A stretch of DNA of 64,000 nt from an uncultured Chroococcidiopsis sp. (lineage in GTDB: Bacteria > Cyanobacteriota > Cyanobacteriia > Cyanobacteriales > Chroococcidiopsidaceae): the NCBI GenBank assembly GCA_964248365.1, contig CAXTYC010000001.1, positions 224,001 through 288,000 on the forward strand, given 5' to 3'. The translations under genes were made by a program, and so were the position numbers. Below the pieces are notes generated by a model that made no database searches, was not told where the DNA came from, and saw nothing but the letters and a program-made list of their open reading frames with translations. Shown one piece after another: positions 1 through 64,000 of this stretch. The stretch's first letter is position 1; each line of letters begins with the position of its first letter.

Positions 1-262
1 GGCAGATCAGCATGAATTTCTCTATCCGCGCAGTCGTTACTATGGCAAGGTTAAGCCAGAAAACTTGGTTTTCAATGCCAATTTACAAGAATTTGCCCAG
101 CAGGTAAGTTACATTTGTAACTTAGAAACATCTGGAAAACTTTCTCCCGACGAAGCTTATCAAAAAGTTCGTAGTCTTTGGAAGCAGCTCAAAAAGACAA
201 AAAAACAGTTAGGAATTGGTGAAAACCCTTTCCAAGTCGATCAAGGGGAAGATCAAAGCTAA
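1..262 (+). CDS. Conserved small cyanobacterial hypothetical protein (DUF7219-like), start at or just before the window edge
   Basis: Frame is open from base 2 (ADQHEFLYPRSRYYGKVKPENLVFNANLQEFAQQVSYICNLETSGKLS...), so it extends upstream of the ORF-track start at 65. Confidence 0.75.
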   Translation, partial: ADQHEFLYPRSRYYGKVKPENLVFNANLQEFAQQVSYICNLETSGKLSPDEAYQKVRSLWKQLKKTKKQLGIGENPFQVDQGEDQS

Positions 263-309
263 AAAGGCTACTGTGAGAAAAAAAGTAAAATACAACTCCC
301 AGACTGATA

Positions 310-338
310 CTAGTTCCCAGGCTGAGCCTGGGAATGAG
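310..338. repeat. REP-like palindrome (GTTCCCAG...CTGGGAA family)
   Basis: ctagttcccaggctgagcctgggaatgag lies between convergent genes; related copies at about 22254 and 25069. Confidence 0.6.
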
Positions 339-393
339 AGAAAATGCGATCAAACAGTAGTAGAGGTGGGTTTACTCAAAGTATTTGTTGGAA

Positions 394-1533
394 TTAGACT
401 TTGTTGTTAAACCCGCCCCTACTTGTAGACTGAACAGTCTGATAATAATGTTGTAATTGACGAGTAGCAGCTGCCCATCCCCACCTTTCGGCTTCCAAAC
501 GGGCGTTTTTACGAATGATTTCTCGCTCTTGTTTTTGCTCTAGCAAACGTTGAGTAGCAGCGATCGCTCCTTGTTCATCTTCTGGGTCAAATAAATAACC
601 ATTCACTCCAGAAGTTACAATATCGGTAATCCCACCAGAATTAGCAGCCACGACGGGACATCCAGCAGCCATCGCCTCTAATAGCACTAATCCCAGAGTC
701 TCAGTGCGAGAAGGAAAGATAAACGCATCTGCACAAGCAAAAGCTGAACCTAATTCTCGCCCTGTCAAATATCCGACAAAATGAGTATTAGTTCCAGCAA
801 AGTATTTTTCTAGTGCAAGCCGATGGGGACCATCCCCAACTAAAGCTAAACGCGCATCGGGTATTGCTTCCAAAATTGGTTTGATCCGCTCAATTTCTTT
901 TTCAGCCGAAAGACGACCAACATAGAGTAGCAAGGGACTTTCAGAATGACCTAGACTTAGGTGCTTACGCATCTTTTGACAAGCCAAATCGGGATGAAAC
1001 AACTCTGTATCTACTCCCCTTTGCCACAAGTCTACTCTTTCAATTCCATGTGCGCTTAATTCCTGCACCATAGCTGTCGAAGTACACAGATTCAAACGCG
1101 CCTGATTATGACTTACCTTGAGCAATTCCCACAATACCCCTTCGAGCATTCCTAAACCATAGTGCTGAAGATATTGAGGCAAATGAGTATGATAGGAAGC
1201 GATTAGGGGAATTTTTAGCACTTTGCCATAAAACAGCCCAGCCAATCCCAACACAGCGGGGTTAACAACATGAATAATATCCGGTTGAAATTTTTCCAGT
1301 TCATGACCAATAGCAGGTCTTGGCAATGCCATTTTCAACTCAGGATACAATGGCAACGGAAAGCCAGAAACACCGTAAACTTTCGCCCCTTTGTATTCTG
1401 TCATCCCACCATCCGGCGCTACAACCAGTACTTGATTGCCATTGCGCTGTAAATGATCGATTGTGTGGCTTAAGCGTGTAACAATACCATCAAGCTTGGG
1501 CAAAAACGTTTCGGTAAATAAGGCAATTCGCAT
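394..1533 (-). CDS. sqdX: Sulfoquinovosyldiacylglycerol synthase (GT4)
   Basis: MRIALFTETFLPKLDGIVTRL N-terminus, GT4 ETLGLVLLEAMAAG motif, close to sqdB. Confidence 0.92.
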   Translation of the reverse strand: MRIALFTETFLPKLDGIVTRLSHTIDHLQRNGNQVLVVAPDGGMTEYKGAKVYGVSGFPLPLYPELKMALPRPAIGHELEKFQPDIIHVVNPAVLGLAGLFYGKVLKIPLIASYHTHLPQYLQHYGLGMLEGVLWELLKVSHNQARLNLCTSTAMVQELSAHGIERVDLWQRGVDTELFHPDLACQKMRKHLSLGHSESPLLLYVGRLSAEKEIERIKPILEAIPDARLALVGDGPHRLALEKYFAGTNTHFVGYLTGRELGSAFACADAFIFPSRTETLGLVLLEAMAAGCPVVAANSGGITDIVTSGVNGYLFDPEDEQGAIAATQRLLEQKQEREIIRKNARLEAERWGWAAATRQLQHYYQTVQSTSRGGFNNKV

Positions 1534-1599
1534 ACACAGTTAGGCTGGGGGAACCAGTGTTGTTTTTACCATAAAGTGCGATCGCAATCGAGATCTTCT

Positions 1600-2232
1600 T
1601 TATATTGTCGATAATCCCAACTTTGTAGCAGTGTTAATATCAACGACTGGGTAGACTGTTTCGCGTGGTATGTATAATTGCGCACACTCAGACTTAATGT
1701 TTTGTCGCTGATGTACAAACTGAGAAATGTCCTCAATCTTGACAATCCAATCTTGGGCATAGGCATCGAGTACACTACCACGTAAACCTAACTGAATTGC
1801 CCTACGTTCCAATCTTGCGCCTGAAGGATGTCGGTCCCGGTCCCATTGTAAGCGTACAAGCGAAGTCTTCACGGCTTTTGACCATTCGCTTTCACTCGCA
1901 TACACCTCTGGTTCAAACTTGGAATGAACAGCCCCAGCCAAAATATCATCAAAAGCGGCACGTTTAATCCAAACCGCCAGCACCACTTCTTGTCCTTCTT
2001 TCATCCCCCATCCCGAACGATACATCATCCAAAGAAAGTTGGGTTTTATCCAACTCATCCGGTGGAGATTAAATTCCCCACCAAAATAACCGTGTGTAGC
2101 GGCATTACCAATTGCTGGGCGATAAGCTTGGTAAACGACAACAGATTCTTGGTCAAACTGTGCTATAATGCAGCGACCTGATTTAGGTAAGCGGCTGACT
2201 TGTTCTAAATACGATTCTGTTACTAGCTGCAT
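1600..2232 (-). CDS. DUF4291 family protein
   Basis: VYQAY, RMSWIKPNFLWMMYRSGWG, VRLQWD and RRAIQLGL motifs. Confidence 0.85.
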   Translation of the reverse strand: MQLVTESYLEQVSRLPKSGRCIIAQFDQESVVVYQAYRPAIGNAATHGYFGGEFNLHRMSWIKPNFLWMMYRSGWGMKEGQEVVLAVWIKRAAFDDILAGAVHSKFEPEVYASESEWSKAVKTSLVRLQWDRDRHPSGARLERRAIQLGLRGSVLDAYAQDWIVKIEDISQFVHQRQNIKSECAQLYIPRETVYPVVDINTATKLGLSTI

Positions 2233-2285
2233 CCTTTGTAGACATCTTGCAAAAGTACCAATTACCTCACCTTCGGGCTGATATT

Positions 2286-2420
2286 AGACTTCTTGCATAA
2301 ATTTTACAGCGCGCTCCTTTTTGCGTCCGAACGATCGCGCCTTTGCACGGACACTTTGCTCAAGTCGGGAAACCCGCTATCGCTTGTGTCCTTGTCTTTG
2401 CGCGAAACAAAAAAAGACGA
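2286..2420. repeat. Dispersed repeat copy with an internal insertion (sister copy at 45120-45191)
   Basis: Shared blocks AGACTTCTTGCAT, AGCGCGCTCCTTTTTGCGTCC and CTTTGCGCGAAACAAAAAAAGACGA. Confidence 0.8.
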
Positions 2421-2503
2421 GGGCTAGTAGCGGCTATACCAGATAGTACAACCGCCAGTAACAGCACCGATCGCATAGAATTTATACCAGTCTCAGACAG
2501 CGC

Positions 2504-3667
<1,164 letters not shown>

Positions 3668-3720
3668 TTACTCGCTGATATTCGCTAAATCTACCGTATT
3701 TTGTCACCCCTTTTGGACAA

Positions 3721-3757
3721 GCTGGGGTAGCTGGGGTAGCTGGGGTAGCTGGGGTAG
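3721..3757. repeat. 9-bp tandem repeat (GCTGGGGTA)x4
   Basis: Directly visible upstream of sqdB. Confidence 0.9.
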
Positions 3758-3919
3758 AAAAGCTCTCTGCTTCCTCTAGCCCCTGCGCCAAAGCCTCTAG
3801 CTCCTCTAATATGAACAAATGTAACAATATTGCCATCAAAACGTTTCACCATCTTGACACCAAAAAGGGAAGCCGATAATGTGATATACATACCCGGGTA
3901 AGACGACTGAAAAAAAAAT

Positions 3920-4255
3920 ATGCAAGCTAAGCAAAAGGTTACGTTGTATTTGTCGCCAGAACTGCATAGGCGTCTTAAAATCAGAGCCGCAATCGACTCC
4001 GAGCCAATGTCAGAACTCGCCGCACGTGCCATTGCTTTCTACCTCAGTCACCCAGAAGTGGTTGATGAAACGGAAGCCCTATATGGTCGGACTCATCAAG
4101 TATATGCTTGTCCAGAGTGTGCTACTTCGGTAGCCTTGCGAGATGGCGAACTAATATCCCTTTCCAACCAGCCTGGAGTAGTTCAAGAGCCGACTACTGT
4201 AGAGCAAGTTGCTTCAACATCCCAAGAAGGTCAATTAGTTCCTTGTTTGTCATAG
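3920..4255 (+). CDS. Ribbon-helix-helix (CopG-like) protein with a CxxC motif
   Basis: KVTLYLSPELHRRLKIRAA RHH pattern; CPEC; lies upstream of ycf46. Confidence 0.8.
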   Translation: MQAKQKVTLYLSPELHRRLKIRAAIDSEPMSELAARAIAFYLSHPEVVDETEALYGRTHQVYACPECATSVALRDGELISLSNQPGVVQEPTTVEQVASTSQEGQLVPCLS

Positions 4256-4360
4256 ACTGCGCGCTTCATAAGGAGCGGCAACAGCTTGAAACAAGCGTTG
4301 TAAACTCAGCAATAACACTGTCTGTACCATCTTTATTCGGTCAAAAGTAGGTCAAAGGCA

Positions 4361-5869
4361 ATGAAAGAAGAGCTAAACATCCTAATACAAGCTCAATACC
4401 CTCTAATCTACCTTGTGACCTCCGAGGAAGAACGGGCTGAGCAGGCAATTGCAATGATCGCGCAGTTAAGACCGCAAAGGCGGATATACATCTGGACAGT
4501 GACACACGGGATTGTAGAACATGGACAACCCCGAAATGTGACTCAACATAATACTGTGTCACCAGAAGCAGCGATTGAATGGGTAATTCGCCAAAGAGAG
4601 CCAAGTATATTTATATTTAAAGATTTACACCCATTTATTGAAGCGCCAGTAACAACAAGATGGTTGCGTGATGCGATCGCCTCTTTTAAAGGCACACAAA
4701 AAACCATCATGCTGATGTCGCCATTGCAGCTAGTTCCTGCCGAACTAGAGAAGGAAGTTGTAGTATTAGATTTCCCACTGCCAGACATGACAGAACTCAA
4801 TCAAGTTCTAGATCGGCAGTTAGAGCAAAACCGTAATCGTCGGCTGACTACAGATGGGCGGGAAAAGCTATTAAAAGCGGCTTTGGGCTTAACAAAAGAC
4901 GAAGCGGAAAAAGTATATCGGAAAGCGCAAGTTACTGCTGGACATCTTTCAGAAAATGAAGTAGATGTCGTCTTATCTGAGAAAAAGCAGTTAATTCGAC
5001 GCAACGGCATTCTGGAATACATGGAAGAAGATGCAACAATTGATGCCGTTGGCGGATTAGATGAACTGAAGCGGTGGCTTAAACAACGTTCCAACGCTTT
5101 TACAGAAAGAGCAAGGGAATACGGTTTGCCTCAACCAAAGGGAATGCTGATTTTGGGAGTACCAGGCTGTGGCAAGTCCCTGATTGCTAAAACAACATCT
5201 CGGCTGTGGGGCTTACCACTGTTGCGGCTAGATATGGGGCGAGTTTATGATGGTTCGATGGTAGGACGCTCTGAAGCTAACCTACGTAACGCCCTCAAAA
5301 CAGCAGAATCAATTTCCCCAGCAATTTTATTCATTGATGAGTTAGATAAAGCCTTTGCTGGTACTGCTGGTTCAGGTGACTCAGACGGTGGCACATCCAG
5401 CCGGATCTTTGGTTCTTTCCTCACCTGGATGCAAGAAAAAACATCTCCAGTGTTTGTCATGGCAACGGCTAACCGTGTTGAAAGGTTGCCTGGAGAGTTC
5501 TTGCGTAAGGGACGTTTTGACGAAATTTTCTTTGTCGATTTACCCACTACGGAAGAGCGCAAAGAAATCTTTAAAATTCACCTAAACAAGCGTAAACGAG
5601 ATATTACTCGCTTCGACCTCGATCAACTGGCTAAAATTGCCGACGGTTTTTCAGGAGCAGAAATTGAGCAAGCGCTAATTGCCGCTATGTACGATGCTTT
5701 TGCTCAAGATCGAGAGTTTACGCAACTAGATATTATTGCTGCTATAAAAGCGACGCTGCCTTTGTCACGGACAATGACAGAGCAAGTGACAGCCTTGAGA
5801 GATTGGGCTCGCCAGCGCGCCAGACCAGCAGCAGCCTCCGTCGCTGAATATCAGCGAATGGAGTTTTAA
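4361..5869 (+). CDS. ycf46: AAA+ ATPase Ycf46
   Basis: Walker A GVPGCGKS, Walker B LFIDE, SRH LRKGRFDE; followed by ycf35. Confidence 0.92.
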   Translation: MKEELNILIQAQYPLIYLVTSEEERAEQAIAMIAQLRPQRRIYIWTVTHGIVEHGQPRNVTQHNTVSPEAAIEWVIRQREPSIFIFKDLHPFIEAPVTTRWLRDAIASFKGTQKTIMLMSPLQLVPAELEKEVVVLDFPLPDMTELNQVLDRQLEQNRNRRLTTDGREKLLKAALGLTKDEAEKVYRKAQVTAGHLSENEVDVVLSEKKQLIRRNGILEYMEEDATIDAVGGLDELKRWLKQRSNAFTERAREYGLPQPKGMLILGVPGCGKSLIAKTTSRLWGLPLLRLDMGRVYDGSMVGRSEANLRNALKTAESISPAILFIDELDKAFAGTAGSGDSDGGTSSRIFGSFLTWMQEKTSPVFVMATANRVERLPGEFLRKGRFDEIFFVDLPTTEERKEIFKIHLNKRKRDITRFDLDQLAKIADGFSGAEIEQALIAAMYDAFAQDREFTQLDIIAAIKATLPLSRTMTEQVTALRDWARQRARPAAASVAEYQRMEF

Positions 5870-6018
5870 AAGCTTTCTCCTACTACCACAGGGGGAAAGG
5901 CTAGCAACGCTAGCAAATGACAAAACGCCGCGATTGTAATCCCATTCCAAAACGAGCGCGGCTAACCTAAACCAAACCGTTGTCGTTGATCTCTATTTTC
6001 CTTTAGGAGGAATCCCAA

Positions 6019-6372
6019 ATGTCTCATTTTAGCACCCTGCGTACCAAAATCACCGAAGTTGAAATCCTCAAGGCTTCCCTGCGCGACTTGGGAATCAACG
6101 TTAAGACCGAAGCTGACGTTCGTGGCTACAATGGTCAGCGGGTTCGCGCCGACTTGGTGGCAGTATTGGAAGGTGAATACGATCTAGGCTGGTCACGCAA
6201 CAGCGATGGTTCTTTTGACCTAATCGCTGACTTGTGGGGCGTTGCTAAGAAGCACAATCAAACTGAGTTGATCAACTCGATCAATCAGAAGTATGCAGTT
6301 AACAAGACCTTGGCTGAAGTCAAGCAGCGCGGTTTGCAAAACGCCAACGTCAAGTTGGTTGTGCAAAAGTAA
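6019..6372 (+). CDS. ycf35: Ycf35 / DUF1257 family protein
   Basis: MSHFSTLRTKI N-terminus, DLIADLW, QKYA; AGGAGG RBS. Confidence 0.88.
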   Translation: MSHFSTLRTKITEVEILKASLRDLGINVKTEADVRGYNGQRVRADLVAVLEGEYDLGWSRNSDGSFDLIADLWGVAKKHNQTELINSINQKYAVNKTLAEVKQRGLQNANVKLVVQK

Positions 6373-6397
6373 GTTATCTGCGCGTTCCCAAGCTTGC

Positions 6398-6434
6398 GGG
6401 TTAACCAGGATTTTTAGGGGTTAGCCCCTTTTTT
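6398..6434 (+). terminator. Probable rho-independent terminator
   Basis: GGGTTAACC...GGTTAGCCC stem followed by a T-run after ycf35. Confidence 0.6.
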
Positions 6435-6606
6435 ATTAGCCATTAGTTATTAGCTTTTAGCTATTAGCTAATGGTTAATTTGTTATTTAGACCTCCTGTG
6501 GGCATTCAGATACCTTTTAACGTGAATTCAAAATCAAACTTTGACAGAACAGCTTTACCCCTTCTGGCTTGATCGAGAATTGATTGACGATCTCTTGCCT
6601 TGACAG

Positions 6607-7009
6607 GAAGGTAAAGAAATAACATTTAGAGATTTTAATAAAAGATATACATTACATGATTCCTACTGGATAGGTATTTTATATGATGTTGCATACGAAC
6701 AAGCTGTAACATTAGCGATTGTGTGGGATGCACTCAAAACTGCCAGATAAAATTAAGGAAAGTATGTCTGTAGTAAATGAGTATCCCTATCTGCTGATAC
6801 GATTAACAGGTGTAGATTCGGTAAGTACAGCTAATTATGCGGATATTGGATGGATTTCTAGAGCAATAGCTGGGTGCGAAATTGAACAGGTGGAAGGAAA
6901 GAAGTTTTTAGTTATTGACGATGTGTATGGAGGGCAAATTAATATCATCTACAAGGGTAAAGAAATATTCTTGGCGCTAGAAAAAGACAAAAGTATTTTG
7001 AAGATTTGA
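6607..7009 (+). pseudogene. Hypothetical protein, frameshifted near 6735, with no clear start
   Basis: Frame EGKEITFRDFNKRYTLHDSYWIGILYDVAYEQAVTLAIVWDA switches to frame LPDKIKESMSVVNEYPYLLIRL... Confidence 0.5.
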
Positions 7010-7177
7010 AATTGGGCATTGGTATGAATGCGATCGCATCATGTTCTGTCTAACACCTTGCTTTGGATCGATTGGTTTAAACTTGATTAAGATGCGCTCG
7101 TTATCTTTGATAAGTTCTACCGTTAGGCTACCAGTATTTGGTTCGTCCTACTTGAAGAGTTATGTTAGATTAAGTCC

Positions 7178-7464
7178 ATGAATTTCGAGTGGGACGAACG
7201 CAAGAACGAAGCCAATGTTGCCAAGCATGGTTTCGACTTTACCGATGCGCAACAAGTTTTTGATTTGCCAATGGTTGTCGATCTCGATTGCCGAGAAGAT
7301 TATGGTGAAGATCGATGGATTGGGACTGCTTTGCTGGATGGAGGGTGGTTGTAGTAGTATACACCGAGCCTGACGAGAAGACAGTTCGCATTATTTTATT
7401 ACGAAAAGCACTTTCTCATGAACGAAAACGATATGAGCAATACCTCAAAGACCGATTGGTCTAG
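7178..7464 (+). pseudogene. brnT: BrnT family toxin, frameshifted near 7342
   Basis: MNFEWDERKNEANVAKHGFDF...DYGEDRWIG, then VVVVVYTEPDEKTVRIILLRKALSHERKRYE in another frame; not in the ORF track. Confidence 0.85.
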
Positions 7465-7705
7465 AATTGACGCGATGACTGATGAGGATATCGATACCTC
7501 TGATATCCCGCCTCTGTCAGATGAGTTCTTTGCAAAAGCAAAATTGCGTCTTCCATCCACACAAGCAACGGTTGCTGTTCGTGTAGATCCTGAGACTCTC
7601 GCATGGTTTCAGCTACAAGGTGAGTCAGCCCAACGCCACATGGCTGCTGCGTTGCGAATCTATGCGGAGGCACAGAAATATACCCATTCGCGCAAATCAG
7701 CGTAA
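7433..7705 (+). CDS. brnA: BrnA family antitoxin
   Basis: TDWSRIDAMTDEDIDTSDIPPL and VRVDPETLAWF RHH C-terminus; overlaps the brnT 3' end (alternative start at 7418). Confidence 0.85.
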   Translation: MSNTSKTDWSRIDAMTDEDIDTSDIPPLSDEFFAKAKLRLPSTQATVAVRVDPETLAWFQLQGESAQRHMAAALRIYAEAQKYTHSRKSA

Positions 7706-7797
7706 CACAACACTGCACCAGACGGGTAAACGCTCAATTTATGATCTGAAGACGACAAAAAAGCGATCGCGCTTCGCGCACACTACGTAAACGCGCT

Positions 7798-8349
7798 ATG
7801 ACCGTAACCGCAGCTAAATGGACGATAGACGAGTATCACCGGATGATTGCAGCTGGCATCTTGGACAATCGGCGTGTGGAATTGCTGAAGGGAGAAATAG
7901 TAGAGATGCCGCCGGAAGGAGAGGAACACGCTTATTTTAGTAGCGAAGCTGGGGAATATCTGATGCGGTTATTAGGCGATCGCGCCTCTGTTCGCGCACC
8001 TAAGCCGATTACGCTTGCTAACGATTCCGAACCCGAACCCGATCTTGCCATTGTACAACGGCTAGGGCGTGAATACCTAGAGCATCACCCATATCCTGAA
8101 AATATTTTCTAGCTGATTGAATATTCCGATTCCAGCTTAGACAAAGACCTAGAGACGAAAACTAAAGTCTATGCCCAAGTTAGAACCCCTGAGTACTGCG
8201 TAGTCAACCTCAACAAGAGACAACTTATAGTATTTCGAGATCCCCAAGATGGCGAATATGCTTCCAAGTCCACATTGACAAGAGGAACAATTTACCCATT
8301 GGCTTTTCCAAATGTGGCTGTATCGGTAGATTTGATTGTCAGCAATTAG
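7798..8349 (+). pseudogene. Uma2 family endonuclease with an in-frame TAG at 8110-8112
   Basis: EYHRMIAAGIL, RVELLKGEI, SEPEPDLAIV; the frame continues after the stop as LIEYSDSSLDKDLETKTKVYA...EYCVVNL to TAG at 8349. Confidence 0.88.
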
Positions 8350-9374
8350 AAGCTTAGGGATTGGGTTGATTTTACTATCTGCATTCCAGCCTTTGCAAAC
8401 CTCTCAAATGCAGCTTCAGCTTGTTCTGTGTAATCTACAACGCCAGGGACGACTACAGGGGATGTGCAATCTTCCAAAAGATAGATTTTTTTAGCAAGCG
8501 TGGGATCTACTTGCTCAATTTCAGTTAATAAATCATTAACTGTCCAGGCGACACAGTGACTTTTAGCTTGACCTGCGACGATAACAGCATCAAATTCTAA
8601 CAGTTGTTGAATCAGGCGTGAGTTTTTTTGGGCAATAGGGTGTCCGTCAGCCCCTTCCAAAACTTCTGGACGTAAAACAGAATAGTTCTCAGTTAAGGGA
8701 TTGTTACCTTTTATTTCAAACTGTGTTTGGCTGTCACGAACTATGCAATGAAAAAATACTGCTTCCTCGACGGATGAAACCAAAGCATGACCGATACCCC
8801 CTAGCATGGAATGGTAGAACCATACAGTCAAAGGATATTTGCCATGTTGACTCAGTTGATTGACATAATGCAGGGCGTGTGCGTGTAAGGTTTCGTAGTC
8901 GCACTTGAGACTGTAAGCAACTGCTGGGTTGACTTTCCAGATACCTTGCTCGATGTCTTTTGGTGTGATATTGGTAGCAGCAGGAATAGGGTGTTCTCCA
9001 TCGGCGTTGATCCAGAAGATAGGATGGAAAATTTGCATGGCTGTGTGGGTGTCAAGAGTGGGGGCGATCGCGCTAATCACGCCCAAATTGTGATATATAA
9101 ACTCACACAGCCGCTTGTTATCATCTACTGCACCATTACCAGACTGCCCACCTACAAATAATTCAAAGCCAGGAATACAAAAGGTATTTTGCACATCAAT
9201 CAATAGTAGGCAAATTTGCGTTTTATCCTCAGAAGCTGGTTTGATCTTGTGTTTTTTCGCCCATTCTCTCGCTTCATCCGCCCTTTGTTGGTAAGGTACG
9301 CGCCAGACTTCGCCTACTTTTTCAGGTTTAAAGTGACTCGGAATTGGTAGGTGGGCTATTGTCTGTGTGTTCAT
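8346..9374 (-). CDS. Isochorismatase / nicotinamidase-like cysteine hydrolase
   Basis: [34 protein letters not shown] motifs. Confidence 0.85.
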
Positions 9375-9501
9375 AGGGCATCTGTAAAGTGAGGTTGGCA
9401 AATAGTCTGTGCGGGTTTAACCTAGATCTTGGTAAAAAATGATGTAATAGCGATCGCGCCCCTACCGCCTATAATCAGTAAGTCCTATCTCTATTTTGGT
9501 A

Positions 9502-10497
9502 TTATTTACCATTATTATCATTATCCAAACTTTTCAAAGTTGCCAGCCTTTGATCTAACCAGTCGTCAGTAAACCACCCATAGGGTATAACATCCCCCAC
9601 CGCCCCTGTACCAATTCCCATCACCCAAATATGGGCAGCTTTGATAAATATAGGAATTGAAGCAAGTTCAGCCGCGTTTAGTTGACGAACAGCTTGATAA
9701 CCTTCTAGAAAAGAGCTTCTGACTTTAACATCTATCTTCCAAGTAATTGCTATGTGCATAAACTTGGCAATATCAAAAGTTCGCCAACCGTAACCACATT
9801 GATCGAAATCAAATAAGGTAGGTTGATTTTCTTCGTTGAAATGGGCATTACCTAAGTGAACATCGCCTACACAAATTCCATATTCTGGTGTTGACTTAGG
9901 AAGTTTTAAAGATTCTAGCTGCTTTTTGATTTGCTCTATTTGTGCGTGTAGATAGTTGATATCATTTGTTCGGTTTTTATATAAATTTAAAATAGCCGTT
10001 AGCGAACGATCTAACAAATACTCATTATTTAAGTGTGGTCTACTAAAATTACTATTGAAATTATCTAAAGTCTGATGAATACTTGCCAGCACTTCTCCCA
10101 AACGTTGGCTTTGTTTACTGTCGAGCTTTTCATTTACTGCTCTACCTGGCGCATAGGAAAATAGAGCAGCATAGCGTTTTCCCTCTGCTGCAGCAATTTC
10201 TGTTGTAAAGCTGCTATCTTTCCGCTCAATTGGATAGGCTATCGGCTGATTTTGTTCGTGTAGAAATGCCAGTAATTCTAGCTCAAAATCAATTTCTTCT
10301 TTTGTTCTCCAACCTCTGCGATAAAGCCGTAAGATGTATTTTCCTTGTTCAGTTTCTACTAGATAAGTATCGTTAAGACCACGTTTTAATAGCTTACAAC
10401 TATAAGGTTTGCCAATGGGATAGTTTGGCAATAGCATTGTTATCAAAGCCTCGCCTGAAGGAATGGAATGAATTACAGGGATAAAGGCTTGAGTCAT
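9502..10497 (-). CDS. APH-like phosphotransferase (homoserine kinase type II / RdoA-like)
   Basis: GDVHLGNA catalytic loop (VGD rather than HGD) and FDFD motif. Confidence 0.8.
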   Translation of the reverse strand: MTQAFIPVIHSIPSGEALITMLLPNYPIGKPYSCKLLKRGLNDTYLVETEQGKYILRLYRRGWRTKEEIDFELELLAFLHEQNQPIAYPIERKDSSFTTEIAAAEGKRYAALFSYAPGRAVNEKLDSKQSQRLGEVLASIHQTLDNFNSNFSRPHLNNEYLLDRSLTAILNLYKNRTNDINYLHAQIEQIKKQLESLKLPKSTPEYGICVGDVHLGNAHFNEENQPTLFDFDQCGYGWRTFDIAKFMHIAITWKIDVKVRSSFLEGYQAVRQLNAAELASIPIFIKAAHIWVMGIGTGAVGDVIPYGWFTDDWLDQRLATLKSLDNDNNGK

Positions 10498-10603
10498 AAA
10501 ATTACTGCTGGTTGTAGTTATAGATCCAGCTATTAGGGAGGATCTGCGATCGCTCCGATCTTCTTTTCTAGTTTTAGACTATAGCGCGATCGCCCCCCAC
10601 TCA

Positions 10604-11893
10604 TTATGGATATAAACCCCGATCAGCCAGCGCCTGAGCAACGCGACCTACGCCCAACGTGTAAGCTGCTAACCTTAAAGGTATCTGCCGAGTTTTTGCC
10701 TGTTGAACAACCTGTTGATACGCCTGCACCATCAAGCGCTCCATTTCCCGATTGACGCGCTCCTCATCCCAAAATACGTAGGAAAGTCCCTGCACCCATT
10801 CCAGATAACTCACTACCACCCCCCCAGCATTTGCCAAGATATCAGGTAGGACGGTCACTCCTCGTGCTTCCAGCGTCTGATCTGCCTTTAGGGTAACTGG
10901 TCCATTAGCTGCTTCTGCCACAATAGAAGCTTGAATCTGATTTACGTTTTCCTCAGTAATTTGGTTCTCCAAAGTGGCTGGGATCAAGACATCACAAGGC
11001 AAAGTCAGCAATTCGGCGTTGGTGATTGGTTCAGCTTGCCCAAAACCTTTAATACTCCTACGATTTTCAGCAGCATAACTCTTCAAAGCTGGAATATCTA
11101 AACCCGCAGGGGCAAACACTCCACCATGACCAGTGGAAACAGCCAGGATTTTCGCCCCAGCTTGATGCAGTAATAAAGCTGCTGCACTGCCCACATTCCC
11201 AAAGCCTTGGATCGCTACTCGCGCTCCCTCCAGCGACTTTCCTCGCTCTGCTAGTGCCTCGCGCACGGTAATCATTACACCCCGTCCGGTCGCCATTTCC
11301 CGTCCCCGCGAGCCACCAATTGAAATAGGTTTACCAGTCACTACCCCAGGTACAGCGTGACCTACATTTACCGAGTAAGTATCCATCATCCACGCCATTT
11401 CACGGGCGGAAGTACCCATATCTGGAGCGGGAATATCTACCGCAGGACCAATATCTTTAATCAACTCACTGGTGTAACGTCGAGTGATCCGTTCTAGTTC
11501 ACCAACGCTATAGCGTGTCGGATCTATAGCAATACCGCCTTTTGCACCGCCGTAGGGTATACCTAAGAGCGCACATTTCCAAGTCATCAGCATTGCCAAA
11601 GCTGACACTTCCCGCAAGGTGACAGCCGGATGGTAACGTATCCCACCTTTATAGGGACCTAAGACATCACAGTGCTGCACTCGATGCCCTGCCAATACTT
11701 GCACTTCCCCATTATCTAATTTTACCGGAATGGATACGGTAACTACCTTGCGTGGGTTACTAAGAACCACAAGCAAGCCCATATCCATTTTTAACTCTTT
11801 AGCTGCCTGTTCTAGGTAACTACAAGCTTGATCGTAGGGACAGATATGCGCTGGGGAGGTTGCTTGTGGAGGTAGCAGCGATTTGGAAATCAT
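10604..11893 (-). CDS. gdhA: Glutamate dehydrogenase (Glu/Leu/Phe/Val dehydrogenase family)
   Basis: GPYKGGIRYHP, YGGAKGG, DIPAPD, QGFGNVG, NAGGVVVSYLEW. Confidence 0.93.
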   Translation of the reverse strand: MISKSLLPPQATSPAHICPYDQACSYLEQAAKELKMDMGLLVVLSNPRKVVTVSIPVKLDNGEVQVLAGHRVQHCDVLGPYKGGIRYHPAVTLREVSALAMLMTWKCALLGIPYGGAKGGIAIDPTRYSVGELERITRRYTSELIKDIGPAVDIPAPDMGTSAREMAWMMDTYSVNVGHAVPGVVTGKPISIGGSRGREMATGRGVMITVREALAERGKSLEGARVAIQGFGNVGSAAALLLHQAGAKILAVSTGHGGVFAPAGLDIPALKSYAAENRRSIKGFGQAEPITNAELLTLPCDVLIPATLENQITEENVNQIQASIVAEAANGPVTLKADQTLEARGVTVLPDILANAGGVVVSYLEWVQGLSYVFWDEERVNREMERLMVQAYQQVVQQAKTRQIPLRLAAYTLGVGRVAQALADRGLYP

Positions 11894-12041
11894 ATTTTTG
11901 TGTTGTGGCGATCGCCCGATAAACAAGTAGGGGTGGTTTTATTAGGTTATCTGTTGTCTTGCCAGTCATATCTATTTCCAGCGCCCCTACTAACTGTCGT
12001 ATTACTAGTATCCTCCCGTTTTATGGCAAATCGTTACTTTC

Positions 12042-12055
12042 GTAACATTCGTTAC
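12042..12055. promoter_or_regulatory. Candidate NtcA box (GTA-N8-TAC) upstream of gdhA
   Basis: GTAACATTCGTTAC inside the palindrome CGTAAC-ATTC-GTTACG, about 150 bp upstream of the gdhA ATG. Confidence 0.5.
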
Positions 12056-12142
12056 GTTTTTCATTTGCCCTTTGTGTTACTGGCTAGTGGTTCATGGTTC
12101 AAAGCTATTAAAAATGAACTATCAACAATGAACAATAAGCTA

Positions 12143-12952
12143 TTAGCTGATTGCTACTTCTTGGGCATGAGAGTCTAAAAAATGTTCACGCTGCATAATT
12201 TCGTAGAGGTTGATATCTGCTTCTAATAAACAGGCGTGACCACTATAAGGCAGCACCACTACTTGAGCGGATGGTAAAATTTTAACTAACCGTTGGGCTT
12301 CATTTACAGAAGGTAAGAGCCGATCCATTGCACTAGCAATCAGCAGCACTGGTTGAGTTAGCCGACGTAACTGAGTTTCATCTAGATCAAATTGTCTAAT
12401 TAAAGACAACCGCCAGAGAACAGTTTCTGGCGGTACAGAGCGCATAGTTTTCAGAAATTCTTGGCGATCGCTCAGGTTAATTCGCCCTAAAGATGCTATA
12501 AACGCTAACAACCCCAAAGCACCAAATGGATATAAACACGGTGGCACTAAGTAAGCAAGTTGAGATCCCCATACGAGTAAGGGGCGACGATGCAGCGAAG
12601 AAGCTGGATTAATCAGAATAATCCTGTCAAATATCTGGGGCGACGTTACTGCTATTTTCATTGCCAAACAACCGCCAAAAGACTCGCCGCATAGGTAAAC
12701 TGAGCGCTGGGAATTTTTTTCTAGTTCAGTTTCGATTAACTTGATCACTTGCTGACTGAGCACATCCCAATCCGTCGAATCGTCGGGCGGGATCATCAAG
12801 CAGCGCACATCAAAGGCGGCTTCTAAACCAGCAGTTTGCGATCGCAATAATTGTCCTGTGCCATCCATCCCTGGTAAAAACACAAACAGCGGATACTCTG
12901 GCTGAAGTTTTTTGGGTGTGAGAAAACAAGGACGGTTCTTAACTGCTGTCAT
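12143..12952 (-). CDS. Alpha/beta hydrolase resembling the hydrolase half of ELT/phytyl ester synthases
   Basis: FLPGMDGTG, nucleophile elbow GESFGG, DRLLPS, SGHACLLE; the ORF-track N-terminal extension is STRR read-through. Confidence 0.8.
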   Translation of the reverse strand: MTAVKNRPCFLTPKKLQPEYPLFVFLPGMDGTGQLLRSQTAGLEAAFDVRCLMIPPDDSTDWDVLSQQVIKLIETELEKNSQRSVYLCGESFGGCLAMKIAVTSPQIFDRIILINPASSLHRRPLLVWGSQLAYLVPPCLYPFGALGLLAFIASLGRINLSDRQEFLKTMRSVPPETVLWRLSLIRQFDLDETQLRRLTQPVLLIASAMDRLLPSVNEAQRLVKILPSAQVVVLPYSGHACLLEADINLYEIMQREHFLDSHAQEVAIS

Positions 12953-13045
12953 TGTTAAATTCAAATTCAAACTGTAAATTTTAATTAATTTTTCTACAAA
13001 TTTAACATTTATACAGTCTTTTAAATGTTGCTTTACTCTAAGAGT

Positions 13046-13121
13046 AGTTGGTAACTGGTAACTGGTAGTTGATAGTTGGTAGTTGGTAACTGATAACTGG
13101 TAACTGGTAACTGATAACTGG
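13046..13121. repeat. Heptamer STRR array (TGGTAAC/TGGTAGT/TGATAAC)
   Basis: Directly visible tandem 7-mers. Confidence 0.9.
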
Positions 13122-13871
13122 TTAATAACAACCTTGTTGCAACAGATTAGCAATTTCTGACTCGCAATAATGTGTCAGCTCAGACACTACAGTTTTTGCT
13201 TGTTTGCCCTGATATTGTTCGCGCTGTTGTGGTGTAATCCACAATGGACGACCAATTAAGACAGCAGCACGGTGATAGATAACTAGAGGATGCCAACCTG
13301 GTTGATTAAATAAAGGTTCCGAAGGATCAAACAAGCTCAATAGCTTTAGGGGTACGGATGATGTGTTAACTTCCCAAAGGGATGCGATCGCAACAGGCAA
13401 AACTACCAAATCCTCCACTGGTTTATACATTTCTCCACCACAAGCAGTTCGCAAAGCTAGATGGGCAAATCCCCGCCCAAACTCTTGCATTTGATGAGGC
13501 TGGCTAAATTCCACCATCGATTTTGTTCCCTCTGGAAACACCCCAACTACCTGCCTATTTTGCAATAACCTCATTGCCTGTTGAAAAAAGCTTTGCTGAC
13601 GGTACTGCGGCGTATCTAATGGAAAACAACCAAGTTGCCCTGTGACTATCTCTCGCATCACTGGCACTTGCCCCATATAATGATGACAAGCAAAACGAAT
13701 CGGACGTTCTACGGCACTCATCAAGATTGGGGCATCCATAAAGCTGCGATGATTGCTCACTACTAACATCGCTCCATCCCTAGAAACGCGATCGCCATAG
13801 TAGCGAAACACTTTAGTTCCCAGCGTTGCCAGTAACCCGTTAGAAATTTGCAAAGGGCTGTTTGCACTCAT
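13122..13871 (-). CDS. PlsC/LPLAT family acyltransferase
   Basis: NHRSFMD (HxxxxD) and VFPEG motifs. Confidence 0.88.
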   Translation of the reverse strand: MSANSPLQISNGLLATLGTKVFRYYGDRVSRDGAMLVVSNHRSFMDAPILMSAVERPIRFACHHYMGQVPVMREIVTGQLGCFPLDTPQYRQQSFFQQAMRLLQNRQVVGVFPEGTKSMVEFSQPHQMQEFGRGFAHLALRTACGGEMYKPVEDLVVLPVAIASLWEVNTSSVPLKLLSLFDPSEPLFNQPGWHPLVIYHRAAVLIGRPLWITPQQREQYQGKQAKTVVSELTHYCESEIANLLQQGCY

Positions 13872-14019
13872 GCACTACTAAATATAAATTTCTTATCTAA
13901 AAAATCAGTTTTACCAATATTTGGCAAGCTAATATTATAGCAATATTTAATTATTTTCACATTTGTTTACCAAGCAGCGTGAGTATCTTAGGGTAGAAAT
14001 GTTTGACGATCGCGGGGCT

Positions 14020-14165
14020 GTTACCAGTTACCAGTTACCTGGAGGCAAGAGGCAAGTTGCCCAAGGCAAGAGACAAGTTACCAGTTACCAACTACCAACT
14101 ACCAACTACCAACTACCAACTACCAGTTACCGCGCTTGGCTAACAGCTAATAGCTAACAGCTAAT
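14020..14165. repeat. Mixed heptamer STRR arrays (GTTACCA/ACTACCA/GGCAAGA)
   Basis: Directly visible; reverse complement of the 13046 array. Confidence 0.85.
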
Positions 14166-14302
14166 CGCTTTTAAGTGATATTTTTAACAGCGCTAATCAA
14201 AAATTAGCTGTAAGTGTGTTGTGTGAAAAATTAATAAAAATACATAACTGACATTGCTGATATATGATGGGAGTGAGTTTTTTATAATCTGCTTAAAATT
14301 CG

Positions 14303-15904
14303 ATGAATATAGCTGATAACAGTAAAGAAACATTCGCTGTTACAACGCCACTATATTATGTAAATGATATACCTCATATAGGTAGTGCTTATCCAACGAT
14401 CGCGGCGGATGTACTAGCTCGGTTTGAGAGACTGCAAGGCAAGCCTGTACTGATGATTACAGGAACAGACGAGCATGGTCAAAAAATTGAACGAGCGGCA
14501 CACAGTAATGGGCGATCGCCTCAAGAATACTGCGATCAAATTGTGCCTCAGTTTGTCTCACTTTGGCAACAACTAAATATTCAATCCGATCGCTTTAGTC
14601 GTACCACTGCGCCCAAGCATGAAGCAATTGTCAACGAATTTTTTCGGCGCGTGTGGGACAAAGGCGACATCTATCTAGACAGACAGCAAGGCTGGTATTG
14701 TGTCTCCTGCGAAGAATTTAAAGAAGAACGAGAACTTTTAGAAGGACATCGCTGCACTCTCCACCCCAATAAACAAGCAGAGTGGCGAGACGAACAAAAT
14801 TACTTCTTCCGACTATCGCGCTATCAAAACCAACTAGAAGCACTTTATCAAAATCAACCCTTTTTTATCCAGCCAGAAAGTCGCCGCAACGAAGTTCTCA
14901 ACTTTGTCAATCAAGGACTACGAGACTTTTCGATTTCGCGGGTAAATTTAGATTGGGGAATCCCAGTACCTGGCGATCCCAGCCATAAAATATATGTCTG
15001 GTTTGATGCACTATTAGGTTATATAACAGCCCTACTCGATCCAGATAGCGAACCCACACTAGAAAATGCTTTATCTAAGTGGTGGCCCATTAACTTACAT
15101 TTAATCGGTAAGGATATACTAAGATTCCACGCCGTATACTGGCCTGCGATGCTAATGTCGGCTGAGTTATCATTACCAGGGCGAGTATTTGGGCATGGCT
15201 TTTTGACCAAGGATGGTCAAAAAATGGGCAAAACTCTCGGTAATACGATTGATCCAGTTGCTTTAGTCAAGCAGTACGGTGCTGATGCTGTCCGCTACTA
15301 CTTTCTCAAAGAAATTGAATTTGGTAAAGACGGCGATTTTAATGAAACTCGGTTTATCAATATTCTCAATGCTGATTTAGCAAATGATTTGGGGAACTTG
15401 CTCAATCGGACATTGAACATGGTACGCAAGTATTGTAATGGAAATGTGCCGAATTGCACAAGTGAAGATCTGCCGGAGGATCACCCGCTGCTTGCGATCG
15501 CTTTACCTCTAGGGGAACAAGTTAAACAACATTACCAAGCGCTAGCCTTCAATCAAGCCTGTGAAGCAATTCTTAACTTAGTCAGAGCTAGCAATAAGTT
15601 TATCGATGAGCAAGCACCCTGGACTTTATATAAGCAAGGGCGAGTGCAAGATGTTGAAAGAGTGTTGTATGCTGTCTTAGAATCAGTCAGACTAGCAGCA
15701 TATCTGCTATCACCAGTTATTCCCAATATCTCAACCGAGATTTACAAGCAGTTAGGCTTTGCAATTGATTTTAACAATAAAAACCAAATTTCTATTGCCG
15801 CGCCATTTCATATTCATGCTACTTGGGGAATACTAAGCCAGAAGCAGCAGTTGGGCGATCCCCGACCAGTGTTTCAAAGATTAGAATTGCTGGAAACTGT
15901 TTGA
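14303..15904 (+). CDS. metG: Methionyl-tRNA synthetase
   Basis: HIGS, GTDEHG, YVWFDAL, GKDILRFH, KMGKT. Confidence 0.97.
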   Translation: MNIADNSKETFAVTTPLYYVNDIPHIGSAYPTIAADVLARFERLQGKPVLMITGTDEHGQKIERAAHSNGRSPQEYCDQIVPQFVSLWQQLNIQSDRFSRTTAPKHEAIVNEFFRRVWDKGDIYLDRQQGWYCVSCEEFKEERELLEGHRCTLHPNKQAEWRDEQNYFFRLSRYQNQLEALYQNQPFFIQPESRRNEVLNFVNQGLRDFSISRVNLDWGIPVPGDPSHKIYVWFDALLGYITALLDPDSEPTLENALSKWWPINLHLIGKDILRFHAVYWPAMLMSAELSLPGRVFGHGFLTKDGQKMGKTLGNTIDPVALVKQYGADAVRYYFLKEIEFGKDGDFNETRFINILNADLANDLGNLLNRTLNMVRKYCNGNVPNCTSEDLPEDHPLLAIALPLGEQVKQHYQALAFNQACEAILNLVRASNKFIDEQAPWTLYKQGRVQDVERVLYAVLESVRLAAYLLSPVIPNISTEIYKQLGFAIDFNNKNQISIAAPFHIHATWGILSQKQQLGDPRPVFQRLELLETV

Positions 15905-16063
15905 GTATAAGCAAACGTAGGAATGGAATTTTTACGGGCTTGACAAATCAAGCCTGTAGTTTGTTCTACCTGGCGTTGGCGCTAACTCAAGGTAATAAAA
16001 ATCATCCAAGAATTATCAATTTTTCCAATTTTCATTTTTTAATAAAAACCGAGGCATAACACA

Positions 16064-16711
16064 ATGATGTTCAACAGTAGAGAGTTTGAAAACAACTCAA
16101 TCTTTACTCCAGAACAAGTTCTAGAGAATAGGGGACGGGTAGCCATTTTTATTGATGGCTCAAATTTGTTCTATGCAGCTTTGCAACTGGGGATTGAAAT
16201 AGATTACACCAAACTGCTGTGTCGGTTAACAGCAGGATCAAGGCTGTTGCGATCGTTCTTCTACACAGGAGTAGATCGCACCAATGACAAGCAACAGGGG
16301 TTTTTGTTGTGGATGCGTCGAAATGGATATCGGGTAATAGCCAAGGATTTAGTGCAGCTACCAGATGGCTCTAAGAAAGCTAACTTAGATGTAGAAATTG
16401 CCGTTGATATGATGGCTTTGGTGGATTCTTACGATACGGCTGTGTTAGTCAGTGGTGACGGGGATCTAGCTTATGCAGTCAATGCAGTTAGTTATCGCGG
16501 CGCGAGGGTAGAGGTGGTAAGTCTGCGCTCAATGACAAGCGACAGTTTAATTAATGTTAGCGATCGCTATATTGATTTAGAGGGGATCAAAGAAGATATT
16601 CAAAAAACCCCCCGCTCACCAGGCTACTCTTACCGTCCATTATCAAGTTTAGACTTGATGGAAACGTCTTCAGGTGACGGAGCAAGTATGATTGAAACCT
16701 CGGAACCCTAA
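16064..16711 (+). CDS. NYN domain protein (LabA/DUF88 family)
   Basis: IFIDGSNLFY, KANLDVEIAVD, LVSGDGDL. Confidence 0.9.
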   Translation: MMFNSREFENNSIFTPEQVLENRGRVAIFIDGSNLFYAALQLGIEIDYTKLLCRLTAGSRLLRSFFYTGVDRTNDKQQGFLLWMRRNGYRVIAKDLVQLPDGSKKANLDVEIAVDMMALVDSYDTAVLVSGDGDLAYAVNAVSYRGARVEVVSLRSMTSDSLINVSDRYIDLEGIKEDIQKTPRSPGYSYRPLSSLDLMETSSGDGASMIETSEP

Positions 16712-16735
16712 AATAGGAGATCCACGTCACCAGTT

Positions 16736-16799
16736 GTAGGGGCGGGTTTGTTTTTTGTTATCCCCAGACAATCAAAATTATCTATAAACCCGCCCCTAC
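16736..16799. repeat. REPIN (GTAGGGGCGGGTTT...AAACCCGCCCCTAC)
   Basis: Perfect 14-bp inverted arms, same family as the copies around the RAYT. Confidence 0.9.
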
Positions 16800-16884
16800 A
16801 AAAGACCCACGATAGAAGAATGAAGAATGATAAATGCTGAATTTTGAATTCATAATTTATCATTCTTCATTCCAAGTAAATTAA

Positions 16885-18042
16885 ATGCCTAATAGCTTCA
16901 TAGTGATCTACCGCTGCTGGACAATACCAATAGTCGGTGTAATGCTGACATTTTTACTATTTGCCTGTGGGGATCAAACTCAAACAGTAGAAAAACCATC
17001 CCAAAACACTTCATCAGATACTTCATCTGCACAAGCGGTAGAGCGCAACTTGACGTTTAATGATGTGGCTCTAGAACAGTCGGATCAGCAGGGGCGACCA
17101 TTTTGGAAAGTAAAGGCAAAGCAAGCAACCTATAGTAATGATCGCAAAGTTGCTCAAGTTGAGAGTCCAAACGGTCAACTGTATCAGGATGGCAAGCCAC
17201 TATATTACATTACTGCCCAAACAGGAGAAATTGAGCAAGATGGTGAAAGGCTATATCTTAAGGGAAATATCGTAGCCAAAGATCCAGCGCGTAATTTGGT
17301 GTTGCGTGGGAACGAGTTAGAATGGCGACCTAAGCAGGCTCTTTTAATTGTCCGCGATCGCTTGACTGGGAACAATCCCCAAGTGCAGGTAGTGGCAAAG
17401 GAGGCGCAAGTTTTCAGTCGAGCCGAACGGATAGAATTATACGGTGGGGTGCAAGCGACATCTAACGATCCCACCTTGCAAATGCGGACTGAACACGTAA
17501 CTTGGCTGATTGGAGGGCAGAGGTTAATAGGCGATCGCCCGATTCAAATTGACCGCTACGAAAATAAAAAAATCACCGACCGAGGAACTGCAAATGCAGG
17601 CGAAGTCAACTTAAAAACTAAGGTTGCTACATTCGGGCAAAATGCTCAAATTTCCCTACTTCAACCGCCGATATTGGTAACGGGCGACAAACTGAGCTGG
17701 AATATGAACACCCAAATCGTCACAGCAGATCAGCCTGTGCGGATAGTACATCGTCAACAACAAACCACAGTGACTGCAAACAGGGGCAGAATGGATTTGA
17801 AGAAACAGATAGCATATTTGAGCGGAAATGTCAATGGGGTTGGTCAGCAGCGGCAATCGCTACGAGCTAATACCCTAACTTGGAATATTCCCACTCAGGA
17901 TATGGAAGCAAATGGCAATGTGTTTTACAGCCAAGTTAACCCAGCAGCAAGTTTCAAAGGACAAAAAGCCGTCGGCAACCTACAACAGCAAAATATAGTT
18001 GTAACTGGCGATCGAGTATTGACTGAGATTGTGCCGCAGTAG
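16885..18042 (+). CDS. lptC: LPS export periplasmic protein LptC (cyanobacterial long form), lipoprotein
   Basis: Lipobox LFAC, repeated beta-jellyroll-type sequence, position after the NYN gene. Confidence 0.8.
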   Translation: MPNSFIVIYRCWTIPIVGVMLTFLLFACGDQTQTVEKPSQNTSSDTSSAQAVERNLTFNDVALEQSDQQGRPFWKVKAKQATYSNDRKVAQVESPNGQLYQDGKPLYYITAQTGEIEQDGERLYLKGNIVAKDPARNLVLRGNELEWRPKQALLIVRDRLTGNNPQVQVVAKEAQVFSRAERIELYGGVQATSNDPTLQMRTEHVTWLIGGQRLIGDRPIQIDRYENKKITDRGTANAGEVNLKTKVATFGQNAQISLLQPPILVTGDKLSWNMNTQIVTADQPVRIVHRQQQTTVTANRGRMDLKKQIAYLSGNVNGVGQQRQSLRANTLTWNIPTQDMEANGNVFYSQVNPAASFKGQKAVGNLQQQNIVVTGDRVLTEIVPQ

Positions 18043-18043
18043 T

Positions 18044-18210
18044 GAGGGGCGAGGGGCGAGGGGCTAGAGGCTAGGGAGAGGGTGAGAGGGGGAGAGTGGG
18101 AGAGGGGGAAGTCGTGCATTCGGAATTACATTTACCCTTTACCCTTTACCCTTTTCCCTTTACCCTTTACCCCTTTCACCAACTATCAACTACCAACTAC
18201 CACTAACTAT
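18044..18210. repeat. Mixed heptamer STRR tract (GAGGGGC, TTTACCC, ACTACCA)
   Basis: Directly visible between convergent genes. Confidence 0.85.
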
Positions 18211-18217
18211 TAAGCAT

Positions 18218-18952
18218 TCATAATTTAACCAAGACTCCAGGTTCTCGCTGGATGGGGACTACATCTAAAATATCTGTTTCGGCGCAGTATTTTAGGTCGG
18301 TGTGACAGTCAAGGCGCAAAAGTCGTTTACCATGACTGGCTTGGTGGAACAATTCTAATAACTTATCTTGCCATTGAGTGTAAAGCGCGATCGCCCCAAC
18401 AACTTCATCGTTACCCGCCAGATCTTCTAAAGGCGAGTTAGTTTGTGTTAGTAGACTATGTGCGATCGCCCCAGCGCAAGCTGTATCTTCTAGGGAAAAA
18501 CTACCCTCCCAGCCAGAGCCAACAATCCACACAGTTTCAGGCTGCTTTTGCAAGACATACTGTACGATCGCTGCACGGTTGACAAAAGCAGATGCCATTA
18601 CAGTTGGAGCTGCTTGTATTCTTTCTAAGGCACGAGTGCCATTGGTGGTACTGATAAATAATCGTCTTCCCTGCACTCGTTCTGGTGTACAGTCGAGGGG
18701 AGAGTTACCCATATCAAAGCCAGTCACTTTCGCCCCGCCGCGTTCTCCCGCCCGTAGTCGTTTGTCAGCCTGCCAATTTTCGCTCACCTGCATCAGTTGA
18801 TCTAAATCGCTAAATACTTGCACAGCTTCGCCTCCTGCGGCTAAGACTGTCGCCATTGTCGTCGTTGCTCGTAGTACATCTACAGCGATCGCACAGTCTG
18901 GTAGGTGATCTGTGGGAGTCAGTTCAGGGGTGTGGTAAACAAATAGCTTCAC
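18218..18952 (-). CDS. comB: 2-phosphosulfolactate phosphatase family protein
   Basis: [35 protein letters not shown] start at 18952. Confidence 0.92.
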
Positions 18953-19092
18953 AAGTGGGCAGTATATATAATCCAAACTTTCGCAATCTTACCAAATTAC
19001 TGAGCTATTCTTTGTAATTTGTGCAGAAAGACCCGTGCGATCGCAAGATTACAATCAAATTAAAACCGCATTAACACACACAGTTAATTCAT

Positions 19093-19410
19093 ATGACTCA
19101 ATCAAACCCAAAACCCCCAGTACGTCGAGGCAGAATATTCCCAGAACGCACTTTACTACCAGAAGAACTAGCTAGACGCAAAGCTGAACGAGTTGCATTT
19201 CATCAGCGTTGTCGAGCAATTTTTGACCTCGTGCGTCCCTCTCTGGTTGATCAATACTATGGCTGGTACATTGCCGTTGAACCGGATAGCGGTGATTATT
19301 TCATAGATGCAGATAAAGAAGCCGCAAGCCTTAAAGCACGTCAAAAGCACCCACACGCTATCCACTGTATGTTCTGCCTCAATGAGACTGGAGCCACTGG
19401 CAGAATATGA
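19093..19410 (+). CDS. Small hypothetical protein (DUF5678-like) preceding an aspartyl protease
   Basis: YYGWYIAVEPDSGDYFI...KARQKHP...GATGRI; ATGA overlap with the next gene. Confidence 0.65.
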   Translation: MTQSNPKPPVRRGRIFPERTLLPEELARRKAERVAFHQRCRAIFDLVRPSLVDQYYGWYIAVEPDSGDYFIDADKEAASLKARQKHPHAIHCMFCLNETGATGRI

Positions 19411-19769
19411 TTCACGGTACGTTTGGCGAGAGAGGGCAGCTATTTTTTCAAATTGATTTGATCGCATTTGATGGATTACATCTACCTGTTGATGCCCTGT
19501 TGGATACAGGTTTCACTGAGTTTCTTGCTATCAATCAACAAGACTTAGATGCTCTTGAGTGGCATTTTATCCGAGAGGAAGAACTGCAAACGGCACAAGG
19601 AAAAAGCATTTTTGACCTTTATACAGGCAAGGTGCTAATAGATGAACAAGAGTATGAAATTCCTGTTTTTGCTGGAGAGGAAATTAGAGAATTTTTGTGG
19701 AGTTCACAATGGTTAAAGATTTTGCCGCTGGTGGTAAATTATCAGGCTGACTTACTGACATTGGGATGA
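19407..19769 (+). CDS. Clan AA (retropepsin-like) aspartyl protease
   Basis: MIHGTF start, ALLDTGF catalytic motif, TAQG flap; the usual LLG motif reads LWS. Confidence 0.8.
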   Translation: MIHGTFGERGQLFFQIDLIAFDGLHLPVDALLDTGFTEFLAINQQDLDALEWHFIREEELQTAQGKSIFDLYTGKVLIDEQEYEIPVFAGEEIREFLWSSQWLKILPLVVNYQADLLTLG

Positions 19770-19934
19770 AAGTATCCTGAATTTTTCTCTGCTGTCGAAT
19801 CGAATTTTAGCTAATAGGTATTTCGGCGAAAATTCAAAGCGATCGCTTTTCTAATTCCTGCCCTTAATTCGCCTTAAGTAGCTAGGCAACGGAGATAAAA
19901 ACTAGCATCTTTGGGAGGCACTTATAGCAGACGT

Positions 19935-21520
19935 TTAACTTGCAATTAATGGCTCTAGTATTAGTTTACATTCATCAAAACAATCAAATTTACTATTATC
20001 CTCTAGCAGCCAGCAGACACCAATGTGTCGATCAAATAGTAAGTAGTCTTTTAACCAAGGTTGGTGAGTGGGTGGAGTTTGTAAAACAATTACTAATACA
20101 GCATTTTTCCTGATTTGTCCACTACTATAGTATCGATAACGATACTCATATAGTTGACTTACAGCTTTTCTAACTTGGTCAATAATAATTGAAGCATCGC
20201 TACTTTTCATTTCAAATATAAACGTCAAGCTATCAGGGCTTTCAGATTCAAGGTATGGTAAGTTCTGTCCTACAAGATATGTATTTTGAATGGGAAATCC
20301 GCGAGGATATAGCTGATTTATATCATCTAGATTCACGCCCACATCTATCAAATCTGTTTCCCAAGGTTCTAAACCAGCTTTCTCAATGCATTCCTTCATC
20401 TTTTGAACTAGCAAATCATGCCAAGCATTACGTCGTTCTCGTAAGATGCGTGTAATTTCAGGATCAGAAGTAGCTTGAGGTTGCTTTCTTTGTGTTGAAC
20501 TTGGTCTATATTCTTTTTCGATTCTTCTAGGTTCTGGTAGTAAGGACTGCAAAGAAGTTGGAGATTCTACAGGTTGTACAGATGTAGATATAGTTGGACT
20601 GATTATTATTTCTCCAGCTATTCTCACAACTGCTTCAGCTGAGATTGTTTTGCAAGCATCAAAGTAATTTGCCCAATCTCCAGAAGCTAACACGTTACAC
20701 ACCTGGTCTAGGTCAGTGCATTGATTAAAATCTTCAAAAAAGCAGTTTATTGATTTAATTGCTTCAATTTGAATGTCTCGATTATGATTAAGAACATAAT
20801 CTCCATAGTTCAAAAGTCTTAAATTATTACCACGTTCGACTTCAAAAAGTCCTGTAGCCTCCAAAAAAGCAAACCTCTTTTCACCTTGCACTATCGGCAA
20901 TTGATGATTGTGGTATTTTTCTAAAACTTCAATTACTTCTTTTTTTGATGGAAAGGAATTACCCCTTAATTCTTGACAATTCACCAGTGTGTAAATTTCC
21001 TCTAGTGTAACAAATATTTCATCCTTAAGCCTTCCTTGTAAATAAGCTTTAGCCTCAAAAATATTTAAAATTAGACGGAGAGGACAAACTTTATAACCCG
21101 ACTAATTAAACTAAGCGTTTTACTTTGGCTTTGATGTTCTAAACTAGGACGATTCCGATTGTACTGCTGACCACGACCGTCTGGTCTTTGATAAAGACTG
21201 AGCTGTAACCTGCACGCTTCTACATTTGGCTCATATCCAATCAAATAGCGACGAGCGGTTTCACTTATATAACACTTCCAATAACCTTCTTGCCAAACTA
21301 TATGACCTACTCCTAATATTGACATATATATAGAGTAAATATCCCTAAAGGGAGAGCGAGCAGCTGTTGGAGATAAGAAGTTAAGTGTTCGATCAAATTG
21401 TTCTCGCTCAAAAGTTTGACCATCAAAACTCAAGAACACTTCAGCCAGTTTTACTAACTTTCTTTTCCAATCTTCTAGGCTAGACGCATGAATTTTATGA
21501 CTAAATAAATCGTCCAGCAT
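19935..21520 (-). pseudogene. Putative restriction endonuclease (C-terminal PD-(D/E)xK), frameshifted near 21098
   Basis: ORF 21071-21520 joins the 19935 ORF through frame GYKVCPLRLILNIFEAK...; C-terminal DVG...IFEMKS...QVRKAVSQLYEY; starts 2 bp after the methylase stop. Confidence 0.65.
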
Positions 21521-21522
21521 GG

Positions 21523-22202
21523 CTATTCTTTTTGTAAATAATCTAAACCTAAATACCGAACTGCTTCTTCATAAGTTAGAGTGGTTGAAGCATCAAATAG
21601 ATGCTTACGTATATGTGTAGCTAACAGTGCAGCAAAAAGGGGTGGGACTGCGTTACCAACTTGCCGAATAGGATGTCTACTTGTTCCACTAAATGCCCAA
21701 AAATCTGGAAATGTCTGCATTCTAGCAGATTCTCGTGGTGTTACTTCACGAGGGGTATAAGGATGGATATGTCCCTTGCCACCTCCAGCATCAGAGCCTA
21801 CAACAATTGTAAAACTTGGACGATTAGGGTCAAGCTTATTAATCCGAGTTTTTGGATCACGTTGTCCAAATTTTAATGAAGCATACCGCTCTTGTATTGT
21901 CTGGCTATGAACTCTACCTTTAGAAAAGAGTGAAAGCCAGTTTCTACACTCGAAGCTCGATTGGCTCTCAATGTAATGCAGCAGTGTGAGTCTTGCTCAA
22001 CACAGCATCGAGTCGAGAATCCTGCAACTTCAAAGCCTAGATCCATACCACCTGCTCCAGTAAATAGACTGACTGTTGAAATTGGATCAAAGGCGGGACG
22101 TAGTAGCGATTTGTACTTAGGTACTGCTGATTCTGTTGATGTAGCCTCCTTTACTGCTTGCATTCGGATCAACCCAAAAAATTCGTATAGAGAAGATAAC
22201 AA
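21523..22202 (-). pseudogene. C5-cytosine DNA methyltransferase with a large internal deletion
   Basis: Motif I SLFTGAGGMDLGFE is fused out of frame (near 21920) to the TRD end and motifs IX/X (HP...REVTPRESARMQTFPD, QVGNAVPP); no PCQ or ENV motifs. Confidence 0.88.
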
Positions 22203-22220
22203 CTAATTTAAGCACAGTAC

Positions 22221-22285
22221 TAGGGTGCGTTGCAGGTCGCACCCTACAGGTTTCTCGTTCCCAACCTTAGTTTAGGAAACACGCC
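22221..22285. repeat. Two adjacent REP-like palindromes at the R-M boundary
   Basis: TAGGGTGCG...CGCACCCTA followed by a degenerate CTCGTTCCCA...AGGAAAC. Confidence 0.55.
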
Positions 22286-22351
22286 TTGGAAGTCTCAAAC
22301 TCCTAGTAGAGTAAATTGTTTGCCACCCATACCCACCTGACTCTCGTTTAT

Positions 22352-23707
22352 TTACCCCTTCGGAAATATCTCCCCTATCTGAGTGGGATTCAATCCATAA
22401 AATTCATCCTGGTGCTGTAATCCATTCAATCCCCACAAGAAAACACCCCTAGCACCCAAAGCAAAAGCTTGTTGCGCCCAATTTCGATAAATCTTGATTC
22501 GCTCTTGCTGCAATGCTGTAGGTGTTAGAGGCGATCGCAGCTGTTGCGACTGACTCCGACACCAACCCATCTCGCCAACATACCAAGGCTTATTACCAAT
22601 AGCAGCAGCGCGGGATTTTAGCCATTCTTCTCCCATTTTTATGTAGCTTTCTGAACGCTGGGGCTGATTCGGTTGTAATAAATAATTCCATCCTCGGCGA
22701 TCCGCATACTTATCGCCACAATCTTTCTGCTTTGGTAACTCCACTTCTTCATGAGGATACATATGAATACTCCCCATCGTGAAAGCGCTATTCTTTTCGT
22801 AGAGATTCGTTTTCAGATCGATTCCTTCATAGTACTGACTTTCATTTTTTAGGTACTTCAAATTAAGATCAACAGGAGACACTAACCAGCCTTCTTCTCC
22901 TGAAGTAATATTGACACTTGCAGGTAAATTTTTGCTTAAAAATGCTGCCTGACGATTTAGCCATTGAGCAACAATTTGATGGGAATATAAACCATCCTTG
23001 ACAACCTGATTACTTTCACTGTAACGACTTTTTCCTCTTGGCTCATTCATCACATCGACAATTACCACTTTGGAATTATTTTTAAAAGCATTAATTACCG
23101 GAGTTATCTGCGACTGGAATAATTTTTCGACTTCTGGTAAAGTATAAAAATCAATTGCGTATTTTTTATAAAATTCTTCGTCTTTTTTATTACAAAAGGC
23201 ATCAAACCAATCTTCCAGTTTAATGCGACCAGCCCATTCTAGATAACGCAGAATACCCCCATACTCTATCCAGTAGTTAGCAAGAACAGGCACTTGGTAA
23301 AAACCGATTTGGGCTAGAGATTGCATCATAATTTCTAAAATCTCTAGTACCTGTTCATCCATTTGGTCGGCTGTTGTCCAGAGAGCAGCATCAAATATAT
23401 TTTTTCCTAGTACTTTATTTGATATAGGATAATTGTTTCCTGCTAAAAACCGGATAGCATTAATTTTACTTTTGTCTCGTAATCTTGCCAACCCTAAATC
23501 ATCTTGAAGATATTTAGCAACTACTTTACGAGGAACAGCATTAGGATTTTGTTTTGCTTTACGGTAACTCTCCATTAGGAGATAGAAAGCATTGATACCA
23601 TAAAGATGCTCTTGGGAAGCTGCCATAGCAGGAATCATTTGAGAAGCTAATGCTGCTCCAGACATTTGCGTTAAAAATTTTATAAATTTTCTTCTGGGTA
23701 AATGCAT
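22352..23707 (-). CDS. Tat-exported GH5 (clan A) glycoside hydrolase, beta-mannanase-like
   Basis: RRKFIK Tat motif; NYW.EYGG; acid/base MNEPR; SIHMYP; nucleophile VGEMG; FLW. Confidence 0.78.
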   Translation of the reverse strand: MHLPRRKFIKFLTQMSGAALASQMIPAMAASQEHLYGINAFYLLMESYRKAKQNPNAVPRKVVAKYLQDDLGLARLRDKSKINAIRFLAGNNYPISNKVLGKNIFDAALWTTADQMDEQVLEILEIMMQSLAQIGFYQVPVLANYWIEYGGILRYLEWAGRIKLEDWFDAFCNKKDEEFYKKYAIDFYTLPEVEKLFQSQITPVINAFKNNSKVVIVDVMNEPRGKSRYSESNQVVKDGLYSHQIVAQWLNRQAAFLSKNLPASVNITSGEEGWLVSPVDLNLKYLKNESQYYEGIDLKTNLYEKNSAFTMGSIHMYPHEEVELPKQKDCGDKYADRRGWNYLLQPNQPQRSESYIKMGEEWLKSRAAAIGNKPWYVGEMGWCRSQSQQLRSPLTPTALQQERIKIYRNWAQQAFALGARGVFLWGLNGLQHQDEFYGLNPTQIGEIFPKG

Positions 23708-23743
23708 AAGTATAGTTATTATAATAATTAATATTCACAAATC

Positions 23744-23824
23744 ATCAGTTATCAGTTTTCTGTTATTACTCATCAGTTATCAGTTATTAATTCCTGGTGG
23801 GGGTAACTGGTAACTGATAACTGA
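23744..23824. repeat. Inverted heptamer STRR (ATCAGTT / AACTGAT)
   Basis: Directly visible. Confidence 0.75.
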
Positions 23825-24160
23825 ATAAATATCCAGGTAACTGTCTTTAAAATATTGTGTAAACCGGATTAGTATAAATGCTCCCTGTCCTATATTTTAA
23901 TAGCTTTTTACCCATTAGGATATATATTTACAAAGAATGAAATATTAATGAAGCTTCTACCCTAAGTTGGATGGAATGTTTCATGAATTTCATGAAGATT
24001 ACATGAAAACACACAGTTGTGCTGTTGTGGATTCAGATGCAAATACCCTTCCACGAGGGGGGGAGATTAATTGAATCGAAACACTGTTTTTGCAACAGCA
24101 CAAAGTCCTATACCGCGCTACATTTAGCGTCGGGCAATAGCAAGATAAACAGGAGAGTAG

Positions 24161-24652
24161 ATGAGCGCAATATACCCACGTAGAAAAGTTTTACGCCCAA
24201 TGGCGTGGCTGCTTAGTGTGTTGCTAATAGTTCCATTTTTGTCAGCTTGTGGAGGCGGTTCTCGCCACAGTTCTGCTCCACCGCCACCCGTTGACGATAC
24301 TCGTGGTGGAATAGTGTCTAATCCTCAAGGCGCAAATCAACCCGAAGCCAGGAAGAAGGGATTAACGACAGGGCAAAAAGTGGCGATTTTGGGTGGAGCC
24401 GCCGCACTATACTATCTCTACAATCGGCATAAAAACAAGCAAGAGCAGGGAGCGCAAGGCAAGTATTATCTTTCTAAAAACGGGCGCGTTTACTACCGCG
24501 ATGCTGAAGGTCGCGCTCACTGGGTAACGCCGCCGCAGGGGGGAATTCAAGTCCCAGAATCAGAGGCGCAGCAGTACCGAGATTTCCAGGGATATAATAA
24601 CAGTCCTACAGGTCGAAACTTAACTGACTTGCAGCCAAGTGCCGCACAGTAA
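24161..24652 (+). CDS. Hypothetical lipoprotein
   Basis: AGGAG RBS, lipobox LSAC, GQKVAILGGAAALYYLY, YYLSKNGRVYYRD. Confidence 0.8.
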   Translation: MSAIYPRRKVLRPMAWLLSVLLIVPFLSACGGGSRHSSAPPPPVDDTRGGIVSNPQGANQPEARKKGLTTGQKVAILGGAAALYYLYNRHKNKQEQGAQGKYYLSKNGRVYYRDAEGRAHWVTPPQGGIQVPESEAQQYRDFQGYNNSPTGRNLTDLQPSAAQ

Positions 24653-24748
24653 TGTTGTTGGAGGCGTTAAACTAAGGCATTGGCGATCGCAGCTTTAGAA
24701 ACAAAATTCACTCAGCCGTTCCAGTAGGAATGTAAAAAGGAGATAAAT

Positions 24749-25054
24749 ATGGTTGACGACTTTTTACGCAGAGCAGCGGACGCTTTTTTGGGTAAACACA
24801 ACGATGAGGAGCGCCCACGTCCAGCCAGTGAAGATCCCTATGGCGATCCAGCCGACACTGGATACTACGGCGACGTTCGCCCAGCTAGCGAAGATCCCTA
24901 TGGCGATCCAGCCGACACTGGATACTACGGCGACGTTCGCCCAGCCAGCGAAGATCCCTACGGCGATCCAGCCGATCAAGACTATTACGGTAACGCTCGT
25001 CCGGCTAGCGATGATCCCTACGGCGATCCAGGCGATCGCCGCAACATCTGGTAA
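24749..25054 (+). CDS. Small acidic repeat protein (four RPASEDPYGDPAD-type units)
   Basis: AAGGAG RBS; 60-bp tandem repeat with largely synonymous variation in this frame. Confidence 0.8.
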   Translation: MVDDFLRRAADAFLGKHNDEERPRPASEDPYGDPADTGYYGDVRPASEDPYGDPADTGYYGDVRPASEDPYGDPADQDYYGNARPASDDPYGDPGDRRNIW

Positions 25055-25068
25055 TCTAGAGCAACCAT

Positions 25069-25111
25069 GTAGAACTCGTTCCCAAGAACCCAGCCTGGGA
25101 ACGAGTTCTAC
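25069..25111. repeat. REP-like palindrome with 16-bp arms
   Basis: GTAGAACTCGTTCCCA-N11-TGGGAACGAGTTCTAC. Confidence 0.85.
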
Positions 25112-25167
25112 TTGTGTCTTGTGTCTTGTGTCTTGTGTCTTGTGTCTTGTGTCTTGTGTCTTGTGTC
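25111..25167. repeat. Heptamer STRR (CTTGTGT)x8
   Basis: Directly visible. Confidence 0.95.
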
Positions 25168-25176
25168 TCCTTTCTT

Positions 25177-25995
25177 CTAAGGTGTTATGGTTTCTGTAGA
25201 AGGTGGAACGGGTTTGACTTTTTGACGACGAGAGCCAAAGGTATACCAAATTTGGGCTTCAAAACTACCCCCATTTTCGGTCAAATTCTTGAAACCTCCT
25301 ACACTTAGAGTTAAATTGTCCGTTGCACCCCACCGAAATTGTCCGCCAAGTTTCGAGAAGTCCTTTTGATCTGATTCTTGCAAGCGATAGATACCATAAA
25401 ATTGAGTGGCTAGTGCAAATCGCTTCACTAGATCGACACTAAGTTCGCCAGTCAGCCGCAATTCATTACTTGCAGAACCAAAGTAGTCTCGATAGCCAAT
25501 TTCTAAAGTTCCATAGCCATTGCGTTGTTTATCTATTGCGAAACCACGAGTGATCGGTAAACTGATTTCTACCCCCACATCCTGATTCCCTGAGCCGGAT
25601 GGATCTTCCTTAGCATCATAACCCAGAGGTACAATTAGACTTCCCTGAATAGCTGTTGCCCAATTCGGATCTCGGTTGAAGCGCCAACGTACTCCTAACT
25701 CTTGAGCAGAAAAACCTTGATTGCGGTTGCGATTATAATCATTTTTTGACCAGGTATAAGGAGATTTAAAAATTAAGGTTAAATCATCCTGTAAGCCATG
25801 TTCGAGATAAAACTGAATCTCCTGTTTATGGAATGTGTCAGTGTCAAAGTTACTGTAGCTAAAGGAAGTAAAGTTAAAGCCCTTGGGTTGGGTAAATCCT
25901 CCACAATAGCCTCGCCCTCCTGCACAAATTGATAGTAACCCAGTTAGTGCTACAGATGCGATCGCCCTCGTCAGATGTTTTACCCTAAAGCCCAT
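25177..25995 (-). CDS. Probable outer-membrane beta-barrel protein
   Basis: Signal peptide, alternating amphipathic strands (YLEHGL, ELGVRWRF, LEIGYR, LSVGGF, QIWYTF); overlaps the upstream gene. Confidence 0.65.
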   Translation of the reverse strand: MGFRVKHLTRAIASVALTGLLSICAGGRGYCGGFTQPKGFNFTSFSYSNFDTDTFHKQEIQFYLEHGLQDDLTLIFKSPYTWSKNDYNRNRNQGFSAQELGVRWRFNRDPNWATAIQGSLIVPLGYDAKEDPSGSGNQDVGVEISLPITRGFAIDKQRNGYGTLEIGYRDYFGSASNELRLTGELSVDLVKRFALATQFYGIYRLQESDQKDFSKLGGQFRWGATDNLTLSVGGFKNLTENGGSFEAQIWYTFGSRRQKVKPVPPSTETITP

Positions 25996-27068
25996 TGTCC
26001 CTCCTGTAAGACTCCTTTAAAAGTCTTGGCAGCATCTAGGGCATTATAGGGATTGTTCTTGTACAGACCATAATGCATGAGAGAAAACTTATCTAGCCCT
26101 AAATGAGTTACTGATTTAAGCCAATCTGGACGAGACATAATCGCAAAATCACGAGTAACTGTATCAGCACGACCGCCATTCGGGTGATACTCCTTAATCG
26201 AAGGTTCATAGTGAGAAACCATCAGCGATTTGTTGTACTTCGAAAAAACTTCACAACATTGACGAATTTGCTCTGGATTACCCAAATCAGCACGTTTGAG
26301 TTCTGGATTATACTCACCCGTTGGTCTTGGTCGCATAGATTGAAACGCAATCCCATCCATCTGCTGTAACATAGAAGCAAACGGTGGAATCATACTCCTG
26401 CCTTTGCGTTGAGACCGATAATCAAACGTAACAATCCAACCTCCCCAACTCGGAGCTACCCAAGCATTAGGCAATTGACTTTTGATTACCGCTCTTGCCT
26501 TTAGTAAATTTTGCATCAGAGCGTCGTAATACCGAGCCGTTGTGCTATTGTAAGTGTCTGCTGGTACACGCCAATAAGAAAATTCTGTTGCCAATGTCCA
26601 ATAGGTTTGTCTGCCTTGAGGATTTGCCTTGCGAATGTATCCGGCTAATTCTTCTAAATCTTCTAAAAATTGTTGAGAAATATGGTAATCTCCTGTAGGT
26701 AGAGATGTATCATCTTCCCAACTAATCACTTGCAGACTGTAACCTTGAGCAAACCAGGCTGACAACAAACCCTGCTTGTGCCATTGTTGCCAGAAACTTA
26801 AATCTCCTTTTTTGTGGTCAAAACTATTAAGCCAACCAGCGAGAAAATCGGGAGACCAAGCTCGGACTAGTTCTTTGACATCTGGATTATTGTGTACTTC
26901 TCCAATCAGTCGGGATGGATCTGCTCCCATCCCCAATTTCCAAGGTCTAAAATTAGCTGCTTTAGCCAGCGATGATTCACTGTTTAACAAATTTTTTTTA
27001 CATGAAGCCAAAAATAAAGAAGTAGCAAATAATCCTTGTAAATATTGACGGCGAGTATAACGTTTCAT
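25980..27068 (-). CDS. Tat lipoprotein, probable TIM-barrel glycoside hydrolase-like protein (GH26/clan A-like)
   Basis: TRRQYL Tat motif and LASC lipobox; Trp-rich; LQVISWE, TLATEF, DGIAFQS strand pattern. Confidence 0.5.
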   Translation of the reverse strand: MKRYTRRQYLQGLFATSLFLASCKKNLLNSESSLAKAANFRPWKLGMGADPSRLIGEVHNNPDVKELVRAWSPDFLAGWLNSFDHKKGDLSFWQQWHKQGLLSAWFAQGYSLQVISWEDDTSLPTGDYHISQQFLEDLEELAGYIRKANPQGRQTYWTLATEFSYWRVPADTYNSTTARYYDALMQNLLKARAVIKSQLPNAWVAPSWGGWIVTFDYRSQRKGRSMIPPFASMLQQMDGIAFQSMRPRPTGEYNPELKRADLGNPEQIRQCCEVFSKYNKSLMVSHYEPSIKEYHPNGGRADTVTRDFAIMSRPDWLKSVTHLGLDKFSLMHYGLYKNNPYNALDAAKTFKGVLQEGQWALG

Positions 27069-28570
27069 GGATTGAGGCGTTGCAAAAGCTTATAGTGTGA
27101 TGTTCCAAATACCTCTTGAAATCCTGGCAAAGTAGTTTCAGCTAGTTGGGGCCAGTATGATAAAATTCGATCTTGCTCCTGACCACGAGTTTCATTACCT
27201 GGAACTAAGATAAAATCTGTTAAAAGGTCAGGTTGCTGTAAAGCCAAGAAAAATTCATTTTGGTAAGGCAAAATAAAGTGGCTAGCATCATTAATTAAAT
27301 AAATAAGTGGGAAATTAACTGCGTCATCCATTAAGACCTTTTGACCAGGTAAAAGTTTTTCAAACAGCACCTGAGCAATTTGTTGCTGTGCTTGCTTTTG
27401 CAAGAGCCATTGCTGCACTGACAGTGTGTCTGGCATTTCTTGGCGAGTTATTTGTCGCCATAAGATAGTTTCCTCTGGGACAAATTGATTTTGTTGAAGT
27501 AAAGAGACACTACAGAACAGACTTATAACTAAAGCCCCAGTAAGGACAAATCGCTGCCATTGTGTTGTTAAGGGAAACTGTTGTAAAATTAGTGGTAAAA
27601 TACCTAAGAAAATACCAAAGCGGCTGGCTTCAGGCATAAAAGTTCCCTGCCAAAAGCCAGCCACCAAAAAAATCACAGGTAAAAGCAAAATAGAAGTTGA
27701 TATTATCCATTTTTGCTCTCGCCAAACTACCCAACCAGCCACCAAAAGATAAACTGGAACAACTTGGATAATCCAGGTAAAACTACCTAGCCAACTACTC
27801 CAAAAATCTTCTTGTTGTAGGAATATTTTTGTTTCTGCTAAACGCATTCCACTGTAGTAACTATTGATAAAATAATAGGCATCTCCTGTAAATAACCAGT
27901 TCATATACATCCAGGTGGCAATCAATACCACACTCATAAATAGAGTGACTAAAATGGCTGTGAACCTAAAACCCCTGGATTCATTAGGAAAGAGTCGAGC
28001 TAAAGCAAGCGCTACCACAGGCAAAGTAAACCAAGCTTCGTAGCGCAGCAGCATCAAGGGAGCTAATCCCAATCCTAATAAAACCAACGCCAGTGTTGAA
28101 GGTAAGGCAGTCGCCTTGTTCTGGCTTAACATCCATAACAGCCCCATTAGCAGACTTAAAAAAATTGTTACCGTTACCCAAGCAGGGCTACGCACTAACA
28201 TTAAACTAAAGACAGGATTTAGTAAAATTAAAGCCGTCCAAACCCATTGCCAAGTTTTAGCAACGGGTGAATTTCCTATCTGCCAGGTAAGCAATCCAAT
28301 TAGAATAGCTCCCAGAATGACTTGCAAGGATACTGCCGATCCTAGAATCAAAGTGCCGTAAACTAACAAAGGAGGAAAAATAGAAACGATCGCTCTATAG
28401 CGTGGTTCGGCTCCAGTTAGGGCTTCGAGTGCTTTAGCTCCTAAGAACTCTAAGTCGTAACTTGAGAAACCTGTTATATCTAGCCAAGCTAATATCAGAC
28501 TCAGCACCAACAGAGCCAACAAGCCAGCACTCAGCCCCATCATTCGATTAGGCATATTGGGATTAACCAA
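27065..28570 (-). CDS. Polytopic membrane protein, GT-C fold (PMT/ArnT-like) glycosyltransferase candidate
   Basis: About 10-12 hydrophobic segments; FPPL, LRYEAW, NWLFTGDA, and a soluble C-terminal domain with VLMDD. Confidence 0.6.
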   Translation of the reverse strand: MVNPNMPNRMMGLSAGLLALLVLSLILAWLDITGFSSYDLEFLGAKALEALTGAEPRYRAIVSIFPPLLVYGTLILGSAVSLQVILGAILIGLLTWQIGNSPVAKTWQWVWTALILLNPVFSLMLVRSPAWVTVTIFLSLLMGLLWMLSQNKATALPSTLALVLLGLGLAPLMLLRYEAWFTLPVVALALARLFPNESRGFRFTAILVTLFMSVVLIATWMYMNWLFTGDAYYFINSYYSGMRLAETKIFLQQEDFWSSWLGSFTWIIQVVPVYLLVAGWVVWREQKWIISTSILLLPVIFLVAGFWQGTFMPEASRFGIFLGILPLILQQFPLTTQWQRFVLTGALVISLFCSVSLLQQNQFVPEETILWRQITRQEMPDTLSVQQWLLQKQAQQQIAQVLFEKLLPGQKVLMDDAVNFPLIYLINDASHFILPYQNEFFLALQQPDLLTDFILVPGNETRGQEQDRILSYWPQLAETTLPGFQEVFGTSHYKLLQRLNP

Positions 28571-28759
28571 AAGAGTTTATTCCTCTCCTCGTAAAATAGT
28601 ATTTTTAACCGTGTAAAATAGCCGATCATAACAATTTATGGAGTACTTGTGATAAATAAAACATATAAAATAAAATTTTGTCCAAATATAAAATTGAGCG
28701 CCTCCTCATGCAAATTTTGCTTAGATAGAATAAAGTTGTCTTTAACAGTGAGCCTGGAG

Positions 28760-28787
28760 CCAGTTACCAGTTATCAGTTACCAGTTA
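28760..28787. repeat. Heptamer STRR (CCAGTTA)x4
   Basis: Directly visible in the divergent promoter region. Confidence 0.8.
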
Positions 28788-29204
28788 AATGTTGGTAGCG
28801 TTTGAATAGCAGACAGAATTTACCAAGGGTGGTTTTGTTATCTACTTTCCTACGCAGTCTGTTACTATTGGTTGTCTTTTCTTATTTATACTTTATCTTA
28901 CAAGATATTTGTGTAAAATTATACCCAAATTTTCCAAGGGCAGAAAAACTTGGGTACTTAAAGTCGAAGATTTGCCCAGATGATTAAATTTGCAAAACAA
29001 TGTATTTGAAAGGATAAATTTAACTTATAATTTGGCTTTGATTAACTATTATTAAATGACTAAAAGAGTTAGAATTTTAAAATCAATATCATTACCCGAT
29101 TACCCTGATAATTTTGAACTATATTTTATCAAGTCAAAGTTGATAAATATAAGGCAGTAACAAATAGGATCTACTATTAGTTAATAACTAATAAGGAAAT
29201 TATT

Positions 29205-31280
29205 TTGGTGCATAATAGCAGGCTTTTTAAAACTCAAACAAAATATTATTCTGATATGAGAAAAAAATTGACTAAAAAAATTAGATACACTGCTTGCATT
29301 ATTTTAATCTGTGCGATCGCTCCCCTTGTCAACTTAGGCATTAGCGAGGCTGCCCCTGCCCCTGCACCTGAAGTAATTTCGCTGAGAACTTTAGGTTATA
29401 ACCGTTCAATCGTCATGTCGGGAGTCAACCCAGAATTTGAAATTAGCGTACCAGCCCCCAAAGGCGGTCTAGATCCTGCCGCTAGTTTTGCCCGCCTGAT
29501 TATAGAACCCTCATCAGTAATGAATGAAAACGCTACAGTCCGATTATTGGTCTATGGCGAACCAATGAAAGTAGTTTCAGTCAAGCAACTGCTAGCTAAT
29601 CCTGTTGTCACTCTACCACTGCCGCCCCTGCCCCAGGGAGAATCATACATTAATATTGCTATACAACCACATTTATTCATTAGTAATAATATTCGTCAGG
29701 ATTTACCCACTGGCAACTTGTATCTAAAGATAAACAAAGATAGTTTCTTTCAACTTACTCCCCAACTTAGTGACAACAGTATTGATGGCTTCTTCAAATC
29801 TTTCTATAAACAAGTTGATTTAGTAGTGCCAGCCAACCTCAACAGAGATCAGGCACAAGTGGCTTTATGGATGTATAGCGTCTTAGCTTATCAATTTCGT
29901 GAGTATCAAATTCCGATTTTTTGGCGCTGGGGTACAGCGCCAAAAATTGACAATGCAGCCCAAGTGATCTTACACACAGATACAACTGGTCCCGACGTGG
30001 AGAGGCGTGGCTCTATTTTGCGGGTGCGGGCAAATGCTAGAGCAGTTCAATCCTTGGCGCTAGATTTTTATCAGCCTGCATTAGTGGGTGGAGGCGTAAC
30101 AGTTGAGGATGTAGATTCCTTTAATGCAAAACCGAGCGTCCAAAGCCGTTCTTTTCGAGAATTAGGATTCAGAGATAGCGCCACGCGGATATCTGCTGGT
30201 ACACAGTCTTTCCCGCTAAAATTTGATTTATCTCAACTGGGGGGGCGACCGCAAAATTTAGACTTGGCATTAAATGCAACCTTTACCCCTGTCTATGGTC
30301 AGCAGGGTGAGCGCCTCACTGCCCAAGTATACTTAAATCACACCCTAGTTCAGTCTTTTAACCTTCAGGATAAGACAGTTCTGAAAACTAACTTAGCATT
30401 GCCAACCAATCAACTTCAGCGCACCAATACCCTAGAGGTGGTATTTGCCTATGCTCCCAGTGAAAGCAATGGCGATAACAAATCAACTGGAGAAGTAATT
30501 GTACAGATTGATGGAGATTCATTTCTGAGTTGGAATGGTTATCAAGGACCTACCGGAGCGTTGGGTGATTTACCCCATGTATTTCTTCAGCCTGGACAGC
30601 TAATTATAGATACCAAAAAACCAGCTTTGTTAGCAGGTTCAGCTTATCTATTAGGAGCGATTAGCCGTCTTGGTCAGGAACCAATTTTTCCGCAATTAAT
30701 AGACGCTGCATCGATTCAAGATTGGTCGAATTTACCCAAAGACCAAATGAATAGATCTCCCAGTTGGCGGTTACTGGCTGTTTCTCCTCAAGCAGCTGCC
30801 TTACCGTCTCCTGTACGTTTGAATAAAGGTTTGTTTGAAATTTACAATCCCGTTAATCAAAAGCGCTTGCTTCAGGCGCAACCTACCGATCCGTTTGGAA
30901 TACTGCAATATTTTTCTTATCAAAATACTCCTACACTGTGGCTGACTTGGTGGGGTTTAGAACCAGCAATGGCGGAACAGCTTGGGATGGCTTTGGGAGA
31001 TCCTCGCACTTTGTTAGCAAGTCAGCTCGATGGGAATGTGGTGACAGCAACTGATGGGCGACGAGTGCAAATTTGGGACTTAGGCGATCGCACACTCCAA
31101 GTTAATTATCCCGCCGCCCGAAACTGGCAAATATTTTGGCAACGCTACATCAACCCCTTGATTCTTTTGGGACTGCTGTTAGGGGGATTTGTTGCATGGC
31201 GCGTTTATCGGCGAGTTGGGCGATCGCCATTAGCTCCTGCTTCCGCCTCTAAACCTATAGAAAAAATTAAAAAACCATGA
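29205..31280 (+). CDS. BcsB-like periplasmic co-polymerase (ATG start possibly 29256)
   Basis: N-terminal signal, two repeats starting ISLRTLGY and SFRELGF, beta-sandwich-type modules (VYLNHTLV, NTLEVVF), single C-terminal TM; ATGA overlap with the GT2 gene. Confidence 0.7.
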   Translation: MVHNSRLFKTQTKYYSDMRKKLTKKIRYTACIILICAIAPLVNLGISEAAPAPAPEVISLRTLGYNRSIVMSGVNPEFEISVPAPKGGLDPAASFARLIIEPSSVMNENATVRLLVYGEPMKVVSVKQLLANPVVTLPLPPLPQGESYINIAIQPHLFISNNIRQDLPTGNLYLKINKDSFFQLTPQLSDNSIDGFFKSFYKQVDLVVPANLNRDQAQVALWMYSVLAYQFREYQIPIFWRWGTAPKIDNAAQVILHTDTTGPDVERRGSILRVRANARAVQSLALDFYQPALVGGGVTVEDVDSFNAKPSVQSRSFRELGFRDSATRISAGTQSFPLKFDLSQLGGRPQNLDLALNATFTPVYGQQGERLTAQVYLNHTLVQSFNLQDKTVLKTNLALPTNQLQRTNTLEVVFAYAPSESNGDNKSTGEVIVQIDGDSFLSWNGYQGPTGALGDLPHVFLQPGQLIIDTKKPALLAGSAYLLGAISRLGQEPIFPQLIDAASIQDWSNLPKDQMNRSPSWRLLAVSPQAAALPSPVRLNKGLFEIYNPVNQKRLLQAQPTDPFGILQYFSYQNTPTLWLTWWGLEPAMAEQLGMALGDPRTLLASQLDGNVVTATDGRRVQIWDLGDRTLQVNYPAARNWQIFWQRYINPLILLGLLLGGFVAWRVYRRVGRSPLAPASASKPIEKIKKP

Positions 31281-33598
31281 GGGAATTCCACCCCCAGATA
31301 GAGGCACAACTTTTAGCAAAGGGCTATCTCAATTCCGAACAACTTGAGCAAGCTCTAGAGCTACAAGTAAAAACTTCCTGTTCTTTGGCAAAAGCTCTAT
31401 GGAGTTTGAATTTATTAACTCAGCCAGAGTTTTTGCAAGTAATTGGGACTGTAACTGGTCACATCTTATTAACTGATTGGTTGCTAGTTTCAGGCAGCAC
31501 CCTCGACTTTAGCATTGCCAAAGCCTTTGAACCTGCCTATATGAGAGAATTAGGTTTCTTTCCCTGCGCTTGGCAAGATAGCTCGACTTTAGTTGTAGCC
31601 GTAGAAGAACCAACCAACCCAGCCATTACTCAAGCCATCCGCAGCATTTGGCAGCAAATCAAGATTTATGAAGTTCTAGCTACCGACAACCAAATTCTTA
31701 GCCTGGTGTTTGAGGAAAATCTAGCAACTCAACTGCTAGACACAGGTAAACTCTCCATCGCTCAATGGCAAGAAGCTCAAACTATTCAACAACGTACAGG
31801 TTCACCTCTTGGAGAAATTCTGCCCCGTTTGGGCTATCTCAGACCGATTGATTACCTAGAAATTCTCTCTGGAATCACAGGCTTAAGCATATTTTCTCGC
31901 CTCAAAGGGACGGGAATTAGGCAAATAGACCCAAAACTGATGCAGCGGTTTGACACCCACATCATGATGAAACACCGCTTTCTACCTTTAACTTGGGTGA
32001 ACAAATATACAATGATGGTGATGGTACAAGACCCCTTTGACTTAGTTGCAGAGGCTACCATCTATGCTAAATTTCCTGGGGTAGAAATTACTAAAGTACT
32101 GGGAACAGAAAATGATATTACTCGGCTAATTGACTCTTCCTACCGAAAAGATTTTAGTCAACAAGCTGTTTTTCAATTACTATCTCGCGCACCAAAAGAC
32201 TCTGCTGCAAGAGTTTTCACCCCTGCCCAAATTCTAGCAGGCTACTTGATATTTGCTGTGTTTTTATGGGGTCTGACAGTTGATTGGTGGCAGACTTTAG
32301 CTACTTTAATTACAACGTTGAATGTTTTTTTTGCTGGGTCTGTGCTGTTTAAAATGGTTCTAAGTTTAATCGGTGCAGCAGACCGGACTCATCAAATTAC
32401 CAACGCCGAAATTAGTTCTATAGATGAGCAGACATTGCCTACATATAGTGTTTTAGTTCCAGTTTACAACGAGCCGGAAGTGACTGCAAACTTAATTGAG
32501 GCTCTGAGTAGACTTGATTACCCTCATGAAAAACTAGATGTATTACTTCTATTAGAAGAAAAAGATTTAGTAACTATTAAAGCAGCACAAGCGGCTAATC
32601 CACCTCGTTACGTTCGATTTATATATATTCCAGATAGCCAACCTAAAACCAAGCCGAAAGCTTGTAATTATGGCTTAGCATTTGCCAGAGGAGAATATTT
32701 AACTATCTACGATGCCGAGGATATTCCCGATCCAGATCAACTCAAAAAAGCTATTTTTGCTTTTAGACAAGGTTCTCCTAGCCTCGTTTGTGTGCAAGCA
32801 GCTTTAAATTACTACAACCGTAATGAAAACTTTCTGACGAGGATGTTTACTTTAGAATACTCCTATTGGTTTGACTACCTTTTACCTGGGTTGGAAACTT
32901 TGGCTCTGCCTATCCCTTTAGGAGGAACCAGCAATCATTTTCGCACTGACCGTTTAAGGGAATTAGGCGGATGGGACCCGTTTAATGTGACTGAAGATGC
33001 AGATTTAGGCATTCGAGCTAGCAAACGGGGTTACACAGTAGGAGTGATTAATTCAACTACCTATGAAGAAGCAAACTGTGAATTGAAAAATTGGATTCGC
33101 CAGCGTTCTAGGTGGATTAAAGGATATATGCAAACTTGGCTAGTCCACAATCGTCACCCTTGGAAATCCCTGCAAAAGCTGGGATTAAAAAGCTGGCTGG
33201 CTTATCAATTTTTGATTGGTGGTACTGTCGTCATTTTTCTAACTAGTCCGATTTTGTGGATACTGTTTGTTTATTGGATTGTTACCCGCGCCTACTGGTT
33301 AGAAAACTTGGTTCCTGGTTGGGTATTATATATTTCCTTGTTTAACCTAAGTATTAGCAATGCTTTAGGTATATATTTAAATATGATCGCGGTGTTTCGG
33401 CGGCGCTATTATCAACTTTTACCTTATGCGCTGCTAAATCCGTTATATTGGCAGTTGCACTCAGTTGCTGCTTACATGGCTTTGTGGCAACTTTTTTCAA
33501 AACCATTTTATTGGGAAAAGACTATTCATGGTATCAGTAAATTTGCCAAAAATTATTTACCATTTTCAGATAAAACTGAAACCAGTAAAACTGCTTAG
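31277..33598 (+). CDS. Processive GT2 polysaccharide synthase with two N-terminal MshEN (T2SSE_N)-like domains
   Basis: LVPVYNE, KPKACNY, YDAED, TEDAD, QRSRW, WEKT.HG; flanking TMs; N-terminal LLxxGxL...LxxALxxQ and PLGEIL..LGYL repeats. Confidence 0.88.
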   Translation: MREFHPQIEAQLLAKGYLNSEQLEQALELQVKTSCSLAKALWSLNLLTQPEFLQVIGTVTGHILLTDWLLVSGSTLDFSIAKAFEPAYMRELGFFPCAWQDSSTLVVAVEEPTNPAITQAIRSIWQQIKIYEVLATDNQILSLVFEENLATQLLDTGKLSIAQWQEAQTIQQRTGSPLGEILPRLGYLRPIDYLEILSGITGLSIFSRLKGTGIRQIDPKLMQRFDTHIMMKHRFLPLTWVNKYTMMVMVQDPFDLVAEATIYAKFPGVEITKVLGTENDITRLIDSSYRKDFSQQAVFQLLSRAPKDSAARVFTPAQILAGYLIFAVFLWGLTVDWWQTLATLITTLNVFFAGSVLFKMVLSLIGAADRTHQITNAEISSIDEQTLPTYSVLVPVYNEPEVTANLIEALSRLDYPHEKLDVLLLLEEKDLVTIKAAQAANPPRYVRFIYIPDSQPKTKPKACNYGLAFARGEYLTIYDAEDIPDPDQLKKAIFAFRQGSPSLVCVQAALNYYNRNENFLTRMFTLEYSYWFDYLLPGLETLALPIPLGGTSNHFRTDRLRELGGWDPFNVTEDADLGIRASKRGYTVGVINSTTYEEANCELKNWIRQRSRWIKGYMQTWLVHNRHPWKSLQKLGLKSWLAYQFLIGGTVVIFLTSPILWILFVYWIVTRAYWLENLVPGWVLYISLFNLSISNALGIYLNMIAVFRRRYYQLLPYALLNPLYWQLHSVAAYMALWQLFSKPFYWEKTIHGISKFAKNYLPFSDKTETSKTA

Positions 33599-33630
33599 AA
33601 AATATAATTATTGCTCTTTCTAAGCGAGTT

Positions 33631-35022
33631 ATGCCAACTTTAAAAAAATTATTTTCTTACCGTCACAAGATTACCTATTTAGTCAATAGGGGCGGGTTTA
33701 ATCAAGATATCAGCCCAATAACAGATAGTTTGACAAATCCGCCCGTAGCCACGACAGAAAACCTACGCCCCACGTCAGAAGAAAGAAGAATTACGAATTC
33801 TAAATTACGCTTATGGGTTATAAGTTTAGCCCTATTAGCATTAGCATCTGGCTGTGTACCTACCTCGCAATCCCAAAATTTAACGGCAAAAATAAAGTCA
33901 TATAAGCCTAATGTAGTAGCAGCTAGTTCTAGTCCTGTTGATACTGCTTTGCTGCAAAAGCTGGAAACTCGACTCTATCAACAGCTGCAAACATTGATTG
34001 CACAAAAGCAGGGAGCGCGTCAAGACGGGTATGTATACACTGTGGACTTGAGCCAAATCTTAATGTATGCAGCATTGAAAAAAGATCGCAGGCTTTATTC
34101 TCCCTTAAGGGATTTCGCTATCAAAAATTTAATTATAGACAAGCAATCAGATCCCTATACGCGGGGGTTTGTCCTCTGGCGCTATCAGCCTGGGAACCCT
34201 CCAGATGCATCAGGAACAACGGAAGCCTTGCGCTTGGCTGAAAGTCTGTGGTTGGGTAGCCAGGTATTTGGGGATGGTAGCGATCGCGATCGAGCTATAC
34301 TGCTGCTCAAGGGGTATGCTCGACACGCTCATACTGACCATCAAGTTTGGCTAATCCGCAACTACTTCAACCTGCAAACGAGGGCTTTCGCTACTAACTC
34401 ATTTTTAGTAGGTTACGATCCAGATTTGCTGCAAGATGTGGGTGAGGCGACTGGAGATGTGACACTACAAGCCGTAGCGCAAAAATCCTACTCGATAGTG
34501 CGACAGGCTGTTACCCCTTCAGGATTACTCTATGACATTGTTCAACCTGAAGTGCTGACACTTGTACCGGATCTCAAGTACCTAGTACTCTTTTCTCCCA
34601 ACGATGTGGTGAAGCTGGCTAATACCTGTACTGTGGCTGAACGAGCCACAAGGGGAGCGCCCCAAATCGGACAAAAAGTGATTCGCTTTGCAATGGAACG
34701 CCTACCTAAACTGGCTACCTACTATTACGGTCGTACTGGGGAATCAGTCCTACGGCAGCCTGCGGAAGTCGCAACTTATGCTTGTCTTGTGCGGCTTGCT
34801 ATCAAGTTGAAAGATCAAACAGCCCTCAATGCTTTTCTAGAACCGTTTATCACCCATGCACAAGCTGTTACACAAAATACAGAAGAGTTTAGCCTCTACA
34901 CAGTTATTGAGGCTCTATTAGCCCTTCAGTCGGTGTCAGAGCAATCAACTGCTGCACAAAACAAGGTAGAAAGTCTAACTCTCAATCGGGTGGGGTTGCA
35001 CTTGAACCGTTCTGCATACTAA
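33631..35022 (+). CDS. Lipoprotein, probable (alpha/alpha)6 glycoside hydrolase (GH8-like)
   Basis: Lipobox LASGC; helical; FVLWRY...DASGTTEALRLAESL resembles the GH8 W...ATDGDLxIAxAL region; directly follows the GT2. Confidence 0.5.
   Translation: MPTLKKLFSYRHKITYLVNRGGFNQDISPITDSLTNPPVATTENLRPTSEERRITNSKLRLWVISLALLALASGCVPTSQSQNLTAKIKSYKPNVVAASSSPVDTALLQKLETRLYQQLQTLIAQKQGARQDGYVYTVDLSQILMYAALKKDRRLYSPLRDFAIKNLIIDKQSDPYTRGFVLWRYQPGNPPDASGTTEALRLAESLWLGSQVFGDGSDRDRAILLLKGYARHAHTDHQVWLIRNYFNLQTRAFATNSFLVGYDPDLLQDVGEATGDVTLQAVAQKSYSIVRQAVTPSGLLYDIVQPEVLTLVPDLKYLVLFSPNDVVKLANTCTVAERATRGAPQIGQKVIRFAMERLPKLATYYYGRTGESVLRQPAEVATYACLVRLAIKLKDQTALNAFLEPFITHAQAVTQNTEEFSLYTVIEALLALQSVSEQSTAAQNKVESLTLNRVGLHLNRSAY
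33686..33747. repeat. Degenerate REPIN inside the 5' end of the GH8-like CDS
   Basis: ATAGGGGCGGGTTT...AAATCCGCCCGTA. Confidence 0.75.
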
Positions 35023-35157
35023 AACAGTATTTTGTACTGCTCGTAAATGCAGGAGATTACTATACTAATTTATATATCTATTAACATAACGTGCTTTGCA
35101 TCTACCTGATTATTCGCTACTCATCCACTCACTAATAGTGCCTATTCCTACAAATCT

Positions 35158-35207
35158 AGTCGGAATATATTCCGACTGCATCTAAAAAGTTGACACGTCA
35201 TGTGTCA
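35158..35207. promoter_or_regulatory. Two palindromes upstream of the kinase gene (candidate operator sites)
   Basis: Perfect AGTCGGAATATATTCCGACT (35158-35177) and TGACAC-N5-GTGTCA (35191-35207). Confidence 0.35.
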
Positions 35208-35262
35208 TGAGTGAGGAAATTGAAAACGGGCTGCCACTACTAAACGACGTTTGGTTGAAGCG

Positions 35263-36420
35263 ATGTTAGGTAAGTTACTAGAGGGACGTTACCAAGTTGT
35301 ACAAGTCCTAAGTTCAGGAGGATTTTGTGAAACCTATCTTGCCCAAGATACTCATACACCAGGTCATCCCATTTGCGTTGTTAAGCATCTCAAGCCTGCT
35401 AGCAACACCCCTAACTCGCTACAGACTCTGAGATGGTTATTTACTGGAGAAGCACAAGCGCTGAAAAAACTGGGCAACCATGACCAGATTCCCCAGCTGT
35501 TAGATCACTTTGAAGATAATCAAGAGTTCTACCTAGTGCAAGAGTTCGTCCAAGGGCATACTGTGAGTGTAGAAATGCAATCTGGTAGGCGCTGGAGTGA
35601 AAGCCAGGTGTTTAAACTTTTGCAAGAGGTTTTAGATATACTGCAATTTATTCACTCTCATGGGCTAATTCATCGAGACATTAAGCCAAATAATTTGCTC
35701 CGAAGAAAGCAGGATAATAAATTTGTCCTAATTGACTTTGGCTCAGTCAAGCAAGCTTGGTCACAAGTGATAACATTGCAAGGACAGAAAATTAATACCT
35801 TTGCCATTGGTTTACCAGCTACCATTACCATTGGCACTCCAGGTTATATGCCGACTGAGCAGGAGCGGGGTAAACCACGCCCTAATAGTGATATTTATGC
35901 TCTGGGGATAGTTTGTATTCAAGCGCTAACAGGTGTGCATCCTACCCAATTGGTAGAAGACCCAGATACGTGTGAGATCCTATGGCAACAATACTCTCAT
36001 GTGAGCGCCCATTTAGGTGAGGTGATCAACAAAATGGTGCGCTACAGCTTCAAAGACCGCTATCAGACTGCAACAGAAGTACTAGAAGCGCTGCAACCAT
36101 TAGCTGTTCTCTACCAACCAACACAGCAAGCAGAGGGGTTTGACATAGATCAAAGTGCTAGTGAGGATTTCAACTCTTTTTTTGATCAAGAAGACACAGT
36201 AACATTTGATTTATGCGATCGCGCAGAACCACTATCAAACAACACCAGCGATGATTTATCTGCTACCCCACCCAAGAAATCTATATCATTGCTTGACATA
36301 GGAATCGGTGTTACCGCTGCTATAGCTTTGATGATTGGTATTTACTTTTCTTTACTCTCCCCTGCTCCGATTGTGAAAATTGAAAAGTATCCTGTTTCTA
36401 TCCCACTCAAGAGCAACTGA
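35263..36420 (+). CDS. Hanks-type Ser/Thr protein kinase with a C-terminal TM
   Basis: SGGF, VVKHL, HRDIKPNN, DFG, GTPGYMP, SDIYALG. Confidence 0.93.
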   Translation: MLGKLLEGRYQVVQVLSSGGFCETYLAQDTHTPGHPICVVKHLKPASNTPNSLQTLRWLFTGEAQALKKLGNHDQIPQLLDHFEDNQEFYLVQEFVQGHTVSVEMQSGRRWSESQVFKLLQEVLDILQFIHSHGLIHRDIKPNNLLRRKQDNKFVLIDFGSVKQAWSQVITLQGQKINTFAIGLPATITIGTPGYMPTEQERGKPRPNSDIYALGIVCIQALTGVHPTQLVEDPDTCEILWQQYSHVSAHLGEVINKMVRYSFKDRYQTATEVLEALQPLAVLYQPTQQAEGFDIDQSASEDFNSFFDQEDTVTFDLCDRAEPLSNNTSDDLSATPPKKSISLLDIGIGVTAAIALMIGIYFSLLSPAPIVKIEKYPVSIPLKSN

Positions 36421-36489
36421 TTATAAATTTGAAATTCGCGCCTTCGGAGGGGAGGGGGAGAGGGAAGATCAAAAATTACGAATTCCGAA

Positions 36490-36705
36490 TTATTTAAATG
36501 GTTCTAATTGATCTACACGCAACCACATATTTGGGGTAGGCACTTGACCAAACACGACGAGGGCGTAGTCATCTCTGATATCTAAAACCTCCCCTTTGGT
36601 TTCAAATAAGTAAGATGGGAAGCGAGAGTCACTGGCTTTTGCTTCTAGACTATTTTCCAACTTTTCGCGGACAGCGCGAACCATATCACCTTTTTTGATT
36701 GCCAT
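36490..36705 (-). CDS. ndhO: NDH-1 subunit O
   Basis: [26 protein letters not shown]...VPTPNMWLR. Confidence 0.95.
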
Positions 36706-36784
36706 GATTTACTCTATTAAGTCTCTATTGCTACTTTCGCATTGTAAAACTTTAGCGAGTAGAAAGTAGAGTAATTGTTAATTG

Positions 36785-36870
36785 GTGAAAGGGAAAAGGG
36801 AAAAGGGAAAAGGGGAAAGGGTAAAGGGTGAAGGGTAAAGGTTAAAGGGTAAAGGTTAAAGGTTAAAGGT
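36785..36870. repeat. Heptamer STRR (AAAGGGA/AAAGGGT/AAAGGTT)
   Basis: Directly visible. Confidence 0.9.
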
Positions 36871-36959
36871 AATTCGTAATTTCCCCCCCAGCTCCCCTTT
36901 GCTTTCCCAACTTCCCCAACTCTCTTCTGGTTCCACCAGTCACTGGTTCCACTAATCAC

Positions 36960-37829
36960 TTATTTTTGGCATTGGGGGCAAAAGTGAGCCGATCGCCCAG
37001 CTAATCTAAGGCGCTCAATTGGTGTTTCACAGATGCGACAAGGAACGCCAGCCCGATTATAAACCCACGCCACACCGCCATAATTGCCGTTAACACCCTG
37101 CACATTTAGGAAGTTACTAAAAGTTGTGCCACCAGCTGCAATGCTTGCCTCTAAAACTTCTATAATGGCAGTTCGTAAGCGGGAAATTTGCCCAGGCGTT
37201 AAGTCTGTACAGAGTGTTTCTGGTCGCACTTGACTCTTAAACAGCGCTTCATCAGCATAAATATTGCCTATTCCCGCCACGACTGACTGGTCGAGTAGGG
37301 CGTTTTTAATTGGACTACGACGATTTTGCAGTTTTCTCACCAAATACTCGTCGGAAAAATCCTTTGAAAACGGGTCTAGTCCGAGTCTACCTAATCCGGT
37401 AATAACTGATTCGATTGTTTCTGTTGGCGGAACCCACCACATCTGACCAAAGGTGCGCTGATCTACAAAGCGTAACTCTTGTTCCTCAAAGAACAATCTT
37501 ACTCGCGTATGTTTGTGTAATGGCTGCTCTCGATGTAGCCACAACAGTTGTCCTGTCATCCGTAGATGTACACCTAGCCAGCCTGCTGGCTGCAAAGGGC
37601 AGACCGCTGCCATTGGCTTTTCGAGCGTTCGCAGTTCTGCTAGTAGATATTTGCCGCGACGATGCCACTGGGCGATCGCACAGCCCTTTAAGCCACTAAG
37701 AAATTCTTCCACAGAAAAGGGGTAGGCAATGGTGCGATTTAGCAACACATCCCCACCCGTAATTTCTCCATTCAGGGTTAATTGATTTAAACCCTGCCTC
37801 ACTGTTTCAACTTCAGGTAATTCAGGCAC
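36960..37829 (-). CDS. mutM: Formamidopyrimidine-DNA glycosylase
   Basis: PELPEVE, RRGKYL, HLRMTG, GIGNIYADE, C-terminal zinc finger. Confidence 0.97.
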   Translation of the reverse strand: MPELPEVETVRQGLNQLTLNGEITGGDVLLNRTIAYPFSVEEFLSGLKGCAIAQWHRRGKYLLAELRTLEKPMAAVCPLQPAGWLGVHLRMTGQLLWLHREQPLHKHTRVRLFFEEQELRFVDQRTFGQMWWVPPTETIESVITGLGRLGLDPFSKDFSDEYLVRKLQNRRSPIKNALLDQSVVAGIGNIYADEALFKSQVRPETLCTDLTPGQISRLRTAIIEVLEASIAAGGTTFSNFLNVQGVNGNYGGVAWVYNRAGVPCRICETPIERLRLAGRSAHFCPQCQK

Positions 37830-37832
37830 AGC

Positions 37833-38207
37833 TTAACGTGAATCAGTTCCCTGATTGCCACCACCTTCTACAATTGGGCTATCACCCGCCGCTTCTTGTT
37901 GGGCGGCATCCTTGGTGTCGGTTAATACTCCTGACCCCGTCCGGCGAAGGCGCTCGTCAGTGGGAGTTGGTTTGCCCCCAGCATCGGAAAGCACAGCCTT
38001 TTTCTCCTTCTGCGTTGGTTTTTCCACTTCTACCAGTTCATACTGGGCAAAGTTATTGGTGTTAACACCAGCGTAGTTCAGCTTTTCAAAGCGGACAATC
38101 ACTGGGTAACGAATGCCGCTTTTGTCAACAGAAGCAACGATTCCTACATCTTGAAACCAGTAAGATTCTTTCCTGAGAATCCGCACTTTGGAACCACGTT
38201 CAACCAT
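37833..38207 (-). CDS. psaE: Photosystem I subunit IV with a long C-terminal extension
   Basis: [19 protein letters not shown]...[20 protein letters not shown] followed by about 60 extra residues. Confidence 0.95.
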
Positions 38208-38455
38208 GTGTATCTTCCCTTTTAGTTATTAATTGCCAGCTAATCAGGCTAATAGCTTACACTCTACAACCTGATGGCAATCTAACTGCAAAGTGTTAAG
38301 TTATTTGTCAGCATTTTTAGGGGCGAGGGGCGCTCGTGTGAGTTGCTTAAGTATATAAATATTATCTCCCCCTGCGATAAGATTGCTCCCCCTGCTCTCT
38401 TCTAGCCTAAGCGCCTCTGGTTCCTCTAGCCTAAGCGCCCCTAGTCCCTTTGCCA

Positions 38456-39081
38456 CTAGCCCCTAATTTCGCTCCAGCGTACCTGGACAAAATGGGCTGG
38501 TCTTCCCCAGATGTCTTGCCTAAATGAAATGTCTACAATTTCTAAGTTGAAGGGAATTGCAGTTGTAATGTAGCGCCCAGCCAGCATACCTAATTCTGGG
38601 GCAAGGTTGGCTGCTGCTGATGCCGCCACGCCCAAACCTAAGATTTGCCCAAATTCTCGTGGTAAGACTAGATGAGCTGTCAATGCTAGTCCAAATGTCA
38701 ATAGCATCCCCACTGATAAGTTTGTACCGCAACGGGGATGTACAGCCAAATTCCATTCACCACTGGTAAGCCGCGAATGGGCGATCGCAACTAAGGTGCA
38801 GTTCGGTTTTATTCACCTGACCATAAAGGTAAAACCCTTGTTCAGTAGATAGACCGCCTAATAGTCCATTGTCAACCATTCCGCCCACAGAGCTTAAAAC
38901 CCAAACTGTGGTGTGTTCTTTGACCATGCACCTGCCGAATCATCAAAATTTCCTTCAGTTTGGGGATGAAGGGCAGCTGCCTAATTAAATCAGCATCTTG
39001 TGTAAGTTGAGGTGCGGTGAAATCAAAATTAAACAACTCAAACAAAGACTCAAAAGTGTTTGCCGTAGCAGAATTATTCAT
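38456..39081 (-). pseudogene. Conserved hypothetical protein (DUF6391-like) with two frameshifts (about 38920 and 38795)
   Basis: Three frames read RQVH / EHTTVWVL...GGLSTEQGFYLYG / RLTSGEWNLAVHPRCGTN. Confidence 0.75.
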
Positions 39082-39213
39082 CGCAGTACTGTTAAAAGCA
39101 GCCGCCCAGGTAAGAAATATTTTTCTTTACTTTAGCGTTTACTGCTTTCGAGTGTTACCAATGTGTAAAGCTTGCGCCACTACCTAGAGATGCAATTGCG
39201 CTTTTAGGACAAT

Positions 39214-39489
39214 CTAGGAAATTGTTTGATCAGTGCTAATGGGTAGTGGGCAGCAGTTGACATCATTCAAGCAAACTTTGCCCCATTGTAAAGCCCACCG
39301 CACCAACGATACTCTGTTTTCAGTTGCTGTCTTGGTCAGAATATTACTAATGTGGTTATCGACGGTGCGCTTGCTAATTTCCAATTTTTCTGCTATGTCC
39401 TGATTAGTTAAGCCAGCAGCCACTAGATCAATAATTTGTAGTTCTCGTTCTGACAAAGAAACAGGGGTTTGAGACTCGCCACCAGCCAT
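39214..39489 (-). CDS. pedR: Small LuxR-type redox regulator PedR
   Basis: LuxR HTH plus C-terminal WALQWGKVCLNDVNCC. Confidence 0.88.
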   Translation of the reverse strand: MAGGESQTPVSLSERELQIIDLVAAGLTNQDIAEKLEISKRTVDNHISNILTKTATENRVSLVRWALQWGKVCLNDVNCCPLPISTDQTIS

Positions 39490-39811
39490 GAGGTATTTTT
39501 TCCTTAGTATATCTACTTACTCTCCTTTTCCAATTCTAGAAGATTCTTTCCCTGGTTAACCTTGAACCTTTAAGAAGTCAAATTGCCATTTTTACTTGTC
39601 CAAGCTAACCTGAAGCAATTTTTCTTTCAAAAGGTTGATGCAGAGCCTGTATATATTTTTTCTTACATTTATTTTTTGAAGATAATAATAATTATTTAAT
39701 CGCAATGTTTGAAGGTTTAGGGTAAGTTGTAAAGCTATTAGCTATTAACAGGTGAAAAAACTAAACTCTTTTACACCTGCGACCATCTACTCTTAACAAG
39801 GAAATGCTGTG

Positions 39812-40789
39812 ATGAGCAATCCTCGTGTACTTTGTCTGGGTGAAATTTTGTTCGATCGCTTAGCCGATCAAGTAGGGCTGGCGCGCGAACAAGTCAAATC
39901 TTGGACACCCTATCCAGGGGGCGCACCCGCTAATGTTGCCTGCGCCTGCGTTAAGCTTGGCACAAAGTCTGGTTTTATCGGCTGTCTGGGAGAAGATGAA
40001 GCGGGGGAGGCGCTTTTTCAGCTTTTGCAAACAGAAGGCGTTGATCTAACTGGTGTCCAACGTCATCCTACCGCCCCAACCAGGCAAGTTGACGTTGTTC
40101 GCACCATCGAGGGCGATCGCATCTTTGCCGGATTTACTGGTTATGACACAGATGAATTTGCCGATACACGGCTACAAGCAACTCTGCTACCAGTGCAGTT
40201 ATTTGGCTGGGCAGATTTTCTCGTTTTAGGAACACTCGAACTTGCCTATCCTGATAGTAATGCCGCTGTTCACCGCGCCCTACAACTAGCAGATCAGTAC
40301 GATGTCAAGATTCTACTAGATGTAAACTGGCGACCTGTATTTTGGAGTGATCCCGACAGTGCCATTTCGACTATTCAAGAAATATTGAGAATGGTTGATT
40401 TTCTCAAACTCTCTAAAGAAGAAGCTCAGTTGCTATTTAATACCACCGATCCTGGGGCAATTACTTACCGACTCGATACAGTAGAAGGTGTACTGGTAAC
40501 AGATGGGGAAAATGGCTGCGCTTATTGCCTGTCGGAAAACGAAGGCAGAGTGCCTAGTTTTAGAGTACCAGTTGTAGATACAACTGGGGCGGGAGATAGC
40601 TTCGTGGCTGGGTTCGTTCATCAGCTATGTCAACTTGGTATTCACAGCCTTGCTGATGCCCAAAATGCCAAAAAAGTTGTAACTTATGCGAACGCAGTGG
40701 GAGCATTGACTACATTGCAACCAGGAGCGATCGCAGCTCAACCCACAGCATTCCTTGTTGAAGCTTTTCTAAAGGAAAACGATCAATAA
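39812..40789 (+). CDS. PfkB family carbohydrate kinase (fructokinase-like)
   Basis: PGGAPANVA, DVNWRP, DTTGAGDSF. Confidence 0.9.
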   Translation: MSNPRVLCLGEILFDRLADQVGLAREQVKSWTPYPGGAPANVACACVKLGTKSGFIGCLGEDEAGEALFQLLQTEGVDLTGVQRHPTAPTRQVDVVRTIEGDRIFAGFTGYDTDEFADTRLQATLLPVQLFGWADFLVLGTLELAYPDSNAAVHRALQLADQYDVKILLDVNWRPVFWSDPDSAISTIQEILRMVDFLKLSKEEAQLLFNTTDPGAITYRLDTVEGVLVTDGENGCAYCLSENEGRVPSFRVPVVDTTGAGDSFVAGFVHQLCQLGIHSLADAQNAKKVVTYANAVGALTTLQPGAIAAQPTAFLVEAFLKENDQ

Positions 40790-40799
40790 TTCGCGCATT

Positions 40800-41010
40800 C
40801 GTAATTCGTAATTCGGAAGGCTAGAGGCAAGAGTCCTGAGGCGCTCGTGCGAGAGGATTTTGGATTGAAAGAACTCCCCTGAAAGCCCCAGAAATCACCA
40901 GAAAGCCCCCTAGCCCCAGCGCCCCTTGTTTTCATCCCTAGCCTCTGGTTCCTCTGGTTCCTCTTGCCTGGGGCAACTTGCCCCAGCGCCCCTAGCTATA
41001 GCGCCCCTAC
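40800..41010. repeat. Low-complexity tract of short heptamer/nonamer repeats
   Basis: ATTCGTA, GAAAGCCCC, CCTCTGGTT and GCGCCCCTA units. Confidence 0.55.
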
Positions 41011-41489
41011 CCAGAGCCACTAGAGTTATTCGGGATCTACGCCATTATTTCCCCTCTAGCAGTTCGGATATCCGGTAACTGCTTTGTGACTAGAAGTGTC
41101 ATTATATTACAAGAAGGTAACAACACCGCCTAATGACAATAGAAGTGAATAATTAATCGGGCTTTTAGGCTCAAATCATCCCCCCGACAGACTTTACGAT
41201 TTCTTTGATTAGAATATAATTAAGAAATAAACTCATACTGACTTCATTTTGATCCAGACGACAATATACAGCCTTGCTTTTGAATCTAACTTTGAACTAA
41301 GGCTGGTTCGACGAAAAAGTAATTAATTTGGGCGGTAGGGGAAACATTGCCAATCGATCAACGTCTCTACAACTTCGGTCAGATGTAGTTTCCCCCTTTA
41401 TTCAGTTAATCTCCTGTTAAAGCCAGATCATAATTCCACAGCCGCCCTTTGTAAAGCATTCATTTGTTTACGGAGTAAACGACGCACCA

Positions 41490-42473
41490 ATGCCCACTGC
41501 TAACATCACTACTGACACCACCAATACCAAATTCACGGCTGATATGGTGCGCACTTATTTGCGCGAGATTGGTCGTGTGCCACTGCTAACTCGTGAACAA
41601 GAGATTGTCTATGGAAAGCAGGTGCAACAAATGATGTCGCTGCTGGAAGCCAAAGAAGCTCTGGCTAAGAAGCTGCGCCACGAACCGACTTTGAGTGAGT
41701 GGGCTGCCTCTGTCAAGATGTCAGAAAGCGATTTAGAGCTAACTGTGCATCGGGGGCAGCGAGCTAAGCAAAAGATGATCGAGGCGAATTTGCGTTTAGT
41801 CGTGGCTATTGCCAAGAAGTACCAGAAGCGCAATATGGAATTTTTGGATTTGATCCAAGAAGGTACGATGGGGCTAGAACGCGGAGTAGAGAAATTTGAT
41901 CCCACCAGGGGCTATAAGTTCTCGACTTACGCTTATTGGTGGATTCGGCAAGCGATTACAAGAGCGATCGCCCAGCAAGCCCGTACTATCCGGCTGCCGA
42001 TTCACATCACAGAAAAGCTGAACAAAATCAAGAAAGTGCAGCGAGAACTAGCTCAATCGCTAGGTCGTAGCCCCACATCAGGCGAGATCGCCCAAGCGTT
42101 GGAACTAGAACCATCCCAGATCCGCGAGTATCTCAATCTTGCCCGTCAACCAGTATCTCTGGATGTGCGTGTCGGTGATAACCAAGATACCGAATTGCAA
42201 GATCTACTTGAAGACGAAGGTCTATCCCCAGAGAACTACATGACGCAGGAATCTTTGCGTAATGACTTAGATACTCTGCTAGCTGAACTGACACCCCAAC
42301 AGCGAGAAGTCCTAAATCTGCGCTTTGGTTTAGAGGATGGTAACGAACTATCCCTGGCTAAAGTAGGCGAAAGACTCAACCTCAGCCGTGAACGGGTACG
42401 CCAATTAGAGCATCAAGCTCTAGCACACCTCCGTCGTCGGCGGGCGAATGTGCAGGAGTATATCGCTAGCTAA
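41490..42473 (+). CDS. Group 2 RNA polymerase sigma factor (SigB-like)
   Basis: [51 protein letters not shown]; no region 1.1. Confidence 0.93.
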
Positions 42474-42668
42474 TCTTTGTCATGTAGGCATTGCCCACCT
42501 TACGAGCCAAACTAGCCCAAAAATTCCCACCTTATAAATAATTAGTCAATAACACTGAAGCGCTTCGTCTGCCTTGTAATTTACAATTGTTTATAGGTGG
42601 TGAGGAATTTCTAATACATAACCTATTGGTGGAGTTTGAATACTCCCGCATTCATCCATAGCAAAAAC

Positions 42669-42696
42669 GCCTCCTACATTTAGGAGGTATTTTTTT
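42669..42696 (+). terminator. Rho-independent terminator
   Basis: GCCTCCTA-CATT-TAGGAGGT followed by a T-run. Confidence 0.7.
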
Positions 42697-42706
42697 GCTA
42701 TCTCTT

Positions 42707-42783
42707 CAGGACTTAAGCAGCCAGTCCCCCTTTAAAAAGGGTGTTAGGGGGATCGAGATCCTATTTTTAGTGCGTAACTCCTG
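42707..42783. repeat. Small MITE/REP-like element with GACTTA(A/C)GCA...TGCGTAA(C/G)TCC ends
   Basis: CAGGACTTAAGCA...TGCGTAACTCCTG enclosing a TCCCCCT...AGGGGGA hairpin; related ends at 54062-54100. Confidence 0.6.
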
Positions 42784-43024
42784 CCCTTTTCTAGACTCAA
42801 CCTTCCTGGTTGAAATCAGGGTTTGTTTCTAGACATTCGCTGCTTAACAAGTAACTAGGAGTGAGGAAGAAGCTGGAAATGATTCTTAACAGGCAATTAT
42901 TACCAACTAGCAAGCAAAGTCTCACCTTTGAAGGAATAGTAAACTGTAACCGCTTAATTATTATTTTAATTAATACATTAGTCGGTTGGTTTAAGTATCA
43001 CTGATTTAAAAGAGGAATATAAAA

Positions 43025-43612
43025 ATGCCTAAGCTTATTAGTAAGTTATGTTTACCCCAGTGGCACTGTTTTGAATTCACCCTAGCTAGCTTACTGTTAG
43101 TAACAAGCATCAGTAATGCTGAAGCTAAACCTACTATAACTAAAGATTTAAAATCTACAAGCTGGAATAATATATCATTGTTATCTACAAATAGCAATAC
43201 CCTTTTGAAAGGAAAACTACCAGAAAAAGACGGGCTTTATTTATATGGTCAGTCGCCAGAACCCGATCAAATTGGACAAGAATATATAGTGTTTGAAGTG
43301 CGACAGAGTAAAGTAACTGGTGCATTTTATCTGCCTTCTTCCGAGTTTAGTTGTTTCCAAGGATCGCTGAGTGCAGGAAAATTAAATTTAACAATTGCTA
43401 ATAATTCTGACTCAAATTCTGATTCCGATTCGATTGCCGACGCTCAAAACTCTGCCCAAGTAGCTACGGCTAGTAACACGCAACTTGGAGATCAATATGG
43501 GCAAATGTCATCGAGCTATTGGGTTGCATTACAAAACTATCATCAAATATCATCAATCAGCGCTAATGACAAGCAGATTTTGGCAGCTTGTAAAAATAAT
43601 TATCAAGAGTGA
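43025..43612 (+). CDS. Secreted conserved cyanobacterial hypothetical protein
   Basis: Signal peptide; DGLYLYGQSPEPDQIGQEYIVFEV...GAFYLPSSEFSCF; C-terminal ILAAC. Confidence 0.75.
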   Translation: MPKLISKLCLPQWHCFEFTLASLLLVTSISNAEAKPTITKDLKSTSWNNISLLSTNSNTLLKGKLPEKDGLYLYGQSPEPDQIGQEYIVFEVRQSKVTGAFYLPSSEFSCFQGSLSAGKLNLTIANNSDSNSDSDSIADAQNSAQVATASNTQLGDQYGQMSSSYWVALQNYHQISSISANDKQILAACKNNYQE

Positions 43613-43671
43613 AAGTGTTAGGAAGTTGGTAATTTGTTAAGTTTAAACGAGGCGGAGCCTCTATTTTCTCG

Positions 43672-44088
43672 TTACCTGCGAAAGCGTAGTAACGAAGCTG
43701 AAATAGTTTGCCACCCATGCCCACCAAAGACGATTGTTTCTCGTTCCTCACCGACAAATTGACCGGAGTTACGCAGCGATTGAATCAAACCACCTAGCTT
43801 TTGATCTAAATCCGCAACCGCAGACAGGACAGTATCACCACTTGCTTTGTGTTTGAAATAGCAGATGATTTGCAACTGTGTTGGTTGGTTGTAAGGCGCT
43901 ACTTCCTTAACACTAATCTTGAGGTTGTTGGCAGCTATAAACGATTGCTGTAGGGGTTGCGTTTGAGTAGCCTGTGATGATGCAGCACTCTGGGCGGTGA
44001 CGCGCTGCGAAAAGATGGGCGTTGCTTGAGTTATGCCCAAAGCAGCGATCGACAATGATACCAAAGACAACTGCTTAATAACTTTCAT
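43672..44088 (-). pseudogene. Secreted peptidase M17 N-terminal-like protein, apparently truncated at the 3' end
   Basis: GGAGG RBS, signal peptide, LDQKLGGLIQSLRNSGQFVGEERETI, then an abrupt unrelated tail. Confidence 0.5.
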
Positions 44089-44331
44089 CGAAACCTCCAA
44101 AATCAATAGACTTCTTGCACTCTTCGCGGGAAAAGGTTAAAGGAAAAGCGGAAAGTGGGGGTGTTTTTAGCGAAAAGTTGGGGGGTTTTTAGCAAGGGGT
44201 CTCCCCGCCTGCCCCCCATCCCCAGAGAAAACCCCATGCCCCCCCCAAGCGAGTCAAGACAGAGACTCTGTTTCCCCCTCTCCCCCAACTTTTCAAGAGA
44301 AGGGAAGAGGGTAGAAATAATAGCTAACAGC

Positions 44332-45006
44332 TTAATATTCGATTCCTGGTTGTGCTTTTACACCTTGTTCGCGGAAGGGGTGCTTAATTAAAGTCATTTC
44401 GGTTACTAAATCAGCTCGTTCAATTAAAGCAGCAGGTGCGCCTCTACCTGTGAGAATAACGTGAGAATCTGCTGGCTTTTGTTCTAGTCGAACTAAAACA
44501 TCATTCACTTCTAAATAGCCAAGTTTGAGGGCGACATTGATTTCATCTAACAGCACCAGCTTGAAATCTGGGTTACGGATATACTCTAAGGCTTTTTGCC
44601 AAGCTTCGTTAGCTTTTTGGATATCTCGCTCTCTATCTTGGGTTTCCCAAGTGAAGCCTTCACCCATAGCTAGAAATTCTAGCTGGGATGACCAGTGACT
44701 CAGTACGGCTTTCTCGGCTGGTTCCCAAGCTCCTTTGATGAATTGGACGATCGCCACTCGATATCCATGACCGAGCGATCGCATTACCATACCTAAAGCT
44801 GCTGTAGTTTTGCCTTTGCCATTACCTGTATTAACAATAATTAAGCCTTTTTCTTGCGAAGCTTTAGTAACGCGCTCTTGCTGCACTTCCTTACGCCGCT
44901 GCATCTTTTGGCGATACTGTTCTGAGCTAAGGGAGGATGACTCCGAGACGGCTACATCACTGGTAGTTTCTAAGTCGTTCGAGTTGGGATAGGAATTAGT
45001 TTTCAT
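44332..45006 (-). CDS. cobO: Cob(I)alamin adenosyltransferase
   Basis: TGNGKGKTTAA, QFIKG, GEGFTW, LDEIN, LTGRGA, KHPF...GIEY. Confidence 0.96.
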   Translation of the reverse strand: MKTNSYPNSNDLETTSDVAVSESSSLSSEQYRQKMQRRKEVQQERVTKASQEKGLIIVNTGNGKGKTTAALGMVMRSLGHGYRVAIVQFIKGAWEPAEKAVLSHWSSQLEFLAMGEGFTWETQDRERDIQKANEAWQKALEYIRNPDFKLVLLDEINVALKLGYLEVNDVLVRLEQKPADSHVILTGRGAPAALIERADLVTEMTLIKHPFREQGVKAQPGIEY

Positions 45007-45119
45007 CAAGCGGAGAAAAGACAACAATAAGAGCCATATTCTATTAGCATACTTTTGATGACTCCCCACTCGTTACCCCAGACAATTCAAAAGCCAGCAA
45101 CGCTTGCCACTTAAACACC

Positions 45120-45191
45120 AGACTTCTTGCATCAGGAGCTTAGCGCGCTCCTTTTTGCGTCCTGACTTTGCGCGAAACAAAAAAAAGACGA
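45120..45191. repeat. Dispersed repeat, short form (sister copy at 2286-2420)
   Basis: Three near-identical sequence blocks shared with the 2286 copy. Confidence 0.8.
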
Positions 45192-45243
45192 AAACAAAAC
45201 CCTGAAACCGTTGCTGGTTCCAGGGCTTGCTATATTTTTGCTT

Positions 45244-45320
<77 letters not shown>

Positions 45321-45361
45321 TCAACTTTTCAAGTATAACAGCAAAAGTATTAAATTGACAA

Positions 45362-46315
45362 CTACAACATTGATAATTCTCCCATTACCTCTAGGCGCTT
45401 GAATTTACCCAATTCCATAAAAGTCTCAGCCAAGGTTTCAGCAACCGAAGGACTAATCCAACCCATTTGCTTCAACAGGTGAATAGCAACGGCGTATTTA
45501 GCTCGTTTGGCTCCATCCATCACTTTAATTGCCAAACCCATGCCTTCGCCCACTCTGCCAATGCACTCTACTCCTTCTGCTCCTGCTTTACTTACTAGCT
45601 CTCCTTGGGTTAAACGCATCAGTTCGGTATCAAATTGCCCATCCCCTGCTACCAAGGTTGGGTGGTAGATCATGGCGCGTAAGATCCGCTCCATATCCAA
45701 ATTACTTCCAGAGGCTAGCTGAGCATACAAGGATGCCATTTGCCCTAGTTGCATGAAATAGGTGGGAGCGCCACAATCATCATGAGCGCAGATAAATTCA
45801 TCTGCTGGCATTCGTAGCATCTCTGCTACTTTGCCTAAAATCAGTTGTTGAACTGGGTGGTTGCGCTGTAAGTAATTATGTAAAGACCAATTGCGTTGAC
45901 GACAGACAGCCAGCATCCCTGCGTGTTTGCCAGAGCAATTGTATTCCAAGGGACTGCGCTTACCTTCAGGGATTGGACATTGCAGTATCGAAGGATCAAT
46001 ATCAGCTCGCCAAAGAATGTTAAATACCTGCCGTACTTGCTCAACTTTACCTTGATGGGAGCTACAAATAATCGCTAAATCGCGATCGCTCAAATCGTAG
46101 CGTTCGAGCGTTCCACTAGTGGTGACACCCAATGCCTGAAACGGCTTGAGTGCAGAACGAACAAATGTAGCTGTTTCTGCGTTTCCAGCAACGGACAAAA
46201 CCCGTCCCCTGTCGTCACATACTACAGCCTGGACTTGATGCTTTGATTCAACGATACCTTCGCGCAGCAACCTGACTTCGAGTTCTGCGGCTTGAGTTCT
46301 TTTTCCCCTTGTCAT
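45362..46315 (-). CDS. L-asparaginase II family protein
   Basis: RSALKPFQA, SSHQG, NCSGKHAG, DDCGAP, KAGAEG, KVMDG. Confidence 0.9.
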   Translation of the reverse strand: MTRGKRTQAAELEVRLLREGIVESKHQVQAVVCDDRGRVLSVAGNAETATFVRSALKPFQALGVTTSGTLERYDLSDRDLAIICSSHQGKVEQVRQVFNILWRADIDPSILQCPIPEGKRSPLEYNCSGKHAGMLAVCRQRNWSLHNYLQRNHPVQQLILGKVAEMLRMPADEFICAHDDCGAPTYFMQLGQMASLYAQLASGSNLDMERILRAMIYHPTLVAGDGQFDTELMRLTQGELVSKAGAEGVECIGRVGEGMGLAIKVMDGAKRAKYAVAIHLLKQMGWISPSVAETLAETFMELGKFKRLEVMGELSML

Positions 46316-46523
46316 GGGTTAGACTTTATCACCTTTTTGTCATTTATTATTTGTCAATAAAAGCGATTAGCGATTAGCGATTAGCGAGTAGCTGTTAAGA
46401 GTCAACACTCAAGAGTCATTTGTCATTAGCTAAAGGACAAATAACAAACAGCGCGCGGATCGCGCAGGCTAATAGCTAATTGCTTTTAACTGTGTTAAAC
46501 CCTTGCTACAACTACTAACGCAA

Positions 46524-47024
46524 TCACAAAAAATTCCAAACTATGCCACCTGTGAGGAGCAATAAAGCTAGTAATCCTAAAGTTATTTGCAGCCGCTTGA
46601 GATAGGGTTTGACTTGGTAGTTGACAATTAGGCGATCGCGTGTTAAGAGTTCTTGTGGCTTAGTCCAATTTTGACCGTCATACCAGCCAGTCTCTTCGTA
46701 AAAGATGGTGGGACTGATCAGGCGATCGCGTACATAAGACCAACCTAAATACAGTCTGACGAGGGCTAAACTCAACCCTAAACTAGCTCCTGCTGCACCA
46801 CAAAGGAGGAACTGAGCTAGTTGTTTACCAGGAGCAAAACTTGCCGCCGCCACAGGTCCTGCTACTATCCACCATAGAACCCAAATCCAACCGATTTTCG
46901 TGCTATACTCGCGCAGATCTAAAGTTGCTGTCCGAAAAAAACCCGATGATTTTAACTGTTCGTACTCATTGAGTGGTTGTTGTTCAGCGGGAACAGGGCA
47001 AACAGAAACTGAGGACTCCATCAT
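46524..47024 (-). CDS. ycf36: CGLD27 / Ycf36 (DUF1230) membrane protein
   Basis: [32 protein letters not shown]. Confidence 0.88.
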
Positions 47025-47476
47025 GTTGTTATTCTCCCATCGCCTTGGGCGGCTGGAAACTCTACTCGTTCTGCATGACCCCAAAACGCTTCTAAGTTGT
47101 AAAACTCGCGTTCTGTGGGCATCATGATGTGAACCAACACATCACCATAGTCCTGTAGCACCCAAGTTCCCTCATTTTTTCCTTCTGTCCGCAATGGACG
47201 ACGGTGGCATTCTTCTTCTACCTTTTGTTCTATGGCTTGGGTGATTGCCCTTACCTGCACTCTAGAATAGCCTGTCATCAGCACAAAGTATTCAGCCAGG
47301 TAAGACACCTCTGCTACGTGCAGCAATCTAATATCACCCGCTTTGCGGTCTGCACCTGCTTGGGCAACTGTTAGAGCTAATTGTTTACTTTCCTGTGAAC
47401 CAGAAGCAGCAAAATTAGCTTTGTTGGATGTAACGACAGATTGAGAGAGTGAATTGGCTAGGGGATAATCAGACAT
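47021..47476 (-). CDS. rsfS: Ribosome silencing factor
   Basis: [31 protein letters not shown]. Confidence 0.95.
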
Positions 47477-47594
47477 TAAACCTCATTTGTTTTATCTATA
47501 TGTAATTATTGTCAACTTGCTGAAGATATGCCATCAACTTTAATTCAAATTATGAATTCAAATCATTTTTTGGATATTAAGGAATATTTATTTT

Positions 47595-48230
47595 TTATGC
47601 ATTTTGTTGCATCTGTGGCTGCTTGTTCTTCACACTTTGGAGAAACCAATTCCGAGTTGCTATTGTGCGCAGGTGAATCAAACAATGGGTTTCTAGTAAG
47701 AATTTTAGAGAATAATCACAAGTGCGCCACACGGCTTGATGTAAATTTTGATAGCTCAGTTGTCGTAAAGCTTGTAATTCGGGTGTATCGCCGCGCCCAG
47801 GCTCTATGCTATCTGCTATGAAAACGATACAGCACAGTTTACTCATGCCTGGTCTGCCTAAAGTATGATTGGCGATCGCTTGCAATACTTCTTCATCCTT
47901 CACCCCGAATGTGTCTCTTGCAACAATCGCACTTACATCGGCGTGTAACAAATGAGGATGAGCAAGACTTATAGGATCTATTTCTAATCCCTCTACCCGT
48001 GCCATTTCTAGCAGAATATTTGGCTTGAAGTATTTGGCTAAATCGTGCATCAAGCCAGCTATTGCTGCTTTTTCTACATCAACGTTGTGATGGGAGGCTA
48101 ACTCTACTGCCATCTGCTCAACTCTAAGTATATGGTCGAGTCGGAGTGGTGGTACGTGTTCGGCTAGCCAGGTTAACACCTGTTCACGCTCGATGTTGTT
48201 GTACTTCAAGCTGGGTGAGAAATTTAGCAC
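47595..48230 (-). CDS. yqeK: HD-family Ap4A hydrolase YqeK (start uncertain)
   Basis: RLDHILRV, MHDLAK, LLHADVSA, NHTLG, ADSIEPGR; adjacent to rsfS. Confidence 0.88.
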   Translation of the reverse strand: MLNFSPSLKYNNIEREQVLTWLAEHVPPLRLDHILRVEQMAVELASHHNVDVEKAAIAGLMHDLAKYFKPNILLEMARVEGLEIDPISLAHPHLLHADVSAIVARDTFGVKDEEVLQAIANHTLGRPGMSKLCCIVFIADSIEPGRGDTPELQALRQLSYQNLHQAVWRTCDYSLKFLLETHCLIHLRTIATRNWFLQSVKNKQPQMQQNA

Positions 48231-48535
48231 AATAGTAGTCTAATTGAGGATAAATTCCTACTGCTATTGTAGCGAAAGCGCAATCAAAGGAGCGAGGGAT
48301 GACTCTTGAGGGGCGAGTGAAGGTAGAAGTGTGAAGGTAGAAGTGTGAAGTATGAAGGAAACCCACGAAGAGCGACACTCGTCTTGGAGATCAGAATATT
48401 TAATTCTTTCCCGAGTCCCTTCAAACTTTATCCTTTATCCTTCATCCTTCTCCTAACTTCTGTCTTTTAGTTTAGTCAAAATAGAATTAACAGCCTAGAA
48501 CAAATTAGATACCATCGAGCGATCGCAACCGTTCC

Positions 48536-49333
48536 ATGACCGCCAAAAATACCCAACAGCCTACCGCACGATTAATTGAAGTCTTTTCTGCCATTCAAGG
48601 GGAAGGACTAAACGTGGGTACGCGCCAAATATTCATCCGTTTCGCCTTGTGCGATTTGCGCTGTCATTTTTGCGATAGCGCCCATACTTGGAGTGTACCA
48701 ACCACTTGTCGAGTCGAGCGAAGTCCTGGATTACGTGACTTTGAAATTCACTCCAACCCTGTACCACTAAATGTGTTACTTGAATGGGTGGAGCGGCAAA
48801 ATCTACCAGGCTTACACGACAGCATCAGTCTCACAGGCGGTGAACCACTCCTTCACGCCCCTTTCTTGATGAAATTCTTACCCCAGATCCGTCATTCAAC
48901 TGGACTACCTATTTATCTGGAAACTGGCGGTCATCGTCCAGAACAACTATTGATGATTTTACCCTACCTAGATGCTGTAGGCATGGATTTGAAGCTACCT
49001 AGCGTCAGTGGTGAAAATCGATTTCCAGAACACGCAGAATTTCTCCAGGGTTGTTATAGTGCATCAGTCAATGTTTTTGTCAAGCTAATTGTTTCTAGCC
49101 AAACTGATCCCAACCAGTTGGAACGCGCTGCCCAATTAGTAGCAGCAGTCAGCCCCGAAATTCCAGTATTTTTGCAACCAGTCACACCATTATCACCATC
49201 CCAGGAGTTTGGTGGAATACCAGTACTAGCACCAACTCCCGATCAAGTGTTAACTTGGCAAGCAGCAATGAAGCGGAAGCTCAAGCAAGTCCGTGTAGTG
49301 CCACAAACTCACAAGATGCTCAACCAACTTTGA
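48536..49333 (+). CDS. queE: 7-carboxy-7-deazaguanine synthase (radical SAM)
   Basis: SAIQGEG, CDLRCHFCD, TGGEPL, LQP, PQTHK. Confidence 0.9.
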   Translation: MTAKNTQQPTARLIEVFSAIQGEGLNVGTRQIFIRFALCDLRCHFCDSAHTWSVPTTCRVERSPGLRDFEIHSNPVPLNVLLEWVERQNLPGLHDSISLTGGEPLLHAPFLMKFLPQIRHSTGLPIYLETGGHRPEQLLMILPYLDAVGMDLKLPSVSGENRFPEHAEFLQGCYSASVNVFVKLIVSSQTDPNQLERAAQLVAAVSPEIPVFLQPVTPLSPSQEFGGIPVLAPTPDQVLTWQAAMKRKLKQVRVVPQTHKMLNQL

Positions 49334-49423
49334 AACCTACCTATAACTAATGCCTAGTGCCTTCTAATCCTTCTGATGATTAATTGGTAATTGGTAATTG
49401 GTATTTTCCCTACTCCCGAATTG

Positions 49424-49488
49424 GATACGGGCGGGTTGATCAGACATACTTGTGAACCTTCAGATAACTCGTTTAAACCCGCCCCTAC
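49424..49488. repeat. REPIN with a degenerate left arm
   Basis: GATACGGGCGGGTT...AAACCCGCCCCTAC. Confidence 0.8.
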
Positions 49489-49523
49489 CTACTTGCTTAC
49501 CTATTACCAATCACCGCTTTCCA

Positions 49524-50171
49524 TTACATATCATCCTGCACAGACGACGATTTTGATTTCGCTTTTGCCTTAGCTGCACTGCGTTTGAGGGCTGCTAGTC
49601 GCGCTTCGTATTTCGACCGTTGGCGTTTGTTGGGGCTTTGTTCAATCAAGGTTTTCAAGGCACTGCCAAGACTTTTGTAGGCGTTGGGGAGAGTGTAACC
49701 AAAGCGAGTAGCCAAGGCGAGTGCTTTGTCGTCTGCCTCAATTGCTGCTTTGATCTGCTTTTCCCCATTATTCTTTTGATACAGCCGATAGCCTGAAACT
49801 CCACACAATCCCAGCGCCAAGATCAACAGCAACCCATCCTGTACCCACAGTTCGCCTACAGCACCGCCCAAACCAATTGCTAGTGCCGCCATTTCCCAAC
49901 CATCTTTGGGAATAGTGTCATTTTGAATACGGGCGACTTCGTGCCAGAATAGCAAATTTCGCTGATCGAGTGCCAGCGTATCCCATTTAATTAAGTCGAT
50001 TTGGATTTCTATCTGTTCGCTACCAACTTCTTCGCAGCGGATCAGGGGAGGATTTACCTCTGTTGTGCCTTCTACTGTAACCCAGCTTTGCAGTTCTGGC
50101 GGTAGTAAGCCTTTCAACCGCCGCAATTCACTCATTTCGGCTCTAGCAGAGGAGGTTGCATAGGATGTCAT
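49524..50171 (-). CDS. DUF3318 family protein
   Basis: ELRRLKGLLPPELQSW, DQRNLLFWHEVARIQ, two TMs. Confidence 0.8.
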   Translation of the reverse strand: MTSYATSSARAEMSELRRLKGLLPPELQSWVTVEGTTEVNPPLIRCEEVGSEQIEIQIDLIKWDTLALDQRNLLFWHEVARIQNDTIPKDGWEMAALAIGLGGAVGELWVQDGLLLILALGLCGVSGYRLYQKNNGEKQIKAAIEADDKALALATRFGYTLPNAYKSLGSALKTLIEQSPNKRQRSKYEARLAALKRSAAKAKAKSKSSSVQDDM

Positions 50172-50341
50172 AAATCTGATTCCAACTCTTTTCAAATAAT
50201 GCTTCTATCTCTGATCTTGGAGTATAGCGAATAGAGTTGCCAGTATTTTGGGAATACTTAGTACAGACAGCCGTTGATGCTTACCCTTAGAGATGATCGT
50301 GAATTGTAATACACCGTATTTATGCGTTTATGACAAGTTTT

Positions 50342-50459
50342 GTAGCTAAGGATTTTGCAATATGTTTGGTTTCTCCACAGAAATTTCTGTAAAGCAGTAG
50401 CTAAGGGTTTTGCAATATATTTCGTTTCTCCACAGAAATTTCTATAAACCCGCCCCTAC
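50342..50459. repeat. Tandemly duplicated degenerate REPIN
   Basis: GTAGCTAAGG(A/G)TTTTGCAATAT...TTTCTCCACAGAAATTTCT occurs twice (55-bp period); the second copy ends AAACCCGCCCCTAC. Confidence 0.85.
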
Positions 50460-50505
50460 TTTAAATTTTTGCATATAGCTTAATAATTTAATGATGGAAT
50501 ATTAA

Positions 50506-51528
50506 ATGAATGACATTAATCAGTGCTACGAAATCCTTGGGCTTAAACCTGGTGCTTCATGGGAGGAAGTCAAGCAGGCTTACAGAGATTTGGCTATGGT
50601 TTGGCATCCAGATCGTTTCCCTGCTGACAATCCTCGCTTAAAAGAGAAGGCGCAGCAGGAACTAAAAAGAATCATTGCAGCTTATGAAGTAACCAAATCT
50701 CATCAGTTTAGTTATTCAGCAAATACTAAGTCGTCTAGTTCAGCAGATGCCAAAACTCATCAAGCTTCTCGACCAGATCATAAACCGCCTAGTTACACAG
50801 ATGCTAAAACCTATTATGAGCAGGGAATGGAGAAGGCTAAAAGAGGAAAATATAAGGAAGCGATCGCAGATTTTCTCCGCGCAATTCTGAGCAATTCCAA
50901 CTATGCCGAAGCATACAAATATCGAGGAATTGCTCACTCAAAACTTGGAGATAACCAGAAAGCAATTTCAGATTTAAAGCAAGCCGCAGATTTATATTTG
51001 AAACAAGGTAGTACAAATGATTACCAAGATGTACTAGAGTGGCTCAAAAAGCTACAACCACCTGAAGCAGAGATAGATTATTATTGTAGACTACACAAAT
51101 TACTATCAGCAGGAAAGTGGAGAGAGGCTGATCAAGAAACTCTCAATATTATGCTTAAGCTAGCTGAGCGAGAAAAAGAAGGCTGGCTTAGGGTAGAGGA
51201 CATCAAAAACTTTCCCTCTCCTCACCTCAAAACCCTCGACAAACTTTGGGTTAAATCCAGTAAAAGTCACTTCGGATTTACTGTGCAAAAGCGCATTTTG
51301 CAAATGAGTAAAAATTGCGGTCTATTTGGTTATGAAACATTTTGTGAAATCGTCGGATGGCGTAAAAAAGGTTATTTGCATCAAACAGATTGTTTGCTGT
51401 TGAAAGAACAGCATCTGACATTTTCAATGAATGCCCCTATAGGACATCTTCCTGTTAAATGCTGTGTGTTTAATCAGGCTATTTGTGTTGAGATGTTAAG
51501 TTCGATTCTCTCACATCCAGATTTGTAG
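50506..51528 (+). CDS. DnaJ-TPR-GUN4-like multidomain protein
   Basis: J domain WHPD; TPRs (YKEAIADF, AYKYRG); GUN4-like WREADQET...LDKLWVKSS.SHFGFTVQ...PIGHLP. Confidence 0.85.
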   Translation: MNDINQCYEILGLKPGASWEEVKQAYRDLAMVWHPDRFPADNPRLKEKAQQELKRIIAAYEVTKSHQFSYSANTKSSSSADAKTHQASRPDHKPPSYTDAKTYYEQGMEKAKRGKYKEAIADFLRAILSNSNYAEAYKYRGIAHSKLGDNQKAISDLKQAADLYLKQGSTNDYQDVLEWLKKLQPPEAEIDYYCRLHKLLSAGKWREADQETLNIMLKLAEREKEGWLRVEDIKNFPSPHLKTLDKLWVKSSKSHFGFTVQKRILQMSKNCGLFGYETFCEIVGWRKKGYLHQTDCLLLKEQHLTFSMNAPIGHLPVKCCVFNQAICVEMLSSILSHPDL

Positions 51529-51588
51529 GGGCGGTTTATTCAATATTTTTCATTTCTCCAGAAAGATTCTGTAAAAACACGCCCCTAC
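51525..51588. repeat. REPIN; its GTAG provides the upstream gene's TAG stop
   Basis: GTAGGGGCGGTTT...AAACACGCCCCTAC. Confidence 0.85.
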
Positions 51589-51651
51589 ATTTGTTTCACC
51601 TGTGAACCCACCGTAATATCCCGTAAATATGCATTTATGGCGAATTGTTTT

Positions 51652-51714
51652 GTAGGGGCGGGTTTACAAAGATTTCTGTATAAAAACGAGAAATATCACA
51701 AAACCCGCCCCTAC
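51652..51714. repeat. REPIN immediately upstream of the RAYT
   Basis: GTAGGGGCGGGTTT...AAACCCGCCCCTAC, perfect arms. Confidence 0.92.
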
Positions 51715-51731
51715 ATTTATGCCATTTATTT

Positions 51732-52316
51732 ATGAAATACAATCCACAAAAACATCATCGTCGTTCAATTCGTCTTCAAGGATACGATTACACACAGGCA
51801 GGAGCATATTTTATTACTATTTGTACGTGGCAGCGCGAATGTTTATTCGGTAATATTATAAACAATGAAATGCAGTTAAGCCGCTATGGTGAAGCTGTGC
51901 AGTTCAATTGGCATTATTTGCCCAGACGTTATCCTCATGTTTTATTAGATGCCTTTGTTATCATGCCCAATCATGTGCATGGAATTATTTTTTTGACAGA
52001 TGACCATGTAACGAATATATCGGGTGTAGGGACGGGTTTAGAGATAATTTCCCATAGGGCAATAAATTTTTCTGGAAAACCCGCCCCTACTAGACAACAC
52101 GGTTTACCAGAAGTTATTCGTGGTTTCAAAACATTTTCAGCACGACGCATCAATCAAATTCTCTGTATGGCTGGTGTTCCTGTGTGGCAACGCAATTATT
52201 ATGAACACATCATTCGCAATGAAGAATCATTACAAAAAATTCGGCAATATATCATTAACAATCCATCGTCCTGGCAACAGGATAAATTATATTTTGATAA
52301 TTTTTCATCTCTGTAG
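51732..52316 (+). mobile_element. REP-associated tyrosine transposase (RAYT, Y1 HUH nuclease)
   Basis: RRSIRLQGYDY, YFITIC, VIMPNHVH (HUH), WQRNYYEHIIR, YIINNP (catalytic Tyr); flanked by GTAG REPINs. Confidence 0.92.
52026..52090. repeat. REPIN inside the RAYT coding sequence
   Basis: GTAGGGACGGGTTT...AAACCCGCCCCTAC, translated as VGTGLEIISHRAINFSGKPAPT. Confidence 0.9.
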
Positions 52317-52376
52317 GGGGCGGGTTTACAGATATTTTTGTGGAGAAGCAAAATATCTTACAAAACCCGCCCCTAC
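52313..52376. repeat. REPIN; its GTAG provides the RAYT TAG stop
   Basis: GTAGGGGGCGGGTTT...AAACCCGCCCCTAC; a further half-site near 52402. Confidence 0.9.
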
Positions 52377-52802
52377 CTATGTCTGAAATTTTTGTGAACC
52401 TGTAGGGGAAGGTTTTTCAAGATCAGCCTGGAAAATATAATATTGAGGCTCAGGCGAGGTTTTATACTGGTGCAAGCTCTGATATTACAAAAATCCAAAA
52501 CTATATTATTAACAACCTACTCTTCTGATAACAGGATGAATTACATCCAGATTATTCCTTAAGTTTTTTATAATTTATTTTGCTATCTCAACAAACTAAT
52601 TTTAAATAATTCTAAAGCTTAAAGTTGCTAAACTTACTTTGAAGTATATTTTTTTTGATTTTAGGTATTTAATTTTAGTTATAGTAATAATACTGATTAG
52701 CTAAACCTACATACAATAACTTTATGATACCTTTAGCGACTCTTACTGATGATAATAATAAGCTTTTATTAGAATGAATGACATTGGGATAATTTAAATT
52801 TT

Positions 52803-54002
52803 ATGAATACTCAAGATTATCCTATTCATTCAGCAGTAAATATTAAGCAAAAACGTGGTATTAACCAGCAAATAATAACTAATAAAACCCAGTGTTTTTT
52901 GATTGAAAAACAGCCTAGCACTCCATTCTTAGTAGTAGATTTAGATACCATTGGCGACAATTATCTTACCTTACACCGACTCCTGCCACAGGCACAGATT
53001 TACTATGCAATGAAGGCTAATCCAGCACCAGAAATTTTGAAACTTTTGGTTGGACTTGGGTCGAGTTTCGATACTGCTAGTGTATTTGAAATTGAGCAGT
53101 GTATCGCCGCTGGCGCTATGCCAGAGCGTATTTCCTATGGCAACACTATCAAGAAGGCGCAGGATATCGCTTATGCCTATAAACTAGGAGTTAGGCTGTT
53201 CGCGTTTGATAGCTTATGTGAACTCGAAAAAATTGCTACCTACGCTCCAGGTGCAAGTGTTTACTGCCGCCTTTTGATGAACAATAAAGGTGCCCAATGG
53301 TCGTTATCTAGAAAGTTTGGCTGTGAAATTGACATGGCTTACGACTTACTTTTGCACGCTCGTCAACTCGGTTTAGATCCCTACGGTGTATCATTCCACG
53401 TAGGTTCACAGCAAACTGACCCCTCACAATGGGATATACCCATCAGTAAAACGGCGATGCTGTTCTCGGCGCTAAAGTGTGCGGGTGTACACCTTCGTAT
53501 GGTTAATCTAGGTGGAGGTTTCCCAGGTAGGTATAAATCAGAAATTTTCAGTGTTGAGACTTATACAGATGCGATCGCCAAAGCGATGAGCCGTTATTTT
53601 AATGTTATTCCAGTGATGATGCTTGAGCCTGGGCGATCGCTTGTTGCTGATGCTGGAGTAATTCAAACTGAGGTAGTGCTAATCTCACAAAAGTCTTATT
53701 TGGACGACAAGCGCTGGGTATTTCTTGATATTGGCAAATTTGGTGGTTTAGCAGAAACTATGGATGAGTGCATTAAGTACCGCATCCGCACTCCTTGGGA
53801 TGGTAATGAAGTAGGACCAATTATTCTGGCAGGACCTACCTGTGATAGTGCCGATATTCTCTATGAACACGCTAACTATGAGCTACCACTTAATCTAACT
53901 GTAGGGGATAAAATCGAAATTCTGAGTACAGGTGCATACACTAGCACTTATGCATCCGTTGGCTTTAATGGCTTCCCACCACTAAAAGCTTATTATATCT
54001 AG
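52803..54002 (+). CDS. Ornithine (lysine/ornithine) decarboxylase, fold type III PLP enzyme
   Basis: YYAMKANP, FDTAS, SRKFG, FHVGSQ, NLGGGF, EPGR, GPTCDSAD, GAYT. Confidence 0.92.
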   Translation: MNTQDYPIHSAVNIKQKRGINQQIITNKTQCFLIEKQPSTPFLVVDLDTIGDNYLTLHRLLPQAQIYYAMKANPAPEILKLLVGLGSSFDTASVFEIEQCIAAGAMPERISYGNTIKKAQDIAYAYKLGVRLFAFDSLCELEKIATYAPGASVYCRLLMNNKGAQWSLSRKFGCEIDMAYDLLLHARQLGLDPYGVSFHVGSQQTDPSQWDIPISKTAMLFSALKCAGVHLRMVNLGGGFPGRYKSEIFSVETYTDAIAKAMSRYFNVIPVMMLEPGRSLVADAGVIQTEVVLISQKSYLDDKRWVFLDIGKFGGLAETMDECIKYRIRTPWDGNEVGPIILAGPTCDSADILYEHANYELPLNLTVGDKIEILSTGAYTSTYASVGFNGFPPLKAYYI

Positions 54003-54061
54003 AGCCTGAGCAGAATAAAAGTTGCGATCGCAAGACCAACTAAATATGAGATTACTTAATT

Positions 54062-54100
54062 AAGCTTACGCATTCTAACTGTAGTAGTAATGCGTAAGCC
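54062..54100. repeat. Inverted repeat (GCTTACGCATT...AATGCGTAAGC)
   Basis: 11-bp arms; ends related to the 42707 element. Confidence 0.65.
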
Positions 54101-54310
54101 TTAATCAGCTTCTAGCATTACCTAACTTATTTTTATTGAAAAACAATGCATTCAATTAATTACACGCAATGGGCTTGTAACCCACAACTAAAATTTTTTT
54201 TCATCTTACTTCCGATATTCCACTCTCCGATTTCCGACTTTTTTTGTTACTGGTAGCAGATATAAAAGTTTTAGAGTAACTACAAGTAAGAAGTTTATAG
54301 CGAGAAATTT

Positions 54311-54628
54311 ATGTATTTAGTATTGGTTCTGATTGCAGCAATTTCATTTACTATCGGCGGTATCTATATGAAGCTTGCTGCTGGGCTATCCCAGCTAGTA
54401 CCCAACTTGCTTGTATATCTTTTTTTTACCATAGGAGCGAGTTTGCAAACTCTTGCTATCCAGAAGTCTGACCTGGGAGCTACTTATATTTTTGTACTTG
54501 GTCTTGAGTCCATATTAACTTTATTATTTGGCGTTCTAATTTTTAAAGAAAAATATTCTGTTTTAAAACTCTTTGGAGTATCTTTAATTGTTGCTGGGAT
54601 TATATTTTTACGCACGAGTCAGATTTAA
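54311..54628 (+). CDS. SMR/DMT family small membrane transporter
   Basis: 105 aa, four TMs, MK..G, LGATY, LIFKE, KLFGVSLIVAGI. Confidence 0.82.
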   Translation: MYLVLVLIAAISFTIGGIYMKLAAGLSQLVPNLLVYLFFTIGASLQTLAIQKSDLGATYIFVLGLESILTLLFGVLIFKEKYSVLKLFGVSLIVAGIIFLRTSQI

Positions 54629-54635
54629 AGAAATG

Positions 54636-54694
54636 GTAGGGGCGGGTTTTTTAGATTATCTGTTCTCCTATTAATAATCTGTAAATGCCCCTAC
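54636..54694. repeat. REPIN
   Basis: GTAGGGGCGGGTTT...AAATGCCCCTAC. Confidence 0.85.
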
Positions 54695-54716
54695 ATATAC
54701 CGGAAATTTTTGTATC

Positions 54717-54956
54717 CTAATTCTGGTAAGAACGACCGCGTACATATAAACCTACTGCTAAAGCTATTCCAGGCAATGTCAGAATAGCTACCCAGGGAGA
54801 CTGTAGCCAATTACCCTCACTCGCTTGTTCAGTATAATTACGATATCTACTGAGTGAACAAGCTTGTGTAGGACTAACTGAAGTCAACATAACACTACTG
54901 GCGATCGCAGTAGTAGATAAAATAGCCGCCAACGATAATTTTGCTTTCATTGTTGT
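54717..54956 (-). CDS. Small hypothetical membrane/secreted protein (start approximate)
   Basis: Signal-like N-terminus (TQAC), C-terminal TM SPWVAILTLPGIALAVGL. Confidence 0.6.
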   Translation of the reverse strand, partial: TTMKAKLSLAAILSTTAIASSVMLTSVSPTQACSLSRYRNYTEQASEGNWLQSPWVAILTLPGIALAVGLYVRGRSYQN

Positions 54957-54983
54957 TATTTTCTCCAACTATTTTCAGTTTAA

Positions 54984-55047
54984 GTAGGGGCGAATTTAAC
55001 AGACATATTTATGGGAAAATAGACAATCCTGAAAAACCTGCCCCTAT
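54984..55047. repeat. REPIN (degenerate)
   Basis: GTAGGGGCGAATTT...AAACCTGCCCCTA. Confidence 0.8.
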
Positions 55048-55148
55048 TCCTTCGCGGACACAATTTTCATAAATTGTAATCTCTGAACTGAATTAATGCA
55101 TATAAAAAAGGGCAAAACTTAATTTCGCCCTGACAGAATATAAATGAT

Positions 55149-55193
55149 GTAGGAGTGGGTTTTTCAAGATATCTCTATTAAACCCGCCCCTAC
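55149..55193. repeat. REPIN with a shortened spacer, abutting the chlN stop
   Basis: GTAGGAGTGGGTTT...AAACCCGCCCCTAC. Confidence 0.82.
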
Positions 55194-55195
55194 TT

Positions 55196-56596
<1,401 letters not shown>

Positions 56597-56735
56597 TTAC
56601 TTTTTCTCCCCTTCTTATTTAAAGAATGCAGATCAAAAAATGATGAATTATGAAGGATGAAATTTAATCTTCAGCATGATTGCCTTCAACCTTCATCCTT
56701 TTCCCTTTCCCCTTTCCCCTTTATTTCGGCAGTGT

Positions 56736-57335
56736 TCAAAACTCAGGAAATAAACGGGAAATTTCGTCGTCATCCGATTTCCTCTCTTCCCTGGCTGGAG
56801 TTCTGTCTGATGTTTGCTCAGACGAGACATTAATCCCTTGGTTTAATTCATCCAACCAAGCATCGCCCATTTGATTCTCAGTTGTACTTGATTGTGAGGA
56901 TTGAGATTGTATTCCTGGTGTTGTTCTATCCACCACTTCAACACGGGATGATTCTCTCGACTGAAGGATTTGTTCATCTTGCGCCGTTCCCATTACCGTT
57001 TCCACGTTTGTGTTTGGCTTCGTGGGAATAGGGCGTGGGTTTTCTATGGGTTGGGAACCGCCCCCCAATCTTTCTGGGTCGAAATTCAACTCTAGTATCT
57101 CAATCAAGGCATTTACATCTGGATTAAGCCTAGTACAAGGCAATAGTAATTGCCCTAATTGCGGCTCAAGCGTACTCACAACTCCCAGGATGAGGAAAGA
57201 AGACGGTCGTCTGCCACCATCAGGAGTGGCAACATGATCCACTTCCATTTGTCGTGTAATCCAAGAACGATTTTCCTGAAAATACTGCAACCACTTGTGT
57301 TTCAAGGAGGTCGTCAAGTCAGTGAAAAAAGCCAT
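56736..57335 (-). CDS. DUF5331-like protein between chlL and chlN
   Basis: KWLQYFQENRSW, GGRRPSSFLILG, LNFDPE; disordered tail. Confidence 0.75.
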   Translation of the reverse strand: MAFFTDLTTSLKHKWLQYFQENRSWITRQMEVDHVATPDGGRRPSSFLILGVVSTLEPQLGQLLLPCTRLNPDVNALIEILELNFDPERLGGGSQPIENPRPIPTKPNTNVETVMGTAQDEQILQSRESSRVEVVDRTTPGIQSQSSQSSTTENQMGDAWLDELNQGINVSSEQTSDRTPAREERKSDDDEISRLFPEF

Positions 57336-57393
57336 CTTTTCTTTACCTCATCCAGAATCAATAGAGTAAGCACATTGGCATTATCCCTACTGA

Positions 57394-58260
57394 TTAAACC
57401 ATCATCAAGTCCAGTTCTTCTTCCTGATTTACAACGGGTGGTTTAGTGGGATTGAGGTAGAAGTCAGACAGCAAGGCAAACAACTCCCTGTCTGGTGAGT
57501 CGTTTGGCACAACTCCTTCAGGACGAGCCAGAATTTGATCGGCAATATTGAGGTAGTAGTCACAGACATAATTAAGGGAAGGATCATGCTCAGCCATTTC
57601 AAACAAAGTCTTGCCTTTCACACGGGAAACGCGGATGTCCTCAATTAGGGGCAAAACTTCTAAAACTGGCATTGGGACTGATTCTATATATTTATCAATC
57701 AGGTCACGCTTAGCAGTGCGGTTGCCAATTAAACCAGCTAGACGCAAGGGGTGAGTCCGGGCTTTTTCCCTTACTGATGCAGCAATTCGGTTAGCGGCAA
57801 ACAAGGCATCAAAACCATTGTCTGTCACAATCATGCAGTAGTCTGCATAGTTAAGCGGCGCAGCAAAACCGCCACACACTACGTCACCCAATACGTCAAA
57901 CAGAATTACATCGTACTCATCAAAGGCGTTGAGTTCCTTGAGTAGCTTGACTGTCTCGCCTACGACATAGCCGCCGCAACCTGCACCTGCTGGAGGTCCA
58001 CCAGCCTCTACACAATCAACACCGCCATATCCTTTGTAAATTACATCTTCAGACCAAACGTCTTCGTAGTGGTAATCCTTTGCCTGAAGAGTGTCGATAA
58101 TTGTGGGAATCAGGAACCCAGTGAGGGTAAAGGTGCTGTCATGCTTAGGATCGCAGCCAATTTGCAGAACTTTTTTGCCGCGCTTGGCTAAGGCTACAGA
58201 TATATTACAGCTAGTTGTGGATTTGCCGATGCCACCTTTTCCGTAGACTGCAAGTTTCAC
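57394..58260 (-). CDS. chlL: Light-independent protochlorophyllide reductase Fe protein
   Basis: GTG start, [37 protein letters not shown]. Confidence 0.98.
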
Positions 58261-58853
58261 GTTTAGTTGGCTCCTATCAAAGTTGCTTGTTAAATGTGGC
58301 AAAAGTTGGCGCTTCAACTAGCCGTCTTTTTGCCGTTGCTTGTTTTCCTTTCCTGCATTATCTGCCAACTGCTGAGGAAAAGAAAGGGGTGTTTTGAATA
58401 GATTAGGGTTTAAAGCTGAAATATATATATTTAAATAATGATTATTAGTTACTTTTGCCTTAAAAATTTTATCTAGCTCTAATAATCACTTTTTTTAATT
58501 TTTTATACCATTTAATATATAAAATTAGTTACAATCTAAAAATAATAATATTTGTCACAAATTAGAAAAAAACAAGTAAATAGTGATATAAAAATCGCTT
58601 CAGGTTATCCCAGCCATAAAGAATGCTTGGATTAGAGTCAAAGAACCATAGACAACAAGTGATTCAAACAGCAAAGCTTTCGAGGCTAACCGATGTTGTT
58701 TGAATTACACATCGCTCTCATCGCAGCTTTACCTTTGAAGGTAGTCGAGTAGGGGAACAGCAGTTGAAGGATAAAGCGCACCTTATATCTGGTGATTGAG
58801 TGCGATCGCGTGGAATAATGTTAAGAATAATAAATTTTGTTCTAACTACAGGC

Positions 58854-59108
58854 TCAAGAAATATCTAACTCAGTTTCTGCTATTTCTTGTAAGGATTGCC
58901 AGCCAGCTTGCCATTGAGAGCGGTCTTTTAAGATTTTGGCGTTAATCCAGAAACGGACATTAGGGTCGCAAGCAGCAACCATTTCGGCAAACACCCACTT
59001 ATTCTGATTCTTGCGATTGACGACCTGAAAGTGTCGCCATCCCCACATTTTTTGCACAGAAGTCCACTTTGAGCCAACCAGGTAAGGAAATTTTTGTTTT
59101 TTAGACAT
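58854..59108 (-). CDS. TIGR02450 family Trp-rich protein
   Basis: GSKWT, WRHFQVV, WINAK.LKD...WQAGW. Confidence 0.85.
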   Translation of the reverse strand: MSKKQKFPYLVGSKWTSVQKMWGWRHFQVVNRKNQNKWVFAEMVAACDPNVRFWINAKILKDRSQWQAGWQSLQEIAETELDIS

Positions 59109-59117
59109 ATTGAGGGA

Positions 59118-59282
59118 TGAGGGGTGAGGGGCTAGGGGCTAGAGGAAGAGGAAGGGGGAGAGTGGGAGAGTGGGAGAGGGGGAGAATAATTAATTACGAA
59201 TTACGAATTACCCTTTACCGCAATACCTCTTTACCCTTTTTTCTAGCCCCTAGCCTCCAGCCCCCAGCCCCCAGTCCCTAGT
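59118..59282. repeat. Mixed inverted heptamer STRR tract
   Basis: GGGGCTA/TAGCCCC, GGGAGAGT and ATTACGA units. Confidence 0.75.
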
Positions 59283-61115
<1,833 letters not shown>

Positions 61116-61432
61116 ACTAGCTTTGCAGTTAACTAAGATGGTGGAGTATATAATTATTCTTCCCACATCAAGCCAAATAAGAACGCGATCGCTAATTTAG
61201 GGACTAGAGGCAAGGGGCTAGGGACTAGGGAAAAATTCTCTGCTTGCGGTGCAAAGTGGGGCGGAAATACCCCTTTGGAATTACGTAAACACCGATCTTG
61301 TAACTACCCCAAGTCTTTCTACAATGACCGATAGGGACACCAAGAGCAAGAACACTCCCCCCTTACGAGCGCGTTCTTCGCGTCTTGGCGGTTCGTTACT
61401 CAAATCAAGACTCGCAAGGGGAAGCGCGAAAT

Positions 61433-64000
61433 ATGCAACCAACAGATCCCAACAAATTTACAGACAAAGCCTGGGAAGCGATCGCTCACACTCCTGATAT
61501 CGTTAAAGCAGGCGGACAACAGCAGATTGAAAGCGAACACCTGCTTAAAGCACTGCTAGAACAAGAAGGGCTAGCTATTAGCATTCTTACCAAGTGTGGC
61601 GTAGACATTGCAAAACTGCGCGATCGCACCGAACAATTTATCCAACGTCAACCTAAAATATCCGGTAGCAGTAGTTCCGTCTACCTGGGACGTAGCTTAG
61701 ATACACTGCTAGATAGAGCAGAATCCTATCGCAAAGAATTTGACGACGAATTTATTTCAATTGAACACTTATTACTGTCGTATACCAAGGATGATCGCTT
61801 TGGCAAAAGCTTATTCCAAGAATTTGGCTTAGACGAAGCAAAACTAAAAAATACTATTAAACAAATTCGTGGGAATCAGAAAGTGACAGACCAAAATCCA
61901 GAAGGCAAATACGAATCACTAGAAAAATATGGGCGGGACTTGACAGAAGCCGCCCGTAGTGGTAAACTTGACCCTGTTATTGGGCGAGATGATGAAATTC
62001 GCCGTACAATTCAAATCCTTTCTCGTCGCACCAAAAATAACCCTGTATTAATTGGTGAACCTGGTGTCGGTAAAACAGCGATCGTCGAAGGACTGGCACA
62101 ACGAATCATAGCAGGTGACGTACCCCAGTCGCTCAAAGACCGCAAGCTGATATCTCTGGACATGGGTGCTTTGATCGCAGGGGCAAAGTTTCGAGGTGAA
62201 TTTGAAGAACGCCTAAAAGCAGTTCTCAAAGAAGTTACCGAATCCAAAGGTAACATTATTCTCTTCATTGACGAAATTCACACCGTTGTTGGTGCAGGTG
62301 CTACTCAAGGGGCGATGGATGCTAGCAACTTGCTTAAACCAATGTTGGCGCGGGGTGAACTGCGCTGTATTGGTGCTACTACCCTCGATGAGTACCGCAA
62401 GTATATAGAAAAAGACGCAGCACTAGAAAGACGCTTCCAACAGGTGTATGTGGATCAGCCCAGCGTAGAAGATACAATTTCGATTCTGCGGGGTTTGAAA
62501 GAGCGGTATGAAGTCCATCATGGGGTAAAAATTTCCGACAGTGCCTTGGTTGCAGCCGCTACGTTGTCAAATCGATATATTAGCGATCGCTTCCTTCCCG
62601 ACAAAGCGATCGATCTGGTTGACGAAGCCGCAGCTCGTTTGAAAATGGAGATCACCTCCAAACCCGAAGAACTCGACGAAATTGACCGGAAAATCCTGCA
62701 ACTTGAGATGGAACGGCTTTCGCTAGAAAAAGAAAGCAACGCCGCCTCCAGAGAACGCTTGGAAAGACTGGAAAAAGAACTTGCCGATCTCAAAGAAGAG
62801 CAAAGAGCGCTTTCTGCTCAATGGCAGTCTGAAAAGGATGTTATTAGCAAAATTCAGACAATTAAAGAAGAGATTGATCGCGTTAACGTCGAAATCCAAC
62901 AAGCAGAACGCGACTACGACCTCAACAAAGCAGCAGAATTGAAATATGGCAAGTTGACTGACTTGCACAGACAACTTGAAGAAGCTGAAACTCTTCTAAC
63001 GCAAGCTCAAGGAAGTGGTCAATCCCTACTGCGCGAAGAAGTGACAGAAGCGGACATCGCGGAAGTTATTTCTAAGTGGACGGGTATTCCAATCGGCAAG
63101 CTAGTGGAAACCGAGACAGAAAAACTGCTGCACTTGGAAGACGAACTACACCGTCGTGTAATTGGTCAAGATGAGGCGGTTACAGCTGTTGCTGATGCAA
63201 TTCAGCGATCGCGTGCTGGACTTGCCGATCCCAATCGTCCCATTGCTAGCTTTATTTTCCTTGGTCCAACGGGGGTGGGAAAAACCGAACTCGCCAAAGC
63301 CTTGGCTGCATATCTGTTCGACACCGAAGAAGCAATGGTGCGAATTGATATGTCCGAATACATGGAGAAACATACGGTTTCTCGCCTAATCGGTGCGCCT
63401 CCTGGATACGTCGGTTACGAAGAAGGAGGACAGCTAACCGAATCAATTCGTCGTCGTCCTTATGCTGTAGTGCTATTCGACGAAATCGAAAAAGCGCATC
63501 CAGATGTATTCAACATCATGCTGCAAATCCTCGATGATGGACGTGTAACCGATTCCCAAGGTCATACGGTGGACTTTAAGAACACCATTATCATCATGAC
63601 TAGCAACATTGGTTCTCAATACATCTTGGATCTAGCGGGGGATGATTCTCGCTATGAAGAAATGCGTAGTCGGGTGATGGAGGCGATGCGTAATAGCTTC
63701 CGTCCAGAGTTCCTCAACCGAATTGACGAGATTATTATCTTCCATGCTCTCAATAGAGCAGAATTGCGGCAAATTGTCAAGCTACAGGTGCGGCGACTCG
63801 AACAGCGACTGGCTGAGCGCAAGATTACGCTCAGACTCTCTGATGCTGCTCTCGATTTCTTAGCAGAAGTGGGCTATGATCCAGTGTTTGGAGCGCGTCC
63901 ACTCAAGCGAGCGATTCAGCGCGAGTTGGAAACTCAAATCGCTAAGTCAATTCTACGTGGCGAATTCAACGACGGCGATACTATCTTTGTGGATGTGGAA
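61433..64000 (+). CDS. clpB: ATP-dependent chaperone ClpB (runs off the window end)
   Basis: [33 protein letters not shown], long coiled-coil M domain, [17 protein letters not shown]; missing from the ORF track because no stop lies in the window. Confidence 0.96.

Follow-up and report, generated by a model that had tools for sequence, protein, structure and literature searches.

The locus examined here raises two questions: whether its seven genes form a polysaccharide machine that had escaped description and, if they belong to a known one, which polymer they make. It lies in a 64,000-nucleotide stretch of DNA from an uncultured Chroococcidiopsis sp. (the window), for which an earlier note had proposed a complete and undescribed synthase-dependent exopolysaccharide system. 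Our analyses suggest a variant of the Xag/Sfz type, most likely (with a probability of roughly 60%) making β-1,4-mannan or a mannose-rich β-glycan from GDP-mannose for a sheath or biofilm.

Layout and conservation of the locus

All seven open reading frames of the earlier note were recovered at the same coordinates and on the same strands, as follows.

22352-23707, minus strand: GH5 gene; Tat-type, β-mannanase-like product, putative accessory hydrolase
25177-25995, minus strand: small β-barrel gene; apparent Sfz5 counterpart, likely export pore
25980-27068, minus strand: Tat lipoprotein gene; clan GH-A TIM barrel nearest GH26
27065-28570, minus strand: GT-C-fold membrane protein gene; apparent counterpart of Sfz3, with a predicted direct contact to the synthase
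28571-29204: AT-rich spacer between the divergent runs, presumed home of both promoters
29205-31280, plus strand: BcsB-like gene; putative periplasmic co-polymerase, apparent Sfz1 counterpart; alternative ATG start at 29256 possible
31277-33598, plus strand: GT2 synthase gene; processive, two N-terminal MshEN domains, apparent Sfz2/XagB counterpart
33631-35022, plus strand: GH126/GH8-like lipoprotein gene; putative hydrolase, lipid cysteine C75

Neighboring reading frames overlap by 16, 4 and 4 nt, the last of these being the overlap of the BcsB-like and GT2 genes, and a 32-nt gap precedes the last gene (33631-35022). The divergent intergenic region, 634 nt long, is AT-rich as had been noted (28.9% GC vs 43.4% genome-wide); a promoter and terminator scan gave nothing above shuffled sequences (28 vs 31.5 and 15 vs 13.5). 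In seven Thermostichus-type loci, a phosphomannose-isomerase cupin gene occupies the position of this spacer. Two small genes within the span (24161-25054) were rejected as members of the system, since they were matched in 0 of 80 comparison loci and have a paralogous pair on contig C4.

The seven genes are real and are conserved together. The comparison set comprised 80 loci kept of 582 relatives, with no Xanthomonas locus among the 80 or among 11 plasmid matches. Scoring presence only, by HMMs built from the same loci, we found the BcsB-like gene in 68/80, the GT-C gene in 70/80, the barrel in 46/80, the GH26-like gene in 22/80, the GH126/GH8-like gene in 9/80 and GH5 in 4/80, counts which overstate independence because the loci are kin. 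Within the phylum, the GT2 and GT-C genes were found in the identical 4 of 401 genomes, all four with strong barrel matches; the cyanobacterial rows formed one clade (99) in a quick version of the tree, and two genomes of the same family, compared at their comB neighbourhoods, were without the cluster. Co-occurrence in other genomes, which the earlier note had left for checking, therefore extends across phyla and far beyond chance. That the two divergent runs are unrelated neighbors has next to no probability. The runs are transcribed apart, and Gloeomargarita-type loci keep together only the BcsB and GT2 genes, but the core genes form a single co-directional run in most other phyla, three genomes with a split cluster retain the GT-C and barrel genes elsewhere, and together with the shared 4/401 distribution these findings refute an accidental neighborhood.

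Synthase, membrane partner and export components

The GT2 protein carries the processive motifs read from its sequence (D430, D479-A-E-D482, T572-E-D and Q609-RSRW), and a Pfam search of the window proteins returned two MshEN domains and GT2 families and, as the earlier note had stated, no PilZ domain. Its best PDB and NCBIfam matches are BcsA/CelA, with 85 bits against the CelA model TIGR03030 (cut-off 699). MshEN domains that bind c-di-GMP have tandem RLGxx(L)(V/I)xxG...LxxxLxxQ motifs, in which Gly11 is essential (PMC5013675). At the four RLG positions the two domains here have QIE, SLA, NLA and PLG; 26 of 71 homologues carry the full pattern, none of the 15 cyanobacterial-clade members does, and NCBIfam NF053729 scored above its cut-off (50.6 vs 38), yet with an alignment starting at model position 6. 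Both MshEN domains are thus present as claimed, but a c-di-GMP switch is doubtful here since the RLG binding residues are gone; binding has probably been lost in this copy, and the switch appears intact in many relatives.

The polytopic membrane protein had been read as a GT-C enzyme. Its model (pLDDT 94) has the fold, the first 44 structural matches all being GT-C-fold chains (Z 8.2-15.0), including Pmt4 (Z 15.0, rmsd 4.8, 343 aligned) and ArnT (Z 13.5, rmsd 5.0, 415 aligned), with the mannosyltransferases Pmt, ALG3, ALG12 and DPY19 among the top matches; its C-terminal domain resembles the AglB domain 3VU0 (Z 5.9). Sequence searches gave less: Pfam PMT_2 was found in 3 of 68 family members, a PDB search with the profile was uninformative (rhomboid, E 0.019), and a further protein search with the alignment added nothing and no XagC name. 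In GT-C enzymes the helix of the first external loop begins with a conserved catalytic acid. Among the 68 aligned rows here, the best first-loop column is position 39, with D/E in 63%, so the fold stands but an active decorating role is doubtful; D415/D416 of the periplasmic domain are conserved in 94% of the rows, and D467 in 90%. Predicted complexes of this protein with the GT2 gave ipSAE values of 0.75, 0.73 and 0.75, vs 0.00 for the best control, with at least 96% contact agreement and a partner pLDDT of at least 85; the score mark used is reached by 116 of 157 solved pairs and 2 of 215 mismatched pairs. These models predict that the synthase and the GT-C protein bind directly in the membrane.

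The BcsB-like partner matched Pfam BcsB in two stretches (5.7e-11), and a PDB sequence search with it gave zero matches. It has hydrophobic segments at 29-47 and 649-667 and shows the features that mark Sfz1, namely an N-terminal signal, a C-terminal anchor and a place directly upstream of the synthase. For the small barrel, the weak profile match to 4RL8 (E 0.0017) and a diderm-only distribution (46 of the 61 loci from diderms have it, none of the 17 from monoderms does, and it was missing from five of five monoderm genomes searched) agree with an outer-membrane β-barrel, and it is likely the export pore.

The proposal of a synthase-dependent polysaccharide machine holds, given the BcsB-like partner, the GT-C fold, the outer-membrane barrel and the hydrolases. 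We infer the donor, the linkage and the component roles: the GT2 would polymerise GDP-mannose and pass the growing chain across the inner membrane; the GT-C-fold protein, whose predicted place is beside the membrane helices of the synthase, may use a lipid-linked donor to modify the chain as it emerges or may be a non-catalytic subunit; and the BcsB-like protein would guide the chain across the periplasm to the small barrel, which would pass it through the outer membrane, while the three exported hydrolases would trim, clear or release it.

Relationship to Xag, Sfz and other systems

The label "undescribed" was wrong, and the refuting condition of orthology to a characterised operon, named in the earlier note, largely applies, since the core corresponds to the published sfz1, sfz2, sfz3 and sfz5, termed xag-like. 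The genes sfz1-6 and sfb1-4 form the stalk-formation cluster of Mariprofundus and Ferriphaselus (Koeksoy 2021, PMC8250860; Kato 2015, PMC4643136); in the available passages of these papers, Sfz3 and Sfz5 are without an assigned function and the polymer is unnamed, and in those of Kato the sfb genes are called xagBCD-like and the xagB-like gene carries a glycolipid-synthase annotation. According to the available text on sfz, Sfz1 is BcsB-like, Sfz2 joins an N-terminal IPR007831 (MshEN) to a GT2, the cluster has a hydrolase, and a phosphomannose isomerase adjoins it. Motifs compared by eye suggest that the BcsB-like, MshEN-GT2, GT-C and barrel proteins are the counterparts of Sfz1, Sfz2, Sfz3 and Sfz5 of Mariprofundus, respectively. 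The GT2 and the printed Sfz2 have KPKACNY, PIPLGGTSNHF, GGWDP, WIRQRSRW and YWEKT in common (unscored); LEN...P-PL and W-YMNW-F-GDP of Sfz3 (about 500 residues, 501 aa here) fit the GT-C alignment consensus; and the barrel family and Sfz5 both have G-GD-Q-G-R and an IIPTGY...LG-G stretch. In contrast to sfz, however, the present genes form two divergent runs, the two MshEN domains have degenerate motifs whereas Sfz2 keeps RIG, no CotH-type Sfz6 was found, and GH5, GH26-like and GH126-like proteins replace Sfz4, which looks like GH113. Because the Sfz4-type hydrolase is absent from the window and three others fill a slot that varies among relatives, we call the locus a variant of Xag/Sfz. Proteins like Sfz5 are absent in the Betaproteobacteria and hence accessory.

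The likeness to xagABCD of Xanthomonas rests on the XagB names, given by NCBI/JGI to five GT2 homologues with 62-76% identity over the catalytic region, and on Kato's description; a biofilm role and mannanase-linked dispersal are also in common, but the c-di-GMP control described for xag is transcriptional, through Clp (PMC3609779, PMC3528676). Mutants in xag lose biofilm. In Xanthomonas campestris, a β-1,4-mannanase is implicated in biofilm dispersal, and a biofilm polysaccharide yet to be characterised depends on xag; what ManA cuts and what Xag makes are posed as open questions in that work (PMC3528676).

Like Bcs, the locus combines a processive GT2 and BcsB-like partner with a periplasmic hydrolase and an outer-membrane pore. 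BcsG, a membrane-bound modifier in the cellulose system, is a functional analogy for the GT-C protein. A canonical bcs operon was nevertheless rejected on the missing PilZ and the low TIGR03030 score; there is also no TPR-barrel BcsC, and the GT-C-fold subunit and the linkage to GDP-mannose genes are extra. NfrB of the E. coli NfrAB system (N4 glycan receptor) is likewise an MshEN-bearing glycosyltransferase, and the Listeria Pss system has a GH126 hydrolase, PssZ. In the available descriptions, however, MshEN lies near residue 490 of NfrB rather than N-terminally as here, and a GT-C fold and a small barrel are unreported for NfrAB and Pss; wecB is unlinked here. Identity with NfrB was rejected at 24 bits against PRK15489 (cut-off 537), which we take to be the NfrB family model. 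The chemistry proposed here is that of the plant CslA mannan synthases, GT2 enzymes polymerising GDP-mannose into β-1,4-mannan, although these belong to the eukaryotic Golgi and come with no BcsB, GT-C or barrel component.

Hydrolases, GDP-mannose and the identity of the polymer

The Tat-type GH5 protein near the leftward run scored just below the Pfam GH5 cut-off (4.7e-5; 23.4 vs 23.5 bits), with catalytic glutamates E222 in NEP and E379 in GEMG. As all ten of its ten PDB matches were GH5 β-mannanases or a β-mannosidase (E 1.9e-5 to 0.037), it appears to be β-mannanase-like, which carries the original GH5 assignment further; in one genome (G367) the GH5 gene sits between the barrel and GT-C genes. 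The Tat lipoprotein (RR at 6-7, lipid cysteine C23) had no Pfam match, and a PDB search with a GH-A profile was uninformative (E 0.58). Its assignment as a glycoside hydrolase held at the level of fold and was refined to a clan GH-A barrel apparently nearest GH26: 23 of 30 Atlas matches fell in one GH26 set (score 0.95), and its model (pLDDT 84) was closest to GH26 2BV9 (Z 18.1, rmsd 3.8, 263 aligned) and the GH26 xylanases 7XS3 and 3VPL, with GH1 tied within 1; GH26 mannanases scored Z 15.6-15.8. Clan GH-A barrels of this family carry the acid/base after strand 4 and the nucleophile after strand 7. At these places E162 (strand 4) is invariant in 20/20 sequences, and E288 (strand 7) is present in 11/20, with Met in 8 Aquificota and Gln in 1.

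The lipoprotein described as GH8-like fell in GH8 Atlas clusters (0.92), and the sole PDB match of its profile, 3REN (E 1.2e-7), refined it to a GH126/GH8-like protein, 3REN being CPF_2247, the GH126 founder. Key residues in CPF_2247 are Glu84, Asp136, Arg139, Tyr194 and Tyr307 (PMC7479077). With a numbering offset derived by hand, Asp136 and Arg139 are aligned to E198 and R201 here, and D139 lies one residue off Glu84, beyond the aligned stretch. Among relatives the hydrolase slot varies. At locus L091, the BcsB-like gene has a GH113 gene as its head-to-head neighbor, for which 7/7 PDB matches were mannanases and which Sfz4 resembles by eye; at the Thermotogota locus L070, the adjacent GH5 matches endoglucanases. 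No GH113-type gene was found in the window, and the genome gave one weak partial match, on contig C75.

The β-mannan reading derives from these mannan-type hydrolases (GH5 and the relatives' GH113) and from GDP-mannose genes beside relatives. ManC or phosphomannose isomerase was found in 17/80 loci of five lineages, the other 63/80 being without this linkage; WecB, GalU-like, GlmU-like and RmlA-like genes were found in 0/80 and a GlgC-like gene in 1/80. A Geobacillus plasmid carries a manC-bcsB-GT2-GT39 cassette, and among relatives one fused open reading frame joins ManC with BcsB. The isomerase beside sfz and the mannanase implicated in Xanthomonas biofilm dispersal also speak for mannan. 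The window has no manC or isomerase gene, the genome copies being on contig C2. Counting against β-mannan are the weak GH5 matches (best 1.9e-5), the Tat lipoprotein being nearer GH26 xylanases and GH1 than GH26 mannanases, the endoglucanase-type GH5 at L070, and the action of the GH126 enzyme PssZ on a ManNAc/Gal polymer rather than mannan. GDP-mannose might alternatively feed a GT-C side-chain donor.

This last use is part of a broader alternative, which we consider unlikely: the GT2 would make a β-glucan (cellulose-like or mixed-linkage) or glucomannan, with GDP-mannose mainly feeding GT-C-added side chains through a lipid-phosphate-mannose donor, in analogy to the decoration of cellulose by BcsG. 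The BcsA/CelA matches of the GT2, the mannosyltransferases resembling the GT-C model, the conserved D415/D416, the GH8/GH126-like and non-mannanase GH26 matches and the L070 enzyme all fit it. However, the CelA score is far under the cut-off, GalU-like genes were not found in the 80 loci, the GT-C protein is without a conserved first-loop acid, and a second GT2 able to make a lipid-linked donor was detected in 0/80 loci in a low-sensitivity search. The endo-mannanase families GH5 and GH113, moreover, cleave backbones and not single side residues.

Also improbable is a surface glycoconjugate in place of a free polymer, for which the GT2 product would be a glycan, short or carried on a lipid, and the GT-C protein would move it onto a protein or lipid acceptor. 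The GT-C fold spans oligosaccharyltransferase architecture including the AglB-like C-terminal domain, and the predicted GT2/GT-C contact and the glycolipid-synthase annotation quoted above are in keeping with this, but a complete processive motif set with QRSRW, a BcsB-like partner, an envelope-dependent barrel and endo-hydrolases suit a long secreted chain, and xag mutants lose biofilm. A ManNAc-containing polymer, as in E. coli NfrB or Listeria Pss, is about equally improbable. According to the available accounts, NfrB, which also combines MshEN with a glycosyltransferase, requires WecB, an Achromobacter nfr cluster contains a BcsB homologue, and PssZ cleaves a polymer of this kind; the host genome has wecB. 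Yet wecB, though clustered with nfr in Achromobacter, was in none of the 80 loci, and the PRK15489 score is far below the cut-off.

Returning to β-mannan, the cluster has been named already (xag, sfz) with its polymer left unidentified in the papers cited, and our comparison offers a specific answer, β-mannan from GDP-mannose, together with proposed roles for Sfz3 and Sfz5, previously "unknown", and a predicted synthase/GT-C complex. More tentatively, and at somewhat under even odds, Xag/Sfz may be a widespread bacterial β-1,4-mannan secretion machine built on a membrane complex of GT2 and GT-C-fold subunit, in which case the Xag polymer would be the ManA substrate, the iron-oxidiser stalk scaffold would be mannan, and the c-di-GMP sensor of the cyanobacterial branch would have been duplicated first and uncoupled later. 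If true, a bacterial mannan synthase system would stand beside those for cellulose, alginate, Pel and PNAG, with a GT2/GT-C architecture not seen in those synthases, and would be relevant to the mats of hot springs, the sheaths of cyanobacteria and the stalks of iron oxidisers.

Layout of the cluster and its surroundings

An ORF check of the window recovered all seven ORFs described in the earlier note, with two further small genes between GH5 and barrel, and the AT-rich spacer claimed between the divergent runs is indeed present (634 nt, 28.9% GC):

22352-23707, minus strand, Tat-type GH5
24161-24652, plus strand, small lipoprotein
24749-25054, plus strand, 101-aa protein whose gene consists of 3.6 copies of a 60-bp repeat
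25177-25995, minus strand, barrel, 272 aa
25980-27068, minus strand, Tat lipoprotein, GH26-like, 362 aa
27065-28570, minus strand, membrane protein of GT-C fold, 501 aa
29205-31280, plus strand, BcsB-like protein, 691 aa
31277-33598, plus strand, GT2, 773 aa
33631-35022, plus strand, lipoprotein, GH126-like, 463 aa

Genes of the leftward run overlap by 4 nt and 16 nt, and the GH5 gene lies 1.5 kb past the barrel, beyond the two small genes. This pair had no match in any of the 80 related loci, has paralogues on contig C4 of the same genome (71% and about 70%), and is flanked on both sides by heptamer tandem repeats (23744-23787 and 25111-25168). The barrel carries a 19-residue tail beyond the Phe of its last strand (25177-25235), as in the related loci L002 and L003.

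The window is of cyanobacterial origin: its synthase clusters with cyanobacterial sequences, those nearest among the matches listed being from a Leptolyngbyaceae MAG and Chroococcidiopsis. After the cluster comes a Ser/Thr kinase (35251-36420, plus strand) that has a membrane anchor at its C terminus, which could be an alternative regulator; it is likewise found in L001, the closest relative among the best 80 of at least 582 loci, and not in L002 or L003. In L001 the orientation of the BcsB-GT2-GH126-kinase block with respect to comB is reversed, which places GH5 after the kinase; in both layouts GH5 is downstream of, and co-directional with, one run. Between comB and GH5 (19093-22202), the window has two small overlapping ORFs shared with L001, two low-GC ORFs of unknown function and a C5-methylase fragment, and this region looks like the remnant of a restriction system.

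Conservation of the gene set and relation to Xag and Sfz clusters

A genome scan with the GT2 gave at least 582 relatives, of which the best 80 were kept for locus counts. Profile searches of these, with counts for the 44 having wide flanks given second, found the BcsB-like gene in 68/80 and 41/44, GT-C in 70/80 and 40/44, the barrel in 46/80 and 29/44, the GH26-like gene in 22/80 and 17/44, the GH126-like gene in 9/80 and 7/44, and the window-type GH5 in 4/80 and 3/44. Outside cyanobacteria the core genes mostly form a single co-directional run. The GT2 and GT-C profiles matched the identical 4 of 401 genomes of the phylum, and the barrel profile matched these 4 at E < 1e-59 and 7 more weakly (1e-11 to 1e-17); GT2 and GT-C were both absent from two genomes belonging to the same family as the window. 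Three genomes in which only BcsB and GT2 are adjacent, or the partners are far off (G119, G367 and G401), retain GT-C and the barrel elsewhere; the GH26-like gene was not found in them, and G367 has a homologue of the window GH5 between its barrel and GT-C genes. Co-occurrence in the 80 loci, the 401 genomes and the split clusters thus bears out the claim that these genes belong together. Locus L017 (G402, Egbenema) has an internal stop in its GH26-like gene, and the profile search found no BcsB-like gene within L075 and L076.

The barrel gene was present in 46 of 61 loci that we labelled diderm or probably diderm, in 0/17 from Chloroflexota/Bacillota and in 0/2 unnamed loci, and was not found in 5/5 Chloroflexota/Bacillota-type genomes searched, these being of unstated completeness. 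Such a diderm-linked distribution fits an outer-membrane pore; the sole PDB match was 4RL8 (E 0.0017).

Five GT2 homologues bear the name XagB. According to Koeksoy et al. (PMC8250860), Sfz1 is BcsB-like, Sfz2 combines IPR007831 with GT2, Sfz3 and Sfz5 are of unknown function, Sfz4 is a predicted GH10 and Sfz6 is CotH, with an adjacent phosphomannose isomerase. Compared by eye and unscored with the PV-1 sequences of its supplement, the window GT2 agrees motif for motif with Mariprofundus Sfz2, while Sfz3 and Sfz5 have the motifs of the GT-C protein and the barrel; Sfz4 tracks the GH113 protein P0155 over its length and, although published as GH10-like, resembles by eye the GH113 beta-mannanase of the alphaproteobacterial plasmid locus L091 (2861-3952, minus strand). 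Kato et al. (PMC4643136) term this same cassette bcsB plus xagBCD-like. The earlier reading of a synthase-dependent system is correct, its gene set being real and conserved, but the system is not undescribed: judged by the XagB names and the Sfz motifs, the cluster is a variant of the Xag/Sfz kind. That it secretes a polysaccharide we consider highly probable (about 0.9). CotH proteins (cf. Sfz6) flank the Bacteroidota/Kryptonia clusters (L060 at 1914-4727; members of the family also occur in L058 and L069, where an HlyD-like gene and a VTC-domain gene lie alongside), and in Hydrogenobaculum (L044, 2112-5108) a PelB-like TPR/barrel gene is immediately upstream.

The GT-C-fold protein and the MshEN domains

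The model of the membrane protein (pLDDT 94) matches GT-C enzymes throughout, confirming the proposed fold; catalytic activity, however, is in doubt, as the usual first-loop acid lacks conservation (reaching at most 63%). Conserved instead are K46, R57, a W220-Y222-N224-W225 motif and D415/D416. Structural matches include chain U of GPI transamidase, which we take to be a non-catalytic GT-C fold and thus a precedent for a scaffold role. Co-folding with GT2 residues 300-760 gave ipSAE values of 0.75, 0.73 and 0.75 (best control 0.00); the mark for this score is reached by 116/157 solved and 2/215 mismatched pairs, and is rough here because the alignments were our own. With contact agreement of at least 96% and partner pLDDT of at least 85, the predicted complex supports binding of GT2 to the GT-C protein, through an interface (GT2 364-370 and 667-715 against GT-C 56-62, 156-164 and 198-227) containing the conserved Y700, F707, R57 and Y222. 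No comparable complex with a solved structure is known to us.

The synthase does have MshEN domains instead of PilZ, as proposed. c-di-GMP is bound by MshEN by way of RLG motifs in tandem, and a change at Gly11 eliminated this binding (PMC5013675). The four RLG positions in the window GT2 read QIE, SLA, NLA and PLG; the full pattern occurs in 26/71 homologues and 0/15 of the cyanobacterial clade, and Gly11 of the second domain is retained in 5/15 of that clade versus 41/56 others. With these residues lost, binding of c-di-GMP by the window copy through MshEN appears unlikely.

Candidate polymer

ManC or its phosphomannose-isomerase cupin was found in 17 of the best 80 of at least 582 loci (7 Thermostichus-type, 1 Leptolyngbya, 2 Bacillota, 4 Aquificaceae, 3 Synergistota), the rough chance expectation over 1.28 Mb being less than one locus. 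With the genome's own proteins as queries, WecB, GalU-like, GlmU-like and RmlA-like proteins were found in 0/80 of these loci each, GlgC-like in 1/80 and phosphomutases in 2/80, all labels except WecB being presumed from our own recognition. On a conjugative Geobacillus plasmid, mobile-element genes flank a nucleotidyltransferase, bcsB, GT2 and GT39, the first having the ManC model as best match (2e-71, below the model's cut-off). The window GH5 has 10/10 mannan-active PDB matches, and on the alphaproteobacterial plasmid a GH113 gene, 7/7 of whose matches are mannanases, stands head-to-head with the BcsB-like gene. Against mannan count the absence of manC near the window copy, the GH26-like fold, whose matches are not mannanase-specific, the endoglucanase-like GH5 at L070, and GH126 PssZ, which cuts a ManNAc/Gal polymer (PMC7479077). 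On balance we lean towards a beta-mannan backbone made from GDP-mannose.

In Xanthomonas, xagA/xagB contribute to biofilm (PMC3609779), and a role in dispersal is suggested for a beta-1,4-mannanase, the paper stating that neither this enzyme's substrate nor the polymer is known (PMC3528676). No mannan assignment for Xag/Sfz or a cyanobacterial copy was found by literature searches that covered listings and PMC8669472, with subscription journals mostly outside; bioRxiv 10.1101/2021.03.12.435129 was also consulted. The GH26-like homologues of eight Aquificota loci (L027, L034, L039, L040, L043, L044, L046 and L047) have Met at the nucleophile position, and may possibly be inactive binders or use a different mechanism.
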